The position numbers and the translations under genes were made by a program. DNA of 64,000 nt from Candidatus Norongarragalina meridionalis (lineage in GTDB: Archaea > Micrarchaeota > Micrarchaeia > Norongarragalinales > Norongarragalinaceae), in NCBI GenBank assembly GCA_902384935.1, contig CABMDO010000012.1, forward strand, positions 1-64,000, read 5' to 3'. The notes beneath the pieces are model-generated. The model searched no databases and was not told where the DNA came from. It saw only the letters and a program-made list of their open reading frames with translations. This document shows, one piece after another, positions 1 through 64,000 of this stretch. The number at the start of each line of letters is the position of its first letter. The stretch's first letter is position 1.

Positions 1-1030
1 GATGAAGGACTGCTAAAGGGCGGGAGTAACTCTGACTCTCTTAAGGTAGCGTAATACCTCGCCGCTTAATTGGCGGCTTGCATGAATGGCGTAACGAGCG
101 TCCCACTGTCCCTGCTTTGGACCTGGTGAACCTACTACTCAGTGAACATGCTGAGGACACTCAGAGGGAAACGAAGACCCCGTGGAGCTTAACCACAGTC
201 TGCTATTGGAACTCGGTTGACCGATCAAAGCGTAAGCAGTAGCCGCTACGTCCGCCCTTCCGGGGGCGGAATAGGCGAAAGTGTGACACTGCTATTGGTT
301 GACTGCGTTTCTTACCTGAAAGGGAACAGTGGCTGATGGGTGGTTTGACTGGGGCGGTACGCCTTCGATAAGAAAACAAAGGCGCCCAAAGTTCAACTCA
401 AGCCGGTCAGAAATCGGCTGCAGAGGGTCAAAGACAAATGTTGGACTGACTGTGATCCTAACAAAATGGGTCGCAGGCACGAAAGTGGGGCTTAACGAAC
501 AAAGGTGTCCCCCTTAATGGGGGCCCTTTCTGACAGACAAGCTACCCCGGGGGTAACAGGCTCGTCGCGTGCGAGAGTTCATATCGACCACGCGGTTTGG
601 TACATCGCTATCGGCTCAGGACATCCTGGTGGTGCAGGAGCCGCCAAGGGTTGGGTTGTTCATCCATTAAAGTCCTACGTTAGTTGGGTTCAGAACGTTG
701 CGAGACAGTTCGGTGGCATCTTCTGGGTGTGTTTTGCAGTGTGAGGGGAAGGAACTCTAAGTACGAGAGGAACGGGGTTTCGGCGCCACTGGTTTACCTG
801 CTCTCTACAGGGACGCAGGGTAGCTACGCGCCTTCGGATAAGTCCTGAAAGCATCTAAGGACGAAGCCGATCCCGAAACGACGCTGCTTAGGACGCCGGC
901 AAGCAGACCGGTTTGATAGGGCGGATGTGTAAGTACGAAGCCGCAAGGCGACGTATTCAGCTAACCGCCACTAAAGTCCAAACTTTGATTATTCCTACTG
1001 CGCGGGCGGTTTCGCCTGCGCAAGTGAATA
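1..1030 (+). rRNA. rrl: 23S rRNA, 3' ~1 kb (partial; 5' end lies outside the window)
   Basis: Conserved LSU motifs read directly: cttaaggtagcgtaatacctcgccgcttaattggcggcttgcatgaatgg, agaccccgtggagctt, ggttcagaacgttgcgagacagttcggt. The 3' end is estimated by alignment to the bacterial 23S terminus (gtgtaagtacgaagc ... gctaaccgcc), +-40 nt. Confidence 0.85.
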
Positions 1031-1105
1031 GGTTGTCTGACACCTGCACGGCCTGCGTATCGACACCGTCGGCGCACGAGCTAGTTTACTTGGTGATCGG
1101 CTTTC

Positions 1106-1453
1106 GTGTTCTCTAGTCTTTCTAACATTTTCGTTAAAATTGGACTTTTTCTAGTCAACAATCTAAAAATTTCTTCATTTTTTGCGCTAGTTCTTGCTTT
1201 TTTCACTTTTATGTTTATTCATTCCGCCGCTTTTTCTATGATCGGCTTGGGTCTAAACGCAGTCGGTTCATTTGTATTAATCAGTCCTTATCTCGAAGAT
1301 CCCAAAAAATCGGCCTATGCGTATGCTGCTCATATCGGCACAAATCCGCATGCAGAAGAACTTCAAAGGAAACAGAATCGCATCGGCATAACAGGCCTTT
1401 ATTATATTTTTATTGGTTTTCTGTTTCAATTAGCTGCATATCTGCCCCTCTGA
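1106..1453 (+). CDS. hypothetical membrane protein (low-GC island)
   Basis: 115-aa ORF with 3 hydrophobic segments. AT-rich relative to the rest of the window. First gene of a co-directional 3-gene island. Confidence 0.35.
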   Translation: MFSSLSNIFVKIGLFLVNNLKISSFFALVLAFFTFMFIHSAAFSMIGLGLNAVGSFVLISPYLEDPKKSAYAYAAHIGTNPHAEELQRKQNRIGITGLYYIFIGFLFQLAAYLPL

Positions 1454-1517
1454 CCGAGGTATCTCATTTTTTATAAGATCTGGTGGGGTTTTAAACCTAA
1501 GAAAATAAATCAAATTC

Positions 1518-2279
1518 ATGAGACTTCGAAAGATATTTTATTTTATTTATTGGATATTTCTAGTAGTTGCCGTTTTTGTGTCTGCTTTCAGTCCAGAAAA
1601 ATGTTCGCACGTAGCTGCTGTGAACTCTTGTTTGACGAGTGGCGGTCCTTTATGTCTAGCAATGCCATACTATCCTGAAGACGTCTTGCAAAATTTTGTT
1701 TCTAAAAAAGAGTTAGAACTAAATGATGCCTTTTATTACAAAATTCCCGTTTTCTATTCCGGACCGCTACCGATGGAAATTTATGTTACTGTCGTTTCTC
1801 CCAGCGGCGAAATACTTGATAACAATTCATATACTTTGAATACGACCAGTTCCGTTCTAGAACCTAGACTCATTGGAGATACCTTTTCGGCTTTTCAGAT
1901 TCAGGAATCGGGAGTCTATAAAATTATTTTAAATGGAAACTCCGCGCTGTATTTTATTAAGTTAGATAACACAACCTGCGGCTATTACAGCGGTTATGGC
2001 CAAATACTGTATAGTTTCGACGTTCTTTCTAGTTGGGAACGTAATTTCAGAAAAGCAATACGAGAAGCATCCGACACCTCCGTGGCGGCAGCTAACGAAT
2101 CTAGTAATACGCTGAAACAGGTGGCTAATATTCTAGAAAACGTAAAAAGTATTAACGAGCAAATGCTAACTTCTACCAGAAACGTGGAGTCCCTTACGAT
2201 TGTAGTAATTATTTTAACTTTATTCAATGTCCTAGTTGTCTGGATTTTAGAGCGTAGGCGGCGGAGGGGATACGAGTGA
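1518..2279 (+). CDS. hypothetical membrane-anchored extracytoplasmic protein (low-GC island)
   Basis: 253 aa with an N-terminal TM (IFYFIYWIFLVVAVFVSAF), an N-glycosylation-sequon-rich middle, and a C-terminal TM plus RRRRGYE. Low GC. Stop overlaps the next start (GTGA). Confidence 0.45.
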   Translation: MRLRKIFYFIYWIFLVVAVFVSAFSPEKCSHVAAVNSCLTSGGPLCLAMPYYPEDVLQNFVSKKELELNDAFYYKIPVFYSGPLPMEIYVTVVSPSGEILDNNSYTLNTTSSVLEPRLIGDTFSAFQIQESGVYKIILNGNSALYFIKLDNTTCGYYSGYGQILYSFDVLSSWERNFRKAIREASDTSVAAANESSNTLKQVANILENVKSINEQMLTSTRNVESLTIVVIILTLFNVLVVWILERRRRRGYE

Positions 2280-2611
2280 ACGAATTACGCGGAGTTGAAG
2301 ATGCTCTAAAAGACATCGCTAATAACACTAAGGATACTTGGCGAGATTCGGACCGTCGTAAAACGGTTTATCTTCAAGAAGAAATGATTAAACTACAGAT
2401 GGAAACGATTAAACAACAAGGAGAAACGGTTAAACTACAGGCAGAGATGGCTAAACAACAAGGAGAAACGGTTAAACTACAGGCAGAGATGGTTAAACTA
2501 CAAAACAAAACATGGCAAATATACGTTTTCTTGTGTATCCTGACTGCTATTTACGCGTTAGCCGCAGTAGCGCAAGTCTATGTAATGTTGTCTCAACCCA
2601 AAATAGTCTGA
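2276..2611 (+). CDS. coiled-coil protein with C-terminal TM anchor (contains a 14-aa tandem duplication)
   Basis: 111 aa. KQQGETVKLQAEMA/V is repeated twice (42-nt tandem repeat), followed by the hydrophobic tail IYVFLCILTAIYALAAVAQVYVML. GTG start overlapping the upstream stop. Confidence 0.45.
   Translation: MNELRGVEDALKDIANNTKDTWRDSDRRKTVYLQEEMIKLQMETIKQQGETVKLQAEMAKQQGETVKLQAEMVKLQNKTWQIYVFLCILTAIYALAAVAQVYVMLSQPKIV
2411..2494 (+). repeat. perfect 2 x 42-nt tandem repeat inside the coiled-coil ORF
   Basis: aaacaacaaggagaaacggttaaactacaggcagagatgg(c/t)t occurs twice back-to-back (1 mismatch). Coordinates +-2. Confidence 0.8.
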
Positions 2612-2752
2612 GCCTAGCTACGCAGGTTAAAGACGCAATTTGTCCTTGTGCTGGTTCAGAAAGAAGTATCAATCCATCAGCTTACCATCGCTCGTACCGT
2701 GGCGGCTCGTCCTCCTCAAGCAGCCGCTTCCTCTCCTTCTGCTTATGCCCCG

Positions 2753-3787
2753 CTATGGAAACGGACTAGGCGAGGGCGACGGACTGGGCAACGGAGATGC
2801 GCTTGGAGTCGGCGATGGAGAGGGACTCGGAACGGGCAGAATAACGCTGAATACCTCTTTCCATTCGCCCTGATTATTGCAGTAATCCTCTGCCTGAACG
2901 CCGAAGGAACAGTTTGCGCCGGCCGGAGAAAGTCCACTGAATGTGAAGTAGTTTGAAACTGCTAAGCTGTAAATTTGATTGTTTCCAGCGCATTGGTATC
3001 GTGTCCTGTACCACATTCCGCTTGGGTTCGGGCTGGGGTCTACCGCCGGCGCCCACATAAGGAAAACATAATCTTGTCCTATGTTGCTCTCGAGAATATT
3101 CCCCACGACTCCCGGCGGAGTCATGTCAACTCTGGCAATGTTCGAGTCGGGAGCTTCAAAATAACCAGAATCTCCATAATAGCAGCGTATGTTCCACAAA
3201 TAATTTGCCTCTGTAGAGAACGAGTAAGTGATGTGGTTTTCCTGGCCGTTCAGGATTTCCGAGGTGTTCCATTTGGTAACAGCCATGCTGCCCGTTTCGT
3301 TTGTAATCAATGAGCAGTTCCTAACCGTTATCCCATTGAAATAAGGAATGAACGAAAACACCTTGAACAAAGATGCGCACTCTCCGTATCCGAGTAGTGA
3401 AAGAGTGGGTTGAGCTGTGGGAGATGGGCTAATTATCGGACTAGGCGAAGGCGATGGAGACGGAATTACCGTTGGCGTAGGCGTTGGGGATGGCGACGGA
3501 CTCGATGAGGACGAAGGCGTCGGGGAAGGATTGGGTGAAGAAACTGGTAGTGGCGAGGGACTTGGTGACGAAGCGACGGATGGAGCAACAGATGCGGCGG
3601 GACTGGGAGATGCTAACGGCGCCGTTGTTGACTTGACTGTTGGTTGTACGCTAATCGTGGCTTGAAGCGAAGGTCCCGCGTCCACGGACGGAATGTCCGA
3701 AGATTCCACCACGGCTCCGGTTTTCTCGATACAACCAAAGAGCGCTAACGATAAAACGATTGTGAGAATCGCGAACTTGTTTTTCAT
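2753..3787 (-). CDS. secreted lipoprotein-type surface protein with Pro/Ser/Thr linkers
   Basis: 344 aa. N-terminus MKNKFAILTIVLSLALFGC (signal plus Cys lipobox-like). Long PSPSPSP/PTPTP linkers at both ends. Cys-containing globular core (YRTRYQCAGNN...). Confidence 0.6.
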   Translation of the reverse strand: MKNKFAILTIVLSLALFGCIEKTGAVVESSDIPSVDAGPSLQATISVQPTVKSTTAPLASPSPAASVAPSVASSPSPSPLPVSSPNPSPTPSSSSSPSPSPTPTPTVIPSPSPSPSPIISPSPTAQPTLSLLGYGECASLFKVFSFIPYFNGITVRNCSLITNETGSMAVTKWNTSEILNGQENHITYSFSTEANYLWNIRCYYGDSGYFEAPDSNIARVDMTPPGVVGNILESNIGQDYVFLMWAPAVDPSPNPSGMWYRTRYQCAGNNQIYSLAVSNYFTFSGLSPAGANCSFGVQAEDYCNNQGEWKEVFSVILPVPSPSPSPTPSASPLPSPSPSPSPFP

Positions 3788-3800
3788 TCAAATCACCGTT

Positions 3801-4358
3801 TCAATGCCTGCTTCTCGTCTTCGCAACCGTCGCGACTGGACGCGAAACCTTGTCTTTCCAAAGCGATCCCGTTAAAATCGTGTTGTTGTAAAGTATTCCC
3901 GCAGGGAACGACTGACGATAGTCACCGTATGCGTTCTGGTACGCAATGTAATGATATGCGACCCAGAGGCCGTCCATCAACCCGGTGTAGTCGCCCAAGT
4001 CCGTGAGGGTACCTGGATCCCAGTACTTGTTGCAATAATCTCCCAGCGTCATGTGGCCATAGCAGAAATCGCCAGGTTGCCACGGTCCGCAGCTTGGTCC
4101 CTTGAGGAGCTGGACGTTAATTCGGTGCAGAAGTATGAACTCCGTATAGAACTTGACGGTTTTGACGCAATAAATGCCGTTGTGAACTATGACCGCAGAG
4201 CCGCCTGCGTTAGGGATGAGATCGCTGATGGCGCAGGAATTGAAGGACATGTTTGTGGCGCTTCCCATGTTGTACGTTGCGAAGCACGGAACCGTAGTCA
4301 ACGCCGCAACACCCGCCGCAACGAACGCCAAACCAAGCAAAACAAAGCTAAATTTCAT
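3801..4358 (-). CDS. secreted Cys-rich protein
   Basis: Start taken at the internal Met MKFSFVLLGLAFVAAGVAALTT (signal peptide). The longer ORF-track N-terminus is Arg-rich junk. 6+ Cys and Tyr/Gly/Asp-rich C-terminal half. Confidence 0.5.
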   Translation of the reverse strand: MKFSFVLLGLAFVAAGVAALTTVPCFATYNMGSATNMSFNSCAISDLIPNAGGSAVIVHNGIYCVKTVKFYTEFILLHRINVQLLKGPSCGPWQPGDFCYGHMTLGDYCNKYWDPGTLTDLGDYTGLMDGLWVAYHYIAYQNAYGDYRQSFPAGILYNNTILTGSLWKDKVSRPVATVAKTRSRH

Positions 4359-4436
4359 CGAATCATCCCCAGATATTCGGGAGACTTCGGCGTTTAAATG
4401 TTGTCTGTGCGGGCGTAGTTTGGGTAGCGAGCGCAC

Positions 4437-4799
4437 CTAGGCGCCGCCCTTCCAGTGCGGCGGTTCTTCCTCCTCAAGAAGCGCCTTCCTCTCCTTCTCC
4501 TTCCGCTTCTTCCACGCCAGGTATCCTGCGACTGCGAGGACGCCAAACACCGCCGCGCCAAGGGTTATGATTTTGCCGTTCTCGCTTCGCGCGTAGGCGC
4601 CCTTCCAGACGCACATGCAGTAGTCGGGCGATTCTTTGTCAAGAACAAGCTCCATGGAACCGCATTCCTCCTGAATCTTCGGGCAGTAAAGCGAGCAGCT
4701 GGTTTCGTTGACTAAGGCGAACTCGTTCGGCGACGGAGGGCATGTCGCCGCGGCTGCGAACGAGGCGAAAAGCAGGAACGCGAAAACGCCGGCCTTCAT
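4437..4799 (-). CDS. small secreted, C-terminally membrane-anchored Cys protein
   Basis: 120 aa. Signal MKAGVFAFLLFASFAAAATC, 6 Cys, a TM (AAVFGVLAVAGYLAW), and a KKRKEKERK...EEEEPPHWKGGA tail. ATGA overlap with the upstream gene. Confidence 0.5.
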   Translation of the reverse strand: MKAGVFAFLLFASFAAAATCPPSPNEFALVNETSCSLYCPKIQEECGSMELVLDKESPDYCMCVWKGAYARSENGKIITLGAAVFGVLAVAGYLAWKKRKEKERKALLEEEEPPHWKGGA

Positions 4800-4800
4800 T

Positions 4801-5223
4801 TCATTCCCCGACGTCCTTTCTTACGGCCCTGCTGCTCGCTTCGCCGCCGAGCATTTTGGCGCCTTTTGCCCTCAGAGCATCACCGAGTTTGGCGAGTATT
4901 TTCCTGCCGTGCTCGTTCTTGGAAACGAGCGTGAAGTAAACGGGTCTGAACGAGTCGGATTCCCTGAATCCTGGCACGAAGAAGCTCATCGTTTCGATGT
5001 GGTTCTCGATTTCGAAGTGTTCCTCCAGAATCCTGTTGATTTTTGAGATCTCGTTAAGCATTCTTATTGTCTGGGCGGCGATGCGATGCCGGGGATCCGA
5101 CGTGTCCTTCGGAACGGGAAAATACATGTGGATGCCGGGGTTTTCGCCGCCAAATTCCACGAAGTGATGCAGCCCCCTCCCGATTATTTCCTTCGCGGCG
5201 GCTTCGTGGGCGTTCTCTCGCAT
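4801..5223 (-). CDS. hypothetical protein, paralog A of 6167..6640
   Basis: Aligns with the 6167..6640 product (RGLHHFVEFGG..MYFP vs RGLDHFVVEGG..LYFP; LAKLGDALRAKGAKML vs LGRLSKALEKAGVRKM). Start set at the Met where the alignment begins. Confidence 0.5.
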   Translation of the reverse strand: MRENAHEAAAKEIIGRGLHHFVEFGGENPGIHMYFPVPKDTSDPRHRIAAQTIRMLNEISKINRILEEHFEIENHIETMSFFVPGFRESDSFRPVYFTLVSKNEHGRKILAKLGDALRAKGAKMLGGEASSRAVRKDVGE

Positions 5224-5370
5224 AAGCAGACGTAATAGGCGCCGCCATATATTTGTTTTTCTAGGGATCGGGAGAGATAATATAAACAGCCCGCGGTTGC
5301 CCGTTCCGGAGCCGAGCAAACGCGTGGAAGCAATCGCAAGAAGAACGCCGAGGCGGTTTAAAAATATGCG

Positions 5371-5772
5371 TCAGTCGCGCGATTCAATCGTTATCCCGCC
5401 TTCCAGGAAGCAGATTCGGTGCTCGTCGAAGATTCCCTTCCTGCCGAGTATTACCCTGTCCAGTTTGTGCTTCGGAAGCAGGACTTCCACCTCGCAGATA
5501 ACCGGTTTTCCAACAACGTCCAGATTTACCGCGGCGGTGTAGCCGCTGATGCACTCGTCCCCGCATATTCCCGTGGAGTTCTTGGGCTCGCCGCCGAGCC
5601 GTATGCCCAGCATTTCGACAAGTTCGTACGGGAATATCGAGTTGTCCGCGCCGGAGTCGAGCAGCCCTTCGAGCTGGATTTGCCGTCCGTCCCTTCCTTC
5701 CGCCTTGAAGGCTATTACGGGGCGTTTGGTTCCATCCTCGACCCTGTACGGGAAAAAAACTTTAGCCAACAC
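5371..5772 (-). CDS. retropepsin-like aspartic protease (clan AA)
   Basis: Catalytic motif LLDSGADNSIFP with the GRKG/ILGR flap-like region. ~130-aa single domain. Probable GTG/TTG start, since the upstream part of the ORF is Arg/Gln junk. Confidence 0.55.
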   Translation of the reverse strand: MLAKVFFPYRVEDGTKRPVIAFKAEGRDGRQIQLEGLLDSGADNSIFPYELVEMLGIRLGGEPKNSTGICGDECISGYTAAVNLDVVGKPVICEVEVLLPKHKLDRVILGRKGIFDEHRICFLEGGITIESRD

Positions 5773-5780
5773 AAAGCCCC

Positions 5781-6101
5781 TCAGTAAAGGCAGACGGTGT
5801 CCATTTTTCTCGGAATCTTGGTGAGGAGCACGCTTTCCATGCCGACCTTCCCGACAAGCGAGCTCAGCTTCGCGCCGCTTTCCAAAACGCCCATTTTGCT
5901 GCCTTTCATGCCGACGGCTATCCACTTGCCCTTGTTTTGTTCCAGAAATCGGGGGTTTTCCGAGAGCCACCTGCTGGCTTCCCTGTAGTCGAATTGCCCG
6001 TTTTTGCCGTCCTTCATAACTGGTTCAGCCGGCGTCCGTATATATACGCTGCGCTCCGATTCGTCGTTTGTTGCCATGACGCCTTCATCGCGCCGCCGCA
6101 T
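5781..6101 (-). CDS. small protein with antitoxin-like signature (DUF5678-like; start possibly at 6077)
   Basis: RWLSENPRFLEQNKGKWIAV resembles the WL.EN...L...Y.GKWVA signature of small archaeal DUF5678-type proteins. Lies immediately upstream of the retropepsin-like gene. Confidence 0.4.
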   Translation of the reverse strand: MRRRDEGVMATNDESERSVYIRTPAEPVMKDGKNGQFDYREASRWLSENPRFLEQNKGKWIAVGMKGSKMGVLESGAKLSSLVGKVGMESVLLTKIPRKMDTVCLY

Positions 6102-6166
6102 TTAAGCCCGCCTAGACGCCTTCCTTCCAGTGCGGCGGTTCCTCTATGGAGCGAAAAAGCCGCGCT

Positions 6167-6640
6167 TCATCTATTTCCGCCCTTCGCCTTCCTCTTCGGC
6201 AATCCCTCGAGGAAGTCCTCGACTGCCCGCCGCCGCTCCTCGTCCCCGGCGCGCTTGATTTCCTCGTCGCGCGCTATCGCCCTGACGCCCTGCGTGGGGT
6301 TCATCTTCCGCACGCCGGCTTTCTCCAGCGCCTTGCTAAGCCGTCCGAGCAGTTCGCTTCCTCTCGGCGTAGCCGCGCTCAGCACCCCGTAAACCGGATG
6401 TTCGTCCTCCTTGTAGCCGAAGCGCACGATTCCCGCGTCGACGTGGTTGTCCGCCTCGAAGAAGCGGTCCAGCATCTCCTTGGCTTCGATTGTCATGGCG
6501 CGCGCCCGCGCCTCCTGGTCGCCGACGAGCGCGGGGAAATAGAGCTGGAGCGTGCCGCCTTCCACGACGAAGTGGTCCAAGCCGCGTTCCACGAGACGTT
6601 TGGCGACGCTTTCCATGAGAAACGTAATAAACTTCCGCAT
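6167..6640 (-). CDS. hypothetical protein, paralog B of 4801..5223
   Basis: See paralog A. The C-terminus KRKAKGGNR plus an out-of-frame tail (..EEPPHWKEGV) looks like a fused remnant of a 4437-type gene. Confidence 0.5.
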   Translation of the reverse strand: MRKFITFLMESVAKRLVERGLDHFVVEGGTLQLYFPALVGDQEARARAMTIEAKEMLDRFFEADNHVDAGIVRFGYKEDEHPVYGVLSAATPRGSELLGRLSKALEKAGVRKMNPTQGVRAIARDEEIKRAGDEERRRAVEDFLEGLPKRKAKGGNR

Positions 6641-6653
6641 ATATCTGCTTTTC

Positions 6654-7508
6654 ATGAAGATGACCGCCATCGGAAGGATACGTGACATCCCGAAATGGGC
6701 TCACCGCGGTGGTTTCGATCGTTTGTCCCCTGCCGAAAGACGGGAAGTTGTGGACGGCTACCGCATCGCGGTCGAGACGTTCGGCAGGCCGCGTTCCAAA
6801 GAGGAGGCGGCGGCGCAGGTCCGTGACCTGCTCAGCGCAACAGTGTTCCACTCCGTCTCTAAAAAACTCGTTATTTCGCCCTCGATTCCGAGGAAAAAGA
6901 CGCCGGATTTCCGCCGCAGGCTGTCCAAGGCGGTTTTCTCGCCTCGCGGCAAATTCGGTCCCGGCGGGACCGCATCGTCGAGCGGGCGAATACGGCTTTA
7001 TGATTTTACCGCGCCCACCGCCGCGCACGAGGGGGCGCACATCATCCTTCGCAACTATCTGGGCGAGCACGAGTTCCGGCCGCTTGCAACGGCAATCGAC
7101 GAGCTCGTGAGCTACCAACGGGACGAATTTTTCTCCTACCTTCCCTACGAGCTTTATTTGAAGAACAGCGTCGTCAGAAATCCCAGCAAATACGCAATAC
7201 AGCATTCGTCGGAAACCGGCAAAAAAAGAAAAGCGTACGCCGTCGGCAGGGGGATAGCGCTCGACGCCATTGAAATTCTGGAAGAACTGGGCGAGAACGG
7301 CAGGTACGCGCCCTACAATCTGGCGTACAAGTACGTCGGTTATCTGGCGAAGGGGCAGTCGCCGGCGCAGGCGCGGATCAGCGTGTTCTGGGATTTCGTA
7401 AAAGCGTTTCCCGACTCGCCGAAGGTTCGCGAGTACGTGCTGCCCGAAGTCGAACGAAGCAGCAAACTGCTCGCTGCGGTGGACCGCGAGCTGAAAAGGA
7501 AGCACTAG
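6654..7508 (+). CDS. hypothetical protein with an HEXXH zinc-peptidase-like motif
   Basis: Start at MKMTAIGRIRD, preceded by cgtaataaac/catatatc TATA-like elements. Motif AAHEGAHIILRNYLGEHEF. The opposite-strand 389-aa ORF is an Arg-rich artefact. Confidence 0.45.
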   Translation: MKMTAIGRIRDIPKWAHRGGFDRLSPAERREVVDGYRIAVETFGRPRSKEEAAAQVRDLLSATVFHSVSKKLVISPSIPRKKTPDFRRRLSKAVFSPRGKFGPGGTASSSGRIRLYDFTAPTAAHEGAHIILRNYLGEHEFRPLATAIDELVSYQRDEFFSYLPYELYLKNSVVRNPSKYAIQHSSETGKKRKAYAVGRGIALDAIEILEELGENGRYAPYNLAYKYVGYLAKGQSPAQARISVFWDFVKAFPDSPKVREYVLPEVERSSKLLAAVDRELKRKH

Positions 7509-7523
7509 TTATCCGCAAGCCTA

Positions 7524-7700
7524 TCAGCAGCGCTTGAAATCCGGCTTTCCGCAGTAGCAAACGGGTGCGCCGTTGTCGAACGCGTGCTTCGAGCAAACGG
7601 GGCGTCCGCAGGACGCGCAACGCCAGAACGCGGGCTGTTTGCAGAGTTCGCCGTCCTCGTCCTTTCCGTCGCAGTAAACGACTTTTTTATCCGATGTCAT
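7524..7700 (-). CDS. small Cys-rich zinc-ribbon protein
   Basis: MTSDKKVVYCDGKDEDGELCKQPAFWRCASCGRPVCSKHAFDNGAPVCYCGKPDFKRC (8 Cys). The upstream part of the ORF is His/Gly junk. Confidence 0.4.
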   Translation of the reverse strand: MTSDKKVVYCDGKDEDGELCKQPAFWRCASCGRPVCSKHAFDNGAPVCYCGKPDFKRC

Positions 7701-8032
7701 GAATTCTTCTCCTCCTTCGGCTTGGTCCACTTTCCTATGAAGTAAATCGCGGTGACCGCCATGACTGTAACCAGCACCGCCGCTATCATCTCGTACTGCC
7801 ATATGCCCGTAGTGGGTATGTACGTCTTTATCATGTCGCTGATGGCGCTCTGCCAAAAAAGCGCCGCAACCACTCCGAACGCCGTGGTGACAATGGTAAG
7901 CGTGCGCTCACGGAACGTGCGCTGGAATTCGGCGGCTGCCACCTTCCTCTCGCGCGCCGCATCCTCCTCGCGCGCTTTCAGGCGGCGCGCTCGCTCCCAC
8001 AATTCCCTGGGTATCGGCGGTCTCATGTTCAA
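7697..8032 (-). CDS. small membrane protein
   Basis: 111 aa with two TM helices (LTIVTTAFGVVAALFW; MIAAVLVTVMAVTAIYFIG). ATGA overlap with the downstream gene. Confidence 0.45.
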   Translation of the reverse strand: MNMRPPIPRELWERARRLKAREEDAARERKVAAAEFQRTFRERTLTIVTTAFGVVAALFWQSAISDMIKTYIPTTGIWQYEMIAAVLVTVMAVTAIYFIGKWTKPKEEKNS

Positions 8033-8070
8033 AGGAAGTGCTTGCGGGTTTATTAAATATTCAGAGTCTC

Positions 8071-8640
8071 TTACCCGCGGCTTATCTCGTACGTAAACTC
8101 GCCTTCCTCGTGCTTCGCTCCTGCGAGCTTCGCCGCCTTTCTGATTTCCCCTTCGATGGGCGCCGTTTTCGCCATGTCCTCGACCGACCTGTACGGCAGG
8201 TCGCGGATTACCGCTTTCGAAATGAATAGCTTGTATCCGTTTTCCATGACTATCGTCCTTATCAGGTGCTCCAGCGCCCGCTGCCTCCAGCCGCTGTATT
8301 TCCTCGCGAGCGTCGGGGAAAGGAATCCCGCGCCGTTCCCTTTCTTGAAGTGCGATTGGGCTATTTGCAGGACCGCCAAATCGCCCTTTGAGGTGAGCGT
8401 CACCCTGACGGTTCCGACGGCGCCGGGATAATCCTTCGAAGGTCCGCCCGGCTTCAAGCCGGTAATCGCCTTCAGGAAAGCCTCCTCGTGCTCGGGTTTC
8501 GGGTAAACGACTATGTCGAACCAGTTCCCCCTTTCGGGCGCGTACGGCATCACCACAGTCATCTTCGGGCTTTCGAGCACGCGATAGGCGGTTTTCCTGA
8601 TTCTTTCGAGGTTGGGCGCCATATTCCGATATGGGCGCAA
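8071..8640 (-). CDS. hypothetical protein
   Basis: 189-aa ORF with ordinary composition and no recognisable motif. Confidence 0.45.
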   Translation of the reverse strand: MRPYRNMAPNLERIRKTAYRVLESPKMTVVMPYAPERGNWFDIVVYPKPEHEEAFLKAITGLKPGGPSKDYPGAVGTVRVTLTSKGDLAVLQIAQSHFKKGNGAGFLSPTLARKYSGWRQRALEHLIRTIVMENGYKLFISKAVIRDLPYRSVEDMAKTAPIEGEIRKAAKLAGAKHEEGEFTYEISRG

Positions 8641-8656
8641 TGCATTAAATATATAC
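8641..8656 (+). promoter_or_regulatory. TATA/BRE-like promoter element upstream of 8673
   Basis: gcattaaatatatacg lies ~20-30 nt upstream of the ATG. Confidence 0.4.
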
Positions 8657-8672
8657 GCGCGGTTCCATTTTC

Positions 8673-10892
8673 ATGCCCGATGCCGCGAAACCGAAGCGCG
8701 ATCTGCGCACCGACGTCAAGAAAGCCGTCGGCGGACTGTACGGGCAGAAGGCGGACAAGGGCTACCACTACGAGGAGAAGAAGGAGAGCTTCGCGCCCCC
8801 GGCGTTCGTAAATATCACCTATTCGCTCGCGAAAATATTCAAGTCCTTCGGCAAGGGCGCTAAATTCACGCAGGACCAGGAGGACGCCATCGGATTCCTC
8901 GGCTGGAACATAACCGCCGAGCAGTTCTACGCCGCCTACAAGGGCTTGTTCATGGGCGGCATCGCGGTCGGAGTGCTGCTCGCCGCCCTCGTGTACATGC
9001 TGGCGCCGCTCGACGATACGCTGAAAATAGGGCTCGCCGGAGTTTTCCTTCTTGTTCCGATAGGAGTCAGCTACTTCTACCTGAAGTATCCGCACAGCGC
9101 GGTTGAGCGCGAGAAAATGCTCGCTCTTGCGTATATTCCCGAAATAGTGAACTATCTCACGATGAGCATGCGGCTCACCCCGAACCTCGAGAAGGCTGTA
9201 CAGTTCGCGGCGAACCACGGGCGCGGGAAAATCGCCGAGGACATGAAGAAAATCGTGTGGGACGTGCAAATCGGGAGATACGCGAGCATCGAGGAAGGAC
9301 TCGACGAACTCGCATACCGATGGGGTGGCTACAACGAGGACTTCAAGCACGCGCTGATGCTCATCCGCTCGTCCGTGCTGGAAGGGAACCGCGAACGCCG
9401 CGAAGAACTGCTCGAAAAAGCAGGAACCGACGTGCTCGAAGGCACCAAGGAAAAGATGGACATGTACGCGCGCAAGCTCCACCAGCCCACGGTTTATCTT
9501 TATTATTTCGGAATCCTGCTTCCGCTGCTGCTCGCCATAATTCTTCCCATCGGCGGGAGCATGAGCGGCATGCCTCTCGCGAAAGCGGAGTACATGTTCG
9601 TCGCGTACAACCTCGTGATTCCGCTCATCGTCTATTTGTTCGGCTCGAACATCGTTGCGGGCAAGCCGCCGACGTATACGCCGCCGGACATTCCGCCAGA
9701 CTTTCCCGGTTTGCCGCCGAGGGGCATTGCGAGGGTATTCGGCATCAGCATGCCTTTCCGCATATTCGCGCTGCTGATAATCACCTGCTTCATAGGCGGG
9801 GGCTATTTTACCGACCAGGGCGTTACGCAGAACGCCATCAACTCAGTCGTAGTCCCGCTGAACACGTTCATGACCGACAGCTTCGGTATGCCCATCACCG
9901 GGCCGCAGGGCATCGTGATTCCTGGAACGCTGGGGCAGATTCCGTCATACGCGGTGTTCGAGGACGAGAAGGCGAAGCTGCCGCGCATAACCTTCTTCGA
10001 CCAGTACGGCGAGATCATAGGAGAATTCACGATTTTCGGCTTCCTGCTGGGCATATCCATCTCCGTCAGCGTCTATCTGCTCGGAGAGTACGGAGAGCGG
10101 CTGCGCGTCCAGCGCGAAATAAGGGACATGGAAGGCGAGTTCAAGGATGCGATGTACGTGCTGGCGTCGCGCATGGGCGAGAATAAACCTATAGAGGAAG
10201 CATTGCGCAGCGCCGTCGTCTTCCTGCCCAAGAGCAGAATCGCCAAGGATGTGTTCAAGCGCATCCTCGAGAACATCACGACTATGGGCATGACTTTGGA
10301 CGCCGCCATATTCGACGAAACGTTCGGCGCTTTGAAGAATCTTCCGTCGAGGACTATACGGAGCGGCATGCAGTTCCTCGTAGATTCCGTGGAGTTGGGC
10401 GTTAACGTGGCGGCGAAATCGCTGATTTCGCTTTCGCTGCAGCTCAGGAACGCGCAGAAAATCGACGAGTCTTTGCGGAAGCTTCTCGAAGACGTGACAA
10501 CCATGCTCAGCACGATGTCCACGTTCGTCGCGCCCATCGTCCTCGCGGTTGTCAGCGCCATGCAGCGGCTCATCATGAATTCCATCGCAGGCTCCGCGGG
10601 CACGGAAACAACCCAGCAGAGCGCGCCGGGCGTGTCGGGATTCGGCGGGATGACGAACCTGTTCGCGAACAAGGACGTGGTGAAGAACAGCGCGGACCCC
10701 GCGACTTTCGTGCTCATCATGGGCGTCTACGTGATAGAGGTGGTGACGCTTCTCACGTATTTCAACTCGCAGATAGAGGATACGGGAAACAAGCTGCACA
10801 CGTACGTGAGCATCGCGAAGTCCCTGCCCACCGCCGTCGTTCTTTACTGCGTCGTCGTCTATTTCGCGAGCAGTTCCCTCGGGGTGTCCTGA
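8673..10892 (+). CDS. FlaJ/TadC/PilC-like polytopic membrane protein with two T2SS-F (GspF) domains
   Basis: 739 aa with multiple TM blocks. Cytoplasmic domains LEKAVQFAANHGRGKIAEDMKKIVWDVQIGRYASIEEGLDELAYRWGG and KDAMYVLASRMGENKPIEEALRSAVVFLPKS...LDAAIFDETF match the T2SSF fold repeated twice. Confidence 0.6.
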   Translation: MPDAAKPKRDLRTDVKKAVGGLYGQKADKGYHYEEKKESFAPPAFVNITYSLAKIFKSFGKGAKFTQDQEDAIGFLGWNITAEQFYAAYKGLFMGGIAVGVLLAALVYMLAPLDDTLKIGLAGVFLLVPIGVSYFYLKYPHSAVEREKMLALAYIPEIVNYLTMSMRLTPNLEKAVQFAANHGRGKIAEDMKKIVWDVQIGRYASIEEGLDELAYRWGGYNEDFKHALMLIRSSVLEGNRERREELLEKAGTDVLEGTKEKMDMYARKLHQPTVYLYYFGILLPLLLAIILPIGGSMSGMPLAKAEYMFVAYNLVIPLIVYLFGSNIVAGKPPTYTPPDIPPDFPGLPPRGIARVFGISMPFRIFALLIITCFIGGGYFTDQGVTQNAINSVVVPLNTFMTDSFGMPITGPQGIVIPGTLGQIPSYAVFEDEKAKLPRITFFDQYGEIIGEFTIFGFLLGISISVSVYLLGEYGERLRVQREIRDMEGEFKDAMYVLASRMGENKPIEEALRSAVVFLPKSRIAKDVFKRILENITTMGMTLDAAIFDETFGALKNLPSRTIRSGMQFLVDSVELGVNVAAKSLISLSLQLRNAQKIDESLRKLLEDVTTMLSTMSTFVAPIVLAVVSAMQRLIMNSIAGSAGTETTQQSAPGVSGFGGMTNLFANKDVVKNSADPATFVLIMGVYVIEVVTLLTYFNSQIEDTGNKLHTYVSIAKSLPTAVVLYCVVVYFASSSLGVS

Positions 10893-10893
10893 G

Positions 10894-11394
10894 TTGATGA
10901 AGGGTGCGGTAAAGGAAACCGCGCAGTTCCTGGCGCTCTTCCTTTTCGTTGCAATACCCGTATATTTCGTGCTGGGATTTTTCGCCGCATCCTTTTCGGA
11001 AATAGCGGCATATTCCTCGCAAGTAATGCTGAACGCGGCAGGAGTGCGCACGTCCATTACTCTCGAAAACGGCGTCGCACATGTCATTTCTCCGTCTTTC
11101 GACGCCGAAATCGGCGATTTGTGCTGGGGGCGAGTGGAAATAGCCGTGCTTGCGGGAATAGTGATGGCAAGTTGGGACAGAACCGTGCGGCGAAGAATCG
11201 AGGGCATTATTCTCGGAATCGCCGTGCTTCTGGTGCTTAATCCCGTCAGAATCGCCGTTTCTCTCGCCGTCTACGACCCGCAGAACCCGCAGGCGTCTGC
11301 GCTGTTCCACGACGTTTTGTTCAGGGCTACGCTGGTAATCGTTTTGGTAGCCTACTACGCAGTATGGTATTACTGGCTGTCGAAGCGCCGTTAA
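10894..11394 (+). CDS. 4-TM membrane protein, possible exosortase/archaeosortase-family core
   Basis: 166 aa. Cys-Arg-Asn candidates in DAEIGDLCWGRVEIAVLAG and ...LVLNPVRIAV are reminiscent of the exosortase/archaeosortase triad. Immediately follows the FlaJ-like gene with a TTG start. Lacks the GGADVK motif of A24 prepilin peptidases. Confidence 0.35.
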   Translation: MMKGAVKETAQFLALFLFVAIPVYFVLGFFAASFSEIAAYSSQVMLNAAGVRTSITLENGVAHVISPSFDAEIGDLCWGRVEIAVLAGIVMASWDRTVRRRIEGIILGIAVLLVLNPVRIAVSLAVYDPQNPQASALFHDVLFRATLVIVLVAYYAVWYYWLSKRR

Positions 11395-11789
11395 CTCGCT
11401 TTTCCCTTTTCGATGTTCAGCTTCGCGCGCGGCAGGTTTATCGGCGCGCCGATTCCGAGCGTGAACGCGAGAAGCGTTCCGACGGATGCGGCGGAATAGC
11501 TGATGGCGTTGAGCACGTCCTCGGCGAACTCGGAGGCGAGGAACTTCTTTTCCTTCCAGCCTTCGAGAATCTCCTTGCGCACCTTGGCGTCCTCCTGTAT
11601 GATGATGTCGCCCTTTATGACGAGCTCGGCGACTTCGTCCTGATAATCCGTCTTGTGAGTGTACGAGACCAGAAGCGCCCCTTCCTCCTCCTTGACGCTG
11701 GTTATGTCTATGTTCACGTTCAGCCCCTTGACCGCGCCGTCCTTGAGCCTCTTCGCGCTGGCTTCCGTGATTCTTCCGCCTAGTATCAT
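11391..11789 (-). CDS. hypothetical conserved-looking protein divergent from ftsZ
   Basis: 132 aa, alpha/beta-like composition (VKGLNVNIDITSVKEEEGALLVSYTHK...). SepF-like function is pure speculation. Confidence 0.4.
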   Translation of the reverse strand: MILGGRITEASAKRLKDGAVKGLNVNIDITSVKEEEGALLVSYTHKTDYQDEVAELVIKGDIIIQEDAKVRKEILEGWKEKKFLASEFAEDVLNAISYSAASVGTLLAFTLGIGAPINLPRAKLNIEKGKAS

Positions 11790-11991
11790 TAAACCACCCT
11801 CCTAGTGAAAGATTTTCCGAAAACGCCTTTATATTGCTTCCGAGAGAGCGTGCCTTTTATATGGCGCGCGGGTTCGGCGCGCCGTGCAGCCGCGTAAACA
11901 AAACCTTTTTAATTCGGGGGAGGGTTTTCCTTTCACTAGTGATATTCGAAGGGGAGCAGGTGATTGTGTGGAAGATTTGGTAAACGAGGCT

Positions 11992-13056
11992 ATGCGGTCT
12001 AGAAGTTCCAGGAAACAGCAGCAGGACTCCAGCGACTTCAAGTTCGAAACCCCCAAGCTTATGGTGGTGGGCGCGGGCGGCGCGGGATGCAACTCCATCA
12101 ACCGCCTCGCGAAGGCGGGCATCAAGGGCGCGGAATTAATCGCCATCAACACGGACAAGCTCCATCTTACGACGATATCCGAGAGCGCGAAGAAGGTGCT
12201 CATCGGAGCGAGCATAACGCGCGGATTGGGCGCTGGCGGCTATCCCGAGATAGGCGCGAAGGCAGCCGAAGTATCCCGCGAAGCGCTCGAGAAGATGTTC
12301 GACGGCGCGGACTTGGTGTTCCTCACCGCAGGCATGGGAGGAGGAACCGGTACGGGCTCGGCCCCGATTCTCGCGGAAATCGCGAAGAAGCAGGGCGCGA
12401 TCGTAATCTCGATAGTCACATACCCGTTCGCGCTCGAGCGCGCCCGCCTCGAAAAAGCAGACCAGGGCCTTGAGGCACTGAAGGCGCAGGCGGACACCAT
12501 AATCGTAATCGACAACAACAGGCTCGTCGAAATCGTTCCGAGCCTTCCGATAGACAAGGCGTTCAACGTCGCGGACGAGATTATAGCGCGCGCAGTTCGC
12601 GGAATCGCCGAGACCATTACTACGCCTTCACTCATCAACCTCGATTTCGCCGACGTGCGCGCCGTAATGAGCAACGGAGGCGTTTCGATGATCGCCGTCG
12701 GAGAAGCGAAGGGCACCAACCGCGCGGAGGAAGTAGTGAACAACACGCTACACCACGCGCTGCTCGACGTGGATTACACCGGCGCGACGGGAGTGCTGCT
12801 GCACATCACCGGAGGCCCGGACATGACGCTAGGCTAGTGCAACCAAATCGGCGAGGCGCTTACGGAACGCGTCGATCCGAACGCCACGGTTATATGGGGC
12901 GCCCGCGTCGATCCGACGTTCGAGGGCAAGATAGAGGCGATTGCCATATTCACGGGCATCCAGTCGCCGTACGTCCTCGGAAAAACGGTTCGCGGAGTCG
13001 GCGGCGCGCCGAACAAGAGGCGCGAGGAAGGGTTCGACGACGTCGACTTCCTTTAA
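11992..13056 (+). CDS. ftsZ: cell division GTPase FtsZ, interrupted by an in-frame TAG at 12835-12837 (readthrough, pseudogene or error)
   Basis: GAGGAGCNSINRL and the tubulin signature MGGGTGTGSAP. The ORF stops at TAG after ..HITGGPDMTLG, but the same frame continues with CNQIGEALTERVDPNATVIWGARVDPTFEGKIEAIAIFTGI...DDVDFL and ends TAA at 13054-13056, which is the conserved FtsZ C-terminal domain. Start could be GTG 11968 or ATG 11992. Confidence 0.75.
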
Positions 13057-13586
13057 GCCAAGCCGGACGTAACCAGGATTATAGAAGATAAGTTGTACAT
13101 GGCGTGCGCGAGAATGCATGCGCGCACGTCCTTGTTTTTTCTCATCTCCAGCCCCAGCAGTATTGACGCCGTGAACGCGGCGACTATTTCGGCAACCGAG
13201 CCGTAGCCGTAGTGCAGCCCCGCGAACAGCAGGCTCGTGAAAAGCACGCCGACGCGCGGCTGAAGATACGCGCGAAAAAGAAGCTCTTCGGCAATCGGGA
13301 CGAGCGTGATTGTAAGAAGAAGCATCGGCAAGCCGCTTCCGCGTATGATGTCGGCGATTTTGTGCGTGTCGAGGAAACCCAGCGCTTCGAGGCAATACCC
13401 TACGAGAAGCATGCCGAGGAAAATTGCGCCCAGCAGCTTCAGGGCGCGCAATCCAGTGAGAACCCAGTCGGTTTTCTTGTCCAGAAACAGTTCCTTGCGC
13501 CAATTCCTTTTTCCTTCGAAACGCAACAGGAGGAAAGGCGCAGCTAGCGTGGCGGAAACAACCAGCAGGGCGCTTTCAAGTCCCAT
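13053..13586 (-). CDS. CPBP (CAAX protease/Abi) family intramembrane metalloprotease
   Basis: Motifs EELLFR, FAGLHY and HAMYN in a 6-TM protein. Confidence 0.6.
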   Translation of the reverse strand: MGLESALLVVSATLAAPFLLLRFEGKRNWRKELFLDKKTDWVLTGLRALKLLGAIFLGMLLVGYCLEALGFLDTHKIADIIRGSGLPMLLLTITLVPIAEELLFRAYLQPRVGVLFTSLLFAGLHYGYGSVAEIVAAFTASILLGLEMRKNKDVRACILAHAMYNLSSIILVTSGLA

Positions 13587-13596
13587 TTCGCGGGGT

Positions 13597-13743
13597 TTAT
13601 TTCATCTCGGAATAGCCGCACTTGCCGCACGAGCGCCTGTTCTGGTGCTCGGCGAGCTTCACGCCCTCCCCGCACTTGGGGCAGGACTTCCCGCGCTCGT
13701 ATTTCTTGGGTTTCTTTGCAGCTTTTTTCTTTTCGTCAGCCAT
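13597..13743 (-). CDS. rps27ae: ribosomal protein S27ae (zinc ribbon)
   Basis: [48 protein letters not shown]. Too short for the ORF track. Confidence 0.6.
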
Positions 13744-15052
13744 TTTTTCTCAGCCTCTTCATGTGTTCGATTCTTTTATTTATAAGCGCTTGCGTGCCGA
13801 TGTCGCGGCGGTGGAAAACGGGGCCTTTGATGGCGGCAACGCCTTCTTCCGCGATTTTTTCGGCTTCGGAAAGCGAAGGCGCGACGCCGACGCTCGCGAT
13901 TGCGCGCGAACCGAGCGTCACATATTTCCCGTCTTTCTCGCTAACCGCTCCGAAATAATGCCGCGCGCGGCTTTTTTCCACTTCCAGCAAAGCTCCCCTT
14001 ATCGGTTTCGCGGGGTAGCCTTCCGGAACCGCGTATTTGCACACGGTGGCGGCGTTTTCAAAGCGCAATTCGGTTTCGTCCAGCGTTCCATTAATTATTG
14101 CCTCGCACACATCGACAAAATCGGTTTTCATCACCGGCAGCACGTTCATCGCCTCGGGGTCGCCAAAGCGGACGTTGTATTCGATGAGCTTCACGCCACG
14201 CGCGGTGCAGATGAACCCGCCGTAAAGCACGCCCTTGTACTTCTCGGAGGTGTCTTTGCGCAGCGCGTCCGCCACCTTCTGGTTTATCGCGTGCGCCGCC
14301 TCGGCGTCCTCCTTTGTCATGAACGGGAGCACGCTTCCCGAGGAATACGAGCCCATTCCGCCGGTGTTCGGGCCTTCGTCGTTTTCGAAGGCGCGTTTGT
14401 GGTCCTGAACAGGAGGGCAATCGCGCACCGTAACTCCGTCCGTGAGCGACTGCAGGCTGAATTCCTCGCCCTCGAGCTTTTCCTCGATTACCACGGACGC
14501 GTGTTTCGCGAGCACCTCTCCGCAGTAAGCAAGCGCGTCTTCCACGCCCTGCAAATGGTCGCCCAGCACCTTCACTCCCTTTCCGCCCGTGAGTCCGTCG
14601 GGTTTCACCACGAAACCCTTTTTCGCGTCAAGCAGTTCGGTCAGCCAGTTCTCGACGCCCTTCGAGGAAGAGAATATTTTGTATTCAGGGTTTCCCTCGA
14701 TGCCGTGCTTTCGCAGAAGCTCGCGTGCGAACGATTTGCTGGATTCGAGCTGCCCGAGCTTTTTGGAAGGCGCGACGCACGGAATCCCCTTCTTTTCGAG
14801 GGCGTCGGAAACCCCGTGCGCTATCGGGTCTTCGGGGTCGATGATTGAGAAATCGGGTTCAACGCGTTCGGCAAACGCGAGTATCGCCTCGGCGTCGTCG
14901 GTTTTGGCGACGCAGAATTCCTTGCTCCTGCGCATTACCCCCGGGTTTTCGGCGTCCATCGCCGCGAAAAGGACGGGCTTGCGCCTGCTGCGCACCAGCG
15001 TCTCCGCTATCACGTCTGTTCTCGCGCTTTTGCCTATGAGTAAAACGCGCAT
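13736..15052 (-). CDS. purD: phosphoribosylamine--glycine ligase (GAR synthetase)
   Basis: N-terminus [13 protein letters not shown] plus ATP-grasp [14 protein letters not shown] and ...[17 protein letters not shown]...YNVRFGDPE, ~440 aa. Confidence 0.75.
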
Positions 15053-15088
15053 TTCACTCCCCACCACTTACGTTAGCCCCGTGCAATA

Positions 15089-15985
15089 TTAAAACATTCT
15101 TTCCACGGAGGGCAGCGCCTTTGCCGCGATTTCCGGCGGAATTTCAATCTCGATTTTTTCGTCCTCCAGCGCGTAATACAAGTCGGAGAGCGTTATTTTT
15201 TTCATCGCGGTGCACGTGGCGTCTGGCAACGCGGCGTGGAATTTCTTGCCGGGGTTCTCCTTAGCGAGACGGTGAAGCATTCCGACCTCCGTTGCTACTA
15301 TGAACTCGTTTGCTTCGCTTTTTTGCGCGAAATCTATCATGCGCGACGTGCTGCATATCGCGTCCGCCATCGCCTGCACCGCGGGCACGCACTCGGGATG
15401 CGCGACTATGCGCGCGCTGGGATGCTCCGACTTCGCCTTTGCGACGTCGCGTTCTCCGATCAAGTCGTGCACGCGGCAGAACCCGTGCGACGGTATCGCT
15501 ACGACCTGCTTTTTCGTGCGGCGCTGCACGTAAAACGCAAGATTCGCGTCGGGCCCGAACAGCACGACGTCGGACGGCATCTTTCCGACGATTTCGGCTG
15601 CGTTCGCGCTCGTGCAGCAGCAGTCCGCGAGCGCCTTGCAGTCGGCGTGGGTATTCACGTAAAGCACGACGGACGCGTCGGGAAACTCCTCTTTGGCAGA
15701 AATAATGTCCGCGGGTTTCAACTGCGCCGCCATCGGGCATTTCGCGTCGAGATTCGGGAATAAAACGCGCTTCGACGGATTCAGCAGCTTCACGGTTTCA
15801 GCCATGAAGTCAACTCCGCACATCACGACGATATCCTCGGAGGCTTTTCTGGCGCGCAGCGCCAGTTCGAGAGAGTCGCCGACGAAGTCGGCGGCGTCCT
15901 GCACCTCGGGGCGCTGATAATTGTGCGCAAGCACGAGCGCGTTTTTTTCCGCCTTGAGCGCGTTTATGCGGTCCGTCATTTCCAT
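15089..15985 (-). CDS. nadA: quinolinate synthase A
   Basis: MEMTDRINALKAEKNALVLAHNYQ...DFMAETVKLLNP...VNTHADCKA...AHPECV. The real start is ~270 codons into a longer Arg-rich ORF. ~300 aa. Confidence 0.75.
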   Translation of the reverse strand: MEMTDRINALKAEKNALVLAHNYQRPEVQDAADFVGDSLELALRARKASEDIVVMCGVDFMAETVKLLNPSKRVLFPNLDAKCPMAAQLKPADIISAKEEFPDASVVLYVNTHADCKALADCCCTSANAAEIVGKMPSDVVLFGPDANLAFYVQRRTKKQVVAIPSHGFCRVHDLIGERDVAKAKSEHPSARIVAHPECVPAVQAMADAICSTSRMIDFAQKSEANEFIVATEVGMLHRLAKENPGKKFHAALPDATCTAMKKITLSDLYYALEDEKIEIEIPPEIAAKALPSVERMF

Positions 15986-17358
15986 ATGATTCTCCTCTTC
16001 CACGCCCCGCTTTTTTTCGGGAAGTCGCGGCGATAGTGGCAGCCGCGCGATTCCTCGCGGGCAAGAGCCGCTTCCGCGGCCAGTTTTGCCAGAGCAACCG
16101 AATCCCCGCGCATTTTTTTCATTTCCCGCAGCGCTATGCGCAACTGGCGGGCGTTTCTCACTATTCCCGCGTCCTTCCACATCAATTTCCTTATTTTCTC
16201 CGTTTCCGCTTTCGGCGTCGCTTCCGCGGCGGTTACCGTCGCACCGCAGTTCCGTCCCTTCTCCTTCGCGGCATTCCTCCCCGCCCTCCATCCGAAAACC
16301 AGGCATTCCAGCAGAGAGTTGCTCGCAAGGCGGTTGGCGCCGTGCACTCCGGAGCAGGCGCATTCTCCAGCGGCGTATATCCCCGGAATAGCGGTTCTTC
16401 CGTCGGTATCGGTTAAAACTCCGCCCATGCAGTAGTGCGCCGCAGGGGCGACGGGAATCAAGTCGCTGAACGCGTCGATGCGCTGCTCGCGCAAACGGCG
16501 GTATATCGACGGGAAGCGCTCGTCGAAATCGTCGACCCGCGAGACGTCTATGAAAACGCGCCTTCCCTTCCGCATCTGCCCGTCTATGGCGCGGCTGACG
16601 ACGTCGCGCGGCAGCAGCTCGTTCACGAATCTTTCGTTTTTGTCGTTTCTCAGCATCCCGCCCTCGCCGCGAACTGCTTCCGAGACGAGGAACGTCGCCC
16701 CTCCCTGGAAAACAGTGGGGTGGAACTGCACGAATTCCAAATCGGCGAGCGCAGCGCCGGCGCGCCGCGCCAGCGCGATTGTTTCGCCAGTAGCGCACGG
16801 ACTGTTCGTGGTGTGTCCGTATAACGACGCATAGCCGCCGGTTGCGAGAACGATGCCGCGGCTATTGATTGTTTTCCCGTCCGCGACTACTCCTCCGCAG
16901 CCTTTGCCGCCGACAACCAACGCCTCTACGTCCGCTTCCCTGAGTTCCACGTCCTTTTCCCCGGCAAGAAGGCGCGAGAAAAACTCCACCATTTTTTTGC
17001 CGGTTTCGTCGCCTCCCGCGTGGAGCACGCGGCTCGCGGAATGCGCGGCTTCGCGGCCGCGTTTGGAATCGAACTCCATTCCGAGCGCGGTTATGTCGCG
17101 TATGCGTTCGCGCCCTTCCTTTACGAGCGTGCGCACCGCTTTTTCGTCGCACAGCCCCTCGCCCGCGGCTAGCGTGTCGGAAACGTGTTTTTCGGCGTCC
17201 TCGTCGTTAAGGGCGCAGGCGATTCCGCCCTGCGATAAAAGCGAGTTGCTTCCGCTTGCCTTGCGCAGCACGATTGCGGACGCGCCTGCCTTGGAGGCGG
17301 CGTACGCCGCGCTCAATCCCGCGAGCCCGCTGCCTATGATTAGCACGTCGCAGTCCAT
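15976..17358 (-). CDS. nadB: L-aspartate oxidase
   Basis: N-terminal FAD fold MDCDVLIIGSGLAGLSAAYAA plus flavoprotein motifs (RHSGGGDE-like, GLYAAGE). 460 aa. Stop overlaps the nadA start region. Confidence 0.75.
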   Translation of the reverse strand: MDCDVLIIGSGLAGLSAAYAASKAGASAIVLRKASGSNSLLSQGGIACALNDEDAEKHVSDTLAAGEGLCDEKAVRTLVKEGRERIRDITALGMEFDSKRGREAAHSASRVLHAGGDETGKKMVEFFSRLLAGEKDVELREADVEALVVGGKGCGGVVADGKTINSRGIVLATGGYASLYGHTTNSPCATGETIALARRAGAALADLEFVQFHPTVFQGGATFLVSEAVRGEGGMLRNDKNERFVNELLPRDVVSRAIDGQMRKGRRVFIDVSRVDDFDERFPSIYRRLREQRIDAFSDLIPVAPAAHYCMGGVLTDTDGRTAIPGIYAAGECACSGVHGANRLASNSLLECLVFGWRAGRNAAKEKGRNCGATVTAAEATPKAETEKIRKLMWKDAGIVRNARQLRIALREMKKMRGDSVALAKLAAEAALAREESRGCHYRRDFPKKSGAWKRRIIWK

Positions 17359-17476
17359 GGTGTATTCTAACAGTTGAAAAAGCGCTGGTTTGCGTTTGCG
17401 GACGAAAAGACGCGACGCTCAACGTAGCTGCCAAAATGTCACGGCAGGAGTTGCGGCGCAGTAGCGATGCGGCGTT

Positions 17477-18181
17477 TCAGCGTCGGCTCTTCTTCCGCTT
17501 CTTCCCTTTCGCTGCCTTTTCGATTCCTACCGACGGTTTCACGTGCGTCTTCTCCTTCCTGAATTCGAAGTAGGAGTAGATGACGGGTGCGAAGCCGCAC
17601 GCGAGCGCGCCCGCGATAACGATGTAGAACGCGTAATTCATCGCGAACAGCGAGAGCATCACGACTACCGCGAACGCCTTGAACATTTTTGCGCCGAGGG
17701 CGTGCGTCTTCTTCCACACGCCTTCGCTGGAAAGAGTCCACGGCGTGCGTATTCCGACGAACCACGTGGGCTCGACGCGTTCGAGCATGTATCCGACGTA
17801 ATAGAAAAGAACCGCCATCGCGGGGATTATCACGTACGTCATGTTCAGGGCGTACCCCGCGTTTATCGCGAGCGACGCGCCGTGAATGTACGCCAGGAAC
17901 AGCGCCATGAACGAGGCGAATCCCCAGTAGACGTCCTTGAACTTCTCGATGTTCGCGCCAAGCGGGTCGATTTTGGGAATCAGGTAGAACAAGCCGACGA
18001 GCAGCGCCGTGAGCACGGGCATGAAAAGCACCGCCATGTTCTTGCTCATCCATCCGTTCGCCATGCCCTGCGCGTCCCAGTGCGTCACCATGACGTCGGG
18101 GAGCTGGAAATAAAACGCCGCGCTGAGCACGAACGACAGGGCGACGAACGCCCACGGCAGCCATTCTTCGCGGAGCTTCAT
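17477..18181 (-). CDS. SdpI/YhfL-family membrane protein (DUF1648+SdpI)
   Basis: Signature WFVGIRTPWTLSSEGVWKKTH, 6 TM, basic C-terminal tail. Confidence 0.55.
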   Translation of the reverse strand: MKLREEWLPWAFVALSFVLSAAFYFQLPDVMVTHWDAQGMANGWMSKNMAVLFMPVLTALLVGLFYLIPKIDPLGANIEKFKDVYWGFASFMALFLAYIHGASLAINAGYALNMTYVIIPAMAVLFYYVGYMLERVEPTWFVGIRTPWTLSSEGVWKKTHALGAKMFKAFAVVVMLSLFAMNYAFYIVIAGALACGFAPVIYSYFEFRKEKTHVKPSVGIEKAAKGKKRKKSRR

Positions 18182-18185
18182 TCAA

Positions 18186-18932
18186 TCAACCCGTTTCCAC
18201 GCGCGGCGCGAGGTAATACGATATCTTCGCCTTGCCCAACTCGTACGCGACGCGCACGGGCGAGTCGCTTTTGAGCTCCAAATGCACGATAGCGTCGTCG
18301 GGGCAAGCCTTCGTCATGTCGTCGAGGTATTCGAACGGGAACATCGCCGTCGCCTTCATGCCGCTCTTCAGCTCGGCGAGGTGCTTGGAGTCCTTCCGCG
18401 TCTCGACGCGCAAATCCCCGGAATCCCCGTGCGCCTCGATTACGAATTCGGAATCGTCAGCCTGAAGCACGACGTGCGATGAAAGCAGTCCCGCGTCGCG
18501 CAGCATATCCTTGAACGCGCCCGCGTTGATTTTGATGCTGGCGTCGTAAACTATCTTGGGTTCGCGCGGGAGCGCCGCGTTCGCCTCGAGCAGCGGAATC
18601 TTGAAGTGCCTCTTGGATTCCCCTACGAAATTGAGCGTGAGCTTGGAATCCTTTTCGTCGAGCTTTATGGTAAGGCTCTCGTCCGGGCGCGAGCGAGCGA
18701 GTATCTTCGCCAAATCCGCCAGATTCAGCGCTATGCTCCTCTTGTCCTCGGCTTCCACTTTCGAGAACGCTTCTTTGGGAAGCATGAAGTCCACCATCGC
18801 TATCTGCGACGGGTCCATCGTACGGAGATGCATGCCCGCGGCGCTCACCTCGAACGTGCCTTCGTTTACGATCGAAACGATAGCGTCGACGCACGACTTG
18901 AAGTATTTCGCATCCTGAATGACGAGTTCCAT
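18186..18932 (-). CDS. pcn: DNA polymerase sliding clamp PCNA
   Basis: 248 aa. MELVIQDAKYFKSCVDAIVSIVNEGTFEVSAAGMHLRTMDPSQIAMVDF matches the archaeal PCNA N-terminus. Two-domain length. Confidence 0.8.
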   Translation of the reverse strand: MELVIQDAKYFKSCVDAIVSIVNEGTFEVSAAGMHLRTMDPSQIAMVDFMLPKEAFSKVEAEDKRSIALNLADLAKILARSRPDESLTIKLDEKDSKLTLNFVGESKRHFKIPLLEANAALPREPKIVYDASIKINAGAFKDMLRDAGLLSSHVVLQADDSEFVIEAHGDSGDLRVETRKDSKHLAELKSGMKATAMFPFEYLDDMTKACPDDAIVHLELKSDSPVRVAYELGKAKISYYLAPRVETG

Positions 18933-18974
18933 CGAGAATCCCCCCTCTATCTCTTACGAGTCGATTAATTAATA

Positions 18975-20666
18975 TTACTTACTCGGCGGCGCAGGCACGA
19001 GGAAGTCCGTTTTCAAGCCCTCGTTGCCCGCGTTGTCCACCGCGCTCACCGCGTAGGACGCCGTCGGGTTCGGCGACTCTATTGTTTCCGTCCATTCCAG
19101 CGCCGTAGTTGTCGTCACGACAGCCGGCGTTCCCGCGCCGACGCGCTTGTAAACCTTGTAGTACGCCAGTCCGCTCGTAGCGTCCGAAACCGCGTCCCAT
19201 TTCAGGTAAACCGCGAATCTCGGCGCGGCAGGCGTCGGTGTAGGCGTGTCCGTGGGCGTAGGCGTCGTGTCTCCCTCCGACGCGGTATCGCCCGCCAGGC
19301 TCGCCTTCTTCATGAACACCGCCGTGAACCCCGTCGGCTTCGCCGGCGGCGTCTTGTCGAGTATTATCGTGTCGGTTGCGACGTCGCTGTTTCCGGCTGC
19401 GTTCCTGCACTGGTAATAAACCGTCTTCGTTCCGTCGGTTGAGTCGAGTCCCCAGTTCGGTATGTACGCCGTGTACGGCGCCCAGTCCGTGTAAGTGAGC
19501 CCGCTGTTGCTGTACCGCGCCTCGGCTGCGCCGACGGCGTTGAGCGAGAGCGACACCGACGTGCTTGTCGCGTACGTCGCGCCGTCGTTGATGCGCACCA
19601 TCAACCCGCCGGGCGGCGTGGTTGGCGGGGTTTCCTGCAGCATGATGTCGTCCGAAACAGTTGCGGAATATCCGTAGACGTTCCTGCACTGGTAGTATAC
19701 GCGCTTCTGCCCGGTTCCCGGCGGAAGCACCCAGTTGCGGTACGTCGAATACGCCTCCCACGAGGTGAAGAACGCCCCGTCGTCGCTGTACCTGCACGTT
19801 TCCGCGTTGGTGGCGGACATGCGCAGCACGACGTTGCGCGAATACGTGTACGGCGCGCCGTCGTTGATTGTCACGGAAAGCGCCGTCGGCGTCGTCGGGT
19901 AAATAGTCGGCGTTGCGGAGGGCGATGCGGACGGAGCAACGGTCGGCACGATAGTCGGAGTGGGCGTGACAGTTGGCCGCGGCGTGGGCGTCTCGCGCGT
20001 AATCGAATAGGAAATGCGCTCGGATTCTCCCGCGTTTCCGGTTTCGTCCGCGCACGCTATGCGCATCGAATGCTCGCCGACGCGCGAGGTAAGCGTTATG
20101 CTCTTCATCTGCCCGGACGTGACGGGCCCCGAGGCGACGTTCCTGTTGTCAAGCGTTATGCTGCAGTTCATCTTCCGTGCGAAATTATCCGTCGCAACGA
20201 ACGCAACGCCGACGTAGTTGGTGTCGTAGGAATCCCCGTCTGCGGGCGAGGATACGCTCACAACAGGCGCCTCGTCGTCGACTATGATGTCGTCCGTAGT
20301 CCTGCCGACGTATTCGCCCTTGGCGTCGTTGCATTCGTAGTATACCGTCTTAAGCCCGCTTCCCGGCGCAAGCGCCCACTTTTTAGTCGAGGCGAACCCT
20401 TCCCAGAGCGTCCAGCGCTCGCCGTCGTTGCTGTACCTGCACAGCACCGCGTCCGGCGCGTCGAGGCTCAGCGTTACCGTCCCGCCGAGTGCGTACTTGT
20501 CGCCGTTGTTTATCAGTATGTGCAGGTTGTTCGACGCTACCGCGGGCTTGGGCATGGTGGAAACATAGAATATCGCGATTGCCGCAACAGCTACGAGCGC
20601 GACCGCAACGAGCATCAGCGGCCCGCGCATTCCCTTTTCCGCCAACTCAACCGCCTCCCTTGACAA
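18975..20666 (-). CDS. membrane-anchored surface protein with 3 tandem ~95-aa domains plus a FN3-like C-terminus
   Basis: N-terminal TM LMLVAVALVAVAAIAIFYV. Repeated pattern Y(S)xxG..(T)xW(E)....W.L.pG(T)G.K.VYYqCrn.G in three copies. Thr/Pro-rich linker. Confidence 0.55.
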   Translation of the reverse strand: MSREAVELAEKGMRGPLMLVAVALVAVAAIAIFYVSTMPKPAVASNNLHILINNGDKYALGGTVTLSLDAPDAVLCRYSNDGERWTLWEGFASTKKWALAPGSGLKTVYYECNDAKGEYVGRTTDDIIVDDEAPVVSVSSPADGDSYDTNYVGVAFVATDNFARKMNCSITLDNRNVASGPVTSGQMKSITLTSRVGEHSMRIACADETGNAGESERISYSITRETPTPRPTVTPTPTIVPTVAPSASPSATPTIYPTTPTALSVTINDGAPYTYSRNVVLRMSATNAETCRYSDDGAFFTSWEAYSTYRNWVLPPGTGQKRVYYQCRNVYGYSATVSDDIMLQETPPTTPPGGLMVRINDGATYATSTSVSLSLNAVGAAEARYSNSGLTYTDWAPYTAYIPNWGLDSTDGTKTVYYQCRNAAGNSDVATDTIILDKTPPAKPTGFTAVFMKKASLAGDTASEGDTTPTPTDTPTPTPAAPRFAVYLKWDAVSDATSGLAYYKVYKRVGAGTPAVVTTTTALEWTETIESPNPTASYAVSAVDNAGNEGLKTDFLVPAPPSK

Positions 20667-21519
20667 GATAGCCGCAGCCCTGCGGCTCCTCGAACTGCAT
20701 AAAGAGGAAGAGCTTTAAGTATCCTACGTAGGGCACCCTCAGGAGCACCTTGCCTTTGACGTCCTTCTCCGCCACCAAGCGGATGCCGGACTGCTGGTCG
20801 AGGAAGCCGTTGTTGTCTCCCCGCGTGAGATAGTAGACGCCGTCGCTCGCCCTGATTTTCAGGAACGCGCGGTGGATTATCAGTCCGTAGTAGGCGGGCG
20901 TGGGTTCGTAGACGATTACGTCGTTGCTTTTGTTCAGGGCGTATGCCGTGCCCTGGAACGATACGCCATACGTGCAATACTCGTGGGAAACGCTCCCGTC
21001 GCGCGCCTGCACGTCGCAGGGCGTGATTTCATAATCGAGCAGCGGATTGCCTGCAATCGAAGGCATCGAGAACTTGTACGTGCGCGTGCCTTCGAAGGAA
21101 TTGACGAGGTAAGCCTTCTGCCCGTACGCGACGCCCGCAAGCGAGCCCGCGTACTGCGCTTCGGGAACGCGTATGTTCCCGCCCTGCAGGATTATCAGAT
21201 CCCCTCTCTCAAGAACGGGAAGCATGCTGCACGACGTGACGACGTTGATGGGCGAGGAAGTCTGCAGGACGAATCCGAGCAGGAACCATGCGGCTATGGC
21301 AGTAGCGAACGCGATTCCGAGCTCCCATGCCGATTGTTTCGCGCCTTTCGACGACTTGAACGTATCCTCGGTGAGAATCTCGAGGATTATCACCGCCACG
21401 ACGCAGGCGAACACGCCGAACGCGAACGGGACGAAGCCCGTCGCTACGTACGCCGCCAGAAAAAGAACGAGGCCGGCGAGCGCTATGTTGCTTTTAGTCC
21501 AGAGACTCTTCAGGTTCAT
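20647..21519 (-). CDS. signal peptidase I (S26B, Sec11-type)
   Basis: Ser box VVTSCSMLPVLERGDLIILQ and the conserved TRGDNNGFLD box, with N-terminal TMs. Confidence 0.6.
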   Translation of the reverse strand: MNLKSLWTKSNIALAGLVLFLAAYVATGFVPFAFGVFACVVAVIILEILTEDTFKSSKGAKQSAWELGIAFATAIAAWFLLGFVLQTSSPINVVTSCSMLPVLERGDLIILQGGNIRVPEAQYAGSLAGVAYGQKAYLVNSFEGTRTYKFSMPSIAGNPLLDYEITPCDVQARDGSVSHEYCTYGVSFQGTAYALNKSNDVIVYEPTPAYYGLIIHRAFLKIRASDGVYYLTRGDNNGFLDQQSGIRLVAEKDVKGKVLLRVPYVGYLKLFLFMQFEEPQGCGYLVKGGG

Positions 21520-21773
21520 TTGCCGAGCGCCTTGGCTGCCTTCCCGATTTCGTCGGAAACATCTGACAGCGCCTTCACGAGCTCCTTCTTCGGCTCGTCG
21601 CCCCTGATTTTGATGACGACGTTGCCCTTCAGCGGGTGGTCGTAGTCGGCGGCGGCGAACGTAACCGACTTGTTCTTGAGCAGTTTTTCGACTACCATGT
21701 TCGCGAGTCCGATGTCGAATCCCTCGAGCATCACGTGAAGCTCGCCCTTTTTGCTTTGAAGAACTTTCGCCAT
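21516..21773 (-). CDS. rpoL: DNA-directed RNA polymerase subunit L (Rpo11)
   Basis: MAKVLQSKKGELHVMLEGFDIGLANMVVEKLLKNKSVTFAAADYDHPLKGNVVIKIRGDEP matches the RpoL/Rpb11 pattern. The upstream part of the ORF is a different gene (nop10) in another frame. Confidence 0.6.
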   Translation of the reverse strand: MAKVLQSKKGELHVMLEGFDIGLANMVVEKLLKNKSVTFAAADYDHPLKGNVVIKIRGDEPKKELVKALSDVSDEIGKAAKALGK

Positions 21774-21778
21774 TCCTT

Positions 21779-21934
21779 TCACCCTCCGTACTTCATCTTG
21801 CGCCTGTATTTCGCGTACTTGTCCTCGAACGAGAACCTCGCGGGGTGGCATGTTTCCGTCGCCTCCCCGCATGAGCATTTTTCCTTCATCGTGTATTTTC
21901 CGCACGATGCGCAAGAGCGCATTTTGCCGCTCAT
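21779..21934 (-). CDS. nop10: H/ACA RNP protein Nop10
   Basis: MSGKMRSCASCGKYTMKEKCSCGEATETCHPARFSFEDKYAKYRRKMKYGG (zinc ribbon, PxRFSxEDKY). ATGA overlap with aIF2-alpha. Not in the ORF track. Confidence 0.6.
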   Translation of the reverse strand: MSGKMRSCASCGKYTMKEKCSCGEATETCHPARFSFEDKYAKYRRKMKYGG

Positions 21935-22671
21935 TTCTTAGCCCTCTCCATCGAGTATTCGATGTTCTTCACCGCCGACAGCTTCGTTTCGACCGCGTCA
22001 AGCGCCTTCTCCGCGGTTTTGTAGTCGCCCGCGGTTACCGTCAGATAATACTGCGGCGCGCCGACGTAGTGAACGGTGACGCCCGATTTCGAGATTTCGC
22101 CGAGCACCTTCTTGAGCTCGCCGATTCCGTCCGCGGCGTAGGACTGCAGATTAAGCGTGGCGCGCACCTCTACCTTCTTCGGTTTTATCTCCTGCTTCGC
22201 AACTTCTTCGAGCGCCGACGCCCAGGGCTTTCCGTGCTTCTCGAAAGCCGCTCCCTCGGCTATCGCCTCGAACGCCTCGTAAAGCGTGCCGTATTCCGCG
22301 ACGAGCGCAGCTTCGACGTCCTTGGCCTGCGCAGCGGTTTTTCCGGCTTTCAATGCGGCGCGCTCGAACAGCTTCGTCCCGCGCTTCGCGCTCTTGTAAT
22401 CCTGAAGCTTCTTCTTCCGTTCGCCCTCGCTGACGCGCTTTATGCTCGCGTCAATCTGGTTCTTCTCGGGTTCGAGGCGGATTATTTTCGCGACTACCTT
22501 CTGCCCCATCTTCAGGTGCTCGCTGACGTTGCGGCACCAGCCGCTGGATACTTCGGAGATGTGGATGAACGCGTCCGCGGTGGGGTATTCGTCGAGCGAA
22601 ATCACCGCGCCGTACGGGAAAATCCGCTTTACAGTCGCGATGACGAGTTCGTTGAGCTGCGGCGTCGGCAT
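21931..22671 (-). CDS. eif2a: translation initiation factor 2 subunit alpha
   Basis: S1 domain ELVIATVKRIFPYGAVISLDEY...ISEVSSGW plus the alpha-helical and C-terminal domains. 246 aa. Conserved eif2a-nop10 adjacency. Confidence 0.8.
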   Translation of the reverse strand: MPTPQLNELVIATVKRIFPYGAVISLDEYPTADAFIHISEVSSGWCRNVSEHLKMGQKVVAKIIRLEPEKNQIDASIKRVSEGERKKKLQDYKSAKRGTKLFERAALKAGKTAAQAKDVEAALVAEYGTLYEAFEAIAEGAAFEKHGKPWASALEEVAKQEIKPKKVEVRATLNLQSYAADGIGELKKVLGEISKSGVTVHYVGAPQYYLTVTAGDYKTAEKALDAVETKLSAVKNIEYSMERAKK

Positions 22672-23222
22672 TATTTTTTCACTTTCCGCACAATCGCGTC
22701 GGCGACGCCCTTGGCGTCGAGCCGTTCCGCGTCAATCGTTATCGTTCCCCTCGGTTTTTTCCGCACGTCTATTCCGTACAGCTTCTTGTACCGGGCGGCA
22801 TTGTTCTTGTCGCGCAAAGCCGTTTCCCTCAATGCCTGGCTGAACGGCTTTTTCTCCCGTTTCGCGACGCGCTTCGCGCGAACGCGCAGCGGAACCTCGA
22901 GCCAGAATTTCGCGTCGATTTTCACGCGCTTCTTCAGCTTTTTCGCAACCGCGCCGTCGAGCCATACCGCGAGCCTCGAGCCTACGATGCACTGCTTCGC
23001 CTTCGCGACGCGTGCAACCTGCTTCCCGTCCAGGAGCAAATCCCATTTGGGAAACTCGCGCTCGATTTTGTCGAACTGCAGTTTCGAGAACGGAATGCCC
23101 CGCTCTCGGGCGAGGTCGTGGAACGTGTAGTTTATGCGCTTGAGCCTGAGACGCCCCGCGACGATCTTCGTAACCGTCGTGGCACCGCATCCGGTCATCC
23201 CGGAGACGGCGACGCGCATCAT
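22671..23222 (-). CDS. cmk: putative cytidylate kinase (archaeal type)
   Basis: MRVAVSGMTGCGATTVTKIVAGRL... with an NMP-kinase-like layout. Start set where the upstream L34e stop overlaps (ATGA). P-loop is atypical (Ala at the Lys position). Confidence 0.45.
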   Translation of the reverse strand: MMRVAVSGMTGCGATTVTKIVAGRLRLKRINYTFHDLARERGIPFSKLQFDKIEREFPKWDLLLDGKQVARVAKAKQCIVGSRLAVWLDGAVAKKLKKRVKIDAKFWLEVPLRVRAKRVAKREKKPFSQALRETALRDKNNAARYKKLYGIDVRKKPRGTITIDAERLDAKGVADAIVRKVKK

Positions 23223-23545
23223 TTCCTCTCCAGCGCCCTTATGTAGTAAAGGTGCGTCAGCGGCACGTCCTGTTCCTTCAGGAATCCCGCCTGCATCCGC
23301 GTGCGCTCCTTCATGAGAATCATGACGCACTGCGGACAGACGACGCCTCCGAAAACGCGCTCAGGGCGCTTCTGCGTCTTCTTCGAAGCCTTCGGGTTCA
23401 TGCCGTGGAGTCCGCCTCCGCACAGCGCGCAAAGGCGCTTCGCGGGCTTCTCCTCCTTCGGCTTGAACGTAGTGCGTCCGCCCGGGCTCTTCCGCATCCT
23501 TTTCTTTATCTTGCGTTGTTTAGGTGCAACCATCTTATGCATCAA
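23219..23545 (-). CDS. rpl34e: ribosomal protein L34e
   Basis: RKSPGGRTTFKPKEEKPAKRLCALCGGGLHG...RVFGGVVCPQCV (C4 zinc ribbon, L34e pattern). Confidence 0.7.
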   Translation of the reverse strand: MMHKMVAPKQRKIKKRMRKSPGGRTTFKPKEEKPAKRLCALCGGGLHGMNPKASKKTQKRPERVFGGVVCPQCVMILMKERTRMQAGFLKEQDVPLTHLYYIRALERK

Positions 23546-23554
23546 CCCTCTCTA

Positions 23555-24049
23555 TTATTGCCCACGCGCCTTTTTAATCCATCCCTCGAGGCGCGGCTGA
23601 AGCGCCTGTATGACGAGTCCGCTGACAAGCGCGGAGTATATGAGCATGCCCCTGCCGCCTAGGTAGTTCTTCCACGGCTGCCAGAACGCTATCGAGGAAG
23701 GCACGGAGAACGGCATGTTCGCCCACAGGAAGTTCGGGTACCACGCGGGAATCACCACGTAAAGCGCGAAAAGGAACACCGGAAGCACGACTATCATGGT
23801 GCGGAACGGAAGGAACGCCATCGCCTGTATCTTCTTCATCATCTCGTCTTCGCGTTCCATCAGCTTTTTCACGCGCACCTCGTCCTTCTTCTCGTTCGCC
23901 TCCTTCAGCTCCTTCTGCCATTCGTTTACGTCCTTCTGGATTTCCTTGAGCTGCTTCTGCCCGCCGAACCTGTTGGAAAGATAGTTGGAGATGATGGACA
24001 TGACGAAGGCTAGGATGAATATCTCCAGCGCGTCGTTGCCGATGAACAT
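23555..24049 (-). CDS. DUF106 / YidC-Oxa1-like membrane insertase homolog
   Basis: 3 TM plus the coiled-coil loop KEIQKDVNEWQKELKEANEKKDEVRVKKLMEREDEMMKKIQAM, typical of archaeal DUF106 (Mj0480-like). Confidence 0.6.
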   Translation of the reverse strand: MFIGNDALEIFILAFVMSIISNYLSNRFGGQKQLKEIQKDVNEWQKELKEANEKKDEVRVKKLMEREDEMMKKIQAMAFLPFRTMIVVLPVFLFALYVVIPAWYPNFLWANMPFSVPSSIAFWQPWKNYLGGRGMLIYSALVSGLVIQALQPRLEGWIKKARGQ

Positions 24050-24204
24050 GCGACTGAATCCCCGAATAGGTTTAAGAAACGCCGCCGCGGATTATAAGCC
24101 TTCCGAACCCGCCGCGGGTGTCTAGAACCCTGCGAACTCCTTCGGAACCGCGGAGAGGGCTTCGCCCCCTCCCCAGTTCAACGGTTTTCCTGACCCTCCC
24201 CCTG

Positions 24205-25419
24205 TCAGAACCCTGCGAACTCCTTGATGCGCTTCATTCCTTCCTTCAAATCGTCCATGGAGCTCACGAGGCTGAGGCGAATGTGGTCCTTTCCCGACGG
24301 TCCAAAGGCGGGTCCCGGCAAACAAACGACTCCCTTCTCCTGCAGGAGCGCGTTGCACAAATCGAGCTCGCTCTTGAATCCGCGAGCGTCCATGATTTTG
24401 CGTATGTTCGGGTAGGCGTAGAACGAACCGCCGGGAAGCGCGCAATAGCATCCCATGTCCTTGAACGCATTCACCGCGTAGTCGCGGCGCGCCCTGTATT
24501 CGGCTTTCATCTTCGCTACTTCTCCCTGCGGGCCGCGTACCGCCTCGATGCCCGCGTACTGCGTGAATTCGGCTGTGCAGGAGGCGATGTTGCCTATCAT
24601 TTTTCCGACAGTCGGAGCGAGATGCTTCGGCAGAACCATCCACCCGAGCCTCCAGCCGGTCATCGCCCACGTCTTCGACGCGCCGTGCACCAGAACCGTG
24701 CGCTCCATCATGCCGGGGCGCGAAAGAATGCTGGTGTGCTCGCCTTCGAAAACGAAGTCGTCGTATATTTCGTCGGAAACAACCAGCATGTCGTGCTTTT
24801 TCGCGAGTTCCTCGACGACGTCCCAGTCCTCCTTCTTCAGTATCCCGCCCGTGGGGTTTGAAGGCGAAATCGTGAGCAGCACCTTGTCCATTCCGGCGGG
24901 AACGCTTTCCACGACTTGGCGCAGGACGTTGACGTCGTAGCGCCAGTCGTTCCTTTCCTCCATCGGTACGCGGTATATCTTCGCGCCGTAGTATTTCGCG
25001 TTGTCTATGTACGGCCCGTATCCCGGATCCGGCATTATCAGCGCGGTGTTCGGCTTGGTGTGGTCGATTATAACCTGGAAAAGCGCGTTGATGAGCGGCT
25101 TCGCTCCCGGGCCGATTACCACGCAATCCGGGTCTATGGTTATGCTGCGCTTCTTTCCGAGGTATTCCGCAACTGCTTCGCGAAGCTCGCGTATGCCGTT
25201 GGACGGCGTGTACTTCGTTTTCCCTGCATGAAGCGCCTTCACCGCCGCATCGACGATGTTGTCGGGAGTTCGGAAGTCGGGTTCGCCGATTTCGAAATGA
25301 ATCGCCTTCTTTCCCGTCTGGCGCTCCCATTCGCGCGCCTTGCCCAGCCAGATGAACGCTCCTTCTCCAGCGAGTTCCTTCGCACTCGGATTCGCATCAA
25401 TCATCAGAACACACCCCAC
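24205..25419 (-). CDS. aspC: class I/II PLP aminotransferase (aspartate aminotransferase-like)
   Basis: HGASKTWAMTGWRLGW (PLP Lys motif), SPSNPTGG, 404 aa. Confidence 0.8.
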   Translation of the reverse strand: MGCVLMIDANPSAKELAGEGAFIWLGKAREWERQTGKKAIHFEIGEPDFRTPDNIVDAAVKALHAGKTKYTPSNGIRELREAVAEYLGKKRSITIDPDCVVIGPGAKPLINALFQVIIDHTKPNTALIMPDPGYGPYIDNAKYYGAKIYRVPMEERNDWRYDVNVLRQVVESVPAGMDKVLLTISPSNPTGGILKKEDWDVVEELAKKHDMLVVSDEIYDDFVFEGEHTSILSRPGMMERTVLVHGASKTWAMTGWRLGWMVLPKHLAPTVGKMIGNIASCTAEFTQYAGIEAVRGPQGEVAKMKAEYRARRDYAVNAFKDMGCYCALPGGSFYAYPNIRKIMDARGFKSELDLCNALLQEKGVVCLPGPAFGPSGKDHIRLSLVSSMDDLKEGMKRIKEFAGF

Positions 25420-25535
25420 TAGACGACGCAGTCCAATTTTTTAAATCCCCGTCAATAGGACGTTTTAGCTGCCCTGTCTTTATTTTTAGAAAAAAGGGGG
25501 CGATGGCTCCGCCAAAGCAGGCGCACCTTTCCAAC

Positions 25536-26429
25536 TCAGCTTCGCTTTTCGTCGGCGCCCTGCTTCTTTTTCTGCGCTTCCTTCGCCATGGAAGCGACGC
25601 CCATAATGCCGCCCAGCCCCATGGTTTCGACCGCGGTTGACGGCACGATGACGAGCGCACCCTTCTCCTTCAAGCCCTCGTAAAGCATGTTCATCGCTCG
25701 CAAGTGCAGGGCTGCGGGGTCGCCGGCGTAGATTTTCGCCGCATCCTTGAACTTCTGCGCGATTTGCAGTTCGGACTCGCCGAGGATTACCCTGGCCTGC
25801 CTCTCGCGTTCCGCCTGCGCCTGCCTGCTCATTGCGTCCTGCAGGTCCTGCGGAATGATTACGTCGCGGATTTCCACGCTCGACACCTGGATGCCCCACG
25901 GTTCGGTGCGCATGTCGATGACCTTCTTCAGGTCCGCGTCGAGCCTGTCGCGGTTCCCGAGCATTTCCGCGAGCAGGGTCCTGCCGATGATTTCACGCAA
26001 CGCGGTTTGCGAGGACCAGTTCACCGCCTCAGCGTAATTCTCCACCTCGAGCGCGGCCTTCTGCGGGTTGACCACCTTCCAGAACAGCACCGCGTCCACA
26101 TTTACGGGCACGGTGTCCTTTGTGAGCGTCTGCTCCGCCGTGAAGGTGGTCGTGATGGTGCGCAAGTCAATCCAATAAGCCGCCGAGTCGATGATGGGAA
26201 TGATGAAGAACAGGCCCGGTCCCCTCACACCCGAGAACCTTCCCAGGCGCAGGATGATCGCGCGCTCCCATTGGTCGGCGATTTTCGCCGAGTAGGCGAC
26301 GAGCAGCGCCACGAGGACGCCGGCTGCGAGCACGCTGGAGCCGAGGACGGTGCTGGCCGCCCAGGATGCGCCCGCTATCACGCAGAACAAAAGAACTGAA
26401 ACCGCATTAACAGAAGACACGCCATCCAC
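25536..26429 (-). CDS. SPFH/band-7 (stomatin/prohibitin-like) protein
   Basis: N-terminal TM, PVNVDAVLFWKVVNPQKA, and a coiled-coil E/Q/R-rich C-terminus. Confidence 0.7.
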   Translation of the reverse strand: MDGVSSVNAVSVLLFCVIAGASWAASTVLGSSVLAAGVLVALLVAYSAKIADQWERAIILRLGRFSGVRGPGLFFIIPIIDSAAYWIDLRTITTTFTAEQTLTKDTVPVNVDAVLFWKVVNPQKAALEVENYAEAVNWSSQTALREIIGRTLLAEMLGNRDRLDADLKKVIDMRTEPWGIQVSSVEIRDVIIPQDLQDAMSRQAQAERERQARVILGESELQIAQKFKDAAKIYAGDPAALHLRAMNMLYEGLKEKGALVIVPSTAVETMGLGGIMGVASMAKEAQKKKQGADEKRS

Positions 26430-26540
26430 CCCGAATAGCCTAGGCTTTGCGCTTTAATAAATGCGCCGCAGTTGACCGTCGAATCGAGTAGGCTCGCATC
26501 TCGTGAAATCCTTTTTTAATTCCCGTGCGCTTACGTTTTC

Positions 26541-27179
26541 GTGCTCGAACTTCTCCTTAAGGTGACTGCGCTCGGCATCGCGTCAACCGCGTCGCCCGGG
26601 ATACTCGCGGTTTCGCTGTCGATTCTCGCGTCGCGGATGGAATCGGTGAGAAGGCTCGCCGCGCTTCTGGCCGGCGGAGTCCTCGCCGTGCTGCTCATAG
26701 CCCTTGCCGGTTCTCAGGCGTGGGGCGGCTCGCTGAAATTCACGGACGCGCTGATTCCCTATACGGACCTGCTGAGCATGGTGCTCGGCACGCTTTTCAT
26801 CGCAGTCGGACTTTACGAGCTCGTCCACCGCGACGCCGAAAACAAGCAGAGGTTCGCGGTGAAAAAGCTTTGGCGGCTTTTCGTTATCGGCTTCCTGATA
26901 AACATAACGAACTTCGACGCCGTGCTGCTGAACCTCGCGGCGGTGCGTCAAATCGCGTCGGCGGGACTAGGCTTCCTGCTGGAAAACGCCTACATAGTCT
27001 ACGCGGATATGTTCTACCTCGCGCCGTCGCTTTTGCCGCTTGCAGTTTACGTGATAGCGCCCGAACGCGCCGAACGCACGCTCGAACCCATCGGAATTGC
27101 GATGAGGAAATACGGCAGATTCATAGTCGCCGCCGTATTCCTCGTGTTCGGCGCGCTGATTCTGCTCAGGATGTCGTAG
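26541..27179 (+). CDS. hypothetical polytopic membrane protein
   Basis: 212 aa with ~6 hydrophobic helices. No catalytic motif recognised. Confidence 0.35.
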   Translation: MLELLLKVTALGIASTASPGILAVSLSILASRMESVRRLAALLAGGVLAVLLIALAGSQAWGGSLKFTDALIPYTDLLSMVLGTLFIAVGLYELVHRDAENKQRFAVKKLWRLFVIGFLINITNFDAVLLNLAAVRQIASAGLGFLLENAYIVYADMFYLAPSLLPLAVYVIAPERAERTLEPIGIAMRKYGRFIVAAVFLVFGALILLRMS

Positions 27180-27198
27180 CTTCCGCTGCACGGAATCG

Positions 27199-27212
27199 TT
27201 TGTTTTAAATAT
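27199..27212 (+). promoter_or_regulatory. archaeal BRE/TATA-like promoter motif GTTTTAAATATCC
   Basis: tgttttaaatatcc lies ~40 nt upstream of the ATG at 27243. The same 13-mer recurs at ~46521. Confidence 0.5.
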
Positions 27213-27242
27213 CCCCGTTGAGTGCGATTTTTGGTGGTAAAT

Positions 27243-27842
27243 ATGGCGGATCCGAAGCTGAAGTTGCTGACCGACAAGGACAGCGTGCTGTTGCTGGTCG
27301 ATTACCAGCCCGCGATGTTCAAAGGCGTGGAGTCGGGAAACAGGACTAAAATCCGGAATTGCGTCATTGCCGCGGCGAAAGCCGCGAAGATACTCGGCGT
27401 CCCCGTCGTGCTGACCACAATCGGACCGAAACTTAACGGCGATTGCATCAAGGAAGTCACCGAACTGTTTCCGGGGCAGGAAGTCTATGCGCGCACGATG
27501 CCGAGCTTCGATGCGTTCGAAGATGCGCGCGTTTTGGAAGCGGTGAAAAAAACCGGGCGCAAGCGCGTCGTAATCTCGGGATTGTGGACGAGCATGTGCT
27601 TCGCCTACACCGCGATTCACGGAATTCGCGAGGGATTCGAGGTTTACGGGCTTATCGACGCCGCGGGAGACGCCTCCAAGGACGCGCACAAATACGGGAT
27701 AAAACGCATGCTCCAGGTCGGAGTCGTGCCCATAACGCTGATTTCACTCGTATCCGAGTGGATGCACGATTGGGGAAACCCCAAGGCGGGCGAGCTCATC
27801 AAGGAAGTCTACTCGAAGTACGAAGCGATGCTGGGTATGTAA
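27243..27842 (+). CDS. isochorismatase-family cysteine hydrolase
   Basis: MADPKLKLLTDKDSVLLLVDYQPAMF...VLTT...CFAYT pattern (D-K-C triad positions) of isochorismatase/CSHase. Confidence 0.65.
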   Translation: MADPKLKLLTDKDSVLLLVDYQPAMFKGVESGNRTKIRNCVIAAAKAAKILGVPVVLTTIGPKLNGDCIKEVTELFPGQEVYARTMPSFDAFEDARVLEAVKKTGRKRVVISGLWTSMCFAYTAIHGIREGFEVYGLIDAAGDASKDAHKYGIKRMLQVGVVPITLISLVSEWMHDWGNPKAGELIKEVYSKYEAMLGM

Positions 27843-28341
27843 CGCGCGTTCCGTGCGTTTCGGCGAACGGCGTCATTCCGTGCGGCTTGGCGTTTCCTTT
27901 CCCTATTATGTCCAATACGGGAATGCCGCGTGCCAGCAGCGCGTCCGCAATCAGCGAGCGGTGGCAGCGCCACGGCACCGCCTCTGCGCACATTATCGCG
28001 GTAGTGCGCTTACGCGACATCTCAACAAGAGTTTTCAGTCCCGCTTCGAATCCGGGCGTCTGCATGTAATCCGCGTATCCTCGGAAGGACGCGTTGCGCC
28101 ATCCCGCGTTCTTCGAATCCGCCTCTGGTTTGCGCAGTCCGCCGAGCGCGGGGATATGCGCGTATGAAACGCCGTATTTTTCAAGCGACTTCGGAAGCGT
28201 TTCCCTGTTGAACTGCGGGACATGCCGGGAACGCGGGACGGTGCGCACGTCCGCTATTTGCACGACGCCGTTCTCCTTCAGGAGCGCGGCGAACTCCGCG
28301 AGCGTGCGCGTGGAATGCCCGATTGTAAAAATACGTTTCAT
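27799..28341 (-). CDS. DUF488 family protein
   Basis: MKRIFTIGHSTRTL...MCAEAVPWRCHRSLIADAL is the DUF488 signature. Confidence 0.6.
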   Translation of the reverse strand: MKRIFTIGHSTRTLAEFAALLKENGVVQIADVRTVPRSRHVPQFNRETLPKSLEKYGVSYAHIPALGGLRKPEADSKNAGWRNASFRGYADYMQTPGFEAGLKTLVEMSRKRTTAIMCAEAVPWRCHRSLIADALLARGIPVLDIIGKGNAKPHGMTPFAETHGTRVTYPASLRTSSRLP

Positions 28342-28348
28342 AAGCGCA

Positions 28349-28422
28349 AGCCTCCGATGGGATTCGAACCCACGACTTCGTGCTTACCATGCACGCACTC
28401 TACCAGGCTGAGTTACAGAGGC
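28349..28422 (-). tRNA. tRNA-Thr (anticodon GGU)
   Basis: Reverse complement gcctctgtaactcagcctggtagagtgcgtgcatggtaagcacgaagtcgtgggttcgaatcccatcggaggct. 7-bp acceptor, TTCGAAT T-loop, anticodon loop aUGGUaa. CCA not encoded. Confidence 0.8.
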
Positions 28423-28448
28423 ATCTGTAGGAAGTTTTGTTGCGAAAG

Positions 28449-28460
28449 GGTTATTATATC
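28449..28460 (+). promoter_or_regulatory. TATA-like element upstream of rpl40e
   Basis: ttattatatc lies ~30 nt upstream of the ATG at 28487. Confidence 0.35.
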
Positions 28461-28486
28461 GTTCGGATTAAATGTGTTCGATACTT

Positions 28487-28645
28487 ATGGGAAAGTTTCC
28501 GATAGCCGACAAGGCTTTCACGAACGTTCTGGTTTGCAAGAAGTGCAAGGCGCGCAACCCCAAGGGCTCGGTGCGTTGCAGGAAGTGCAACTACCCGAAC
28601 TTACGGCCGAAGCGCGCCAAGAAGAAGGAAGCGAAGGGCAAGTAA
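28487..28645 (+). CDS. rpl40e: ribosomal protein L40e
   Basis: MGKFPIADKAFTNVLVCKKCKARNPKGSVRCRKCNYPNLRPKRAKKKEAKGK. 52 aa, absent from the ORF track. Followed by the hairpin ggaggggacacatgcgtgtttcccctc. Confidence 0.6.
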   Translation: MGKFPIADKAFTNVLVCKKCKARNPKGSVRCRKCNYPNLRPKRAKKKEAKGK

Positions 28646-28749
28646 GCCGCGGAGGGGACACATGCGTGTTTCCCCTCGGTGCTTACTCCACCGACTCCCC
28701 TTCCTTCGTAAAGCGTTTTATATTTAGCGCCAAGCATAAGGCGTTTAGC

Positions 28750-28853
28750 GCAGGGGTGGCTGAGTTTGGCCAAAAGCGGGGGACTTAAGAGGCGGGAACG
28801 CCTGCGAAATCCCCTCCCTTAGGGGTTCGGGAGTTCAAATCTCTCCCCCTGCA
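28750..28853 (+). tRNA. tRNA-Leu (anticodon UAA) with a ~19-nt intron 3' of the anticodon
   Basis: Acceptor gcagggg/cccctgc, D stem gct/agc, anticodon stem gggga...tcccc with loop cUUAAga interrupted by aggcgggaacgcctgcgaa. Long variable arm (tcccttaggggttc). T arm gggag-ttcaaat-ctctc. Confidence 0.7.
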
Positions 28854-28904
28854 TTAAATCTTATTTTATATACCCCGATTCAGTAGCCGCTTAGTGATGT
28901 TTGC

Positions 28905-30524
28905 ATGGACGCCGTAAGCGGGAATCTCGTCGACGTGCGCGGGGGGTGCGTTTATCCGGCAACCGTCGAAATCGAGGCTGGGCGAATAGCGCGCATACGG
29001 CGCGAGCACGGGAAATTCGACAATTACCTCCTCCCTGGCTTCATCGACGCCCACATCCACATAGAGAGTTCCATGCTCACCCCCTCGGAGTTCGCGAGGA
29101 TAGCGACTGTGCATGGCACGGTTGCCACTGTTTCGGATCCGCACGAGATAGCCAACGTGCTCGGCGAGAAGGGCGTCGAGTTCATGATAAGCGATGGAAA
29201 GCGGACGAACTTCAAGTTTTACTTCGGCGCGCCCTCGTGCGTTCCGGCGACGACGTTCGAGACCAACGGCGCGACGCTCGGCGCGAAGGAGGTTACATCG
29301 CTCCTGCGCAAGAAGGAGATACTGTATCTCAGCGAGGTTATGAACTACCCCGGGGTAATCGCCCGCGATTCCGAGGTGATGGCGAAAATCACCGCGGCGA
29401 AAACCCTGCGCAAGAGGGTTGACGGTCATGCGCCCGGTGTGAGGGGCGCGGAACTGAAAAAATACGCGGCTGCGGGAATAACGACGGATCACGAGTCGTT
29501 CGCCTACGATGAGGCGCTGGATAAGTTGGGGAACGGGATGAAAATCCAGATACGTGAGGGAAGCGCGGCGAAGAATTTCGAGGCGCTGTATCCCCTGATT
29601 GAAAAATACCCGAAAATGTGCATGTTCTGCTCAGACGACCGGCATCCCGACGACCTGCTGGAAGGGCACATCAACCTGCTCGTGAAACGCGCGGTTGCGA
29701 AGGGCGTCGGTTTGTTCAAGATTCTCAGGTGCGCGTGCGTCAACCCCGTTGAGCATTACGGTCTGGATGTCGGGCTCCTTCGCGAGGGCGATTCCGCGGA
29801 CTTCATAGTGGTCGACAACCTGCGCGACTTCAACGTTCTTAGGACGTATGTGCGCGGGCAGATAGTCGCCGAGCGCGGGAAGCCCCTTTTGAGGCGCGTT
29901 AAGTCGTCGAAGCCTAACAAATTCCGCGCGCGGAAGAAGTCGAAATCCGAGCTCGCCGTGCACAATACGCTGAACGTGATGGCGGTAACTGACGGCCAAC
30001 TGGTGGACAAGGCGATGGTTGTGTCCATCAGGGAGCTCGTCAGGCACGAGATAAAGATAGATCCGAAGACGGACGTCCTGAAAATCGTAGTGGTAAACCG
30101 CTACGCGGATTCGAGGCCCGCGGTGGCGTTTGCGAAGAACTTCGGATTGAAAAAAGGAGCGATAGCCTCTTCGGTGGCGCACGACTCGCACAACATAATT
30201 GCAGTTGGTGTGAACGACGAACTCATCTGCAAGGCGATAAACTGCCTGATACGGCACAGGGGAGGGATATGCGCGGTTGACGAGCGTTCCGAGCACGTCC
30301 TCCCGCTGCCGATAGCCGGCGTGATGTCGGACGGCGATTTCGCCTCAGTTGCCGAAAAATACTCTGAGCTCGACGGAATAGCAAAGTCCTACGGCTCGAA
30401 ATTGCGCGCGCCCTTCATGACGCTCTCGTTCATGGCGCTGCCCGTGATCCCGCAGCTGAAGCTGACGGACAAGGGACTGTTTGACGTCACCAATTTCAGG
30501 TTCGTCAACCTGTTCAACATGTAG
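28905..30524 (+). CDS. ade: adenine deaminase
   Basis: 539 aa. Amidohydrolase metal site GFIDAHIHIESS...SDPHEIANV, full Ade architecture. TAG stop at 30522-30524. Confidence 0.75.
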   Translation: MDAVSGNLVDVRGGCVYPATVEIEAGRIARIRREHGKFDNYLLPGFIDAHIHIESSMLTPSEFARIATVHGTVATVSDPHEIANVLGEKGVEFMISDGKRTNFKFYFGAPSCVPATTFETNGATLGAKEVTSLLRKKEILYLSEVMNYPGVIARDSEVMAKITAAKTLRKRVDGHAPGVRGAELKKYAAAGITTDHESFAYDEALDKLGNGMKIQIREGSAAKNFEALYPLIEKYPKMCMFCSDDRHPDDLLEGHINLLVKRAVAKGVGLFKILRCACVNPVEHYGLDVGLLREGDSADFIVVDNLRDFNVLRTYVRGQIVAERGKPLLRRVKSSKPNKFRARKKSKSELAVHNTLNVMAVTDGQLVDKAMVVSIRELVRHEIKIDPKTDVLKIVVVNRYADSRPAVAFAKNFGLKKGAIASSVAHDSHNIIAVGVNDELICKAINCLIRHRGGICAVDERSEHVLPLPIAGVMSDGDFASVAEKYSELDGIAKSYGSKLRAPFMTLSFMALPVIPQLKLTDKGLFDVTNFRFVNLFNM

Positions 30525-30578
30525 CGCTACCGTTTCTGCGTCGCGTCCTCCTTCATTACCATCTTCACTATCAGGTAG
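30524..30578 (+). repeat. direct repeat 1 (55 bp), a duplicate of the mscL 3' end
   Basis: gcgctaccgtttctgcgtcgcgtcCtccttcattaccatcttcactatcaggtag is identical apart from 1 mismatch to 31689..31743. Encodes (minus strand) ..YLIVKMVMKEDATQKR*. Confidence 0.85.
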
Positions 30579-31688
30579 GCCTGCATAAAACTTCTTTTTA
30601 GCCCGACGGGCAGGATTGGAACGGCCCCGTCTCTTCAGTCGGATACGAGTAGTCGGTATAACTGTCATAGGGCCCGAGGCCGATCAGCCAGAGCGGGCAG
30701 AACAAGCCGCTGAGGCCATTGCCAGTGAAGCATCCGAGGTCGCAGGAACGGTGGCACAGCCCGCCAATAATCGGAATAGTCAACTCGCCATTTTCCGCGC
30801 AGGCGTCGTAGCAGGCATCGTGCGTCCTGCAGCCGCCGTTGCTTCCGCACTGCTGCACGGCGTATGTGCATTGGTAGAAGCAGCCTTGGCCGTCGTTTAC
30901 GCATTGGGTTTTCTTGGGCAGCTGCTTGCATGTCCATGGGCAGTCCGCGCCGCACGCTCCCCTGCATTCGGACCCGCTGGCGATAGTGGGGTTGCGAGGC
31001 TGGGTTCCGCTGACTGCCTGCGGGCACGGCGGACGAACATATGCGCATGTTGGAGTTGGGCTCGGGCTGACTTCAGGCGGTTCAGGAGGAGGTGCGCGCG
31101 AGGCTTCGGGAATCATCACCGGCGAGGCTTTGGGCATGGGTGTCGATGTTGGAGCGGGTATTTTTGTCGCTGTCGGAGCGGGCATTTCTGTCGGCGTCGG
31201 AGAGGAACCCGGGCATCCGTTGGCGTCGATTCTTGTTCCGCTCAGTGAGGCTGAGCCTTTACAGCATTTGTCTTGGTCGTAGTAGTCCCAGGTGTAGCTG
31301 CCCGTGAAAGAGGAGCAGTCGGACGAGAAGACCAGGTCGAAGGCGGAAAGTGTGGCCGTGCCGGTGCCGTCAGTGACGGTCCTGCCGGGCATGCTGAGAG
31401 TGTTGCCCAGGAACGTACCCCTCGCGGGGCCGTCGCCCCAGTCGCTCACGTCCGCAATCTGCATGTCGTGCTGTATGATGACCTCGCGGACATCCGTCGC
31501 GATGCCGGTTCCGCAATCGGTTTCATCGTCGCTGACGGTGACGCTCCAATGGGTTATGCCGACATAAGTCCCAAAAGTAAATGTGGATTGCGCGGTGACC
31601 ATTTGCGGCAAGAAAAGGATGAAAAGCAGGACCAGTGAGCAGACAAAAACCGTTTTCATTTCGTTCCCCATCACGATATCGCCTCTCC
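30579..31688 (-). mobile_element. single-gene cassette inserted at the mscL 3' end, flanked by 55-bp direct repeats (no recombinase)
   Basis: 1.1 kb between DR1 and DR2 carries only ORF 30598..31674. Sits between the convergent ade and mscL genes, whose stops would otherwise be 3 nt apart. Confidence 0.5.
30598..31674 (-). CDS. secreted Cys-rich protein with Pro/Thr linker (cassette cargo)
   Basis: Signal MMGNEMKTVFVCSLVLLFILFLPQMVTAQS. Linker PTPTEMPAPTATKIPAPTSTPMP. ~24 Cys in the C-terminal half (CGADCPWTCKQ...CHRSCDLGC). Confidence 0.5.
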   Translation of the reverse strand: MMGNEMKTVFVCSLVLLFILFLPQMVTAQSTFTFGTYVGITHWSVTVSDDETDCGTGIATDVREVIIQHDMQIADVSDWGDGPARGTFLGNTLSMPGRTVTDGTGTATLSAFDLVFSSDCSSFTGSYTWDYYDQDKCCKGSASLSGTRIDANGCPGSSPTPTEMPAPTATKIPAPTSTPMPKASPVMIPEASRAPPPEPPEVSPSPTPTCAYVRPPCPQAVSGTQPRNPTIASGSECRGACGADCPWTCKQLPKKTQCVNDGQGCFYQCTYAVQQCGSNGGCRTHDACYDACAENGELTIPIIGGLCHRSCDLGCFTGNGLSGLFCPLWLIGLGPYDSYTDYSYPTEETGPFQSCPSG

Positions 31689-31743
31689 GCGCTACCGTTT
31701 CTGCGTCGCGTCTTCCTTCATTACCATCTTCACTATCAGGTAG
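31689..31743 (+). repeat. direct repeat 2 (55 bp), the authentic mscL 3' end
   Basis: See DR1. Contiguous with the mscL coding sequence. Confidence 0.85.
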
Positions 31744-31997
31744 ACCACGAGCGCGATGATGAGGAAGTCGATTATCGCGCCGACGAAGTCGCCGACCATG
31801 AATTTCACGGGCCCGATGTCGAGCGTCGACACTCGCCAGTCCCCGCCCGGAACGAGCGCGCCTACAATCGGCATAACGATGTCGTTGACGAGCGCGGTGA
31901 CGAGTTTAGTCGCAGCCGCGCCGATGATGAACGCAACGACGAGCCCCAGCACCTGGTATTTCTTGAGGAATTCCTTGAACTCCGATACGAACGTCAT
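31692..31997 (-). CDS. mscL: large-conductance mechanosensitive channel
   Basis: MTFVSEFKEFLKKYQVLGLVVAFIIGAAATKLVTALVNDIVMP...GDFVGAIIDFLIIALVVYLIVK is a classic MscL. GTG-extended in the ORF track. Confidence 0.75.
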   Translation of the reverse strand: MTFVSEFKEFLKKYQVLGLVVAFIIGAAATKLVTALVNDIVMPIVGALVPGGDWRVSTLDIGPVKFMVGDFVGAIIDFLIIALVVYLIVKMVMKEDATQKR

Positions 31998-32254
31998 TGC
32001 GAACCGCTCTCCGCCGTCATCTGCTCGGCAACCATCTGCGCGTCGAGGTAGCACGTTCCCGAATAGTTCTTTCCGTCAGGGCCGTTGTACCAGCATTCGT
32101 AAGGCGTCTTTCCCTCCATGCTTTTCGTCAGATACGTTCCGCCCGCCGCCTCGCCGAAGCCGTGAGTAGCGTAATAGAAACCGAGCGCGCCGCCGACGAG
32201 AATGCAGGCGAGCGCCAAGCCGATCACGAAAAGTTCGTCGTGCTTTCCCTTCAT
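31994..32254 (-). CDS. small membrane/secreted protein
   Basis: 86 aa with one TM (LFVIGLALACILVGGALGFYY) and a Cys-containing tail. ATGA overlap with mscL. Confidence 0.4.
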   Translation of the reverse strand: MKGKHDELFVIGLALACILVGGALGFYYATHGFGEAAGGTYLTKSMEGKTPYECWYNGPDGKNYSGTCYLDAQMVAEQMTAESGSQ

Positions 32255-32264
32255 TGAATCCCCC

Positions 32265-32696
32265 CTACTTCCATCCGCGCGCGTTCACGAGCTTGTCTTT
32301 CAGCTTCGCCCTGCTGTAGAACGCGATGAGCAGGCCCGTGATTATCGCGAACGTGGTCCAGATGATGTTCGACGCGCTCGGCGCTTCGAACGAATACACG
32401 AGGTATTCCGCGAGCACTCCGAACAGCACGAGCCATACCAGGCGCAGCTCGATGAGGTATTCCGCGAAAAGCCCGTGCTCCTTGATTTCCTTCGCGGGAT
32501 AGTTCAGCATGAAGCTCGCCGCGGCGAGCAGGATAATCGCCGGATACGCGACGCGCGTCTCGTCGGGCATAACCATTTCGGAAACGAACGCGAGCACCGC
32601 GATCGCGATTATGTGCAGTACGAAGAACTGGTTCTCCCTGGACGAAATCCACTTGAGGATGCCTTCCACAAACATCACCGAAGCTATCAATCGCAC
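32265..32696 (-). CDS. hypothetical membrane protein
   Basis: 143 aa, 4 hydrophobic helices. Confidence 0.4.
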   Translation of the reverse strand: MRLIASVMFVEGILKWISSRENQFFVLHIIAIAVLAFVSEMVMPDETRVAYPAIILLAAASFMLNYPAKEIKEHGLFAEYLIELRLVWLVLFGVLAEYLVYSFEAPSASNIIWTTFAIITGLLIAFYSRAKLKDKLVNARGWK

Positions 32697-32728
32697 CTTA
32701 TTAAAAACAGTTCCGCCCAGATATCGTC

Positions 32729-33136
32729 ATGCACAAGATAGACTCCGACGTGGAGCGCGCTTTCGCGGTGAAGTTCGACTACGTTCCGACGCGGCTGAAG
32801 AAGCTCACGGAAATGCTCGATTTGATACAAGAGTTCGTTCAGTACCTCGGCTCGAACCAGTATTATTCCGATTCGCTGAACAAGCAGGTTTTCCTTCTGA
32901 ATCTCGACGCCGACGCGCTCATGCTGAAACTCGAAGCATTGTCGCTGAAAGAGCACCGCTTCCAGTCCGAGATGAAGCTCGCGCTTTTCAAGAAGAAGAA
33001 GCCGGCTTTCGAGAAAAAGGAATTCGACGAGTACAAGAAGGGATTGCTCGCGCTGGAAACCGACGTGATGGAAATGCACCGGCGCGCGCTCGTGCTCACG
33101 GAAGAGATTCGCGGCGAATACCGCAGCAAGTGTTGA
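32729..33136 (+). CDS. hypothetical protein
   Basis: 135-aa helical, charged ORF with no motif. Confidence 0.4.
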   Translation: MHKIDSDVERAFAVKFDYVPTRLKKLTEMLDLIQEFVQYLGSNQYYSDSLNKQVFLLNLDADALMLKLEALSLKEHRFQSEMKLALFKKKKPAFEKKEFDEYKKGLLALETDVMEMHRRALVLTEEIRGEYRSKC

Positions 33137-33227
33137 AACGGCGTTTCGGGCTTGCTTTGCTTCCGAAAAGGGCGCTGCGTGCTTCTTTTAGGAAACGGGG
33201 TTGTTTCCTTGCCTTTTTCGTGCCTTC

Positions 33228-33243
33228 GGGGGAAGGTTTATTA
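33228..33243 (+). promoter_or_regulatory. TATA-like element preceding rpoP and the ribosomal protein operon
   Basis: ggtttattaatatatg is preceded by two GC hairpins (ggaaacggggttgtttcc; ccttcgggggaagg). Confidence 0.4.
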
Positions 33244-33303
33244 ATATATGTCAGCGTATAATCCTTTCCTGATTCGTGAGAATCTGTGTGGGAGTAGGGT
33301 TTC

Positions 33304-33435
33304 ATGTATACGTGTCCGAACTGCGGCAAGAAATTCAAGGGCGAGGAAATCGAATCGCTCAGATGCACGTACTGCGGCAGCAAGATACTTTTCAAGGAGA
33401 CGCCGCCGGTTGCGCGCAAGGTTTCTACTGATTAA
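33304..33435 (+). CDS. rpoP: RNA polymerase subunit P (Rpo12/RpoP)
   Basis: MYTCPNCGKKFKGEEIESLRCTYCGSKILFKETPPVARKVSTD (zinc ribbon). Not in the ORF track. Confidence 0.6.
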   Translation: MYTCPNCGKKFKGEEIESLRCTYCGSKILFKETPPVARKVSTD

Positions 33436-33445
33436 GTGATTCTAA

Positions 33446-34387
33446 ATGGGTAAACGTGGTCCTAAACGCGGTTCTCGTGCCTTCTGGCACCGCGGCCGCT
33501 CGCAGCGCATGGTTCCGCGCATGCGCGACTGGGGCGCCGCCGAGAAGGGCGCCAAGGGATTCCTCGGTTACAAGGCGGGCATGCTTTCCGTAATCATGAC
33601 GGACGACCGCGAAACCCCGACAAAAGGGCAGGAAGTTGTGCGCGCGTGCACCGTGATCGAAGTCCCCCCTGTTTTCGTTTATTCAATCGTTGCTTTCAAG
33701 AACACTCCTTATGGACTGAAGACGTTCGCGGAAATTCCGGTTCAGAACTCGCCCAAGGAGCTGAAGAGGCGCATGACCGTTTCGAAAAAGGCGCGCCTCA
33801 CGGTAGAACAGCTCGGGCAGCAGCTCGCGGAAATCGTGGAAATAAGGATTACGGCGTGCACGCAGCCCAAGAAAATCGTGGGCGTAGGAAAGAAAGCGCC
33901 CGACCTCTTCGAAGTGGCGATAGGCGGCGACGTAGCCGCGCAGTTCGAGTACGCCAAGAGCGTTCTGGGAAAAGAGTTGCGCTTTACCGACGTTTTCCAG
34001 GAAGGCGAAACAGTGGACGCCGTCGCCGTCACCAAGGGCAAGGGCTGGCAGGGCGTCGTCAAGAGATACGGAGTTTCGCTGAACATACGCAAGTCGACGA
34101 AATCTCGCAGGCACGGTGGAAGCATCGGCCCCGAGAGGCAGGGCAAGGTCATGTTCACGATTCCGCGCGCGGGGCAGATGGGTTTCCAGCGCAGGACCGA
34201 CGAGCACAAGCGCATTCTCAAGCACGGCGCGGACCTCGGCACGAAGGAATTCAAGCGCTACGGTTTCGTGAAGAACGATTACGCCATCATTGACGGCAGC
34301 GTTCCGGGTCCGGCGAAGAGGGTCGTAATGCTTCACAAGCGCGTCGCGAAGACGCCTGTAAAGAAAGTCGAAGTCAAAGTGATATAG
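33446..34387 (+). CDS. rpl3: ribosomal protein L3
   Basis: FLGYKAGMLSV...KGKGWQGVVKRYG...FQRRTDEHKRI. TAG stop, followed by an in-frame TAA 4 codons later. Confidence 0.9.
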   Translation: MGKRGPKRGSRAFWHRGRSQRMVPRMRDWGAAEKGAKGFLGYKAGMLSVIMTDDRETPTKGQEVVRACTVIEVPPVFVYSIVAFKNTPYGLKTFAEIPVQNSPKELKRRMTVSKKARLTVEQLGQQLAEIVEIRITACTQPKKIVGVGKKAPDLFEVAIGGDVAAQFEYAKSVLGKELRFTDVFQEGETVDAVAVTKGKGWQGVVKRYGVSLNIRKSTKSRRHGGSIGPERQGKVMFTIPRAGQMGFQRRTDEHKRILKHGADLGTKEFKRYGFVKNDYAIIDGSVPGPAKRVVMLHKRVAKTPVKKVEVKVI

Positions 34388-34388
34388 T

Positions 34389-35195
34389 TTGAAGGCTAAC
34401 GTTATTTCATTGAACGGCACGCGCGGCGGAGACGTGGAAATGCCGAGCCAGTTCAACGACGCTTATCGTCCCGATCTTATACGCAGGGCATTCAGCGCCG
34501 AGCGCTCGCGGCTGTTCCAGCCCAAGGGCGCGTTCCCGCTCGCGGGAATGCAGAATACCGCGGAGTACTACGGAAGAAGGCATGCGTGGCGCCAGACCAT
34601 CAATACGGGACGCTCGCGTCTGCCCCGTGAGAAGCTGCCGAAAGGAAGAAGCGGACGCGTGCTGCAGGTGCCGCACGCGGTCAAGGGACGCCGCGCCCAC
34701 CCGCCGAAGCCGCAGAAAATACTTATCGAGAGGATAAACATCAAGGAGAAGAACGCAGCGATACGCAGCGCAATCGCCGCAACCGCGGACATGAAGCTCG
34801 TCAAGCTGCGCGGACACCGTTTCGACGGGGCGCTTCCTCTGGTAATCGAGGACGGTTTCGAGGGAATCAAGCGCGTGAAGGACGCGAAGGCGGTTCTCGA
34901 CAAGTGCGGACTTTCCTCGGATTTGAATCGCGCCAAGGCAGGGAGACAGATGCGCAGCGGACGTGCGCGCCTGCGCAAGGGCGGTTACAGGACGCCGTGC
35001 TCTGTCCTCGTCGTATTCGCCAAGGACGAAGGAGTCGGAAAGGCGGTTCGCAACCTTCCGGGCGTCGAAGCGGCGAGGGTGGATTCGCTGACGATGGAAG
35101 AACTCGCTCCGGGCGGAGAGGCGGGGCGTCTTACGCTGTGGACAAAGGGAGCGCTCGCGGAACTCAACAAGGGACTTTACGGGGCGATGGCATAA
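34389..35195 (+). CDS. rpl4: ribosomal protein L4
   Basis: TTG start. L4 family, 268 aa (..RLFQPKGAFPLAGMQ..RGHRFDG..). Confidence 0.85.
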   Translation: MKANVISLNGTRGGDVEMPSQFNDAYRPDLIRRAFSAERSRLFQPKGAFPLAGMQNTAEYYGRRHAWRQTINTGRSRLPREKLPKGRSGRVLQVPHAVKGRRAHPPKPQKILIERINIKEKNAAIRSAIAATADMKLVKLRGHRFDGALPLVIEDGFEGIKRVKDAKAVLDKCGLSSDLNRAKAGRQMRSGRARLRKGGYRTPCSVLVVFAKDEGVGKAVRNLPGVEAARVDSLTMEELAPGGEAGRLTLWTKGALAELNKGLYGAMA

Positions 35196-35443
35196 TGTTC
35201 GTACTTTTCCCGCTGACGTCGGAAAAATCGGTTCTGGGAATCGAGAAGGAGAACAAGATGGTTTTCGCCGTGACGATGAACGCGACGAAGCAGGACATCA
35301 GGAAGGAAATCGAGCGCGATTTCGGCGAGCGCGTCGTCAAGATAACGACTTGCATTACCACGGAAGGAAACAAGAAGGCGTTCGTTCTTTTCGAGCGCCC
35401 GGGAGCAGCCGCGGATTTGGCGGCCAAGCTCAAGGTGATTTAG
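35195..35443 (+). CDS. rpl23: ribosomal protein L23
   Basis: MFVLFPLTSEKSVLGIEKENKMVFAVTMNATKQDIRKEIERDFGERVVKITT. TAG stop, with TAA 4 codons downstream in frame. Confidence 0.85.
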   Translation: MFVLFPLTSEKSVLGIEKENKMVFAVTMNATKQDIRKEIERDFGERVVKITTCITTEGNKKAFVLFERPGAAADLAAKLKVI

Positions 35444-35447
35444 TTAA

Positions 35448-36182
35448 ATGGGTAAGCCGCTGACGCAACAGAGGCGCGGGAAGGGAAGCCCGACGTTCCT
35501 CAGCCCCGGGCATCGCTTCCTGAGCCCCGGGCGCTATCCCGCGATAACGGGCACGCAACGCGGCGAGGTAATCGAACTGATACAGGACCCGTCCAAGGAC
35601 GTCCTGCTCGCGAGGGTAATGCTCGAAGACGGCCGCAACATGTACATGCTCGCGCCCGAGGGGCTCGCCGTAGGCGCCCTGCTTCAGTTGGGCGACGACG
35701 CGCAGGCGCGCCTCGGAAACGTCGCGCCGCTGAAGAACGTGCCCGACGGCACGCCGGTATTCAACGTGGAACTCCGTCCCATGGACGGCGGAAAAATCGC
35801 ACGCTGCAGCGGCACGTACGGAACCGTGAGCAGCCACGACGAGGAAACCGGGAAAGTAGAAGTGCGCTTCGCAACCGGTTCCAAGGAAATCAAGATCATG
35901 CATCCGGAATGCCGCGCGACCATAGGCGTCGCCTGCGGCGGAGGGAGGCCCGAAAAGCCTTTCAAGAAGGCGAGCAACAAGCGCTTCAAGATGGAAGCGA
36001 TGAACCGCTACTATCCGAAGGTGCGCGGCACCGCGATGTCCGCATACGACCACCCGCACGGTGGAAAGAGTCTCGGAAAGTCCAACACGGTGTCGCGCAA
36101 CGCGCCCCCCGGCAGAAAGGTGGGGCTCGTCGCAGCACGCCGCTCCGGAAGAAGGCGCAGGAGGGAAGAGGTACGTGGCTAA
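35448..36182 (+). CDS. rpl2: ribosomal protein L2
   Basis: ..HPHGGKSLGKSNTVSRNAPPGRKVG.. is the L2 signature. Confidence 0.9.
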   Translation: MGKPLTQQRRGKGSPTFLSPGHRFLSPGRYPAITGTQRGEVIELIQDPSKDVLLARVMLEDGRNMYMLAPEGLAVGALLQLGDDAQARLGNVAPLKNVPDGTPVFNVELRPMDGGKIARCSGTYGTVSSHDEETGKVEVRFATGSKEIKIMHPECRATIGVACGGGRPEKPFKKASNKRFKMEAMNRYYPKVRGTAMSAYDHPHGGKSLGKSNTVSRNAPPGRKVGLVAARRSGRRRRREEVRG

Positions 36183-36567
36183 AAAATTCACCTATCGCGG
36201 ACTCGAAGTCGAGGAGCTGCAGAAGATGCCGCTCGACGACTTCATCAAGATAGTCCCCGCGAAAACGCGGCGCTCGCTGAAGCGCATGGGATACAAGATG
36301 AAGACGTTCATCGAGAAGCTGCGCGCCCACAAGAAGAAGAACAAGCAGAAGCCGCTGCGCACGCAGTGCCGCGAGATGGTGGTAATTCCCGAGATGATAG
36401 GCATGCGCGTGCAGGTTCACGCCGGCAACGTTTACACCGACTTGAACATATCCCCCGAAATGCTCGGGCACAGGCTCGGCGAATACGCGATAACGTGCAA
36501 GAGCGTCAGGCATTCCGGCCCGGGTATCGGAGCAACCCGCGGAAGCAAGGCGGTAGAACTCAAGTAA
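36175..36567 (+). CDS. rps19: ribosomal protein S19
   Basis: GTG start overlapping the rpl2 stop. [38 protein letters not shown].. Confidence 0.85.
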   Translation: [130 protein letters not shown]

Positions 36568-36576
36568 GGAATTCAC

Positions 36577-37053
36577 ATGGCAGTATACAAGTATTCGGTG
36601 AAAATCGGCGAAAAAAGCGCGGCATCCCAGTCGCACGACTCGGACGCGTCCTACAAGGACCTCGGCGAGATTTGCCGCGCGCTGCGCGGAAAAAGCATAG
36701 CCGCCTGCCGCAAAATCCTAGATGAAGCCATCTCGATGAAGCGCGCCATCCCCTACGTAAGGCACTCGGGGCGTTGCGGCGCTCGCAGCGAGCTCGGCGG
36801 GCAGAAGGGAAGATACCCGAAGAAGGAATGCAAACTCATGCGCGCGCTCCTGGAAAATGCGGTGGCGAACGCGAAGCACAAGGGGCTGGACGAGGCGAAG
36901 CTCGTCGTTTCTCACGCCGCGTCGTACAAGCAGAACGAGTTCCCGCGCTACCGCAGGACGTGGGCGGGTTCCAACACGCTCGGCTACGGGAAACAGGCGG
37001 TATGGGGCAACTACATGACCGCGCGCGTCGAAATAGTGGTTTCGGAGAAGTGA
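36577..37053 (+). CDS. rpl22: ribosomal protein L22
   Basis: MAVYKYSVKIGEKSAASQSHDSDASYKDLGEICRALRGKSIAACRKIL.. matches the L22 family. Confidence 0.85.
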   Translation: MAVYKYSVKIGEKSAASQSHDSDASYKDLGEICRALRGKSIAACRKILDEAISMKRAIPYVRHSGRCGARSELGGQKGRYPKKECKLMRALLENAVANAKHKGLDEAKLVVSHAASYKQNEFPRYRRTWAGSNTLGYGKQAVWGNYMTARVEIVVSEK

Positions 37054-37057
37054 TTCG

Positions 37058-37846
37058 GTGGCGATAGAGAAAAAATTCATCAAAAAGGCGCTGAGCGACC
37101 TGCAGATAGCGGGCTTCCTCGAGAAGGAGCTCGAGCGCGCGGGCGTTTCGACCATCGAGATACAGAAGACTCCGATTGCGACGCGCATTACGATTACCGT
37201 CAGAAGGCCCGGACTGGTTGTCGGAAAGAAGGGCAAGACGATAAAGGATTTGTGCGACGAGCTCACGCGCCGCTTCGGCATGGAGAACCCGCAGATTGAA
37301 GTCGTCGAAGTGGCGAACGCGTCGCTCGACGCCAAGCTCATGGCGGAGCGCGTAGGAAAGAGCATCGAAATGCGGCCGCAGGCGAAGGCCGCTATGCGCA
37401 TCTCGTTGCGCGAAATCATGGAAGCCGGCGCAATAGGCGCGGAAATCCGCGTCGCTGGCAAAATAGTCGGCAAGGGCGGAAAGGCGAAGGCGTTCAAAGT
37501 CAAAGCGGGATACATCAAGAAATCCGGCGACATGATGAACTCCGTCCGCGTCGGCACGTACGTCGCCCGCCTGAAGGCGGGATGCGTCGGAATCACGGTC
37601 AAGATAGTCCCGCCGAACACGATGTTCGCGGACCAGTACAGCGCTCCCGATAACGTCGCCGCGGCTCAGGCAGAAGCCGAGGCGGAACTTCCCCCCGAAG
37701 CGCCTGCGGAGGAATCCGCGGTGGAGCAGAAGATGGAGGAAATAAAGGCGGTCGAAGGCGAATCCAAGGAAGAGGCGGGCGCGAAGAAGAAGCCGAAGAA
37801 GAAAAAGGTAGAAAAACATGGCGATAGTGAAAAAGCAAGCTCTTAA
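37058..37846 (+). CDS. rps3: ribosomal protein S3
   Basis: KH domain TIEIQKTPIATRITITVRRPGLVVGKKGKTIKDL plus the S3 C-terminal domain. Lys/Glu-rich tail. Confidence 0.9.
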   Translation: MAIEKKFIKKALSDLQIAGFLEKELERAGVSTIEIQKTPIATRITITVRRPGLVVGKKGKTIKDLCDELTRRFGMENPQIEVVEVANASLDAKLMAERVGKSIEMRPQAKAAMRISLREIMEAGAIGAEIRVAGKIVGKGGKAKAFKVKAGYIKKSGDMMNSVRVGTYVARLKAGCVGITVKIVPPNTMFADQYSAPDNVAAAQAEAEAELPPEAPAEESAVEQKMEEIKAVEGESKEEAGAKKKPKKKKVEKHGDSEKASS

Positions 37847-38051
37847 GGAAATGGGCGACGCCGATTTGAAGGCGAAGCTCGTGGAAATCGAGAACGAGCT
37901 CCGCATGCAGCAGGGCGCGCTCCACAACACCGGCAAGCCCCAGAGCACCGGGCGCCTGCGCGCGCTGAAAAAGCTCCGCGCGAGGATACTCACGTTCCTT
38001 TCCCAGCGCGAGAAGGCAAACGCTTTAAAGCTGGAATTTAAGAAGAAATAG
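37818..38051 (+). CDS. rpl29: ribosomal protein L29
   Basis: MAIVKKQALKEMGDADLKAKLVEIENELRMQQGALHNTGKPQSTGRLRALKKLRARILT. TAG stop. Confidence 0.85.
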   Translation: MAIVKKQALKEMGDADLKAKLVEIENELRMQQGALHNTGKPQSTGRLRALKKLRARILTFLSQREKANALKLEFKKK

Positions 38052-38066
38052 GAGGTTTTCCGAAAG

Positions 38067-38372
38067 TTGTCTGAAATCTGTTCCAAATGCGGGCTCCCCA
38101 AGGAGATTTGCGCCTGCCAGACTATCGAGAAGGAAACCACCCAGAAGATCAAGGTCTACACCACCAAGAAGCGCTTCAACAAACTCGTCACCATAGTCGA
38201 AGGACTGAAGGGCGAGGAGCTGGCGGGCGCGACGAAGGAGCTGAAGCACAAGCTCGCGTGCGGCGGCTCGTGCAAGGGCGGCTACATAGTGCTTCAGGGC
38301 GACCACCTGGACAAGGCGGTGGACTTCCTCGTAAAGCTCGGCTATCCGCGGGACATCATAAAGGTGGGATGA
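38067..38372 (+). CDS. sui1: translation initiation factor SUI1 (aSUI1/YciH)
   Basis: TTG start. CGLPKEICAC zinc knuckle plus KIKVYTTKKRFNKLVTIVEGL..GGYIVLQGDHLDKAVDFL (SUI1 fold). Confidence 0.8.
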   Translation: MSEICSKCGLPKEICACQTIEKETTQKIKVYTTKKRFNKLVTIVEGLKGEELAGATKELKHKLACGGSCKGGYIVLQGDHLDKAVDFLVKLGYPRDIIKVG

Positions 38373-38375
38373 GCG

Positions 38376-38672
38376 ATGAACCCCAAACTAAGGAGGTTCA
38401 TTCTGGCGCTTTACAAGCAGCGGAGCAATACGGGCAAGCTCCCTTCTTCTAAAAAACCCGCAGGCGTAGTTTTCAAAAGCCGGGGCGGGTTTTCCGAAGA
38501 GAGCATACGGAGAAAACTCAAGGCGGAAGGACTTCCTCCGCACTACGCGCCAGAAATAGCTAGGCATTTGAAAGAGGGAAGCAGGCCGGGAAATTTGGTG
38601 GATTCGCTCCGGGTGGTTGACTGGTTAGCCGAACATCCGTCGAGGCGCAATCGCGTCGTACGCGCGCCTTAA
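38376..38672 (+). CDS. hypothetical protein inserted between sui1 and rnp1 (lower GC)
   Basis: 98-aa ORF (..RKLKAEGLPPHYAPEIARHLKEG..). Not part of the conserved L29-SUI1-Rnp1-S17 order. Codon usage is AT-shifted versus its neighbours. Confidence 0.4.
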   Translation: MNPKLRRFILALYKQRSNTGKLPSSKKPAGVVFKSRGGFSEESIRRKLKAEGLPPHYAPEIARHLKEGSRPGNLVDSLRVVDWLAEHPSRRNRVVRAP

Positions 38673-38696
38673 AAAGCAAAGCAATAAATACCGTTC

Positions 38697-39023
38697 ATGC
38701 GCATAACTAACAATCCGAAAGAGAGAAAACCCTCTCCAAAAAGGGGCCGAAGGCAGGGTTGCCACGAGCGCTTTCTCGCCGGTGAGTTCATCGGCGAACA
38801 GGTGCGCGTCGTCAACAGCTCCTGCAAAGGCCTGCTGGGTATCGAGGGAAGGATTTCGGACGAGACGTTGAATACGTTCGTTCTCGAGACTCGCGAGGGA
38901 GTGAAACGTTTGCCGAAGAAGGCATGCGTTTTCTTCTTTCCCGATGCGGGCGAAACGGTCGACGGGATGAAAATCCTGCACCGCCCCGAGGACAGGACGA
39001 AAAAAATCGCGAAGCAAAAGTGA
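38697..39023 (+). CDS. rnp1: RNase P protein component 1 (Rpp29/Pop4)
   Basis: FLAGEFIGEQVRVVNSSCKGLLGIEGRISDETLNTFVLETREGVKRLPKKACVFFF matches the Rpp29 Sm-like barrel. Confidence 0.8.
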   Translation: MRITNNPKERKPSPKRGRRQGCHERFLAGEFIGEQVRVVNSSCKGLLGIEGRISDETLNTFVLETREGVKRLPKKACVFFFPDAGETVDGMKILHRPEDRTKKIAKQK

Positions 39024-39028
39024 AAAAC

Positions 39029-39310
39029 ATGGCTGAAGAATGCAACGACGAGAACTGCCCGACGCACGGCTCGCTCAAAACAAGGGGCGCGCTCGTCGAG
39101 GGAACCGTCGTGAGCCTCAAGGCGAAGAAAACCGCCGTCATCCGCTGCGACTATTCGAAGGCGGTGCCGAAATACGAGCGCGTCGAGAAGCGCCGCGGAA
39201 AACTGCACATCCACGTGCCGCCCTGCGTCAAAATCAAGGAAGGCGACAAGGTGCGCGCGATGGAATGCCGCAAAATCAGCAAAACCAAGAGCCATGTAGT
39301 AGTAAAGTGA
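39029..39310 (+). CDS. rps17: ribosomal protein S17
   Basis: MAEECNDENCPTHGSLKTRGALVEGTVVSLKAKKTAVIRCDY..VKIKEGDKVRAMECRKISKTKS. Confidence 0.85.
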   Translation: MAEECNDENCPTHGSLKTRGALVEGTVVSLKAKKTAVIRCDYSKAVPKYERVEKRRGKLHIHVPPCVKIKEGDKVRAMECRKISKTKSHVVVK

Positions 39311-39317
39311 TTCTGAA

Positions 39318-39716
39318 ATGCCACTCGGACTTACCGCCAAGATAACGAAGCCCATCACGGTGGGCACGAGGCTTCTCTGCGACGACAACAGCGGCGCGAA
39401 AATCGTCGAGGTAATCAACGTCCTCGGCGTGAAGGCGCGCCTTCGCCGCTATCCGAGCGCGGGAATAGGCGACACCATCATGGTGGCGGTCAAGAAGGGC
39501 AAGCCCGAGATGGTGAAGAAAAAGGAGAAGGCGATCATCGTGCGCCAGAAGAAGGAATACAGGCGCGGCAAGGAGCGCGTGCGCTTCGAGGACAACGCGT
39601 GCGTGCTCATAGACGACCAGGGATTGCCGAAGGGCACCGAAATCAAGGGATGCGTAGCGCGCGAAATCGCGGAGCGCTTCCCGAAAGTAGTCGCGATAGC
39701 GAGTTCAGTGGTGTGA
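39318..39716 (+). CDS. rpl14: ribosomal protein L14
   Basis: ..LLCDDNSGAKIVEVINVLG..GDTIMVAVKKG.. is the L14 signature. Confidence 0.9.
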   Translation: MPLGLTAKITKPITVGTRLLCDDNSGAKIVEVINVLGVKARLRRYPSAGIGDTIMVAVKKGKPEMVKKKEKAIIVRQKKEYRRGKERVRFEDNACVLIDDQGLPKGTEIKGCVAREIAERFPKVVAIASSVV

Positions 39717-39720
39717 GGAA

Positions 39721-40080
39721 ATGAAGTTCAATTCATCGGTGACGAAACAGCCGCGCAAGAAGCGCAAGACGCTCGCGAATCTGGCGCTGCACTCGAAGCG
39801 CAGGCTCGTTCACGCCCATCTCTCGAAGGAATTGCGCACGCAGCTGAAGAAGCGCTCGATCGCCCTGAAGAAGGGCGACTCCGTAAGAATCGTGCGCGGC
39901 CGCTTCAAGAAGCGCAGCGGCAAAATAGTGGAAGTGGATTTGCGCAGGATGCTCGTGTTCGTGGAGGGAGTCATAATCAAGAAGCAGGGAGGCCGTGAAA
40001 AGACGGCACCGATACAGCCCTCCAACGTAGTCATAACCGCGCTGGAGAAGCGCGACGAGAAGAAAAAGCAGAAGAAGTGA
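39721..40080 (+). CDS. rpl24: ribosomal protein L24
   Basis: KOW motif LKKGDSVRIVRGRFKKRSGKIVEVD. Confidence 0.85.
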   Translation: MKFNSSVTKQPRKKRKTLANLALHSKRRLVHAHLSKELRTQLKKRSIALKKGDSVRIVRGRFKKRSGKIVEVDLRRMLVFVEGVIIKKQGGREKTAPIQPSNVVITALEKRDEKKKQKK

Positions 40081-40085
40081 AATAA

Positions 40086-40784
40086 ATGGCAAGTCACGGC
40101 AAACAACGGCACATGAAGCTCATCGCGGCGCCGACGGCGCGCGGACTTTCCCCCAAGGGAAACGTCTGGGTCACCAAGGGGATTCCCGGCCCGCACAACG
40201 CGAAGGAATCCATACCGCTCAGCGTGTTCCTCCGCGACGTGCTTAAAATCGCGGAGACGTCCAGGCAGGCGCGCTCCGTAGTGAAAAACGGCGAGCTTCT
40301 CGTGGACGGGCGCAGCATCAACGACGAGCAGTTCTGCATCGGGCTGATGGACGTCGTGAGCATACCGAAGCTCGGCACGCACTACCGCATCGTCATCAAA
40401 GCCGGTGTTTTGAAACCCATTCCGATAACCGCCGAAGAGGCGAAGCTGAAGTACTGCCGCGTGCAGGGCAAGCGCTTCGTGGCGAAGGGGAAGACGCAAC
40501 TGAACCTGCACGACGGACGCTGCGTCATTCTGGACAAGACTGACGCGAAGCCGGGCGACACGCTCGTCGTTTCCGTGCCGAAGCAGGAAATCAAGGCGCA
40601 CCTCAAGTTCGAAAAGGGCGCGCGCTGCCTCGTGTTCCGCGGCAAGCACTCGGGATTCATCGCGAACCTCGAGGGCGTCATGGAGCGCGCGGGAAGCAAG
40701 GACAGCGACGCGCGCCTTACCGGCGATATGATCACGCTCAAGAATTACCTGTTCGTAGTCGACGACAAGTTCAAGATAGAGTGA
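40086..40784 (+). CDS. rps4e: ribosomal protein S4e
   Basis: MASHGKQRHMKLIAAP..S4 and KOW domains..HYRIVIKAG matches the S4e family. Confidence 0.85.
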   Translation: MASHGKQRHMKLIAAPTARGLSPKGNVWVTKGIPGPHNAKESIPLSVFLRDVLKIAETSRQARSVVKNGELLVDGRSINDEQFCIGLMDVVSIPKLGTHYRIVIKAGVLKPIPITAEEAKLKYCRVQGKRFVAKGKTQLNLHDGRCVILDKTDAKPGDTLVVSVPKQEIKAHLKFEKGARCLVFRGKHSGFIANLEGVMERAGSKDSDARLTGDMITLKNYLFVVDDKFKIE

Positions 40785-41305
40785 AATTAATGGCTAACGT
40801 CATGCAGAGGGTCGTGCTGGAGAAGCTGACGCTCAACATAGGCGTAGGTGAGGGCGGCGACGCGCTCGAGAACGCGCGCAAACTCATCGAGAAACTGAGC
40901 GGAAGCAAGGCGGTGATAACGCTCTCGAAGGGAAGAAACCCGACGTTCAAGATAAAGAAGGGCGACCCCCTCGGCGTCAAGACGACGCTCCGCGGCGCCC
41001 CCGCCGAGGAGTTCCTGAAGAACGCCCTCGTGGCGGCGGAGCAGAAAATCAACGTGCGTTCCATGGACGGATTCGGAAACGTCGCGTTCGGCGTGAAGGA
41101 GTACATAGACTTCCCCGGCGCCAAGTACGACCCGAAAATCGGCATGATGGGATTCGACGTTTGCATTTCTTTGAGGAAGCCGGGAGCGCGCATCGCGCGG
41201 AGGCGCATCGCGACCCGTCGCCTGCCCAAGAGGCAGCGCGTTTCAAACGAGGAGGCGAAGGCCTTCCTTTCCGAGAAGTTCGGAGTCAAGTTCGTGACGG
41301 AGTGA
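40781..41305 (+). CDS. rpl5: ribosomal protein L5
   Basis: ..[54 protein letters not shown]. Confidence 0.9.
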
Positions 41306-41313
41306 GATATAGG

Positions 41314-41469
41314 ATGCAGAAAGAAGAAACCCGTTTCAAAAAGCGCGGCAAGCGCAGGTGCAGGATGTGCGGAAACGCCCGCGGGCTTATACGCAAGTAC
41401 GGAATGTACGTCTGCCGCAAGTGCTTCCGCGAGAACGCGGAGAAGATAGGGTTCAAGAAATACGGTTGA
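41314..41469 (+). CDS. rps14: ribosomal protein S14 (type Z, zinc-binding)
   Basis: [51 protein letters not shown]. Confidence 0.85.
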
Positions 41470-41473
41470 TAAA

Positions 41474-41860
41474 ATGGTTGATACGCTCGCACACTCGCTG
41501 AATTCGCTCAAGGTATCGGAGAACAAGGGGCTCCAGAGCGTCAGGCTCAAGCCCGCGTCGAAGATGCTCCGCGAGGTTCTGCTCATATTCCAGCGCACGG
41601 GATACGTCGGGGAATTCGAGTTCGTCGACGACGCGAAGAGCGGCGAGTTCGTGGTGAAGCTTACGGGGCGCGTGAACGCCTGCGGAGTCGTGAAGCCGCG
41701 CTTCCCCGTTTCCGAGGGGAAGTGGGAGCGCTTCGAGCAGAGGTATCTTCCCGCGAAGAACGTGGGATTCCTCGTAGTGTCGACGTCTAAGGGTTTGATG
41801 ACGCACAACGAGGCGAAGGAGCAGAACGTCGGCGGACGCTTGATATGTTTCGTTTATTGA
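41474..41860 (+). CDS. rps8: ribosomal protein S8
   Basis: MVDTLAHSLNSLKVSENKG..GFLVVSTSKGLMTHNEAKEQNVGGRLICFVY. Confidence 0.9.
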   Translation: MVDTLAHSLNSLKVSENKGLQSVRLKPASKMLREVLLIFQRTGYVGEFEFVDDAKSGEFVVKLTGRVNACGVVKPRFPVSEGKWERFEQRYLPAKNVGFLVVSTSKGLMTHNEAKEQNVGGRLICFVY

Positions 41861-41872
41861 GTTGAGAAAGAA

Positions 41873-42373
41873 ATGAAAATTCCCGAGGGTGTTTCGTTCG
41901 AGGTGCGCGGAAACGCGATGTCAGCGAAGGGTCCCGGCGGCGAGATATCCAAGGAGTTCAACCAGCGCCTCGTGAAAGTCGAAGTGAAGGACGGCGAGGT
42001 TTCCGTTACGCCGCTCAAGAAGGAGCGCAGCTCCATCAGGGCGGCGGTCGGAGCCGTGAAGTCGCACGTCACGAACATGCTCGCGGGCGCGAAGGGCGAG
42101 TACAGCAAGAAACTCCAGGTAGTGTTCGCGCATTTCCCCGTTTCGATGGAAGTCAAGGGAAGCGAAGTCGTGATAAAGAACTTCCTCGGCGAGAAGAGCG
42201 CGCGCAAGGCGAAGATAATCAAGGGCGCGAAGGTGGACGTAAAAGGACAGGAAATAAACGTCCACGGCCCCGACAAGGAAGCGGTGGGGCAGACGTGCTC
42301 GAACCTCATCGGCGCCACGCGCATAACCAACCGCGACGAGCGGGTTTTCCAGGATGGAATCTACTATGCTTAA
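41873..42373 (+). CDS. rpl6: ribosomal protein L6
   Basis: Two L6 alpha/beta repeats (..VKVEVKDGEVSVTPLKKE.. / ..FPVSMEVKGSEVVIKNFLGEK..). Confidence 0.85.
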   Translation: MKIPEGVSFEVRGNAMSAKGPGGEISKEFNQRLVKVEVKDGEVSVTPLKKERSSIRAAVGAVKSHVTNMLAGAKGEYSKKLQVVFAHFPVSMEVKGSEVVIKNFLGEKSARKAKIIKGAKVDVKGQEINVHGPDKEAVGQTCSNLIGATRITNRDERVFQDGIYYA

Positions 42374-42707
42374 GCGCATGAAAGTCAAATTCAAGAGGCA
42401 GGATTCGGTCACGCACAAGCGCGTGCCGAGCTCGTGGCGTGCGCCGCGCGGCATAGACAACAAGCTGCGCATCGAGCGCCGTGGAATCGGCTACGTGCCG
42501 AAAATAGGCTGGAGAGGCGAGCGCAAGACGCGCGGAATGCGCGGCGACGACAAGACGGCGGAAGTCCTTATCGAAAACATGAAGCAGCTCGAGGCTATGA
42601 AGGGCACGAAGGCGAAGGCGCGCATCGCGTCGGGCGTCGGCGAGCTGAAACGCGTGTACCTGCGCAGGCGCGCCAAGGAACTTGGAATTATTCTGGTGAA
42701 CGGCTGA
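42354..42707 (+). CDS. rpl32e: ribosomal protein L32e
   Basis: ..RQDSVTHKRVPSSWRAPRGIDNKLRIERRGIGYVPKIGWRGERKTRG.. matches L32e. Confidence 0.8.
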   Translation: MESTMLKRMKVKFKRQDSVTHKRVPSSWRAPRGIDNKLRIERRGIGYVPKIGWRGERKTRGMRGDDKTAEVLIENMKQLEAMKGTKAKARIASGVGELKRVYLRRRAKELGIILVNG

Positions 42708-43138
42708 TGTCCAAAACGCTAAAAACCATAAAACGCCTCGCGGCGAAGATACTCAACGCAGGAGAGTCCCGCATCCGCATCCTCGACCAGAAGAAGGCGA
42801 TGGACGCGCTTACGGGAGACGACGTTCGCGGTTTGATAAAAGAGGGCGTAATCGTCCTCTTGCCCAAGAAGGGCGTGGGGCGCTCGAAAGCCACGCGCAA
42901 GGCGGACCGCAAGCGCTCGGGCAGACGCCGCGGAACTGGCAGCCGCAGGGGCTCCGCGAACATCAGCAAGACGATGTGGATGCGCAAAATCCGTTCGCTC
43001 CGCCGCGTGCTGAAGCAGGTGAAGCCCACGCTCGTAAAGGGCGCGTACGGCAGGGTTTACGAGAGGATAAAGGGAAACGCGTTCAGGGACAAGAAGCACC
43101 TGCGCGAATACCTCCGCGAAAAAAAGCTGATTAAATGA
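42707..43138 (+). CDS. rpl19e: ribosomal protein L19e
   Basis: MSKTLKTIKRLAAKILNAGESRIRILD...KGVGRSKATRKADRKRSGRRRGTGSRRG.. matches L19e. Confidence 0.85.
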   Translation: MSKTLKTIKRLAAKILNAGESRIRILDQKKAMDALTGDDVRGLIKEGVIVLLPKKGVGRSKATRKADRKRSGRRRGTGSRRGSANISKTMWMRKIRSLRRVLKQVKPTLVKGAYGRVYERIKGNAFRDKKHLREYLREKKLIK

Positions 43139-43641
43139 GCAAAGCAACCGGTCCATTGTATTGCGTGCATTTCCGCAGGCGCAGGGAGAACCGCACCAAC
43201 TACAGGAAGCGCCTCGCGCTCCTGAAGTCAGGGCTTCCGCGCGCGGTTATCCGCAAGTCCAACAAATACATACTCGTGCAGGTGGCGAACTTCGAGCAGG
43301 CTGGCGACCGCGTGCTGTGCACCGCGTCGTCGAAGGAGCTCGACGCGTTCGGATTCAAGGGGGCTAAGAACAACTCGCCCGCGGCTTATCTCACGGGATT
43401 GCTCGCGGCGAGGAAATCCCTGAAAAAAGGCGTGAAGGAAGCGGTTCCCGACATCGGGCTCAACTTCGCGTCCAAGGGATGCGTGCTTTTCGCGGCGCTC
43501 AAGGGCGTCGCGGACGGAGGCGTCGCCATAGGGGTATCCGACGAAAAGGCGCCCTCGAACGAACGCATAGCCGGCAAGCACCTTTCCGAGACGGTTCAGA
43601 AGGAATTCGCCGAGGCGAAGAAAAAGATAGAGGCACTTTGA
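43135..43641 (+). CDS. rpl18: ribosomal protein L18 (L5e family)
   Basis: ..HFRRRRENRTNYRKRLALLKSGLPRAVIRKSNKYILVQV.. matches L18/L5e. Confidence 0.85.
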   Translation: MSKATGPLYCVHFRRRRENRTNYRKRLALLKSGLPRAVIRKSNKYILVQVANFEQAGDRVLCTASSKELDAFGFKGAKNNSPAAYLTGLLAARKSLKKGVKEAVPDIGLNFASKGCVLFAALKGVADGGVAIGVSDEKAPSNERIAGKHLSETVQKEFAEAKKKIEAL

Positions 43642-43642
43642 A

Positions 43643-44323
43643 ATGAAACGCAACGCTTTCAATCGCGGCGCCCGTGACAGGCGGGACGAGCAGAGCCGCA
43701 CCGCCAACTGGGTTCCGAAGACGAAGCTCGGCAGGAAGGTTCTCAACGGCGAGATAAAGTCCATAGACGAAATATTCGATTCGGGGCAGCGCATCCTCGA
43801 GAGCCAGATAGTGGACATACTCATTCCCGACATCTCCGAGGACGTCCTCGAGGTGAAGAGCACGCAGCGCATGAGCGCGTGCGGACGCAAGCAGCAGATG
43901 CGCGCCGTAGTCGTGGTGGGAAACCGCGCGGGCTACGTCGGCGTCGGCGTAGGCAAGGCGCCCGAGACGCGCGATGCGATTTCCGAGGGCATCAGCGAGG
44001 CGAAGCGCAATCTCGTCCGCGTCCGCCTGGGATGCGGCTCATGGGAGTGCGGCTGCGGAACCGAACACTCGCTCGCCCAGCAGGTTGACGGCCAGAACTC
44101 CAGCACCAGCATACTCATCAAACCCGCGCCGCGCGGCGTGGGAATAGTCGCTTCGGAGAACGTACGCAAGGTTCTCGAGCTCGCGGGAGTGCACGACGCG
44201 TGGACTTTCATGCGCGGACGCACCCGCAACGTGCTCAACGCGGTTCTCGCGACGATGCAGGCGCTCGACTCGCTGAACGTGCTGAAGAGCGGAAGATACG
44301 AGGAGGTTGCCGAAAATGCCTAA
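43643..44323 (+). CDS. rps5: ribosomal protein S5
   Basis: dsRBD plus the S5 C-terminal domain (..AVVVVGNRAGYVGVGVGKAPETRDAI..). Confidence 0.9.
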   Translation: MKRNAFNRGARDRRDEQSRTANWVPKTKLGRKVLNGEIKSIDEIFDSGQRILESQIVDILIPDISEDVLEVKSTQRMSACGRKQQMRAVVVVGNRAGYVGVGVGKAPETRDAISEGISEAKRNLVRVRLGCGSWECGCGTEHSLAQQVDGQNSSTSILIKPAPRGVGIVASENVRKVLELAGVHDAWTFMRGRTRNVLNAVLATMQALDSLNVLKSGRYEEVAENA

Positions 44324-44651
44324 GATTGCGATAATCCTCGTGCGCGGGACGACCGGCATGCGCCGCGACATAAAATACGCGCTTCACCAGCTCAAGCTCA
44401 CGCGGAAGAACCATTGCGTCCTTTACGGCGAAGCGCCGAAGGGGCTGATGATAAAAATCAAGGACTATGTGACGTGGGGAGAAATCGATGCCGCGACGGA
44501 AAAGGCGCTAACGGCAAAAGGGGACGCTCCTTACGCCCTGCACCCGCCCGTGGGCGGATTCAGGGGCGGAATAAAGAAGCCGTATCCGAAGGGAGCCCTC
44601 GGAAACCGCGGCGAGAAAATCAACGCACTTATTAAAAGCATGCTGCAGTGA
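44307..44651 (+). CDS. rpl30: ribosomal protein L30
   Basis: ..IAIILVRGTTGMRRDIKYALHQLKLTRKNHCVL.. matches the archaeal long L30. Confidence 0.85.
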   Translation: MPKMPKIAIILVRGTTGMRRDIKYALHQLKLTRKNHCVLYGEAPKGLMIKIKDYVTWGEIDAATEKALTAKGDAPYALHPPVGGFRGGIKKPYPKGALGNRGEKINALIKSMLQ

Positions 44652-45088
44652 TATTCGAAATGGCAAGACGCGTACATTCACGGAAGAGCAAACACATGGG
44701 CAACCGCACCTTCGGCGGCGGCAACACCAAGAACCGCCGCGGCAAGGGCAACCGCGGAGGCGTAGGCCGCGCGGGATACCACAAGCACCGCTGGCTTCAC
44801 ACGATAAAGTACGAAGGCACGAACAAGGTAACGCGCGGCGAGTCCGGATTCAGCAATCCGACGAGGCGCACGTTCGTTTCCGTTTCAATCGCGAATCTGG
44901 AGTCGCGCATAGCCCGCGGCGAGGCGAAGGCCGACGCGTCGGGCATCCATTCGTTCTCGCTCAGGGGATGCAAGGTCCTTTCGGGCGGCGCGATTCAGCA
45001 CAAGATGGCGGTTAAGGCATCGGCGTTCTCGGAAAAGGCGAAACAGAAGATAATCGCTGCCGGCGGGACGGCCGAGGTACTCCTATGA
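44648..45088 (+). CDS. rpl15: ribosomal protein L15
   Basis: ..FGGGNTKNRRGKGNRGGVGRAGYHKHRW.. matches L15. Confidence 0.85.
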   Translation: MIFEMARRVHSRKSKHMGNRTFGGGNTKNRRGKGNRGGVGRAGYHKHRWLHTIKYEGTNKVTRGESGFSNPTRRTFVSVSIANLESRIARGEAKADASGIHSFSLRGCKVLSGGAIQHKMAVKASAFSEKAKQKIIAAGGTAEVLL

Positions 45089-46500
45089 GCATCTTCGACA
45101 TCATCAGGCCGATAACGAACCTTCTTCCGGACGTTAAGCGGCCCGAACGCGCTCCAGGTCTGAAGGAGCGCCTGATGTGGACCGTCGCCGCTCTCCTCAT
45201 ATTTTTCTTCCTCGGACAGATTTACCCCATAGGCGTAGACCCGTCCGCGATTTCGCAGCGCTTCGAGCGCCTCGACATCCTTCTCGGAAGCAAAACGGGC
45301 ACGCTCATCACCGCGGGAATCGGGCCCATAGTGCTCGCCAGCATCTTCCTCCAGCTCGCGGTGGGCGCGAAGCTCATCTCTCTTGATTTGAGCAACCCCG
45401 AGAACAAGAAGAAGTTCCAGGGGATGCAGAAGCTCCTCGCGATACTGCTCAGTTTCTTCGAAGCCGGCATCTACACGTTCTCGGGATACATTCCCGCAGG
45501 CCACGCCGCACCGCTATTAGGTTCCCTGGCGGCTACGCAGGTTCTGGTTACGCTGCAGCTCGCGCTCGGTTCCATCATACTCCTTTACCTGGACGAAGTG
45601 GTGCAGAAATGCGGCATCGGTTCGGGTATATCGCTCTTCATCGCCGCGGGAGTGAGCCAGCAGGTGTTCATCAGCTCGTTCAGCTTCATCACCACCGCTA
45701 CGGGCGTGCCCGCGGGCTTGATACCGCAGGTGATCTACTACCTCGCAGCCGGCGACATAATAACCTCGGTGTGGGCGCTCATGCCCATCATATTCACGGT
45801 GATAGTGTTCGCCGCCGTCGTGTACGTGGAAGGCATGAAAATCGAGCTTCCGTTGGCTTACGGGCGCGCACGGGGGCTCGGCGCGCGGTATCCCATCAAG
45901 TTCCTCTACGTTTCCAATATTCCAGTGATTCTCGCGTCCGCGGTCCTCCTGAACATGCAGCTCATCGGAATGTTCGCGGCGAACGCGGGCTTCCCGATTC
46001 TCGGGAATTACCGCAGCAACCAGCCCATAGACGGGCTCGCGTATTACATAACCGCGCTGCCGTCGCCTCTCTTGGTAACCGGAGGATACGCCTCTTACCT
46101 GCAGATGATAATGCAGCCCAACGAAATACTGCACATGTTCGTATACGGCATCGCGCTCGTGCTTCTCTGCGTGGTGTTCGGATGGTTCTGGATAGAGAGC
46201 ACGGGCATGGGCGCGCACGACGTGGCGCTGCAGCTCGAGCGTACGGGGCTCATGATACCCGGGTTCCGCGCGGACCCGCGCGTCACGGAAAAAATCCTCG
46301 ACCGCTACATACCCATCATCACGATTCTGGGCTCCCTCTTCGTGGGAATACTCGCGTGGTTCGCGGACATCACCGGCGCGCTCGGCACGGGCACGGGAAT
46401 CCTCCTGACAGTCGGCATCCTCTACCGTTTCTACGAGGATTTGGCGCAGCAGCAGGTTTTCGAAATGTACCCCGTCCTGAAGAAAATCGTCAGGATGTAA
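45085..46500 (+). CDS. secY: preprotein translocase subunit SecY
   Basis: 471 aa, 10 TM. SecY motifs (..GIGPIVLASIFLQL.., ..LERTGLMIPGFRADPR..). Confidence 0.9.
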   Translation: MSIFDIIRPITNLLPDVKRPERAPGLKERLMWTVAALLIFFFLGQIYPIGVDPSAISQRFERLDILLGSKTGTLITAGIGPIVLASIFLQLAVGAKLISLDLSNPENKKKFQGMQKLLAILLSFFEAGIYTFSGYIPAGHAAPLLGSLAATQVLVTLQLALGSIILLYLDEVVQKCGIGSGISLFIAAGVSQQVFISSFSFITTATGVPAGLIPQVIYYLAAGDIITSVWALMPIIFTVIVFAAVVYVEGMKIELPLAYGRARGLGARYPIKFLYVSNIPVILASAVLLNMQLIGMFAANAGFPILGNYRSNQPIDGLAYYITALPSPLLVTGGYASYLQMIMQPNEILHMFVYGIALVLLCVVFGWFWIESTGMGAHDVALQLERTGLMIPGFRADPRVTEKILDRYIPIITILGSLFVGILAWFADITGALGTGTGILLTVGILYRFYEDLAQQQVFEMYPVLKKIVRM

Positions 46501-46520
46501 GCCGGCGGCTACGTTTTAAA

Positions 46521-46534
46521 TATCCGCATTCCTT
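46521..46534 (+). promoter_or_regulatory. BRE/TATA-like promoter motif GTTTTAAATATCC
   Basis: acgttttaaatatccg lies ~36 nt upstream of the ATG at 46559. Same 13-mer as at 27200. Confidence 0.5.
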
Positions 46535-46558
46535 TCCCTTTACCGTGAGGTGTGCTTC

Positions 46559-47047
46559 ATGAAATTCGCCCTTTTGGTTTTGCTGTCCGTTTCCGTGCTG
46601 CTGCTCGGGTGCGTGACGCAGGATACGTCGCCGGCGCCGACGGAACAGCCTACCGCCGTGCCGACGCAGGTTCCCACCGTGGCGCCTACGGCGATTCCAA
46701 CTGCGGCGCCGACTGTTGTCCCCACGCCGACCGAGATTCCGACGCCCGTCCCGACGATGGTTCCATCGCCCTCTCCCGCCAGCATCGGACCGACCGCATC
46801 CGTCCTGATACAGAATTTCGCTTTCAGCCCGCCGACGCTCAACATCGCCGTCGGAACAACGGTCACGTGGACCAACAACGACGACACCAAGCACGTCATA
46901 TCGTCGGTCCAGGGCGCTCCCTCGTCGTTCTTTTCCGAGCCACTCAACAAGGGCAGCTCGTTCTCCGTGACGTTCAACCACACGGGCTCCTACGGCTACT
47001 ATTGCACCGTCCATCCGTCGATGATGGGGAACGTCATAGTGAGCTGA
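46559..47047 (+). CDS. type-1 (blue) copper lipoprotein, plastocyanin/halocyanin-like
   Basis: Signal plus lipobox LLLGC. Pro/Thr-rich linker (TAVPTQVPTVAPTAIPTAAPTVVPTPTEIPTPVPT). Cupredoxin ligands H (..DTKHVI..) and C-x2-H-x3-M (YYCTVHPSMMGNV). Confidence 0.65.
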   Translation: MKFALLVLLSVSVLLLGCVTQDTSPAPTEQPTAVPTQVPTVAPTAIPTAAPTVVPTPTEIPTPVPTMVPSPSPASIGPTASVLIQNFAFSPPTLNIAVGTTVTWTNNDDTKHVISSVQGAPSSFFSEPLNKGSSFSVTFNHTGSYGYYCTVHPSMMGNVIVS

Positions 47048-47053
47048 GATGGA

Positions 47054-47266
47054 ATGTTCCGTGAAATAACGTATTCGCTGGTTTTCGGCAAACCCCTGAT
47101 AATGTGGATGGGCTTGCTCGTGCTGCTGTGCGTGCTCGCCACCGCGACCATGGGTTTCCTGGCGCTGAAAGGGAAGGCGTCCATCGAAACGCACAAGCGC
47201 GTCGCCATAGCGACGATAGCGCTCGCGCTACTGCACGGAACCCTCGGCATACTCGCGTACTTCTGA
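47054..47266 (+). CDS. small 2-TM membrane protein
   Basis: 70 aa with two hydrophobic helices. Co-oriented directly after the cupredoxin gene. Confidence 0.4.
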   Translation: MFREITYSLVFGKPLIMWMGLLVLLCVLATATMGFLALKGKASIETHKRVAIATIALALLHGTLGILAYF

Positions 47267-47283
47267 CGCGTACCGCCTTCGTC

Positions 47284-47297
47284 GGTTTTAAATATTG
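47284..47297 (+). promoter_or_regulatory. BRE/TATA-like motif GTTTTAAATATTG
   Basis: ggttttaaatattg lies ~40 nt upstream of the ATG at 47328. Confidence 0.45.
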
Positions 47298-47327
47298 CGG
47301 CGCCTTACAGCTAATCGGGGGAATTCT

Positions 47328-48027
47328 TATGCTGCGTATCGCCTTGATAGGCGGCGGAGGAGTGGGCAAAAGCACGCTAGCCTACGCTTTTTCCTCTTAC
47401 TGCCGCAAGCAGGGGGTTTCCGTGGCGATAGCGAACCTCGACCCCGGATGCAAGCACATCAAGTATACGCCTGCGTTCGATGTGCGCAAGTATTATTCGC
47501 TCGACAAAATCATGCGCTCCGCCGAGCTCGGGCCGAACGGCGCGCTGAAGCGTATCCACAATTCGCTCCTCTCGAACAAAAAGGCGATGAAGGAGCTCGG
47601 CGCGGTAGAGTCGGACTTCGTTTTCATCGACACCGCGGGTTCGCTGGAGCTTTTCCTCACCGAGGGCGGGGCGGATTTTCTCGAGCAATCCGCCGACTTG
47701 GTGCTTTTCGTCTGCGACAACGAAGCGGCGCAGTCCGAGGACGACATGGTGCTGCTGAAGGCGATAAACGCCATCCAGCGCCTGAAATACTGCCTTCCCA
47801 CTCTGACGGTTATAAACAAAGGCGATTTGCTGACGCGGCGAAAACAGAAAAACGGGCAGACCGTGCTCGGGGGAATGGCTGCGGTGAACGCGCATCTGCG
47901 CGCGTTGCTATCGGAAGTGGGCAAGCGCGAGCGTTTGCTCGTGGTAAGCGCGGTGGAGCGCCGCGGGTTCGGGGAGCTCTTCGACGCGATAAACGAAAGC
48001 AAATGCGAGTGCGGCGATTTGGAGTGA
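47328..48027 (+). CDS. GPN-loop GTPase (XAB1/PAB0955 family)
   Basis: P-loop GGGGVGKST, the diagnostic ELGPNGAL (GPN loop), and DTAG. ~230 aa. Confidence 0.7.
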
Positions 48028-48043
48028 CGCGAAAGAACTGTAT

Positions 48044-48406
48044 GTGGTGTGTGTGATGGACTGGGTTTTGATCGGAACGCTTTTGAGGCTGGCGTCGCTG
48101 GTGATGGCGGCCATCGTGGCGATATACGCCTTGGCTGCCGCCATGAATTATCGCCGCGGCGGACGGATGATGGCGTCGATTATAATCGTGGCATTGCTCA
48201 TCGGCATGGCGGCGTTGTTCGAGGACGGGAACGATAGGGCGACTATGTCCTACGCCGCGCACGTAGGCGCGCTCGCGCTCGCGCTGCTCGTGCTCATGTT
48301 CGCGCTCAGGGGGTACATACACCGTTCCATACGCGAGAAAATGGAGGAAGAAAAACATGGAATGCCAAACATGCGGCAAAAACGCCGTAGGCGAAGGACT
48401 GGTTGA
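48044..48406 (+). CDS. small membrane protein
   Basis: 3 hydrophobic helices and a basic tail (RQKRRRRRTG). Confidence 0.4.
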   Translation: MVCVMDWVLIGTLLRLASLVMAAIVAIYALAAAMNYRRGGRMMASIIIVALLIGMAALFEDGNDRATMSYAAHVGALALALLVLMFALRGYIHRSIREKMEEEKHGMPNMRQKRRRRRTG

Positions 48407-48815
48407 AGGCGCGCGCGTCCCGTTGTGCGAGCGTTGCTCTGGTTACGCCGACGACTTTTCGTACTACGCGCCGCCGAAAACCTCTAAGAAACAGCCGAAC
48501 ACGCTTCCAGCGAAGGCAATCCGCGTTTCGCGCGAAATAGCGTACGATTACGGCAAAATCATCGCCAAGGCGCGCGATGCGAGGGGAATGACGCGCAAGG
48601 AACTCGCCGCGAAACTGTTCATCCACGAGAACGAGCTCGCCTCGTTCGAGGAAGGCAGGATAAAGCCGTCGGAAACGCTGGCGAAGAAAATCGAGTTCGC
48701 TCTCGGCGTTAAGCTGTTCGAGGAAATAGAGGTGGATGCGGAAGCGAAAGCCGCCGCATCGAAGAAGGACGGCGGGGTTTCGCTCGCGGACGTGCTCGAA
48801 GTCAAGAAGCGCTGA
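48357..48815 (+). CDS. mbf1: multiprotein-bridging factor 1 (zinc ribbon plus XRE HTH)
   Basis: MECQTCGKNAVGEG...LCERCSG followed by an HTH (..RDARGMTRKELAAKLFIHENELASFEEG..). Confidence 0.7.
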   Translation: MECQTCGKNAVGEGLVEGARVPLCERCSGYADDFSYYAPPKTSKKQPNTLPAKAIRVSREIAYDYGKIIAKARDARGMTRKELAAKLFIHENELASFEEGRIKPSETLAKKIEFALGVKLFEEIEVDAEAKAAASKKDGGVSLADVLEVKKR

Positions 48816-49331
48816 TCACTCGACGCTTATAGTCTTCGCGCCCTTCTCGGGATTCTTCTTTTTCAGGATTACCTCGAGGATTCCGTTCTTCAGTTTCGCC
48901 TTGGCGCTCTCTTTCAGCACCCTGGCGGGCAGGGATATGCGCTTCGCGAAGCGTTGTTGCGGGTCGGTTACCTCGACGTCGAGCGCGTTTTCGGTTGTGA
49001 TGAGCTTCAGGTGCTCCTTCGCAACTCCGGGAAGCTCCACTATTACCGTGATTTCCTTCTCGCCGTTCAGCACGTCGACGAGGGGTTCGCGTTCGTCCTT
49101 GACTTTCCCGCGCTCGACGTTCCCGAACTGGGAAACCTGCGGCTTGCCGTCCTGCCCGACGCGCATGCTGAACCCGTAAACCATGGGTTTGCCGGGCTGG
49201 GGGGTGCCGCCTGTTTTCTGCATCCGCTCCATGTCCGCCAGCATCTTCTCGAAAATCTCGTCTATGTCCCCGAATCCCGGGAAGAAGTCGTCGTCAAAGG
49301 GCTGCCTCCTGCTGCGCTTCATAAGTACCAC
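48816..49331 (-). CDS. hsp20: small heat-shock protein (Hsp20/alpha-crystallin)
   Basis: ACD: ..VDVLNGEKEITVIVELPGVAKEHLKL...AKLKNGILEVILKK. Confidence 0.75.
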   Translation of the reverse strand: MVLMKRSRRQPFDDDFFPGFGDIDEIFEKMLADMERMQKTGGTPQPGKPMVYGFSMRVGQDGKPQVSQFGNVERGKVKDEREPLVDVLNGEKEITVIVELPGVAKEHLKLITTENALDVEVTDPQQRFAKRISLPARVLKESAKAKLKNGILEVILKKKNPEKGAKTISVE

Positions 49332-49384
49332 CGAAACCCCTACGCCGCAAAACTATTTAAGCGTTTGGCGGGTTCATTTCCATT

Positions 49385-49900
49385 ATGATAGAAATCACGG
49401 TTTACGGAAGGGGCGGGCAAGGCTGCGTTACCTGCGCCGAGGTACTGGCTATGGCGGGCTTCAACGACGGCAGGAAGGCGCAGGCGTTCCCCGCGTTCGG
49501 CGTGGAGCGCACCGGCGCGCCGATACGCGCGTTCTGCCGCTTCGACGACAAGCCCATACGCCTGCATCAGCACGTTTACGCGCCCGACTACGCCATAGTG
49601 CTCGACGATACGCTCTCGGGGTACTTCAACGACGTGAAGAAAGGCGGCATCGTCGTAATCGCCACCAAGAAGCCGCCGAAGCCTCCTGCAGGCATAAAAG
49701 TGGTCGCCGTGGACGCCTATGATATCGCCCGCCGCGAAATAGGGAAGCCAATCGTGAACGTGGCGGTGCTGGGCGCTTTTGCCAAGGCAACGGGCTTGGT
49801 TTCAAAGGAAGCGCTTGAGAAGGCGATTGCCCAGCGTTTCCCCAAGGAGCTTGCGGAGAAGAACGCCGCCGCGATGCGCAAGTGCTACTCGATGGTTTGA
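49385..49900 (+). CDS. porG: 2-oxoacid:ferredoxin oxidoreductase gamma subunit (PorG-like)
   Basis: MIEITVYGRGGQGCVTCAEVLAMA.. matches the POR gamma family. Confidence 0.65.
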   Translation: MIEITVYGRGGQGCVTCAEVLAMAGFNDGRKAQAFPAFGVERTGAPIRAFCRFDDKPIRLHQHVYAPDYAIVLDDTLSGYFNDVKKGGIVVIATKKPPKPPAGIKVVAVDAYDIARREIGKPIVNVAVLGAFAKATGLVSKEALEKAIAQRFPKELAEKNAAAMRKCYSMV

Positions 49901-49903
49901 GAA

Positions 49904-50650
49904 ATGGTCGCGCTTAAAAAAATCGTTTCCTTCCTCGACAAGGAGCTGCGCGTCCGCGGCATGGAGGAAGATTCGCTGAACGGACTGCAGTTCAAGGGCG
50001 CGCCGGAAGTTTCCACCGTTTCCTTCGCAGTCGACGCGTGCCTTTCCTCCTTTGAAAAAGCCCGCGGCGAGCTTCTGATAGTGCATCACGGCATGTTCTG
50101 GAAGAAAGCGATGCCGATCAAGATGGACGCGATGTGGAAGAAACGCTTCGCAACTCTGAAGAAAAAGCGGCTGTCGGTTTACGCGGCTCATCTCCCGCTT
50201 GATGCGCATCCCGTTCTCGGAAACAACGCCGAGATGGCGAGGCGGCTCGGCGTGAAAAAACTGCGTCCTTTTGCGGAATATGACGGCATAAGATGCGGTT
50301 TGACGGGAGAACTGCCCAAGGCGATTCCGCTTGCCGAACTCGCGCGAAAGGTGGAAAAGGCGGTTGGCGGAAAGGCGAGGGTGTTCGCGTTAGGAAAGAA
50401 GAACGTGAAACGCGTAGGGCTTATTACCGGCGGAGGAGGGTTCGGCGTTCTCGACGCGAAATGCGGGGACGTACTCGTTACGGGCGAGTTCGGGCATTCG
50501 AAATATCATTTCGCGAAGGAAAAGGGAATCAACGTCATAGCCGCGGGGCATTACAAGACGGAAAAGCTGGGCTTGGAAGCGCTTGAAAAGGAAATGCGCA
50601 GGCGCTTCGGCGTTAAGACGGAATTCGTTGAGTCGCCGACAGGACTTTGA
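49904..50650 (+). CDS. Nif3-family dinuclear metal centre protein (GTP cyclohydrolase 1 type 2 homolog)
   Basis: MVALKKIVSFLDKEL..DSLNGLQF...ELLIVHHGMFWK...YAAHLPLDAH. Confidence 0.7.
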   Translation: MVALKKIVSFLDKELRVRGMEEDSLNGLQFKGAPEVSTVSFAVDACLSSFEKARGELLIVHHGMFWKKAMPIKMDAMWKKRFATLKKKRLSVYAAHLPLDAHPVLGNNAEMARRLGVKKLRPFAEYDGIRCGLTGELPKAIPLAELARKVEKAVGGKARVFALGKKNVKRVGLITGGGGFGVLDAKCGDVLVTGEFGHSKYHFAKEKGINVIAAGHYKTEKLGLEALEKEMRRRFGVKTEFVESPTGL

Positions 50651-50711
50651 TTTTCGCGGGGGGAGGTTCGGTGGAGTAAGCACCGGAGGGGGCGAAGCCC
50701 CTTCCCGCGGC

Positions 50712-51941
50712 TTACTCGCCCTTCTTCTGAAGATACTTGAAGTAGGCGTAAGCGAGGACTACGAAAAGCAGGACGAGCAGGATGGGCCCGAAGTCCGTAT
50801 TCTGCTGCGCGGGCGTCGGTGTCGCGCTCGCAGCCACGCATTTCCGGTTGTACGTGCCCTGTATCGTGCTTGCGAGGGATTGCGCCTGCGGAAGCAGCTG
50901 CGCCATCTTGGAATAGGCGTCAGACGTTCCCTTCGTCCTGTAGTATTCGATGTCCGCCCAATTCCGCTTGAACGTCGTTACCTGCGAGCCGAGGTTCTTG
51001 TCGCACGCCTTCAGCACGGATTCGCTCGAGATTATGTAATTCGCCGTTTGCTGGAGCGCGTCGTACGACTCCAGCGCTTCCTTGCGGGTTTTGCGGAAGA
51101 AGAACGACGCGGTTGAGTCGTTCACCCACCTGTCCTCGTTGTTGAGAAGCGACTGCATGCCGGTGCGCGGGTCCTGAGAAGCGAATTTCGCGTAAAGCGA
51201 CGACAGCCCTATGTCGCGCATGTTTTCGAGGCTGTTGTATATGCTGTCGCTGTCGGGCGCCTTTATGCCCGAGCGGGAAACCTGGGATTGCAGTTCCGTG
51301 ATGCTCTGCGAGTACGTGTTGTAAGCGTCGAAAATCCCGAACAAGCCGTCGTACGCGGTTCCGTACGTGTCGAGGACGTAGGGAAGCTCGGAAGCCGCGT
51401 AGGAATCCTCAAAGGACTGCCACATCTGCGAACCGTCCTGCAGCGTCGGCAGCACGTCGTTCTCCAAATCCGACACGCGCTGAAGATTGGTTTCAACCGC
51501 GTCGAACGAAAGCGTCGGGTATTTCGCCTCGGTCTGCGCCCTCAAGTCCGAAAGCTTGTTCTGGTTCTGCATCACCACGCCGGCGCTTGATTGCACGACG
51601 GGCATAATCACGTCGAAGGAATACTTGTTCTTCTCCACGTATTCGTCGATTATGCGCATCTTGTAAAGCGCCGCAGCCGCGGTCGAAAGCCGCGTTTCGT
51701 CCGTTACGAGCGCGCCGTTATCGTCGTCAACCGCGATCAGCACCTTCTTCGGCGAGTATATCGAGTAGAAGTAAAGCCAGTATATTCCGCTTCCCACCTC
51801 CATGGGTTTGCTGAGCAGAAGGATGTCGCTGTCGCTGCCGATGTAAGGGGAGGCGATTGTCTGCGCCTCGTCGCTCGAAATGGCGGCGAAAACAAGCGGC
51901 GCGGAAACCACCGCCAGCATGAGCAACAGTTTTCCGTTCAT
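50712..51941 (-). CDS. secreted pilus-locus protein with signal peptide and C-terminal TM anchor
   Basis: MNGKLLLMLAVVSAPLVFAAISS signal. C-terminus ..ATPTPAQQNTDFGPILLVLLFVVLAYAYFKYLQKKGE (Thr/Pro linker, TM, basic). Last gene of the 7-gene minus-strand cluster. Confidence 0.5.
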   Translation of the reverse strand: MNGKLLLMLAVVSAPLVFAAISSDEAQTIASPYIGSDSDILLLSKPMEVGSGIYWLYFYSIYSPKKVLIAVDDDNGALVTDETRLSTAAAALYKMRIIDEYVEKNKYSFDVIMPVVQSSAGVVMQNQNKLSDLRAQTEAKYPTLSFDAVETNLQRVSDLENDVLPTLQDGSQMWQSFEDSYAASELPYVLDTYGTAYDGLFGIFDAYNTYSQSITELQSQVSRSGIKAPDSDSIYNSLENMRDIGLSSLYAKFASQDPRTGMQSLLNNEDRWVNDSTASFFFRKTRKEALESYDALQQTANYIISSESVLKACDKNLGSQVTTFKRNWADIEYYRTKGTSDAYSKMAQLLPQAQSLASTIQGTYNRKCVAASATPTPAQQNTDFGPILLVLLFVVLAYAYFKYLQKKGE

Positions 51942-51995
51942 TTTCCTTCGAGGACTCTAACTAACCGCGAATATAAAAACAAATTCCTTGAGGGA

Positions 51996-52592
51996 TTATC
52001 CGCGCTTCGGCTTCTTCGGCCGCAGGCTGGAAACGGCGCCGTCCATGGCGGAAGCCGCGGGATTCGCCGAGAGGAATGGCGCGAACGGGGTGGCTGTCCT
52101 CATGCTGGGGAACCAGAAGTTCCACGCGACGTAAATCAGCACCTCTGGCGGGGTCGTGCTGGGCTGCTGCCCGAAATTTTTGATGGGTGGGCATTCGGCA
52201 ATCGCCCAGTCGCTCGTGTTGGAGGTGAACTCGCCCGCGTTGAGCGTGACGCTCTGCTTGAAGTGCCAGCTGTACTGCGGCCCTGGCTTTACGCCGTTGC
52301 CCACGTCGGTGAACTGTTCGTAGCAGTTGAGCGTCGCGGCGTAGGGCGGCACCGGATTGAACGACTGCAGCTCCACCTTGAACATCTTCAGTTGCTGCGG
52401 GATTCCGGGCGGGGCGATGGAGTAAATCCAGCCGTGGTTCGGGCCGTCGACGCAGAGCCACGCCTGGTAGAGCCACGCGCCGTTGAGCATGTCGTGCTCC
52501 AGCGCGCACGCCGGAGTTGCGTAAACGAGCGGCAGAGCCGCGACTAGCGCGAAAACAGCCAGCAAATGCCCAGACTCCATTATATCCCCCAA
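51996..52592 (-). CDS. secreted protein (pilus locus)
   Basis: Signal LLAVFALVAALPLVYATPACA. Trp/Pro/Asn-rich. Confidence 0.45.
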   Translation of the reverse strand: MGDIMESGHLLAVFALVAALPLVYATPACALEHDMLNGAWLYQAWLCVDGPNHGWIYSIAPPGIPQQLKMFKVELQSFNPVPPYAATLNCYEQFTDVGNGVKPGPQYSWHFKQSVTLNAGEFTSNTSDWAIAECPPIKNFGQQPSTTPPEVLIYVAWNFWFPSMRTATPFAPFLSANPAASAMDGAVSSLRPKKPKRG

Positions 52593-52643
52593 TGGATGTT
52601 CGGAACTAATCTGCTATATAAAGGGCATCTCGGCTGTTCGCGC

Positions 52644-52868
52644 TCACGGTCCGAGCGTCTGGTTCGTCAGGTTGCCCGTGAGGTTGTGTATCGTGCCGCT
52701 GCCGTTGGCGATTTCGCCGCCGGCGCTCGGGAACAGCCCGCCGCGCACTATCACGAGAAGCAGGACGATGAAAAGCAGCACTCCCGCTACGAGTATGACG
52801 TATTCGAGCGCGGTCTGGCCCTTTACACGACGCATGCCGCCGCATGCGTCAAACAAGGTGCGGCGCAT
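52644..52868 (-). CDS. class III signal peptide pilin-like protein (archaeal type IV pilin / Flp-like)
   Basis: MRRVKGQ|TALEYVILVAGVLLFIVLLLVIV (KGQ cleavage motif plus conserved E+5). Start ATG 52868 or Met 52835. Confidence 0.6.
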   Translation of the reverse strand: MRRTLFDACGGMRRVKGQTALEYVILVAGVLLFIVLLLVIVRGGLFPSAGGEIANGSGTIHNLTGNLTNQTLGP

Positions 52869-52870
52869 CT

Positions 52871-52978
52871 TCAAGCAGCCATTACGTTAGTCTTTATGAG
52901 GTACGCGACGGCGCTGACAAGGACGACTGTAGCCGTTATCAGCAGCGTGTACTCCATTGCGGTTTGTCCCTTCAGCAT
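52871..52978 (-). CDS. minor class III signal peptide pilin-like protein (35 aa)
   Basis: MLKGQ|TAMEYTLLITATVVLVSAVAYLIKTNVMAA. Not in the ORF track. Overlaps the end of the upstream T2SSF gene. Coordinates +-1. Confidence 0.5.
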   Translation of the reverse strand: MLKGQTAMEYTLLITATVVLVSAVAYLIKTNVMAA

Positions 52979-53886
52979 ACCAATCCCTTCCCTCCGACTA
53001 TGGAGAGGCTAAGCCATTTTCCCATCTCGTATATCAGGAGACAGGCAAGAACCATCAGAGGAACATACAATATATACCTTGCTATCTTTCCCTCGCGGAT
53101 TATGCCTATGGCGAAGGACGCGATGAGCGTCTGGAGCACCAGGAAGACGGTAAGCAGCGTGTTCAAATCGCACATGTTCAGCTGCCCCGCGCCCGGCATG
53201 GCGCCGGAAATCCCGACGTTTATGTAATTGACGATGCTCAGCGTGAATCCGAAGATGAAGGGCGAGAGGAATACCGAGGAAACGCTGAGGAAGAGCACGT
53301 GCATCGTGGTGCGCGAGTGGCGCTCGCGCTTGATTCTGAGGACATCGCGCGCGTCCTCGGAAATCTCCGCCATCACCTGCGCTACCCCCGCGCCTGCGCG
53401 TTTCGCGTCGACCACTATGGTCGCGGTGCGCCTGAACAGCGTGGAGCCGGAATTGTTGGCGCAATCAAGAAGCACGTCGTCGAACGTTTTTCCTTCGCGT
53501 AATTGGTGGAGCGAGCGCAGCAGATCCGCGCTGAGCGGGCCGTAGTCGGCGTGCGCCACCTCGTCCAGCGCGCTTTCGACTGTTCCGCCCGCCTTCAGCA
53601 CGAGCGCCATGTGCTTCAGCGCGTCGGGCAGCGCCGCGTCGATAGCGTCTATGCGGCTGTTGCGTATGCTTATCGGAATCGTGAGAGAAAGGCTCAATAT
53701 CGCGATGAACGCCATGCCCGAAACTATCGGGTTCAGCTTCAGCATCGAAAGGAGGAGGGCAGTCGCTACCGCGACGACGAAGAACATCCCCACGAAAAGT
53801 TCGAAAGCGAACGTGAACCCCGTCGCGGCGTAGTAGCGCCTCATCTCGGCGTATTTTTCTCCGACGTACACGATGGGGTTTTTCAT
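52972..53886 (-). CDS. T2SS-F-domain membrane protein (TadB/TadC-like, single domain)
   Basis: 304 aa. One GspF-like cytoplasmic domain (..LPDALKHMALVLKAGGTVESALDEVA..) flanked by TM blocks. Confidence 0.6.
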   Translation of the reverse strand: MKNPIVYVGEKYAEMRRYYAATGFTFAFELFVGMFFVVAVATALLLSMLKLNPIVSGMAFIAILSLSLTIPISIRNSRIDAIDAALPDALKHMALVLKAGGTVESALDEVAHADYGPLSADLLRSLHQLREGKTFDDVLLDCANNSGSTLFRRTATIVVDAKRAGAGVAQVMAEISEDARDVLRIKRERHSRTTMHVLFLSVSSVFLSPFIFGFTLSIVNYINVGISGAMPGAGQLNMCDLNTLLTVFLVLQTLIASFAIGIIREGKIARYILYVPLMVLACLLIYEMGKWLSLSIVGGKGLVC

Positions 53887-53887
53887 G

Positions 53888-54970
53888 CTACCACGCGGCG
53901 GGCTCCATCCTCTTGGTTACGTAGAGGATCGCTATCATCGTGAGCAGGATTCCGAGGAACGCGAGATGTATGAAATACGGGGGAATGCCTATGGACGCGA
54001 ACATGGGTATCTGCAGTATCGCGCTCATAATCGCGACGCCGACGGGCGCTACGACCGCCACCATGATGTATATGATGTTCACGAAATTCAGGCGCTCCGT
54101 GAAGTCGCGGATGCTCATGCGCGTCTCGAAGGAAACGTCGTCCGCGATGTCCGTGATAACCTGCGAGAGCGAGCCTCCGCTCCTGAAGGAGCGTATCATC
54201 TGCGTCAGCGCCTTGCGCAATCCCTTAGATTGCGTGCGCTTCGAAAGCGCGCCGAGCGCGTCCTCGTTGCTCATTCCGTTGTCCAAGTCGCTCAGCACTT
54301 TTCCGAATTCCTCGCTGAGCACGCCGTAATTCGAGTTCGCGACCGATTCCATCGCCTTCGAGAAGCTCACTCCCGCCTTTATCTGCGTCGACAACTGCCG
54401 CAAGGCGAAAGGAAGCACGCGGTCTATGTCGCGCGCACGCGACGCCGCCCTGTTGATGGGATAGAATATCCCGGCAAGCACGACGAGTATGAAAAACGCG
54501 CCTCCCACGAGCGGCGAAATCGCGGCGAGCGTCGCGTCGTTCAGCGCTATGCCGAGTATCAGGAACAGGATGGCGCCGAAAATAGCGCCGAGCACGGCGT
54601 TCACGGCAACCGCGATGAGGTACGCTTCCGGCGGAGTTTTCAAGCCGGCGGAATCGAGCGTCCCGCGGACTTTCTGCAACGCAGGCAAGCCAGACATCGC
54701 CTGCGCCAGCTTGGTGAAGGGCCCCCTGAACGCGGTGAAAAGAGAGCCCGCGAGCCCGCCTATCTTCTCAGCATCGAGCTTCTTGAAATCAAGCGGCTTC
54801 TCTCCCGCGCCTTCCATGCGTTCGCGGAGTTCCGCGCCTTTGGTGCGGAGAGAGGATTCGCCGCGCAGGCGCGTGACTATCCTTTTCAAATCCTCCTTCT
54901 CGGCGCCGCGCTCCTCCTTTTTTGTGACAACGGCCTGCTTTAGGCGCGCGAGCCGCTCGTTCGAAGGCAT
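53888..54970 (-). CDS. T2SS-F-domain membrane protein (TadB/TadC-like, single domain)
   Basis: 360 aa. ..LPFALRQLSTQIKAGVSFSKAMESVA..YGVLSEEFGKVLSDLDNGMSNEDAL.. is the GspF fold. Confidence 0.6.
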   Translation of the reverse strand: MPSNERLARLKQAVVTKKEERGAEKEDLKRIVTRLRGESSLRTKGAELRERMEGAGEKPLDFKKLDAEKIGGLAGSLFTAFRGPFTKLAQAMSGLPALQKVRGTLDSAGLKTPPEAYLIAVAVNAVLGAIFGAILFLILGIALNDATLAAISPLVGGAFFILVVLAGIFYPINRAASRARDIDRVLPFALRQLSTQIKAGVSFSKAMESVANSNYGVLSEEFGKVLSDLDNGMSNEDALGALSKRTQSKGLRKALTQMIRSFRSGGSLSQVITDIADDVSFETRMSIRDFTERLNFVNIIYIMVAVVAPVGVAIMSAILQIPMFASIGIPPYFIHLAFLGILLTMIAILYVTKRMEPAAW

Positions 54971-55016
54971 ACGCAGCGATTACGCCAGCCGCTTTTAAAA
55001 ACAGTCGCTACGGCTG

Positions 55017-58000
55017 TTATTGGCACACGCAGTTGTCGGCTTCCAGCGCCTTTTCGTCGCCCTTTATTTCGCACGCCGCACTCCCGCCGGTGCTCATCGA
55101 CTTCTTTTCGTCGACGAGGCAGCTGTGCAGCGCGTCCGCGGACGAGCCGGTTATCGTGCAGCCCTGAAGAACGCCCTTCGTAAGTTCCGAGTACTTGTTC
55201 GCCGTGAAGCAGTTCGGGGTTCCAAGGTCGAAGCCGACGCTTCCGTCGGACTTGACGTACGGGAACGATATCGGCGGCGAGTTCGTGCTGGTGCCGCCGC
55301 CCTGTATCGAAACGAGCACGGAAGACAGCTGGGGCGTCGGAGCGGTTCCGAAGAACCCGCCGCTTACCATCACGCCGTCCCACGGCGTTCCGTCGATGTA
55401 GTCGATAATCTCGGCTTTCTCTTCCCCGCCCATAATGCCAGCTCCGCCGGCTGCGGGGTCGTACGCGAAGTCCACGAGGTGGATTCCGCCCTTGCCCTTC
55501 GCAGTCAGTCCGCCGAGCTTCATCGGCACGAGCACATGCAAGTCGTTGCTGTAGAGCGGAGTCTTCACGTTGACCGCGCCGGTAGTGGGATACATGGACG
55601 CCGTGAGGCTGTTCTTGACAGAGGGCCAGAACTGCTGCTGGGTTGCTGTTCCCGACGCGCCGAACGCGTAGTTGAGCAGCTGCGAGTTGCACGCCGCGGA
55701 ACGGAATGCGTCGCCGTAAACGTCGCCGAAATTATACGTGGGCGAATAGGATACGGGCACGTAGTTGCTGCCGTACATCGAATCCGAGTAAGAGGACATG
55801 TATCCGGGCGGCTGCGTCATCTGCTGGCTGCAGGACTCCTTCATGCTCTTCAGCGGATCCTTGCCGAGCTTCAGGCATGCTTGGTAAGTCGTCGCCTGCG
55901 CCATGTAATCCGCGATGGCGTCGTTGAGCGCCTTCTGGAACACGTCCGCCGTGCCCTTGACTATTCCCTGCGTGTCCGCCTTGGGAGTGTCCATCTGCTG
56001 CTGCGCGAACAAGCCGTTGAGTTCGTCGTTAAGCGCGCGCGACGCCGCGTCGTACTTCGCCTGGTCGCAGTAATTTGTGCCGGTGCACTCGAGCGCTTCG
56101 GCATCGGCGGGGCTTTCCCCTGCGCCCGGCTTTCCTCCGCCTTCGCCGCCGAGCTGTCCTGTCGCGGTTATCTTGCCGGACGCGGTTTCGGTCGTCGAGG
56201 CGGGCGCAGCCGGCGCTTCAGGCGCGGGCGCTTCGGTTGTCTTCAGATTTCCGATCACGTCACCCTGCATCCACGTGCCCTTCGGGTTTTCGAACCTTCC
56301 GCTGAGGTCGAAACCGATTGCGCCCGTGAACTCCTTGGTTTTAACGGTCACGGTTTTCGCCTGCTCCTTCGTAAGCGCGAGCATGCCCGCCTTCTTCGGG
56401 TCTATTGTCACGGAGCTGCCGCCGCCGGTTACGGTCATGTGCAGCGTCGGGTTGTTGTTGACGAACAGGAACGGCTCTTTGATGTTGTTGGCGTCGGTTC
56501 CGCGTCTGTATACGTTGCCCGACATCGGAACTATCATGAACGCGTAGCGCGCCGCCGTTTCATCGTCGTTTGATTCCACGCTTATTTTTATCTTCCTGGA
56601 GGCGCTGCCGAGCACCCCGCTGCTCTGGAGCGTGAGCGTGACGCTGTCCACCAGCGGTTCGATGCGAAGCTGCCCGTTCTCGTCGGGCTTGTAAACGGCG
56701 CAACCCTCCTTCGGGTTGAACAGCACCAGATAAGAGCGATACTGGTTCGCGGGCACGAGCGTTCCAGTTACCGCGTCCTGCAGCTTGTTTATCAGGGCGC
56801 TGAGCCCGAGGTCGCGCGAGAAGTCGTGCTCTATGTCGCGTATCACGAAGCATTTGTTCTTGTTGTTGTCCCAATTCACGAGGAGCTGCGTGTCCGCGCC
56901 GAGAAGGTTCTGTATCGAGAACGCGACTCCAGCGACGGGGAACAGGGAGTTGATTTTAATCGTCGCCTCGCCGCTGCTCGGCAGAGGACCGTTGCCCGTC
57001 CATCCGACTCCCGGAACGAGGACGAACTGGTCCTCCATGCTGCCCGCCACGTATCTCGAACGGGTGCTCGGGTTGAAGAGCTGCTGCGCGTGGTATTGCC
57101 CGAGCCTGCGCGCGAGCATGTTGCTGAGATCGAAGTTCGCGGGACTGCACTGGTCCTGCCTGAACGATACGCAGGACGTGAAGACGTGCGTGTTCACGTC
57201 GTAGTTGGCGTAGCACGAGCCGTTGTTCTGCAGTACGTTGCACGCGCTTTCGTTGCACAAATCGCAGCGTTTCGCCGAGCACGTGGCGTTCGGGGAAGGC
57301 GACGGAGACGGAGAAGGCGATGGTTGCGCGCACGCCAGGAACGCGTCCTTGCCGTCGGCGGTTTTCGCGTACTGGGGCAGGCAATAGCCGCCAGTCTTGT
57401 TGAGGTTGAGGCACTGCTGTTCCGTGCATTCCTTGCACGCAGCTGACGAGCATTTTTCGTTTCCAGTAGTCGTGTTCTTCTTCAGCGCCGCGCATTCCAC
57501 CTTTATCCACGCGGTTTGCGAATCCGTGGAACCCGTTGATTCGAGCGTAGTCGTGAATACCAAATAGCATTGGTCGCTGCGTATCGGCGTCATCACCACC
57601 TGCGTGCTCTTGCCGCCGGGAATAACTATAGTGTACCTGTCGTCGCCCGAGGACGTGACGCGCGAGCCCGCGAGCGAAACGCACGCGGTGCCCGAGAAAG
57701 CTGCGGAAACCGTGACGTCCGTCTTCAGCGAGTTTTCAATCGTTACCGCCTTGGCGTCGCACGTCATCGAAATCGCGGAGATGTCGGGCGCGTACGAGAG
57801 GAAGTCCGTCGCGGACACGCGTACCGTAGCGCGCGCATCCTCGTATCCCTGCTTGGACGCGACAACGTCGAACGTTCCCGGAGAAACCGGCAGCAGTCTC
57901 TTGAAAGTGTATTTGCCTTCCTTTCCTTTTCCGTCGGTGCCGTCGCCCTGGATTGCGTAGTCGCCGTTCGCTTCGCCCGAAAACGGCTCGCCTGTTCCTT

Positions 58001-60866
58001 CCTCGATGGCGACGCGCGCGTCGGTTATTGCCGAACCCGTGCTCGAGAATACGGTTGCGGTAAGGTCCGCCTTTGTTCCCGACTCCATGGTTGCGGGCTT
58101 TACCGCAACAACCATCGAACCCGTTCCTTCGACTATTACGTAGCGTTCGTCCGAAAGCAGCGTTCTTCCCGCATCGGTAAGCTCGAATTGCATGCGCGCG
58201 AAATCGCTCGGCTCCACGGCGCGGACGTCCGTCGCGACGCTGCCCTCGCCTGCGTCGTCGAGCGCAACGCCTGCGCTCCACTCGTCGGAGTTGTTCGCCT
58301 GTATGAACTGCAGCGCTCCGCCAAGCGAGCGTATGCGCACCGTGGGCACGGAAACGTCGCCGAATACCCGCACAGCCACGTTCGCGGTGAACGAGTGCCC
58401 GAGCCCGACGGTCAAACCGTTCGCGCCCTTCTCGGTTGTGGTGTTAAGTGTGATTATCATGCACGCGTTCTCCGTGCACAGGCTTCCGCCCTCGTTGACG
58501 TCGTATTTCGCGTCCGTGGTTTTCGCGCGGCATCCCTCCTTTGCCGCGGTGCTCTCCGCGTATCCCAACACCGTATCCTCGGGCGTGCGGTACCATACGT
58601 CCGCCTTCTTCGCGTAGGCGCGGTAATGGAACGATACTTTGCTTTTTCGCGTAGCGTTCGGGCTTACAAACACCTTCACCGCGAGAGTTTTCACGCCGAA
58701 CGATGAATATTCCTGCTGCACCCATTTTACGTGCGAGTCGCTCGCGTTGTCCGCCACTTCGTCGGTGCACGCGCTTTCCGCGTCGTACGTTCCGCCCCAC
58801 GTAATTTCCGCATCCTGCGGCTTGTCGAAATACGATATGTACGCCGCATCCGCGTCAAGAGTCGTGTTGTCGCCTATGCGGAGGTATGCTCCGCCGCGTT
58901 CCACGCCGCCGGGTATGTTCAAGGTAAGCAGAGCGAGATAATAGCGTCCGCGGTCGAGCGAACCCACCGCCTCGCCGCCATTGAGCGGTTCGAGCCTGAA
59001 ATCAACTACCTGCAGCTGCTTCGCCTGCGACGTCGGAAGCATGCGCAGTTCGTAATAAACGCTTCCTTCGTTGTCAACGGAAATCTGTTCGCTTTCGTAA
59101 TCCGCGAACCCTCCGGCGGTTGCCTTGAGCACTATCTTGCGGTCCGAGCGCACCTTCAGCGAGCACGTGCTGTTCAGCGGGCTCGTTCCCGTGGCGCACG
59201 TAGCGCTTGCGGAAGTCGCGCCTTCCTCGAACGCCTTCACCGTTGCGGTCAGCAGATTGCCGGTTGTCATGTCCGTCGCGTTGACGAATATCCTTCCGTA
59301 CGGCGCGGGCAGCTTCAGTTCCAGCGGCGATTCACGCGCTTCGAGCGTTATCTTCGTTATGTCGCTGTATCCGTGCACCGAGCCTGCTGTGGCATACGCC
59401 TTGATTTCCTCGAGCGGCAATCCCGCGAATGAAACGAATCCGTCGTATCCGGTTTCCTGCGAAGGCACGCCGAGCGAGAACCCGTCGCCGGTTACCAGTT
59501 CAACCGAAGCGAGCTCGACGCGCTTTCCGTCGGCGTCAAGAACGACTATGTCGAGCGTACCGCTGTTCCCCGCAACAAGCGCCTCGAGCGCTATTGTCTT
59601 GGAGTCTCCCGCCACCACGTTCTTCTCTATATGCGGAAGATAGCCTTCCGCGTAAATCGTAAGATAGCCCGCGCTTTTCGACGACACTTCCAGCACGCAC
59701 TCGCCGTGCGTGTCGGTGTTGCACGACGCGAGTTCGCGCAGAGGCGCGTCCGCCATCAGGAAGCGCACGTACGCGCCCTCGATCGACTGCCCCGCGTCCC
59801 CGGTAACCTTGACGTTGACGTTGCGCAAATCCGCCGCGGTTTTGCGCTGGAGCCTTGCCTTGAATTCCACGTAAGTTTCCGACGCCACGCCCTGCACGTC
59901 GTTCGCCGCTGCGCCGTTGTATCCCGCGTACGCATCGGACGGAGGTTCGACAACTACGTAGACGCGCGTGCCCGCTTCGGCGGCGGAATCGAAGAAAACT
60001 GTTCCCTGCGAATCAGTCACTCCCTCGGTTATGACGTTCGAGGAATCGGCGTCGTGCACTATTACGTGCGCGCCCTCGAGCTGGATTCCTCCGTCGTCTT
60101 CGACTGTAACGAGAATGCTGCCCTTGGACGGCGCGCTTCCGCCTTCGTCCTTGGGTTTCGCGCCATCGGGTGAAAGCGCGAGCGAGCACTGCTTCTGAGA
60201 CGCGAAGCACGTAACGCGGTCCGAAACGAATCCGTCGCGCGAGACGCGTATGTTGAAGATGTCGGAAACCCCTGCGAACTCGATGAAAGCGCTGCCCGTT
60301 GCGTCGGTGGCGAGTTCCTTGACGTTGCCCGCGGTGTCGGTGTATACTACGGACGCGGCTTCAAGCGGCTGGCCGTCCGCGTTCGTAACCGCGAGGGCAA
60401 TCCTGTTCGCCTCGCTTGTCGCGGGTTCGAGAAGCGCGGTAAAGCTCTGCGCGCCCGTAACCAAAACCTCGTTGCCATAGTCGGCGTAACCCGCTTCCTT
60501 TATCTGCACGAGCGCCTTTTTCCCGACGGGCAACCCCGTGAATTTCGCAACCCCGTTTTTGTCGGTTTTCAGGTCGAACGACTTGTCGTCTACCGTCAGG
60601 TGCACAAGCGCGTCCTGAATCGGCTCGTCCCCGGACATTACCGTAACCGTAAGCGCGGTTTTAGGCGACGCAACGTCCTGGAGAACGAAAAAGGCGCCTG
60701 CGCCGAGCAGGGCGACGAGCAGGACGAACACGGGCAGCGAAGGGATTCCCTTGTCCTCGATGGGGGTTACGAACCAATCCACCGCGGGCACGCCTTTCGC
60801 CTGCAGCCAGTCCATGAGCGCGTAATAGCGCTCTTCGATAGAGACGTAAATTTCCTTGAGTGCCAT
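55017..60866 (-). CDS. giant (approx. 1950 aa) N-terminally anchored surface protein / putative adhesin
   Basis: Start at MALKEIYVSIEERYY.. followed by the TM LPVFVLLVALLGAGAFFVL. Many carboxypeptidase-regulatory/Ig-like-looking repeats (VTxxDGxPLEGAxV). Cys-rich module (CSSAACKECTEQQC...PSPSPSPSPSPNATCSAKRCDLCNESAC). First gene of the pilus cluster. Confidence 0.6.
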   Translation of the reverse strand: MALKEIYVSIEERYYALMDWLQAKGVPAVDWFVTPIEDKGIPSLPVFVLLVALLGAGAFFVLQDVASPKTALTVTVMSGDEPIQDALVHLTVDDKSFDLKTDKNGVAKFTGLPVGKKALVQIKEAGYADYGNEVLVTGAQSFTALLEPATSEANRIALAVTNADGQPLEAASVVYTDTAGNVKELATDATGSAFIEFAGVSDIFNIRVSRDGFVSDRVTCFASQKQCSLALSPDGAKPKDEGGSAPSKGSILVTVEDDGGIQLEGAHVIVHDADSSNVITEGVTDSQGTVFFDSAAEAGTRVYVVVEPPSDAYAGYNGAAANDVQGVASETYVEFKARLQRKTAADLRNVNVKVTGDAGQSIEGAYVRFLMADAPLRELASCNTDTHGECVLEVSSKSAGYLTIYAEGYLPHIEKNVVAGDSKTIALEALVAGNSGTLDIVVLDADGKRVELASVELVTGDGFSLGVPSQETGYDGFVSFAGLPLEEIKAYATAGSVHGYSDITKITLEARESPLELKLPAPYGRIFVNATDMTTGNLLTATVKAFEEGATSASATCATGTSPLNSTCSLKVRSDRKIVLKATAGGFADYESEQISVDNEGSVYYELRMLPTSQAKQLQVVDFRLEPLNGGEAVGSLDRGRYYLALLTLNIPGGVERGGAYLRIGDNTTLDADAAYISYFDKPQDAEITWGGTYDAESACTDEVADNASDSHVKWVQQEYSSFGVKTLAVKVFVSPNATRKSKVSFHYRAYAKKADVWYRTPEDTVLGYAESTAAKEGCRAKTTDAKYDVNEGGSLCTENACMIITLNTTTEKGANGLTVGLGHSFTANVAVRVFGDVSVPTVRIRSLGGALQFIQANNSDEWSAGVALDDAGEGSVATDVRAVEPSDFARMQFELTDAGRTLLSDERYVIVEGTGSMVVAVKPATMESGTKADLTATVFSSTGSAITDARVAIEEGTGEPFSGEANGDYAIQGDGTDGKGKEGKYTFKRLLPVSPGTFDVVASKQGYEDARATVRVSATDFLSYAPDISAISMTCDAKAVTIENSLKTDVTVSAAFSGTACVSLAGSRVTSSGDDRYTIVIPGGKSTQVVMTPIRSDQCYLVFTTTLESTGSTDSQTAWIKVECAALKKNTTTGNEKCSSAACKECTEQQCLNLNKTGGYCLPQYAKTADGKDAFLACAQPSPSPSPSPSPNATCSAKRCDLCNESACNVLQNNGSCYANYDVNTHVFTSCVSFRQDQCSPANFDLSNMLARRLGQYHAQQLFNPSTRSRYVAGSMEDQFVLVPGVGWTGNGPLPSSGEATIKINSLFPVAGVAFSIQNLLGADTQLLVNWDNNKNKCFVIRDIEHDFSRDLGLSALINKLQDAVTGTLVPANQYRSYLVLFNPKEGCAVYKPDENGQLRIEPLVDSVTLTLQSSGVLGSASRKIKISVESNDDETAARYAFMIVPMSGNVYRRGTDANNIKEPFLFVNNNPTLHMTVTGGGSSVTIDPKKAGMLALTKEQAKTVTVKTKEFTGAIGFDLSGRFENPKGTWMQGDVIGNLKTTEAPAPEAPAAPASTTETASGKITATGQLGGEGGGKPGAGESPADAEALECTGTNYCDQAKYDAASRALNDELNGLFAQQQMDTPKADTQGIVKGTADVFQKALNDAIADYMAQATTYQACLKLGKDPLKSMKESCSQQMTQPPGYMSSYSDSMYGSNYVPVSYSPTYNFGDVYGDAFRSAACNSQLLNYAFGASGTATQQQFWPSVKNSLTASMYPTTGAVNVKTPLYSNDLHVLVPMKLGGLTAKGKGGIHLVDFAYDPAAGGAGIMGGEEKAEIIDYIDGTPWDGVMVSGGFFGTAPTPQLSSVLVSIQGGGTSTNSPPISFPYVKSDGSVGFDLGTPNCFTANKYSELTKGVLQGCTITGSSADALHSCLVDEKKSMSTGGSAACEIKGDEKALEADNCVCQ

Positions 60867-61656
60867 AATAAAAACTTGCCCGCGTATATATAAAAACGTG
60901 CTTAAAATCGCCTTCGGCGAAGCCGCCGCGAGCCTCGGAAAAACGCTCATAGTTGCGGACCTTCACCTCGGCATCGAACTCGAACTTCGAGCCCGCGGCA
61001 TAAACGCGAGGCAGCAGTGGCATCCTTGCGCGGTTCGCATAAACAAGCTGCTGAAGAAAATGAAATGCGGCAGCCTCGTGATTCTGGGCGACGCCAAGCA
61101 CGACGTCTACGGCTGCGACATCGAAGAGCGCACGATGATGAGGCGTTTCCTCGACAGCCTCGACACCAAGGACGTGCGCATCATAAAAGGAAACCATGAT
61201 TCCCTGCTCGAAGGCGTCGCGCCCATTATTCCCGCTACGGGCATGCGCATCGAAGACGGGGGCGAGTCCTACGGTCTGTTCCACGGGCATGCGTGGCCCG
61301 CCAAGGACGTGCTCGCAGCCGACATTTTTCTCATGGCGCACCAGCATCCCATGTACGAATTCAAGGACAAAGCCGGCAGATGGAGCGAGAAATGCTGGAT
61401 TTCGGCCGAAACAAAAGCCAATAAGCGGTTCGGAGTAATGGGGAAGCGCAGGGTTGTCGTCTTTCCGGCATTCGGCATTCTTTCCGGAGGCATTCGCCTA
61501 AATGCCGAAAAAGGAATCGGCCCGTTCTTCGAAAATCCGCTCCTGCGCAAGGCGACGGCATTCTCGCTCGAAGGCGCGCCCCTGGGTGCACTAAGCGTTA
61601 GCCGCCCGAAACCTTATACTGTTCTTTATACTTCTTTTCCGGAGGATATTTTTTAA
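60856..61656 (+). CDS. calcineurin-like metallophosphoesterase
   Basis: ..LIVADLHLG...ILGDAKHDVYG...IIKGNHD...GHAWP... (metallophosphatase motifs I-V). The C-terminal 22 codons run into the cassette insertion. Confidence 0.65.
   Translation: MSAIIKTCPRIYKNVLKIAFGEAAASLGKTLIVADLHLGIELELRARGINARQQWHPCAVRINKLLKKMKCGSLVILGDAKHDVYGCDIEERTMMRRFLDSLDTKDVRIIKGNHDSLLEGVAPIIPATGMRIEDGGESYGLFHGHAWPAKDVLAADIFLMAHQHPMYEFKDKAGRWSEKCWISAETKANKRFGVMGKRRVVVFPAFGILSGGIRLNAEKGIGPFFENPLLRKATAFSLEGAPLGALSVSRPKPYTVLYTSFPEDIF
61531..61588 (+). repeat. direct repeat copy 1 (~56 bp) of the phosphoesterase 3' end
   Basis: aaaatccgctcctgcgcaaggcgacggcattctcgctcgaaggcgcgcccctgggt matches the copy at 62327..62382 with 4 mismatches. 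Coordinates +-3. Confidence 0.8.
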
Positions 61657-62326
61657 TTAGTTTAGAAAGATCCTTCGTTACAAATTCGTCCTTCCGTCCG
61701 AACGGCCATATGCTCCTCTTTTTTCTAATCCACCAGTCTCCGAATCCACCTACCGGAGCCTGCCCACCGCATACCAAAAAATGCCCTTTTTTCTTCAAAA
61801 TTTTATTTATTTTTGTGTAAAAACTATCTGTACCCAGCTCCGCTTCGCCGTATTGTGCGGCGCCGGAACGAGAAAGTATCAAATCATACTGTTTGTTCTT
61901 TTTCACTAGCGAATCTATGGTTCCTATATGCAGATAGTCCAAATGATTTTTTGCATTACCGTACCTTTGCGAAGGGATGTTTGTAAGCGTCAGCCCCTCA
62001 ACTTCCGCATTTATTCCTTCATCATGAAGCAGTTTACGCAGCTCTATTGCCGCAATTCCGGCACCGCAACCTAAATCCAGTATCCTTATTGGCTTGCCTT
62101 TCTGCCGACGCATTATGCCTCTTGCCAACTCCAAAAGATTTCCGAAATCATGCATGTAGCAGACGAGATCCCTTTTCGAATTGTATGAAGCGTATGCGAA
62201 CTGAACCGGCGACTCGCGATCCTCTTTCCTTCCTTTCCAAATTGTTGATGCTAGCTCTTTCCTGTATTTCTTCTCATTTTCCGACCGCCTTTCTACCATA
62301 TAGAAATAATAATGAGCCATAACTTT
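61589..62326 (-). mobile_element. low-GC single-gene cassette (methyltransferase) flanked by ~56-bp direct repeats
   Basis: ~740 bp, AT-rich, containing only ORF 61598..62320. Lies between the convergent phosphoesterase and TraB-like genes. No recombinase. Confidence 0.5.
61598..62320 (-). CDS. class I SAM-dependent methyltransferase (cassette cargo)
   Basis: Motif I ILDLGCGAGIAAIEL. 240 aa, low GC. Confidence 0.65.
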   Translation of the reverse strand: MAHYYFYMVERRSENEKKYRKELASTIWKGRKEDRESPVQFAYASYNSKRDLVCYMHDFGNLLELARGIMRRQKGKPIRILDLGCGAGIAAIELRKLLHDEGINAEVEGLTLTNIPSQRYGNAKNHLDYLHIGTIDSLVKKNKQYDLILSRSGAAQYGEAELGTDSFYTKINKILKKKGHFLVCGGQAPVGGFGDWWIRKKRSIWPFGRKDEFVTKDLSKLIKKYPPEKKYKEQYKVSGG

Positions 62327-62382
62327 AAAACCCGCTCCTGCGCAAGGCGACGGCTTTCTCGCTCGAAGGCGCGCCGCTGGGC
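62327..62382 (+). repeat. direct repeat copy 2 (~56 bp), the probable original phosphoesterase 3' end
   Basis: aaaacccgctcctgcgcaaggcgacggctttctcgctcgaaggcgcgccgctgggc continues in frame to ..SLKL plus TAG (62395-62397), overlapping the convergent TraB-like stop (cTAg). Confidence 0.8.
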
Positions 62383-62393
62383 TCGCTCAAGCT

Positions 62394-63023
62394 CTAGCAC
62401 CCGAAATATTTCTTTAAGAGCGGTAGGTATCTCTTGTAGGCGGCAACATCGCCTTCAGCGTCGTAGGAACCAATTAGCGACTTCGCGTGTTTCGAGTACT
62501 GAACGTCCTTGCTGAACCCAAGCAACTGCATGTGCTGGGCGTGCGCGGCTCCGACTACAAGCGTGTCACAGCCTTCTTCCTTCGCCTTTCGAAACATCAG
62601 AATGCTTCTATAAACGCTCACCGCACGCGCAAAACTCTCCACGCTGAAACCCGGGACCATTCCAACCGCGTCTATAGCAATTCCTCTAAACAATTCGATT
62701 TTCTCCGGGTCATTTTTCCCCTCCGGAACCGCGCCTTTGTTCAACAGCCATCCGTGCAGGTCCGAAAGAAGGGCGTTATTGCTAGATGATTCCAAGCTAA
62801 CAAGCCTAGCGCCCTTTCGTTTCGCCCACAACCCGACCCCCTGGAAAAATCTGGAGCCCTCGACACCACTCCCCTCGATCCCTGTCTTGGAACCCTTTCT
62901 AAGGCGAGTGCTCACAAATCTCAAGTTTCCAGGTCCTGTTGGTACCACTCCGTAACCTTTGCCATTGATAAAAGCGATTTTCGGAATGACCGTCGTAACG
63001 TGCGCGACGCCTAATATTCTCAT
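62394..63023 (-). CDS. TraB/PrgY/GumN-family protein
   Basis: MRILGVAHVTT.. (GxxHV) and ..TLVVGAAHAQH.. are TraB family hallmarks. Confidence 0.45.
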   Translation of the reverse strand: MRILGVAHVTTVIPKIAFINGKGYGVVPTGPGNLRFVSTRLRKGSKTGIEGSGVEGSRFFQGVGLWAKRKGARLVSLESSSNNALLSDLHGWLLNKGAVPEGKNDPEKIELFRGIAIDAVGMVPGFSVESFARAVSVYRSILMFRKAKEEGCDTLVVGAAHAQHMQLLGFSKDVQYSKHAKSLIGSYDAEGDVAAYKRYLPLLKKYFGC

Positions 63024-63126
63024 AAGCTAATCTGCGGTCGCGGGTTAAAAACCCTATCAAAAACCTTTAAATCCCGTCGTGCGCAATATAGGTTTCCGAA
63101 TGCTTATCGTTTACAGGGGTGTTTGA

Positions 63127-63534
63127 ATGGGCAGAGGAAGGGAACGCATGGTCGTCTGCGAAAAATGCGGACGCCAGACCCGCCGCGACAAGGCGGTGTT
63201 TCTGGAAAAAGCGATATTCGTGAATCCGCTCGAGCGCAAGGACGTCATCCAGGGAGAGCCGTACGCGCCGCGCGTAACGCGCGAGGTTGCCTACTGCCCG
63301 TCCTGCGGCAAGCACGGAAGAATCTACGAGAAGAAGGCGCGCATGAACGCGCGCAACCGCGAGCGCGAGCAGTTCCGCCAGTCGCTCGGCATGGGGCAGA
63401 GCAGGCGCCCGACGCACCGCCCTCAGCACATGGGGCAGCAGTTCGGGACGGTGCAGAAGCCCGCGGAAAAGCCGGCTGAAGCGCCGGTTGCCGAAACGCC
63501 CAAGACGGAAGAAACGCCGACGGCTCCCGAATAA
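63127..63534 (+). CDS. zinc-ribbon protein resembling ribosomal protein S26e
   Basis: C-x2-C ... KDKAV ... Y.P..........YCPSCGKHGRIYEKKARMNARNRE pattern (S26e-like). Pro/Ala-rich C-terminal tail. Confidence 0.4.
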   Translation: MGRGRERMVVCEKCGRQTRRDKAVFLEKAIFVNPLERKDVIQGEPYAPRVTREVAYCPSCGKHGRIYEKKARMNARNREREQFRQSLGMGQSRRPTHRPQHMGQQFGTVQKPAEKPAEAPVAETPKTEETPTAPE

Positions 63535-63580
63535 ATTAATACTTCTTTTCCGTTTTTCGCTTCGCTTAGCGCGCCGCCCC

Positions 63581-63997
63581 TCAGATAAGGTAGTTGAACG
63601 CCAAGTGCACCGCAACGGCTGCGATGAAACCCGCAGCCAGCCACCGCTTGTCCTTTGCGCCTGCGTAAACTGCGCATCCGAGAATCGCGCCGGTGAACGC
63701 GTGCATCGCAAGCGGCGGCAGCCGAGCGGACCAGAGCGAAAGGTCGTGGTAATAGTAGACGATGAAATAATTCGCCAGTTCCGCGGCGCCGAATCCTATT
63801 CCCGCGAGCAAGCCGCACGCGGCTCCGCCGGCGAGCGTAATCCCCTTCCTTCCGCATAACGCGAACGCGCCGAATATCGCAGCCAGCTTCAGCGCCTCCT
63901 CCAGAGCCGTAGCAACGGGCATGGACAGCCCAACCAGTGAAAAAATGCCCGCAGTCGCGCCTGCGAGAACGCCCAGGAAAAGCGACGCCCCGAGCAA
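63581..63997 (-). CDS. hypothetical membrane protein (start at or beyond the window end)
   Basis: 138 aa, 4 TM, Gly/Ala-rich helices. Confidence 0.4.
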   Translation of the reverse strand: MLGASLFLGVLAGATAGIFSLVGLSMPVATALEEALKLAAIFGAFALCGRKGITLAGGAACGLLAGIGFGAAELANYFIVYYYHDLSLWSARLPPLAMHAFTGAILGCAVYAGAKDKRWLAAGFIAAVAVHLAFNYLI

Positions 63998-64000
63998 TGC

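Follow-up and report, generated by a model that had tools for sequence, protein, structure and literature searches.

How did a short AT-rich patch come to lie directly behind the 23S rRNA gene of a GC-rich archaeon, and is it a horizontally acquired insertion, as the initial annotation of this locus proposed? The window, that is, the whole 64-kb stretch of DNA analysed here, belongs to the MAG of 'Ca. Norongarragalina meridionalis' (a groundwater member of the Micrarchaeota, DPANN), whose genome of 0.93 Mb has 57.5% GC. Genomes of the Norongarragalinales span 36.5-59% GC (PMC12892359), a range that we count against a foreign origin. Over positions 1100-2640, the GC content is 0.385, compared with 0.581 +/- 0.022 (minimum 0.477) in all other segments of 1540 nt, which corresponds to a z of about -9. 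In steps of 200 nt, the GC content falls from 0.545 (901-1100) to 0.34 (1101-1300) and then stays at 0.31-0.43 up to about 2600. The patch is filled by three co-directional ORFs at 1106-1453, 1518-2279, and 2276-2611 (ORF1, ORF2, and ORF3), whose GC3 is 0.31-0.36 against 0.65-0.8 in native genes. The RSCU of the patch is anticorrelated with that of 38 native ORFs (r = -0.42) and positively correlated with that of AT-rich archaeal contigs carrying homologs of ORF2 (r = +0.46). Sliding-window GC and codon usage thus both set the patch apart from the rest of the window, and the low-GC island of three co-directional genes for membrane or coiled-coil proteins described in the initial annotation is real, with TM predictions agreeing. 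Its borders require correction. The drop in GC had been placed at 1040, but the patch starts at about 1100, since 994-1100 is a GC-rich trailer. Likewise, the GC content does rise near 2640, but not in the abrupt return to about 60% that was described: it is 0.545-0.585 at 2600-2900, averages 0.52 over 2753-4436, and becomes stably genome-typical only from about 4400.

On the left side, the 3' third of an archaeal 23S rRNA gene occupies 1-993 of the plus strand (Rfam LSU_rRNA_archaea, 894 bits, model positions 1988-2987). The window, and probably the contig as well, starts within this gene, so that its 5' part is missing. According to the source paper, this MAG has a 5S gene, and no 23S gene is listed for it, which fits a 23S fragment at a contig end (PMC8561730). 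The rRNA-operon trailer follows (994-1100, plus strand; GC 0.61), and the patch begins straight after it, about 110 nt past the 23S 3' end, so that it is adjacent to a structural RNA. The left edge of the islet is a T-rich stretch (1101-1210, plus strand; GC 0.29) with several T5-T7 runs, which, by analogy with oligo-T termination in archaea, probably comprises the terminators of the rRNA operon and the promoter of ORF1. That no 5S gene follows the 23S gene is correct, as Rfam detects neither 5S nor any other family at 950-13000, even at E<=1, and outside this interval only two tRNAs, and no 5S gene, reach the gathering score in the whole 64 kb. Unlinked 5S genes are common in archaea. Since the 5S gene reported for this MAG lies outside the window, its absence behind the 23S gene is not an anomaly, and the lack of a linked 5S gene carries no weight for reading the patch as an insertion.

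The first gene of the patch, ORF1 (1106-1453, plus strand), is predicted to encode a small polytopic membrane protein with about three TM segments by hydropathy. It has three candidate starts, namely, GTG at 1106 (115 aa), ATG at 1211 (80 aa), and ATG at 1238 (71 aa), and its GC1/2/3 values are 0.47/0.34/0.31. A homolog search found no relative of ORF1, and no version of it is present in the protein collection; this orphan, whose start is uncertain, is the weakest of the three gene calls. In the spacer between ORF1 and ORF2 (1467-1495, plus strand), a T6 run (1467-1472) overlaps a TTTATAA box (1470-1476) and is followed by a TTTAAA box (1490-1495). The centre of the latter (about 1492.5) lies approximately 26 nt upstream of the ATG of ORF2 (1518), a spacing that suggests a leaderless ORF2 transcript from a putative promoter.

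ORF2 (1518-2279, plus strand) encodes 253 aa, beginning with a signal peptide or N-terminal TM segment (3-27), followed by a Cys-containing segment and a beta-rich ectodomain (approximately 70-165). Behind this domain come a stalk formed by a long helix or coiled coil (172-220), a C-terminal TM segment (221-247), and an RRRRRGYE tail; the secondary structure is taken from AF2 and the TM segments from hydropathy. The product would be exported and anchored by its C-terminal helix, and its helical stalk would display the beta-rich domain on the outside of the cell. The stop codon of ORF2 overlaps the GTG start of ORF3 in the sequence GTGA (2276-2279), and a Shine-Dalgarno-like GGAGGGG motif (2263-2269) lies 6 nt before this GTG, so that the two genes appear, from this signal (2263-2279, plus strand), to be translationally coupled. 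The patch would then comprise two transcription units, ORF1 by itself and ORF2 together with ORF3.

ORF3 (2276-2611, plus strand; 111 aa) combines an N-terminal heptad-repeat coiled coil with a single C-terminal TM segment (79-106), a layout that, by TM prediction, matches tail-anchored proteins. This gene is likewise an orphan: the protein collection does not contain it, and Pfam and PHROG return only sub-threshold coiled-coil matches (DUF16, 20.9 bits against a cutoff of 40). No SNARE or related domain is recognised in it, the shared feature being a generic coiled coil beside a C-terminal TM segment. Within the gene, an array of approximately six 21-nt (7-codon) units extends over 2361-2507 (plus strand; TRF periods 21 and 42). 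The tandem duplication of 42 nt noticed in the initial annotation is recent, but it is not perfect: the copies are identical at 41 of 42 positions, with an exact repeat of 41 nt (2410-2450 and 2452-2492), and are nested in the longer array of 21-nt heptad units. ORF3 would accordingly be a tail-anchored coiled-coil protein whose heptad array may grow by slippage. Having no homologs, ORF1 and ORF3 could be spurious or very young.

ORF2 provides the most information on where the genes may have come from. It is identical to the NCBI 'Uncharacterised protein' of Ca. Norongarragalina meridionalis, and a word-index search gave no other hit than ORF2 itself among 5.8 billion proteins. An exhaustive HMMER search of 1.84 billion representatives yielded homologs, of which the best with a comparable architecture is 29% identical. 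All of them are distant, with identities of 19-29% (19-24% over the full alignment) and single-sequence, library-wide E-values of 8e-7 to 8e-4. Against a profile of nine other members, the beta-domain of ORF2 scores 45.6 bits (E 6e-13, database of 2001 sequences), while the best of 2000 shuffles reaches <= 7.9 bits. All 10 family sequences have the layout of signal peptide, beta-domain, helix, and TM segment, and the residues that are invariant among them are all kept in ORF2 (D70, F72, Y74, P95, G132, Y134, D168, and W173). On the strength of these invariant residues, the profile score, and an open frame of 253 codons in AT-rich DNA, ORF2 is judged to be a real gene.

The members of this family come from Altiarchaeales WOR_SM1_SCG, Ca. 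Aenigmarchaeum subterraneum, an Aenigmatarchaeota MAG, and several metagenome contigs; the three organism-named ones thus represent one Altiarchaeales and two Aenigmarchaeota genomes, and the family contigs L001-L006 have a GC content of 0.29-0.40. Going by these sequences, ORF2 belongs to a small, undescribed archaeal family, which was found here only on AT-rich archaeal contigs. Its members share the architecture of ORF2 and its approximate length (233-390 aa), and their beta-domain carries the motifs VGDxFxYxI, NP, GxYK, and FDxMPxW, often with a CxxxxxCxxC segment after the signal peptide. ORF2 differs from them in lacking the CxxxxxCxxC spacing and in having LND in place of VGD, and some members have additional C-terminal TM helices. 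The homology searches of the three proteins thus lead to a distant AT-rich archaeal family for ORF2 and to no homologs for ORF1 and ORF3.

The fold of the family was approached from several sides. No member exceeds the Pfam threshold, the closest matches being DUF7507 in 2/10 (best E 0.046) and DUF11 in 1/10 (E 0.063). A beta-sandwich of the CARDB or DUF11 type was considered and set aside, as the Pfam gathering score is not reached and ORF2 itself has no such match. When the PDB was searched with a profile of the family alignment, no significant match emerged (best E 0.03). A SNARE-like identity of the stalk found no backing either: the best Pfam match of ORF2 is Sec20 at E 0.36, and SNAP-25 chains appear in the PDB search only at E about 0.6. 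The AF2 model of ORF2, built from 7 sequences, is poor (pLDDT 57.9), and Foldseek found no match to it in the PDB at E<=0.001; an Hsp70 substrate-binding-domain fold was discarded at TM-scores of about 0.15. The neighbours of nine ORF2-family genes show no similarity to ORF1 or ORF3, and a conserved three-gene module is ruled out, because ORF2 alone is conserved across these nine neighbourhoods. Several family genes adjoin toxin-antitoxin or defence genes (HEPN/NTase, VapBC/PIN, AbiV, NERD, and TIR). In Ca. Aenigmarchaeum, the stretch around the family gene contains no toxin-antitoxin or defence-like ORFs, as read by eye.

A second line of evidence is provided by comparison with a relative at the same site. 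A scan of metagenomes with 19-mers of the 23S gene gave 56 loci, among which only L063 and L027 are archaeal relatives, the remaining loci being distant and mostly 70-85% identical over short stretches. L027 ends 56 nt past its 23S gene. L063 is therefore the sole informative relative, and its contig ends inside an AT-rich stretch of its own, before any right flank. The 23S gene of L063 is 98.2% and 94.2% identical to that of the window over two aligned blocks, and the homology continues into the trailer and ends at window position 1079 (blastn, MAFFT). Beyond this point, the alignment still has in common a 10-nt block, TAGTCTTTCT (1114-1123). Downstream of its 23S gene, L063 is also AT-rich (GC 0.40-0.45; GC3 0.36-0.43), but its ORFs are unrelated: there is no DNA or protein similarity to ORF1-3 and no synteny between the two AT-rich stretches, and scans of the L063 downstream ORFs with Pfam, NCBIfam, PHROG, and PADLOC returned nothing above threshold. 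Relatives with the same low-GC genes in place had been named as evidence that would speak against an insertion; the one relative available has none of ORF1-3. The genome-wide GC of L063 is an inferred value. The spacer upstream of its 23S gene has a GC content of 0.58, and the LAGLIDADG gene in its intron has a GC3 of 0.67 and an RSCU correlation of r = +0.55 with the native genes of the window. Judging from these values and from the GC content of 0.61 in the trailer of the window, the rRNA operon of both the window and L063 looks as if it belongs to a GC-rich genome.

On the right side, ORF3 is followed by a non-coding spacer (2612-2690) in which the GC content climbs and toward which ORF3 and native-type minus-strand genes converge. 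Next to it lies a paralog relic (2691-2837, minus strand), the decayed remains of a paralog of the gene for a 120-aa membrane protein (4437-4799, minus strand). The relic covers the TM segment and cytoplasmic tail (KQKERKRLLEEDEPP) and contains an in-frame stop. By blastn-short, 2701-2740 matches 4459-4498 with 87.5% identity over 40 nt (E 1e-5), and by tblastn, the relic is 41% identical to the 120-aa protein over 49 aa including the stop; the end of a 344-aa ORF overlaps it in a different frame. The relic is the trace of an earlier rearrangement at the right border of the islet. The interval 2753-4436 (minus strand; GC 0.52) holds two secreted or membrane orphan genes of 344 aa and 211 aa with GC3 values of 0.52 and 0.63, whose RSCU correlates with that of native genes at just 0.46. 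The two may represent an earlier layer of this variable region.

Based on the results presented above, the patch at approximately 1100-2690 is best read as a small, flexible, replaceable islet of foreign AT-rich genes for surface or membrane proteins, horizontally acquired and situated 3' of the rRNA operon, a reading that we hold with modest confidence. One has to ask whether the three genes might instead be native, that is, lineage-specific genes that evolve fast or arose de novo and are AT-rich from weak expression, weak selection, or youth. A higher AT content than in core genes is common among orphan genes, which counts for such an origin, as does the absence of any homologs of ORF1 and ORF3. 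The neighbours at 2753-4436, which are also orphans of intermediate GC, suggest a gradient of young genes, and the recent 42-nt duplication in ORF3 would represent ongoing evolution in situ. ORF2, on the other hand, did not arise de novo, as its family also occurs in Altiarchaeales, Aenigmarchaeota, and further AT-rich contigs of archaea and it has kept the invariant residues intact; a 20-point drop in GC with anticorrelated codons is hard to obtain under the GC-rich mutational bias of the host; and L063 has none of ORF1-3. A native origin of the three genes is consequently regarded as improbable.

The position of the patch raises a different concern, namely, that an assembly or binning chimera joined the first ~2.6 kb, with the 23S fragment and the AT-rich genes, from another, AT-rich organism to the Norongarragalina contig of 58% GC. 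The window starts within the 23S gene, and no such gene is reported for the MAG, which points to a contig end, where chimeras concentrate, and the patch lies within 2.7 kb of this end. The GC content changes abruptly near 2640-2690, L063 with its near-identical 23S gene is likewise AT-rich up to the end of its contig, and the order contains genomes of 36.5% GC (PMC12892359). Exact-protein look-ups of four annotated proteins of the contig found no independent assembly, and the 90%-identity clusters of three contig proteins are singletons. The details at both borders argue against such a join. The trailer (GC 0.61) and the L063 upstream spacer (0.58) are GC-rich, with the drop beginning only past the trailer, and the GC3 and native-like codon usage of the L063 LAGLIDADG gene likewise make the operon look native to a GC-rich genome. 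At the putative join, ORF3 is complete, the 344-aa ORF reaches its stop, and a normal convergent spacer lies between them. No repeat that could mislead an assembler is present at 2560-2700, where the sole repeat matches the same contig elsewhere. In addition, two AT-rich sister genomes should show synteny, but the window and L063 show none. A chimera is thus unlikely, although it is the alternative to which we give the most credence.

If the islet is foreign, the means of its entry is the next question. When ORF1-3 and the genes around them were scanned with Pfam, NCBIfam, PHROG, and PADLOC, the matches were coiled-coil and low-complexity noise below threshold, and no integrase, transposase, conjugation, or viral gene was detected. 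A repeat search found no direct repeat of at least 10 nt linking both borders, and the only repeat near the right border, pairing 2701-2740 with 4459-4498, belongs to the paralog relic and is not an att site. There is no tRNA near the patch. The att site at an rRNA or tRNA end for which the initial annotation proposed to look is therefore missing, and with no integrase, tRNA, or viral gene either, insertion by a site-specific element is not supported. Of the claimed horizontally acquired insertion, the foreign origin gains support from the codons, the ORF2 homologs, and L063, while a site-specific insertion gains none.

These results also bear on whether the patch is what remains of a decayed archaeal virus, plasmid, or other integrated element that has lost its integration module. 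Genes of archaeal viruses are typically AT-rich and encode small membrane or coiled-coil proteins without homologs, and an AT-rich cargo of just such proteins is what the patch contains. The toxin-antitoxin and defence genes beside ORF2-family genes would likewise fit variable neighbourhoods rich in mobile elements, but the family gene of Ca. Aenigmarchaeum has no such neighbours in the reading by eye. Furthermore, neither the ORF2 family nor ORF1 or ORF3 has a relative in IMG/VR; tblastn of ORF2 against 50,697 phage records and blastn of the islet against plasmids gave no match; the PHROG matches are sub-significant coiled-coil noise; and no capsid, integrase, replication gene, or att repeat is present. 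We consider an element remnant very unlikely.

Returning to the foreign islet, the genes most likely reached this genome through horizontal transfer, with an AT-rich archaeon or one of its mobile elements as the donor. An AT-rich archaeal source is favoured by the named ORF2-family members, which belong to Altiarchaeales and Aenigmarchaeota, and by the AT-rich contigs of the family. Because no donor with close homologs was found, the transfer and its direction are inferred from composition and phyletic pattern only. The site may act as a replaceable slot, since the close relative L063 has unrelated AT-rich genes at the same breakpoint, and replacement could proceed by homologous recombination in which the conserved rRNA operon supplies one arm, a mechanism that has been suggested for HVR2 of SAR11. 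TM anchors are predicted for each of the three products, ORF2 also carries an export signal and an ectodomain, and Pfam recognises no envelope-biosynthesis enzymes in the islet. For the Norongarragalinales, horizontal transfer has been inferred to have shaped metabolism (PMC12892359).

Several known systems resemble the islet in part. Integrase-mediated islands at tRNA or tmRNA genes share with it an atypical GC content, adjacency to a structural RNA, and absence from a close relative, but the islet has no integrase, direct repeats, or tRNA target and is far below their typical size. Flexible or 'metagenomic' islands for the archaeal cell surface, of which the cell-wall island of Haloquadratum walsbyi is an example, are variable regions of atypical composition that encode secreted or membrane-anchored proteins and are thought to diversify the surface against viruses. 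Islands of this type measure tens of kb and are defined by recruitment gaps in populations, with many variants, whereas the comparison here covers one relative. By analogy, the closest counterpart would be HVR2 of SAR11 (Pelagibacter), which lies directly past the 23S gene and is AT-enriched, hypervariable, and occupied by cell-surface genes, and whose authors propose the rRNA genes as anchors for homologous recombination (PMC2217521, PMC3448164). The two are alike in their position behind the 23S gene, AT-richness, envelope or membrane proteins along with unknowns, and lack of a clear att signature. HVR2 differs in content among related strains at a conserved site, whereas the variation of the islet rests on a single relative. 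HVR2 spans approximately 48 kb with about 50 genes, mostly for LPS and glycosylation enzymes, and contains an integrase; the islet measures 1.5 kb, or 3.3 kb if the intermediate layer is included, contains no enzymes, and resides in an archaeal host. Finally, HVR2 has the 5S gene on its far side, while the islet has the 23S gene on its left only, with no 5S gene within 12 kb (E<=1).

A bolder extension, which we regard as speculative and rather improbable, is that Norongarragalina-like Micrarchaeota might use the region 3' of their single rRNA operon as a dedicated recombination slot, where AT-rich cassettes of surface and membrane proteins are swapped between cells, with the ORF2 family as a new, DPANN-wide stalked surface protein. 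If so, the locus would be a miniature archaeal counterpart of SAR11 HVR2 with the rRNA operon as homology arm, and the ORF2 family might serve in host attachment or virus evasion while moving among DPANN lineages that share habitats.

Even as a foreign islet, the patch is an ordinary kind of variable genome region, since small AT-rich orphan islets are common and do not surprise specialists. For practical work, a patch of this kind, located where a MAG contig begins within a 23S gene, needs a chimera check before it is used in studies of horizontal gene transfer or pangenomes. If the islet is real, it implies that even a DPANN genome of 0.93 Mb keeps a slot for imported membrane proteins of fast turnover beside its rRNA operon. 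In organisms that may depend on contact between cells, surface proteins are obvious candidates for host recognition or virus defence, and the ORF2 family offers a testable surface-protein candidate across several archaeal lineages, the named ones being DPANN. The different AT-rich patch at the same spot in L063 adds slight extra interest to the site.

Directly downstream of the 23S rRNA gene, the GC content drops from 0.545 to 0.34 at ~1100 and then remains between 0.31 and 0.43 up to ~2600 (200-nt windows). The patch as a whole (1100-2640) has a GC content of 0.385, compared to a mean of 0.581 ± 0.022 for all other 1540-nt windows (minimum 0.477), and the synonymous codon usage of its three ORFs is anti-correlated with that of 38 native ORFs, the GC-rich genes outside the patch (r = -0.42). 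The sharp drop reported in the initial annotation is therefore real, and its three co-directional ORFs with predicted membrane or coiled-coil products do tile the stretch: ORF1 (1106-1453), ORF2 (1518-2279) and ORF3 (2276-2611), all on the plus strand, while the minus strand carries short ORFs only. Their GC3 values are 0.31, 0.36 and 0.35, against 0.65-0.8 in convincingly coding native ORFs, and GC1 exceeds GC2 and GC3, which is the pattern of genuine AT-rich genes. On the other hand, the proposed limits of the island need correction. The drop does not begin at ~1040, since the trailer of the rRNA (994-1100) is GC-rich (0.61) and lies outside the patch, and there is no abrupt return to ~60% GC at ~2640, as 2753-4436 averages ~0.52 and the genome level is reached only from ~4400. 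The segment 1101-1210, read directly, has 29% GC and several T5-T7 runs, and it may comprise the rRNA-operon terminator region and the ORF1 promoter. The second-lowest GC of the window (~0.50-0.51) is found at 61000-63000, with the minimum in the 1540-nt window at 61600; this stretch contains an orphan ORF as well as one that resembles class-I methyltransferases (61598-62320, minus strand).

ORF1 is the least secure gene of the three. It has three start candidates (GTG 1106, ATG 1211 and ATG 1238), its small product is predicted to form two or three hydrophobic helices, a search of 5.8 billion proteins gave no homolog, and the protein collection contains no version of ORF1 itself. For ORF2, a TTTAAA box is centred ~26 nt upstream of the ATG (1518), a spacing that suggests a leaderless mRNA. 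The ORF2 product is predicted to begin with a signal or TM helix and to continue with a region rich in beta-strands (~70-165) and a single long helix (172-251), its C-terminal TM being followed by RRRRR; this predicted layout corresponds to a stalked type-I protein anchored at the cell surface. The GTG start of ORF3 overlaps the ORF2 stop (GTGA) 6 nt downstream of GGAGGGG, an arrangement by which ORF2 and ORF3 are probably translationally coupled. ORF3 is predicted to be a heptad-repeat coiled coil with one C-terminal TM, a tail-anchored layout; its 42-nt duplication, first described as perfect, is present with 41/42 identical positions and is embedded in an array of six 21-nt heptad repeats. 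None of the three ORFs matched Pfam, PHROG or PADLOC above noise.

A word-index search of the 5.8 billion proteins returned only ORF2 itself. An exhaustive HMMER search with ORF2 against 1.84 billion representatives recovered six proteins of 258-390 aa with ORF2-like architecture (23-29% identity, library-wide E values of 8e-7 to 8e-4); repeat-protein matches from the same search were spurious. Three further members, from Altiarchaeales WOR_SM1_SCG, Ca. Aenigmarchaeum subterraneum and an Aenigmatarchaeota MAG, came out of a back-translated scan that covered one genome per GTDB species. The 10 sequences have eight invariant residues in common, with the motifs (V)GDxFxYxI, NP, GxYK and FDxMPxW. 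A coiled-coil or TM composition artefact was ruled out with a profile of the nine other members, against which ORF2 residues 56-180 scored 45.6 bits, whereas 2000 shuffled sequences reached at most 7.9. The ORF2 family is thus real; here it is archaeal only, and its three named members are DPANN. That the patch consists of native orphan or de novo genes would suit ORF1 and ORF3, but ORF2 belongs to a family and has kept its invariant residues, and we consider this explanation quite improbable. A PDB profile search with the family alignment found no relative, the AF2 model of ORF2 (pLDDT 57.9, good for a secondary-structure outline only) gave no significant fold match, and DUF11/DUF7507-like hints are faint and confined to a few members. 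As a modestly interesting extra, the family is predicted to be an undescribed, uncharacterised archaeal surface-protein family.

The contigs carrying ORF2-family members are all AT-rich (GC 0.29-0.40 in six of them, L001-L006), and the codon usage of the patch correlates with theirs (+0.46). In every neighbourhood the gene is solitary, with no ORF1- or ORF3-like neighbour. Several copies adjoin toxin-antitoxin or defence genes: NERD, TIR and Schlafen-AlbA in L001, HEPN AbiV in L003, PIN in L005 and L009, and HEPN/NTase with VapBC in L007, the Altiarchaeales contig; no such genes lie near the Ca. Aenigmarchaeum copy, whose neighbouring ORFs were judged by eye. This suggests that the family resides in variable defence-type neighbourhoods. 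A viral or plasmid remnant is very unlikely: positive evidence for it is nil, IMG/VR holds no relatives of the ORF2 family, ORF1 or ORF3, and nothing related was found in phage records searched with ORF2 or in plasmids searched with the islet DNA.

The 23S rRNA at 1-993 matches the last 1000 positions of the archaeal Rfam model, truncated by the window start, and thereby marks the window as archaeal. A 74,768-nt contig of Candidatus Norongarragalina meridionalis encodes an 'Uncharacterised protein' with 100% identity to ORF2; this organism is MAG LFW-144_1, a groundwater member of the Micrarchaeota (DPANN) with 0.93 Mb, 49 contigs and 57.5% GC (PMC8561730). The rRNA genes reported for this MAG are 16S and 5S, with 23S absent from the report (PMC8561730); therefore, the 23S of the window is a fragment at a contig end. 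The missing 5S after the 23S stands as an observation, as Rfam finds none in the 64-kb window, but it is a non-issue given the 5S reported for the MAG. No RNA family of any kind was detectable with Rfam at 950-13000, even at E<=1. Two tRNAs lie near 28.4-28.9 kb; one of them (28750-28853, plus strand, 44 bits) is 104 nt long, which implies an intron, and ARAGORN (bacterial/linear mode) gives only the tRNA-Thr at 28349-28422.

Relatives were sought in JGI metagenome contigs with a 19-mer of the 23S 3' domain, and two of the 56 loci proved to be true relatives. One (L027) is 85.6% identical, and its contig ends directly after the 23S. The other, L063 (Ga0066637_10011143, 5.9 kb), carries a full-length archaeal 23S that is 98.2% identical to the window over 1-556 and 94.2% over 583-1079. 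Two insertions at L063:2981-3801 (window 556-585) are absent from the window 23S and are probably rRNA introns; the first (~673 nt) contains the gene for a LAGLIDADG homing endonuclease of 191 aa (Pfam LAGLIDADG_3, E 1e-14), and the second (~118 nt) lies 30 nt beyond it. Homology extends through the trailer up to window 1079, after which only a 10-nt block, TAGTCTTTCT (window 1114-1123), is left. It is co-linear with L063 ~4331-4340, where it overlaps the stop codon of a minus-strand 302-aa ORF. The block may have a function at the 3' end of the rRNA operon, or it may be a remnant of an ancestral arrangement. Beyond the breakpoint, L063 is also AT-rich (GC 0.40-0.45, GC3 0.36-0.43), but its ORFs, the 302-aa orphan on the opposite strand, a TrkA_C-like 91-aa ORF and a 69-aa ORF, are unrelated, and neither its DNA nor its proteins resemble the patch or the following 5 kb of the window. 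Two closely related rRNA operons thus share a breakpoint and carry different AT-rich cargo downstream of it, and the idea that relatives keep the same low-GC genes there fails in this one relative. The spacer upstream of the L063 23S (GC 0.58) and the intron ORF (GC3 0.67, codon usage +0.55 with window native genes) are indirect evidence that the L063 host is GC-rich like the window genome.

These data also bear on an assembly chimera, for which the patch is suitably placed, no more than 2.7 kb from the end of a MAG contig that begins in the 23S, and no independent assembly of the region was found. Nevertheless, GC is high in both the trailer and the L063 spacer, the codon usage of the L063 intron gene resembles that of native genes, the ORFs to either side of the putative join reach stop codons, and no repeat that could confuse an assembler is present there; a chimera is accordingly unlikely.

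Composition, codon usage, the distribution of ORF2 among lineages, the absence of the genes from L063 and the shared breakpoint are most economically read as a small, replaceable islet of membrane/surface genes that was acquired horizontally at the rRNA-operon flank. The acquisition suggested initially is thus supported in part; mobility machinery and an att site were not found at the patch, and hence site-specific integration is a less favoured route for the arrival of the islet than illegitimate insertion or homologous recombination, for which the conserved rRNA operon would have been the anchor. The islet closely parallels the SAR11 hypervariable region HVR2, which is AT-enriched, borders on the 23S and codes for cell-surface functions, and whose flanking rRNA genes were proposed as recombination sites (PMC2217521, PMC3448164). 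It differs in scale (1.5 kb versus 48 kb), in lacking enzymes and in having no 5S on its far side, and its variability is seen in one relative only, L063, with the right flank unseen. The patch would belong to a known kind, the small flexible islet with orphan surface-protein genes, and the rRNA flank may be a hotspot common to the window genome and L063.

At the right border, the TM-plus-tail region of a neighbouring 120-aa membrane-protein gene recurs in decayed form in the nominally intergenic 2612-2752 and the end of a 344-aa ORF. This relic (2691-2837, minus strand), overlapped in another frame by the end of the 344-aa ORF, aligns with its counterpart (4437-4580, minus strand) as KQKERKRLLEEDEPP versus KEKERKALLEEEEPP, with 41% identity over 49 aa and an in-frame stop; at the DNA level, 2701-2740 and 4459-4498 are 87.5% identical. 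A similar EEPPHWK cytoplasmic tail recurs at 6118-6189 (minus strand). The relic and the recurring tail therefore point to a paralog array with duplication and decay on the GC-rich side, and suggest small surface-anchored proteins with a shared C-terminal tail arrayed up to the islet edge, which fits a plastic region. The stretch 2753-4436 (minus strand) holds two secreted or membrane orphan genes of intermediate GC3 (0.52 and 0.63): the 344-aa protein, which has a lipobox-like LFGC and linkers rich in Ser and Pro, forms a singleton cluster in a 15-billion-protein collection, and the 211-aa protein has an N-terminal TM. Further right lie more orphans. At 8673-11394 (plus strand), a 739-aa multi-TM orphan is directly followed by a 166-aa exosortase/archaeosortase-family protein (10894-11394; TIGR04178, 40.9 bits versus a cutoff of 23), and the two may be a surface-protein processing pair near the variable region. 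The FtsZ ORF (11884-12837, plus strand) has only 317 aa, and its FtsZ_C match ends at profile position 51 of 95, which may reflect a shorter form of the protein, a frameshift or a misassigned start. At 55017-60950 (minus strand), a giant 1977-aa ORF contains CarboxypepD_reg, Big_1 and SpaA-like Ig-fold repeats and probably encodes a large protein of the cell surface.

Follow-up and report, generated by a model that had tools for sequence, protein, structure and literature searches.

Archaeal FtsZ1 proteins (TIGR00065) consist of a Tubulin/FtsZ GTPase domain (PF00091), a C-terminal domain (PF12327), and a tail, as in FtsZ1 of M. jannaschii (PDB 1FSZ and 1W58). The conserved C-terminal tail is the region of archaeal FtsZ that binds SepF (PMC8178401). 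The ftsZ gene described here encodes the same GTPase domain, C-terminal domain, and tail. Unlike the gene of M. jannaschii, it has a TAG codon at the position equivalent to E299, at the start of helix H10.

The decoding of UAG known from other archaea relies on pyrrolysine (Pyl) and includes full reassignment of the codon, and the Pyl-encoding archaea include Methanococcoides burtonii (bioRxiv 10.1101/2024.09.30.615893). The ftsZ gene resembles genes in systems with Pyl decoding or Code 34 (all TAG = Pyl) in having an in-frame TAG in an otherwise functional-looking gene. It differs from them in that TAG is a frequent, verified terminator here, only one gene is affected, and the affected site is occupied by Glu in all homologues examined. 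It also differs from reassignment of a stop codon to a standard amino acid, because the in-frame TAG occurs once in the DNA analysed and at none of 91 orthologous loci.

The gene comes from 'Ca. Norongarragalina meridionalis' LFW-144_1, a metagenome-assembled genome (MAG) of an uncultured member of the Micrarchaeota (DPANN) from groundwater. LFW-144_1 (0.93 Mb in 49 contigs, 93.5% complete, 20 tRNA types) is the type genome of 'Ca. Norongarragalina meridionalis' and a GTDB species representative (assembly GCA_902384935, contigs CABMDO01, sample ERS2655293; read sets in ENA PRJEB21808). It was built by co-assembly of four Illumina samples with MEGAHIT v1.0.2, binning with CONCOCT, and refinement in anvi'o. 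The bin coverages (Q2-Q3) given in Table S9 are 1.53, 0.94, 2.47, and 5.20, with a sum of 10.1, and are either fold-coverage or anvi'o normalised abundance. Text searches of the papers on the MAG and on the evolution of Micrarchaeota found no mention of ftsZ, stop codons, pseudogenes, or pyrrolysine.

We analysed a 64-kb stretch of this genome (the window). An earlier reading of the window, referred to here as the original prediction, had described the TAG in ftsZ and had raised the possibility that UAG is decoded in this organism.

A single in-frame TAG interrupts ftsZ

We found that ftsZ occupies positions 11968-13056 on the forward strand, with 362 codons that include an internal TAG, followed by a terminal TAA. 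The translation is collinear with 31 FtsZ proteins from Micrarchaeota in an alignment. Alignment of the orthologues places the true start at the GTG at 11968-11970 (MEDLVNEA...), and the deposited protein (P0121) begins at this same GTG. A Shine-Dalgarno-like GGTGAT (11959-11964, forward strand) precedes it. Both elements (11959-11970) are kept in two relatives from the same genus (L001 and L002), and GGTGAT probably acts as the Shine-Dalgarno sequence of ftsZ.

The TAG (12835-12837, forward strand) is codon 290 of the 362 and would disable the gene if obeyed. Its context is ...GGC CCG GAC ATG ACG CTA GGC TAG TGC AAC CAA ATC.... Translation of 11974-13056 in one frame gave this one internal stop and ended in ...DDVDFL at the TAA at 13054-13056. 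That is, both the in-frame TAG and the open frame beyond it are as the original prediction had described them.

As literally encoded, the ORF (11968-12837, forward strand) specifies a truncated FtsZ of 289 aa. A protein search placed the gene in Micrarchaeota, and the 90% cluster of the best hit includes VVB67521.1 (P0121, 'Cell division protein FtsZ 1 [Candidatus Norongarragalina meridionalis]', 289 aa). The truncated product is identical to this entry, in which the depositors had already annotated the TAG as the end of the gene. The truncated FtsZ is thus already in the public record.

The TAG lies within a domain. The 289-aa product contains nearly all of Pfam Tubulin (2-189 of 190; PF00091, E = 6e-45), including the G-box GGGTGTG (in MGGGTGTGS), and only positions 1-51 of the 95 in FtsZ_C (PF12327). 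The 72 codons after the TAG (12838-13056 with the TAA, forward strand) encode FtsZ_C positions 55-95, a linker, and the tail ...GFDDVDFL. FtsZ_C is therefore cut in two, and the sequence downstream is indeed the rest of the FtsZ C-terminal domain, as had been claimed. In the nomenclature of the FtsZ fold, we take this downstream part of the domain to be helix H10 and strands S9-S10.

With Glu restored in place of the stop, the protein scored 407 bits on the TIGR00065 ftsZ equivalog (cut-off 295). Its best match in the PDB was FtsZ1 of M. jannaschii (E = 6e-97, residues 29-334), and the TAG column corresponds to E299 of that protein (...DLTLEEAREV...). The 72-codon tail had a coding score of +29.8 in the self-trained gene model, and the ...GFDDVDFL downstream of the TAG fits the consensus G-x-x-D-I/V-E/D-F-L of the 31 relatives.

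We also considered a split gene with a separately expressed C-terminal piece. There is no in-frame ATG, GTG, or TTG in the 72 codons, and the tail would therefore not be expressed as a separate fragment. We rejected this arrangement.

Relatives have a glutamate codon at the site

All 31 homologues in the alignment (69-95% identity) have Glu in the column that contains the TAG, as part of the motif TLGECN. The TAG thus falls on a sense position, as originally proposed. In the DNA of four relatives from the genus (L001-L004), the codon is GAG or GAA. Gene order around ftsZ is kept in the genus, with exosortase-like, Rce1-like, S27ae, and purD neighbours.

Protein databases hide orthologues that are interrupted and thereby truncated, and for this reason we scanned orthologous DNA directly. 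The pattern was a codon-degenerate form of M-T-L-G-TAG-C-N-x-I-G-E/D, and a version with NAR in place of TAG served as a positive control. The TAG-fixed pattern had no matches in the genomes of 185,579 species (one genome each) and none in 241 million metagenome records. The NAR pattern matched 43 genome loci and 44 metagenome loci; the ftsZ region of LFW-144_1 itself was not among the genome matches, although the pattern fits it. Together with the four genus relatives, these are 91 orthologous DNA loci, of which 48 have GAA and 43 have GAG. None of the 91 has a Lys, Gln, or stop codon at the site. The comparison of ftsZ orthologues that the original prediction had proposed as a check therefore gave one answer throughout: Glu in all 31 aligned homologues and TAG at 0 of 91 loci.

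The nearest relative found (P0126, encoded on a 1,952-bp contig of ENA assembly ERZ1426832) is 98% identical in amino acid sequence, with Glu in place of the stop. It matches the FtsZ of the window at every residue from 167 to the C-terminus, and thus over 100% of the tail after the TAG. No DNA from the same species was found in the genome and metagenome collections; the best match had 87% nucleotide identity.

A second ORF is linked to ftsZ. This 132-aa ORF (11391-11789, reverse strand) is divergent from ftsZ, and each of the four genus relatives has a counterpart of 133-135 aa in that position. It had no sequence match in Pfam, NCBIfam, or the PDB. The ORF could have a role related to division, given how constantly it is linked to ftsZ.

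ftsZ has no sign of decay

We compared the two parts of ftsZ to those of the relative L001. Omega was 0.033 for the part upstream of the TAG and 0.074 for the part downstream. By parsimony with the four genus relatives, the branch leading to the window has 29 synonymous and 6 non-synonymous changes; under neutrality, about 89 non-synonymous changes would be expected. No private amino-acid change falls within the 72 codons that follow the TAG. There are no frameshifts and no second lesion in the gene, and selection on it does not appear relaxed.

With no non-synonymous change after the TAG, and 6 changes versus the ~89 expected, any neutral period can cover at most ~13% of the branch. Four replacements that are absent from the four genus relatives are common to P0126, and the branch specific to the window is therefore shorter still. 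Judged from these substitutions, the TAG would be either extremely recent or not real.

TAG is an ordinary terminator in the window

We found that TAG is used regularly to end genes. A gene model trained on the window itself predicted 81 genes, with TGA as the stop codon in 46, TAA in 23, and TAG in 12 (ftsZ included). TAG had been thought a rare stop (4 of ~60 inspected); the count of 12 in 81 does not agree with this.

Of the 80 predicted genes other than ftsZ, 11 end in TAG, and we could verify 9 of these 11 ends by a complete Pfam domain or by the end of the orthologue. Complete Pfam domains lie just before the TAG in genes for adenine deaminase (Adenine_deam_C, 14-168 of 169), SfLAP (1-208 of 213), MscL, the ribosomal proteins L3, L23, and L29, and a T2SSF protein. 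For the genes at 4437-4799 and 6600-7508, the orthologues end within 2 codons of the TAG. In addition, the in-frame extensions past the other 11 TAGs were non-coding by score, with two exceptions.

One exception is a possible second in-frame TAG that would join the gene at 4437-4799 to that at 3801-4331 (both on the reverse strand). We rejected it: the upstream gene has an orthologue whose end lies within 2 codons of the TAG. A 35-codon spacer lowers the coding score, which is 19.9 for the gene at 3801-4331 alone and 5.8 when the full extension is included. No Pfam family was found for either gene.

The other exception is rpl29. Its TAG is at 38049-38051, and SUI1 begins in the same frame after five codons (37818-38372 for the two together, forward strand). 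Readthrough would produce an in-frame fusion of rpl29 and SUI1, as the original prediction had pointed out. Ribosomal_L29 and SUI1 are two separate standard families, and we do not regard the two genes as one. Because SUI1 is in the frame of rpl29, suppression of UAG throughout the genome would yield an L29-SUI1 fusion.

The TAGs of rpl3 and rpl23 had been described as backed by an in-frame TAA. A TAA does follow each, three codons after the TAG. For TAGs as a class, the next in-frame stop is no closer than it is after TAA or TGA (Mann-Whitney p = 0.65), and we rejected a systematic backing of TAG by tandem stops.

We also looked for other genes with an interruption like that of ftsZ. Of the approximately 21 syntenic genes that were checked, only ftsZ has an internal stop. 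No other gene of the window has an internal TAG, and no gene has a coding stretch hidden upstream of a 5' TAG. The survey of conserved genes for further in-frame TAGs, run within the window, thus returned ftsZ only. These results indicate that this archaeon uses UAG as an ordinary terminator and that its genetic code is standard.

Decoding machinery and RNA context

The window contains two tRNA genes, for tRNA-Thr(GGU) and tRNA-Leu(UAA). The search for a tRNA with a CUA anticodon, made within the 64-kb window, found none, and no Pyl machinery was seen there either. The genome paper lists 20 standard tRNA types and does not mention pyrrolysine.

The tRNA-Leu(UAA) gene (28750-28853, forward strand) has a 24-nt intron adjoining the anticodon. 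It was found by Rfam and by ARAGORN with the -i option, and was missed by ARAGORN in default mode.

We tested the RNA downstream of the stop for a PYLIS-like or other readthrough structure. The 120 nt from the TAG onward fold as shuffled sequence does (minimum free energy of -38.8 kcal/mol, compared to a shuffle mean of -38.8; z = -0.01), and we rejected this candidate. The base after the stop is U. Among the termination contexts described in bacteria, UAG-U is not known to be leaky.

Other regions of the window

The window starts inside a 23S rRNA gene, the 3' part of which is at 1-993 (forward strand; model positions 1988-2987). This is consistent with the paper on the MAG, which lists its 23S rRNA among the items not recovered. 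A stretch of 2.8 kb follows (994-3800) with a G+C content of 0.47, compared to 0.575 overall, and its ORFs were not called by the codon model. These encode a 253-aa membrane protein (1518-2279, forward strand), a 111-aa protein with repeats of the type ETVKLQAEM (2276-2611, forward strand), and a 344-aa lipoprotein-like protein with long linkers of Pro, Ser, and Thr (2753-3787, reverse strand). Two of the ORFs were scanned against NCBIfam and had no significant family. The stretch may consist of surface genes that are foreign or evolve rapidly.

At 30598-31674 (reverse strand) lies a gene for a secreted, Cys-rich protein of 358 aa that includes a linker rich in Pro and Thr. The codon usage of the gene is atypical, the self-trained model did not call it, and the protein had no family in NCBIfam.

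Origin of the TAG in ftsZ

The TAG is an isolated singleton in a gene that has not decayed, and the tabulated coverage of the genome is low. In our estimate there is about an even chance that it is explained by a consensus error or a minority allele, and is not a decoding signal. The TAG would then reflect one G-to-T difference (GAG to TAG) in the consensus sequence of a MAG that was co-assembled from short reads at low coverage. The T at 12835 could be an error of sequencing or assembly, or could represent a minority allele where coverage was thin, and it probably differs from the true majority base. All or most cells of the population would then most likely carry GAG and make a normal FtsZ of 362 aa. 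The locus is like the single-base errors and minority alleles of other low-coverage short-read MAGs in its MEGAHIT co-assembly, its coverage sum of ~10, and its singleton change. G-to-T is also the type of change caused by oxidative DNA damage during library preparation. We favor a consensus error or minority allele because any gene can be hit by a random error, whereas it seems unlikely a priori that a null allele of so highly conserved a core gene (omega ~0.05) would be dominant. Two considerations count against it. The 64-kb window has no Ns, all of its other genes that were checked are intact, and we saw no second obvious error; the assembly therefore does not appear to be generally error-prone. 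In addition, MEGAHIT normally retains the better-covered branch of a bubble, so that a consensus error requires very thin coverage locally.

It is also possible, at somewhat less than an even chance, that a genuine and very recent nonsense mutation is present in the dominant genotype, in which case ftsZ would be a newly formed pseudogene and its 289-aa product non-functional. We would hold with similar reserve that such cells divide by another system (an FtsZ2 paralogue, or ESCRT-III encoded elsewhere) or belong to a short-lived, dead-end lineage. The gene is like a recent unitary pseudogene in having one disabling substitution in an otherwise intact and syntenic ftsZ. Both the assembly as deposited and its annotation contain the stop, a single transversion separates it from the ancestral GAG, and the absence of other visible assembly errors in the window agrees with a real mutation. 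Gene loss is common in the reduced genomes of DPANN archaea. The genome could conceivably contain a back-up copy: most archaea encode one or two paralogues of FtsZ (PMC8178401), and Micrarchaeota are found in both the FtsZ1 and FtsZ2 branches (PMC9871819). What weighs against a nonsense mutation is the condition of the gene and of its relatives. FtsZ is under very strong purifying selection in this clade, and the codon is intact at 91 of 91 orthologous loci. Omega of 0.03-0.07 and the lack of private changes after the TAG give no hint of relaxed selection, and the event would have to date from no more than roughly the final 13% of the terminal branch. This ftsZ is unlike a typical pseudogene in having neither a second lesion nor relaxed selection, and for that reason a real pseudogene cannot be distinguished here from an assembly artefact. 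Both a consensus error and a recent nonsense mutation, which the original prediction had named as its other two alternatives, stand, and only the reads can separate them.

Translation of the UAG is, by our estimate, far less probable than either of these. Decoding of UAG by a suppressor tRNA-Glu(CUA), by tRNA-Pyl with pylS/pylBCD, or through a reassignment of the Code-34 type would give full-length FtsZ, and we consider it most improbable. In its favor, the frame past the TAG is open and coding-like, decoding of the Pyl type exists in other archaea (bioRxiv 10.1101/2024.09.30.615893), and the tRNA search covers 64 kb of ~930 kb. Against it are the 11 other genes that end in TAG, 9 of them verified and with non-coding stretches beyond, and the lack of any other internal or 5'-hidden TAG in the genes of the window. 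All homologues examined have Glu at the site; it is not a variable position, and neither Lys nor Gln occurs there. No relative has a TAG there, the tRNAs of the window are for Thr(GGU) and Leu(UAA) only, and the tRNA types in the genome paper are the standard ones. The main text of the Code-34 preprint (bioRxiv 10.1101/2024.09.30.615893) mentions neither DPANN nor Micrarchaeota. Programmed or leaky readthrough at this one UAG, in which near-cognate decoding would supply a little full-length FtsZ and so control the dosage of the division protein, seems to us just as remote. The open and intact downstream frame is what speaks for it. Programmed readthrough sites are typically conserved among relatives, but this stop is found at 0 of 91 orthologous loci. 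The RNA fold is no better than that of shuffled sequence, the UAG-U context is not generally known as leaky, and back-up stops are not preferential after TAG. The original suggestion that UAG is decoded, whether by a suppressor or Pyl tRNA or by programmed readthrough, is thus not supported: the verified TAG ends, the absence of other internal TAGs, the Glu at the site in all homologues examined, the intact orthologues, the lack of a CUA tRNA in the window, and the lack of RNA structure all run counter to it. Even together, decoding and programmed readthrough are quite unlikely. It is very doubtful that UAG is translated here by a tRNA-Glu(CUA) encoded on another contig, or through inefficient termination by aRF1, to give full-length FtsZ. 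That the dominant genotype truly lacks a functional FtsZ1 and divides by other means is more likely than translation of the UAG.

Implications

If the stop is real and is obeyed, the consequences for the protein would be severe. Based on the alignment to 1FSZ and 1W58, the 289-aa product is without helix H10 and strands S9-S10, and it would also be without the SepF-binding tail ...GFDDVDFL. It is very unlikely that such a fragment could polymerise or be anchored.

The main significance of the finding concerns data quality. VVB67521.1, at 289 aa, probably misrepresents the organism. Surveys of division genes and marker-gene phylogenies that include LFW-144_1 should treat the codon as GAG until reads decide. 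The analysis also indicates how a case of recoding can be tested from a single window: by the use of the codon as a terminator, by the ends of domains and orthologues, and by comparison of orthologous DNA rather than proteins.

For the biology of the organism, the meaning depends on which base the cells carry. If the T is confirmed by reads, this ftsZ would be a modestly interesting natural null of FtsZ1 in a DPANN symbiont. If the UAG were translated, amber sense-decoding would be documented for the first time in a DPANN archaeon, and only then would the finding be of great importance.

Follow-up and report, generated by a model that had tools for sequence, protein, structure and literature searches.

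A single cargo gene between duplicated mscL 3' ends at a convergent gene junction of a Micrarchaeota genome

Direct repeats of 40-100 bp that overlap the 3' end of a gene are the standard product of Campbell-type integration, and the tycheposons of Prochlorococcus are said to insert at gene 3' ends and to carry a replacement copy. Integron gene cassettes have been reported in Archaea as well. Cas1-Cas2 duplicates the ~30-bp CRISPR repeat and casposons make 14-15-bp target duplications, in both cases by staggered attack. Homology-facilitated illegitimate recombination has been proposed for displaced orphan immunity genes in the T6SS arrays of Vibrio cholerae, and likewise for orphaned 3' regions at Rhs loci (PMC5361080). 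The metabolism of the Norongarragalinales has been argued to be largely built by continuous horizontal gain balanced by loss (PMC12892359); a search of that paper's text finds integrases, transposases and mobile genetic elements nowhere mentioned, so the entry route of foreign genes into these compact genomes is left unstated there.

Here we describe a locus of Candidatus Norongarragalina meridionalis (Micrarchaeota), a DPANN archaeon with a tiny genome, in which one gene lies between two near-identical copies of the 3' end of mscL. The DNA comes from a metagenome-assembled genome (MAG) obtained by co-assembly of four samples with MEGAHIT (k up to 127, 2x150-nt reads; PMC8561730). The analysis covers one 64-kb stretch of this MAG, referred to as the window, with the MAG's other 48 contigs outside the search.

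The duplicated mscL tail and its insert

The locus comprises two convergent genes, the two repeat copies and the material between them:

28905..30524, plus strand: ade (adenine deaminase), the left flank, convergent with mscL; Pfam Adenine_deam_C (E=1e-59) and Amidohydro_1
30524..30581, minus strand: repeat copy 1, an orphan mscL 3' end of 16 codons, stop and 3 nt
30582..30597, no strand assigned: 16-nt spacer past the cargo stop, T-rich on both strands (AAAACTTCTTTTT / AAAAAGAAGTTTT)
30598..31674, minus strand: cargo gene, encoding a secreted two-domain Cys-rich protein
31675..31688, minus strand: 14-nt leader directly after copy 2, with a Shine-Dalgarno-like GGAGAGG
31689..31746, minus strand: repeat copy 2, the functional mscL 3' end plus 3 nt
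31692..31997, minus strand: mscL, 101 aa; Pfam MscL (E=5e-23)

Repeat search and self-blastn of the 64-kb window agree on a 55-nt direct repeat at 30524-30578 and 31689-31743 with a single mismatch (54/55 identical), exactly as an earlier note on this DNA had reported. Extended to 30524-30581 and 31689-31746, the repeat measures 58 nt with a second mismatch (96.6% identity in self-blastn, E=2.8e-20). It is the strongest dispersed direct repeat of the window and far exceeds chance expectation, scoring 54 in self-blastn against a maximum of 17-20 in five codon-block shuffles; borderline pairs scoring 21-23 were set aside as noise when judged against the same shuffles. Short dispersed direct repeats are ~24-fold denser in the window than in 1.15 Mb of other loci.

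Copy 2 is made up of the last 16 full codons of mscL, YLIVKMVMKEDATQKR, the stop that follows them (CTA on the plus strand, 31692-31694) and 3 nt beyond it. The earlier description of this copy as the last 17 codons plus stop is right in that copy 2 is the true mscL 3' end, and overstates the identical codons by one, codon 17 from the end being Val in mscL and Ala in copy 1. The mismatch at position 25 of the repeat, GAG versus GAA, is synonymous, as either codon reads Glu in the mscL frame. The 3 nt beyond the 55-nt core (GCC versus ACC) may reflect chance or microhomology. Copy 1 lies directly at the ade stop, as first described: it opens on the G of that TAG (30522-30524), so removal of the insert in silico restores a convergent junction with the ade and mscL stop codons 2 nt apart. 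Convergent ends that are this tight, or that overlap, are nothing unusual in this genome, with examples in an isochorismatase/DUF488 overlap and in a phosphoesterase stop that overlaps the stop of a 209-aa gene within copy B of the second locus described below. Apart from a fortuitous 19-codon ATG open reading frame copy 1 is non-coding, and its DNA folding (z=0.2) is nothing special.

The mscL product is 100% identical to a protein named in Ca. Norongarragalina meridionalis (P0016). The start of mscL overlaps the end of an upstream 86-aa gene (31994-32254) by 4 nt, an overlap that is also present in L086, the nearest relative with mscL, to which the gene is 80.8% identical in nucleotide sequence overall; in the tail, a 26-nt stretch is identical in L086 and L092. 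The best relatives of ade are bacterial at ~60% identity, and a scan of the genome collection with ade returned bacteria only (54-61%); one relative at 69% (L096) is also near a convergent mscL. By these matches ade looks to be of horizontal origin. A tRNA-targeted island carrying ade was rejected, because neither tRNA has a duplicate of its 3' end.

The cargo gene is the sole convincing gene in the repeat-bounded segment 30582-31688, which bears out the one-gene description given previously. NCBI annotation starts it at the ATG at 31671 (357 aa, P0001); 16-19 nt lie between it and copy 1, and 14-17 nt between it and copy 2. Its product has a signal peptide, an 8-stranded calycin-like beta-barrel, a Pro/Thr linker and a Cys-rich C-terminal domain with the motifs CRGACGxDCP, CRTHDxCYDxC and CHxxCDxGC. 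The N-terminal domain is modelled by AlphaFold with pLDDT 80-90 and has lipocalin/NHBA-like structural matches; the protein has no Pfam match, the C-terminal domain none even at E<=10, and a C-terminal domain of this type also terminates bacterial eCIS_core (PF13699) proteins. A phospholipase A2 assignment for this domain was considered and rejected: CRTHDxCYDxC resembles one, Pfam gives no match at E<=10, sequence matches in the PDB fall only in the Pro/Thr low-complexity region, and the AlphaFold C-terminal domain is of low confidence. Cargo GC3 is 0.71, near the genome value. The protein looks like an accessory, toxin- or effector-like secreted product.

The GGAGAGG motif lies 7 nt ahead of the GTG/ATG start, and only 14 nt separate the mscL stop from the cargo start, a leader too short for a promoter to fit. 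No TATA-like box was seen in it by eye, and a sigma-70 consensus scan, which does not cover archaeal promoters, found no promoter-like site. Co-transcription of the cargo with mscL, suggested in the earlier note, is thus plausible from the arrangement. The T-rich spacer at 30582..30597 could act as an oligo-T terminator for both ade and cargo.

The repeats show one property of integrative elements, in that they overlap and rebuild the 3' end of the target, copy 2 completing mscL; within the segment they bound, no recombinase domain was found by Pfam. In agreement with the first reading of the sequence, the Pfam search found no integrase or transposase among the 35 ORFs tested in the window, a set that takes in the convincing ORFs up to ~6 kb to either side of the locus. 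The mscL tail pattern was not found on viral contigs (IMG/VR), a scan of JGI metagenomes for it returned ordinary mscL only (one contig), and relatives of the cargo and of a methyltransferase from the second locus were not found on viral contigs; neither a second copy of the insert, nor a viral or plasmid copy, nor a cognate recombinase was found in the window and the databases searched.

Several known element types were rejected. Against an integron cassette, neither the repeat copies nor the 3' spacer have an attC-like fold (z -1.6 to +0.5), the repeat is mscL coding sequence, the window has no IntI/tyrosine recombinase or attI, and the insert is a single unit with no array. Against a transposon, IS, MITE or casposon, the insert ends (GCCTGCATAAAAC... 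and ...ATATCGCCTCTCC) do not form inverted repeats, the duplication measures 55 nt, and the tested ORFs contain no transposase or Cas1 by Pfam; we know of no transposon target duplication that approaches 55 nt, and the view that this one is too long for such an origin therefore stands. A diversity-generating retroelement fits no better, with no reverse transcriptase among the tested ORFs and a coding-strand mismatch that reads A in the mscL copy and G in the orphan, the reverse of the rule. Tandem duplication of cargo and mscL followed by random loss was rejected on the 4-nt overlap of the 86-aa gene with mscL, whose conservation in L086 indicates that the cargo never sat between those two genes.

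Relatives and further loci in the window

Both mscL-tail copies share derived bases that are missing from the tails of L086, L092 and L087. On this evidence the duplication is recent and has its origin within this lineage, in the sequence of the species itself or of a conspecific. In L086 (81% nucleotide identity in mscL) neither ade nor the cargo lies downstream of mscL, so the slot is variable, and the downstream neighbour of mscL differs in every relative examined (DUF488, GATase_5, T2SSE, P-type ATPase, RadA). The exact empty ade|mscL site that the earlier note had proposed to look for was found in none of the relatives examined. The T2SSE insertion beside mscL in L092 has no tail duplication, and neither has L096.

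Homologues of the cargo are 49-57% identical and occur in other contexts, next to Dus or a cold-shock-like gene. Those loci for which DNA was available (L081, L084, L085) have no flanking repeats, and the closest homologue (L111) has a long upstream intergenic region with a TATA-like box. In none of the 5 contexts examined, a thin sampling, does mscL adjoin a cargo homologue, so that no mscL-then-cargo donor arrangement was seen. All clusters at 90% identity are singletons.

A search for further repeat pairs around genes, also proposed previously, yielded one clear and one ambiguous case in the window, which strengthens the idea of a recurrent process. Their features are:

61532..61611, plus strand: second locus copy A, the functional 3' end of a metallophosphoesterase gene (60856-61656, plus strand)
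61598..62320, minus strand: second-locus cargo, a SAM-methyltransferase; Pfam Methyltransf_31 (E=1.5e-6)
62327..62406, plus strand: second locus copy B, an orphan phosphoesterase tail, overlapping at its end with the stop of a convergent 209-aa gene (62394-63023, minus strand)
2690..2757, minus strand: third locus orphan tail (KQKERKRLLEEDEPP...), 8 nt after the stop of a 344-aa gene

At the second locus (61532-62406) one AT-rich gene lies between the two copies of an 80-nt duplicated convergent gene junction, and copy A, read on the opposite strand, supplies the methyltransferase gene with its final 4 codons and its stop. This gene is foreign by composition (GC 43%, GC3 0.44 versus a genome GC3 of 0.72-0.82) and is missing from the syntenic relatives L100-L105, which have a single unrelated gene in the slot. 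Positions 5808-5861 of L100 match copies A and B alike (88.9%), and the two copies share a 6-nt insertion and substitutions not found in L100. In their first 57 nt they differ at four sites, all synonymous third positions; polarised by L100, the functional copy changed at three of them and the orphan at one, as though copy B had been coding until recently. The second locus is older than the mscL case.

The third-locus tail copies the end of a 120-aa gene at 4437-4502 (locus span 2690-4502), and two secreted-protein genes of low GC3 (0.52-0.65) lie between the copies, at 3801-4436 and 2753-3787. This locus is ambiguous, and a lost paralogue that left a remnant would explain it just as well: at 6105-6166 sits a collapsed paralogue of the same 120-aa gene, of which the first 8 and last 10 codons alone are retained. 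The duplications at the three loci measure 55, 80 and ~46 nt, with repeat identities of 98%, about 86-95% and 86%, and by eye the three sets of repeats have no convincing motif in common.

Explanations for the duplication

We tentatively favour the reading, to our minds a little short of probable, that a Campbell-type (single-crossover) integration, at an ade|mscL junction that was once tight and convergent, left the repeat as its scar. A small DNA circle would have carried the cargo gene and a copy of the last ~55 nt of mscL and recombined with the resident mscL tail, leaving one tail to complete mscL and an orphan tail abutting ade, with both neighbours keeping intact 3' ends. The crossover may have been the work of host homologous recombination, using the 55 nt of identity, or of a recombinase that acted in trans or has since been deleted; the insert itself carries nothing able to move it. 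The cargo would now come last in an 86aa-mscL-cargo transcription unit, with translation from a Shine-Dalgarno site of its own, and recombination between the tails could precisely remove it again. We infer the direction of the event (insertion), the circular intermediate and the acting enzyme. The earlier note had likewise proposed integration of a circular cassette; of that proposal the real duplication around one gene without a recombinase stands, and the circularity, site specificity and mobility of the insert are still hypothetical. The second locus, which has the same build, counts for a Campbell-type event, as do the strength of the repeat, the derived bases common to its copies, the 2-nt junction restored on removal of the insert, the changing neighbours of mscL in relatives, the repeat-free loci of the cargo homologues and the high density of short direct repeats in the window. 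Against it count the failure to find an integrase or transposase among the 35 ORFs tested, or the tail or relatives of either cargo on viral contigs, and the failure to find a donor order or an empty ade|mscL site in the relatives examined. To our knowledge no source is documented for a 1.17-kb circle with one gene and a host-specific tail, unless it pre-existed in a conspecific, and Campbell-type integration thus leaves the first origin of the duplication unexplained.

Neither a circle nor a recombinase is needed if two related genomes differing at the slot underwent homology-facilitated illegitimate recombination or unequal crossover, an alternative we judge unlikely. One parent would have had mscL followed by the cargo and the other ade convergent with mscL; linear DNA anchored on one side (for example in L40e/tRNA/ade, or in mscL) would have been joined illegitimately on the other, and a join 55 nt inside one parent's mscL would carry that fragment along. 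Precedent exists in the T6SS arrays of Vibrio cholerae and at Rhs loci (PMC5361080). The mscL tail, with its 26 nt identical in L086 and L092, is a conserved anchor of the kind needed, its sole mismatch is synonymous, the differences at the second locus are synonymous with the orphan seemingly coding until recently, and ade looks horizontally gained. However, both second-locus copies hold one and the same convergent junction, down to the final codons of the 209-aa gene, which one target duplication explains and for which an inter-strain join needs an extra earlier event. The required donor order, mscL then cargo, was found in no relative examined, possible microhomology at the junction amounts to 2-3 nt, and reported events of this type usually remove recipient DNA rather than duplicate it.

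Slightly more doubtful is a remnant of a classical integrative element (tyrosine or serine recombinase, attL/attR) at the mscL 3' end that lost all but one useful gene by deletion, or else a mini-element that was mobilised in trans, in the manner of cis-mobilisable elements or integrase-less tycheposon-like satellites. Direct repeats of att size overlapping a gene 3' end, an accessory, toxin-like secreted cargo, and a lineage with high gene gain and loss (PMC12892359) all suit such an origin, and the three loci of differing apparent age (98%, about 86-95% and 86% identity) would fit a decay series. Yet the window has no recombinase, the repeats of the three loci share no motif, the tail is absent from the viral contigs searched, and the cargo lies within 6-19 nt of both repeats at both clear loci, which calls for very neat deletions. 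This explanation overlaps Campbell-type integration and differs from it only in the enzyme and the original size of the element.

The duplicate could instead have been made from the host's own sequence as the insertion happened, with foreign DNA taken up at a break whose nicks were 55-80 nt apart, or through template switching (microhomology-mediated break-induced replication) in which a polymerase copied the tail, the insert and the tail again. A de novo long target-site duplication of this kind would account in one step for the host-specific sequence of both copies, for a foreign gene (GC3 0.44) between native sequence at the second locus, for the unequal duplication lengths, and for the absence of a recombinase, terminal inverted repeats and a common motif, and it requires no pre-existing circle with a host tail. 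We nevertheless consider it rather improbable: we know of no prokaryotic pathway for 45-80-bp target duplications around kilobase inserts, junction microhomology is minimal, and both insertions spare both neighbours, which needs selection or a mechanism targeted to gene ends.

It is very improbable that copy 1 is all that is left of a second mscL paralogue, the body of which was lost by deletion or overwritten after duplication. The genome does keep collapsed gene remnants (6105-6166, and perhaps 2690-2757), but 54/55 identity requires a very recent duplication followed by immediate, exact replacement of the body by an unrelated gene, no trace of an mscL body lies between copy 1 and the cargo, and the second locus, where the duplicated piece spans the ends of two genes, is left unexplained. 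An assembly artefact from mis-joined strain variants, conceivable in a four-sample co-assembly, is the least credible explanation, as a maximum k of 127 and 150-nt reads span the whole 58-nt repeat with both flanks (PMC8561730), the copies differ and were hence resolved as separate sequences, and the second-locus copies have diverged with indels and were never assembler-made.

Significance and comparison with known systems

The near-identical 55-nt repeats predict that the cargo can be lost precisely by recombination, and the population may therefore be polymorphic for it. Beyond this locus, we put forward as a speculative and on balance unlikely generalisation that Norongarragalinales, and perhaps other reduced-genome lineages, use a recombinase-poor addition of single genes at convergent gene ends with 45-80 bp duplicated. 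If true, this would involve either mini-circles of one ORF and a host gene tail or a break/replication reaction with very long target duplications; it would amount to a cassette system without integron hallmarks, and could explain the continued uptake of foreign genes by DPANN archaea with few recognisable mobile elements. The scars would be physical footprints of single gain events, in which one gene enters a convergent junction and its neighbours stay intact via the duplicated tail. Were they common in DPANN/CPR genomes, they would offer a sequence signature with which to date and count recent acquisitions, and also a handle on the mechanism of integration.

Among described systems, the mscL locus resembles 3'-end integrative elements in having one repeat that completes the target gene and a second that is an orphan. 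Archaeal SSV/pNOB8-type elements, bacterial tyrosine-recombinase elements, tycheposons and integrase-less derivatives (cis-mobilisable elements, degenerate islands) share with it 40-100 bp direct repeats and accessory cargo. Unlike 3'-end integrative elements, the locus has no integrase and carries a single 1.1-kb gene within 14-19 nt of the repeats; its target is not a tRNA but the end of a protein-coding gene, located at a convergent junction, no second copy or free form of the insert was found, and the host is a DPANN archaeon. Integron gene cassettes are similar to the cargo as promoter-less single ORFs, tightly packed after a transcribed gene and with no recombinase of their own, but here the flanking repeat is the coding sequence of a host gene and not a cassette-borne site. 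With Cas1-Cas2 and casposon integration the locus shares an insert flanked by a duplication of host sequence longer than that of a classical transposon, and differs in its 55-80 bp duplications and in having no Cas1/casposase and no terminal inverted repeats. The orphan-module arrays of T6SS, Rhs and CDI systems are alike in gaining modules at a variable slot beside a conserved gene and leaving a partial duplicate (PMC5361080), with no dedicated recombinase and with toxin- or effector-like cargo. In those arrays the conserved anchor lies upstream and the old module is pushed downstream, whereas here it is the extreme 3' tail that is duplicated and, at the second locus, both ends of a convergent pair.

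Duplication of the mscL 3' end

The 3' end of mscL occurs twice in the window as a 58 nt direct repeat with two mismatches (self-blastn E=2.8e-20); its score under simple match/mismatch scoring is 54, and the best scores in shuffled windows were 17-20. Its firm core, found by repeat search exactly where the earlier note had placed it, is 55 nt long with one mismatch (GAA/GAG) that leaves the amino acid unchanged when read in frame with mscL. The locus is arranged as follows:

28905-30524, plus strand, ade (adenine deaminase, confirmed by Pfam)
30524-30581, repeat copy 1 (orphan)
30598-31674, minus strand, cargo gene encoding a secreted Cys-rich protein
31689-31746, repeat copy 2
31692-31997, minus strand, mscL (MscL, confirmed by Pfam)

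Copy 2 is the true end of mscL, as the earlier note held, and comprises the last 16 codons (not the 17 then counted), the stop codon and 3 nt past it, while copy 1 opens with the last base of the ade stop codon, the G of TAG; with the insert removed, the two stop codons lie 2 nt apart. Only one convincing gene occupies the interval, in agreement with the original description. A 16 nt spacer, T-rich on both strands, follows the cargo stop, and the cargo start is preceded by a 14 nt leader containing GGAGAGG that is too short for any promoter, so the cargo is most naturally read as co-transcribed with mscL. The duplication is real and, codon count apart, was accurately described. Two smaller features were also seen here: an in-frame ATG ahead of the orphan copy opens a 19-codon ORF (30524-30583, minus strand; MQAYLIVKMVMKEDATQKR, then stop) that is probably fortuitous, and an 18 nt inverted match (16/18) between 29527-29544 inside ade and 31653-31670 in the first cargo codons encodes GNGMK and GNEMK on opposite strands, probably by chance.

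The cargo, mscL and ade products each match at 100% an NCBI protein assigned to Candidatus Norongarragalina meridionalis, which places the window on a 74.8-kb contig of that organism. The source is a 0.93-Mb, 57.5% GC metagenome-assembled genome of the Micrarchaeota (DPANN) in 49 contigs, LFW-144_1 (ERS2655293), co-assembled by MEGAHIT with k of 27-127 from 2x150-nt reads (PMC8561730). Judged from these parameters and the sequence rather than from read mapping, an assembly artefact is unlikely, because 150-nt reads and 127-mers cover the whole 58 nt repeat with both flanks, and because the copies differ.

The mscL locus was compared with that of relatives. The closest mscL, that of L086, is 92% identical at the protein level, and over mscL plus the upstream 86-aa gene the DNA is 80.8% identical. 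This mscL has the same 4-nt overlap with its upstream gene, and is followed after 19 nt by a convergent DUF488 gene (L086 577-825), with neither ade nor cargo. The window orthologue of this gene (27799-28341) is inverted and lies 3.3 kb from mscL, separated from it by tRNA-Thr, L40e, an intron-containing tRNA and ade, so the mscL region has been rearranged. That intron-containing tRNA (28750-28853, plus strand), just upstream of ade, scores 44 bits with Rfam and was missed by ARAGORN. Elsewhere among relatives the gene downstream of mscL is GATase_5, a T2SSE ATPase, a P-type ATPase or RadA, indicating that this slot is variable. In one low-GC contig (L096, 8001-12988) an ade of 69% identity follows RuBisCO, with a convergent mscL 3 kb away, which suggests an ade-mscL linkage older than the cargo; the arrangement would reflect either such a linkage or co-transfer. 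The window ade is itself bacterial-like, its best genome matches all being Bacteria (54-61% identity). No duplicated mscL tail was found in the relatives L087, L092, L093 and L096, and in an alignment copies 1 and 2 have common bases absent from the mscL tails of L086, L092 and L087. The duplication therefore arose in the Ca. N. meridionalis lineage or came from a conspecific.

The cargo protein and its homologues

A signal peptide opens the cargo protein, and AlphaFold confidently models the N-terminal domain as an eight-stranded calycin-like barrel; a Pro/Thr linker and a Cys-rich C-terminal domain with invariant motifs follow. A Pfam search of the protein gave no match. The Cys-rich domain (30598-31050) also terminates bacterial proteins whose first domain is eCIS_core (PF13699; P0010 and P0013), a placement that points to an effector- or toxin-like module. 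Its CRTHDxCYDxC motif resembles a phospholipase A2 active site, an idea for which no support was found. Genes for secreted proteins with Pro/Thr linkers and T2SSF/FlaJ-like genes are plentiful in the window as a whole, which also contains an exosortase/archaeosortase-like gene (10894-11394, plus strand; PF09721, E=3e-5).

Cargo homologues (49-57% identity) in other Micrarchaeota-like contigs lie beside Dus, DUF2666/TrkA or a cold-shock-like gene. The loci with DNA (L081, L084, L085) showed no repeats on either side of the homologue, and the closest homologue (L111) has an upstream region of ~200 nt that contains its own TATA-like box. Judged by these loci, the family does not travel elsewhere as a repeat-flanked unit.

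Further repeat-bracketed genes

The suggested search for other bracketing repeat pairs yielded one clear and one ambiguous case in the window. The clear case is its next strongest repeat, about 80 nt and 86% identical with gaps:

61532-61611, repeat copy A
61598-62320, minus strand, SAM-methyltransferase gene, the sole gene bracketed
62327-62406, repeat copy B (orphan)

The duplicated piece spans a convergent junction, taking in the final ~66 nt of a metallophosphoesterase gene (plus strand) and, from a 209-aa gene (minus strand), the last 3 codons and stop; in copy B the stops of the two genes overlap. Copy A now serves as the metallophosphoesterase end and also gives the methyltransferase its last codons and stop. 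Co-generic loci of about 77% nucleotide identity (L100 [GCA_002763345.1] and L101-L105) are syntenic with one difference, their order being a giant secreted protein, the phosphoesterase, one unrelated 282-312-aa gene, and S26e. The single phosphoesterase tail of L100 matches both copies, and relative to it A and B have a common 6-nt insertion and several substitutions, by which this duplication, like that at mscL, is judged lineage-specific. In composition the methyltransferase is foreign and AT-rich (GC3 0.44, versus 0.72-0.82 in housekeeping genes; the 209-aa gene is intermediate, 0.59).

In the ambiguous case the tail (4437-4502) of a 120-aa membrane protein gene (4437-4799) recurs as an orphan at 2690-2757, 8 nt past the stop of a 344-aa gene, with two low-GC3 secreted-protein genes between the copies. 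At 6105-6166 a paralogue of the 120-aa gene survives as a collapsed remnant, reduced to about 8 codons from the N-terminal and 10 from the C-terminal end, and adjoins a paralogue of the upstream neighbour of the 120-aa gene (172/173-aa paralogous genes lie upstream of two tails), so this locus may represent segmental duplication and decay rather than insertion. The three copies of the tail encoding KEKERKxLLEEEEPPHWK within 2690-6688 suggest either segmental duplication followed by decay or additional insertion scars. Nearby, six to seven 21-nt tandem units (2361-2507) lie within a gene for a small coiled-coil/transmembrane protein (2276-2611).

Direct-repeat pairs of 40-150 nt with at least 85% identity, 0.3-6 kb apart, number 4 in the window versus 3 in the 1.15 Mb of the 112 comparison loci, a baseline that is rough and not independent. 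One of the 3 comparison pairs brackets a single gene: in a Saccharibacteria MAG (L012, 4660-5352) a 41-nt direct repeat, 95% identical, surrounds a RibD_C gene beside ade, the same picture in a CPR bacterium whose genome is reduced.

Origin of the insertion scars

The absence of an integrase or transposase remarked on earlier held among the 35 window ORFs tested, none of which has a recombinase or transposase domain; convincing ORFs up to about 6 kb from the mscL locus are among them. There were no inverted repeats at the insert ends, and folding gave no unusual single-strand structure for the mscL-tail repeat. The mscL-tail pattern was not found in IMG/VR, and its sole match in JGI metagenomes was an ordinary mscL; no viral-contig relatives of the cargo or the methyltransferase were found, and the 90%-identity clusters were all singletons. 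The locus is a gene-insertion scar and not demonstrably a mobile cassette.

Direct repeats of 40-100 bp that overlap gene 3' ends come, as far as is known, far more often from Campbell-type integration than from any other source. A circle carrying an mscL-tail copy would, by a single crossover with the resident tail, yield gene body, tail, insert, tail and neighbour in that order, through host homologous recombination or a recombinase encoded elsewhere than in the insert or window. Because the structure fits and the source is so common, we rank this reading first. Its weak point is the origin of a circle joining a gene to a species-specific host tail, the locus-2 gene being foreign. For that reason de novo target duplication, by staggered break or template switching, stays a live rival that needs no pre-made circle linking gene and host tail. 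A possible alternative, on the same ground, is illegitimate recombination between strains that differ in this slot, a mechanism already suggested for the displaced orphan immunity genes of Vibrio T6SS arrays and for orphaned Rhs 3' regions (PMC5361080). In the first 57 nt of locus 2 the four differences between copies are all synonymous third positions, one of them assigned to the orphan when polarised by L100, a weak indication (roughly p=0.04, estimated by us) that the orphan lost its coding role only recently, as exchange between strains predicts; however, both copies hold the ends of both genes, for which a single target duplication is simpler. The data do not decide among the three. A cargo-less form, if one exists as an empty site or through excision by repeat recombination, would read ...AACATGTAGCGCTACCG...CAGGTAGACCACGAGC, and a circle, which would favour Campbell-type integration, would have the junction ...GCCTCTCC-[tail]-GCCTGCATAAAA.

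Recurrence in the window and the foreign locus-2 gene make such scars a useful footprint of horizontal gene gain, for which the Norongarragalinales lineage has been noted in a study with 163 Micrarchaeota genomes (PMC12892359). Unless a systematic process of insertion with long duplications operates genome-wide, the scar at mscL belongs with known kinds of insertion scar, as a variant of them and not a new class.
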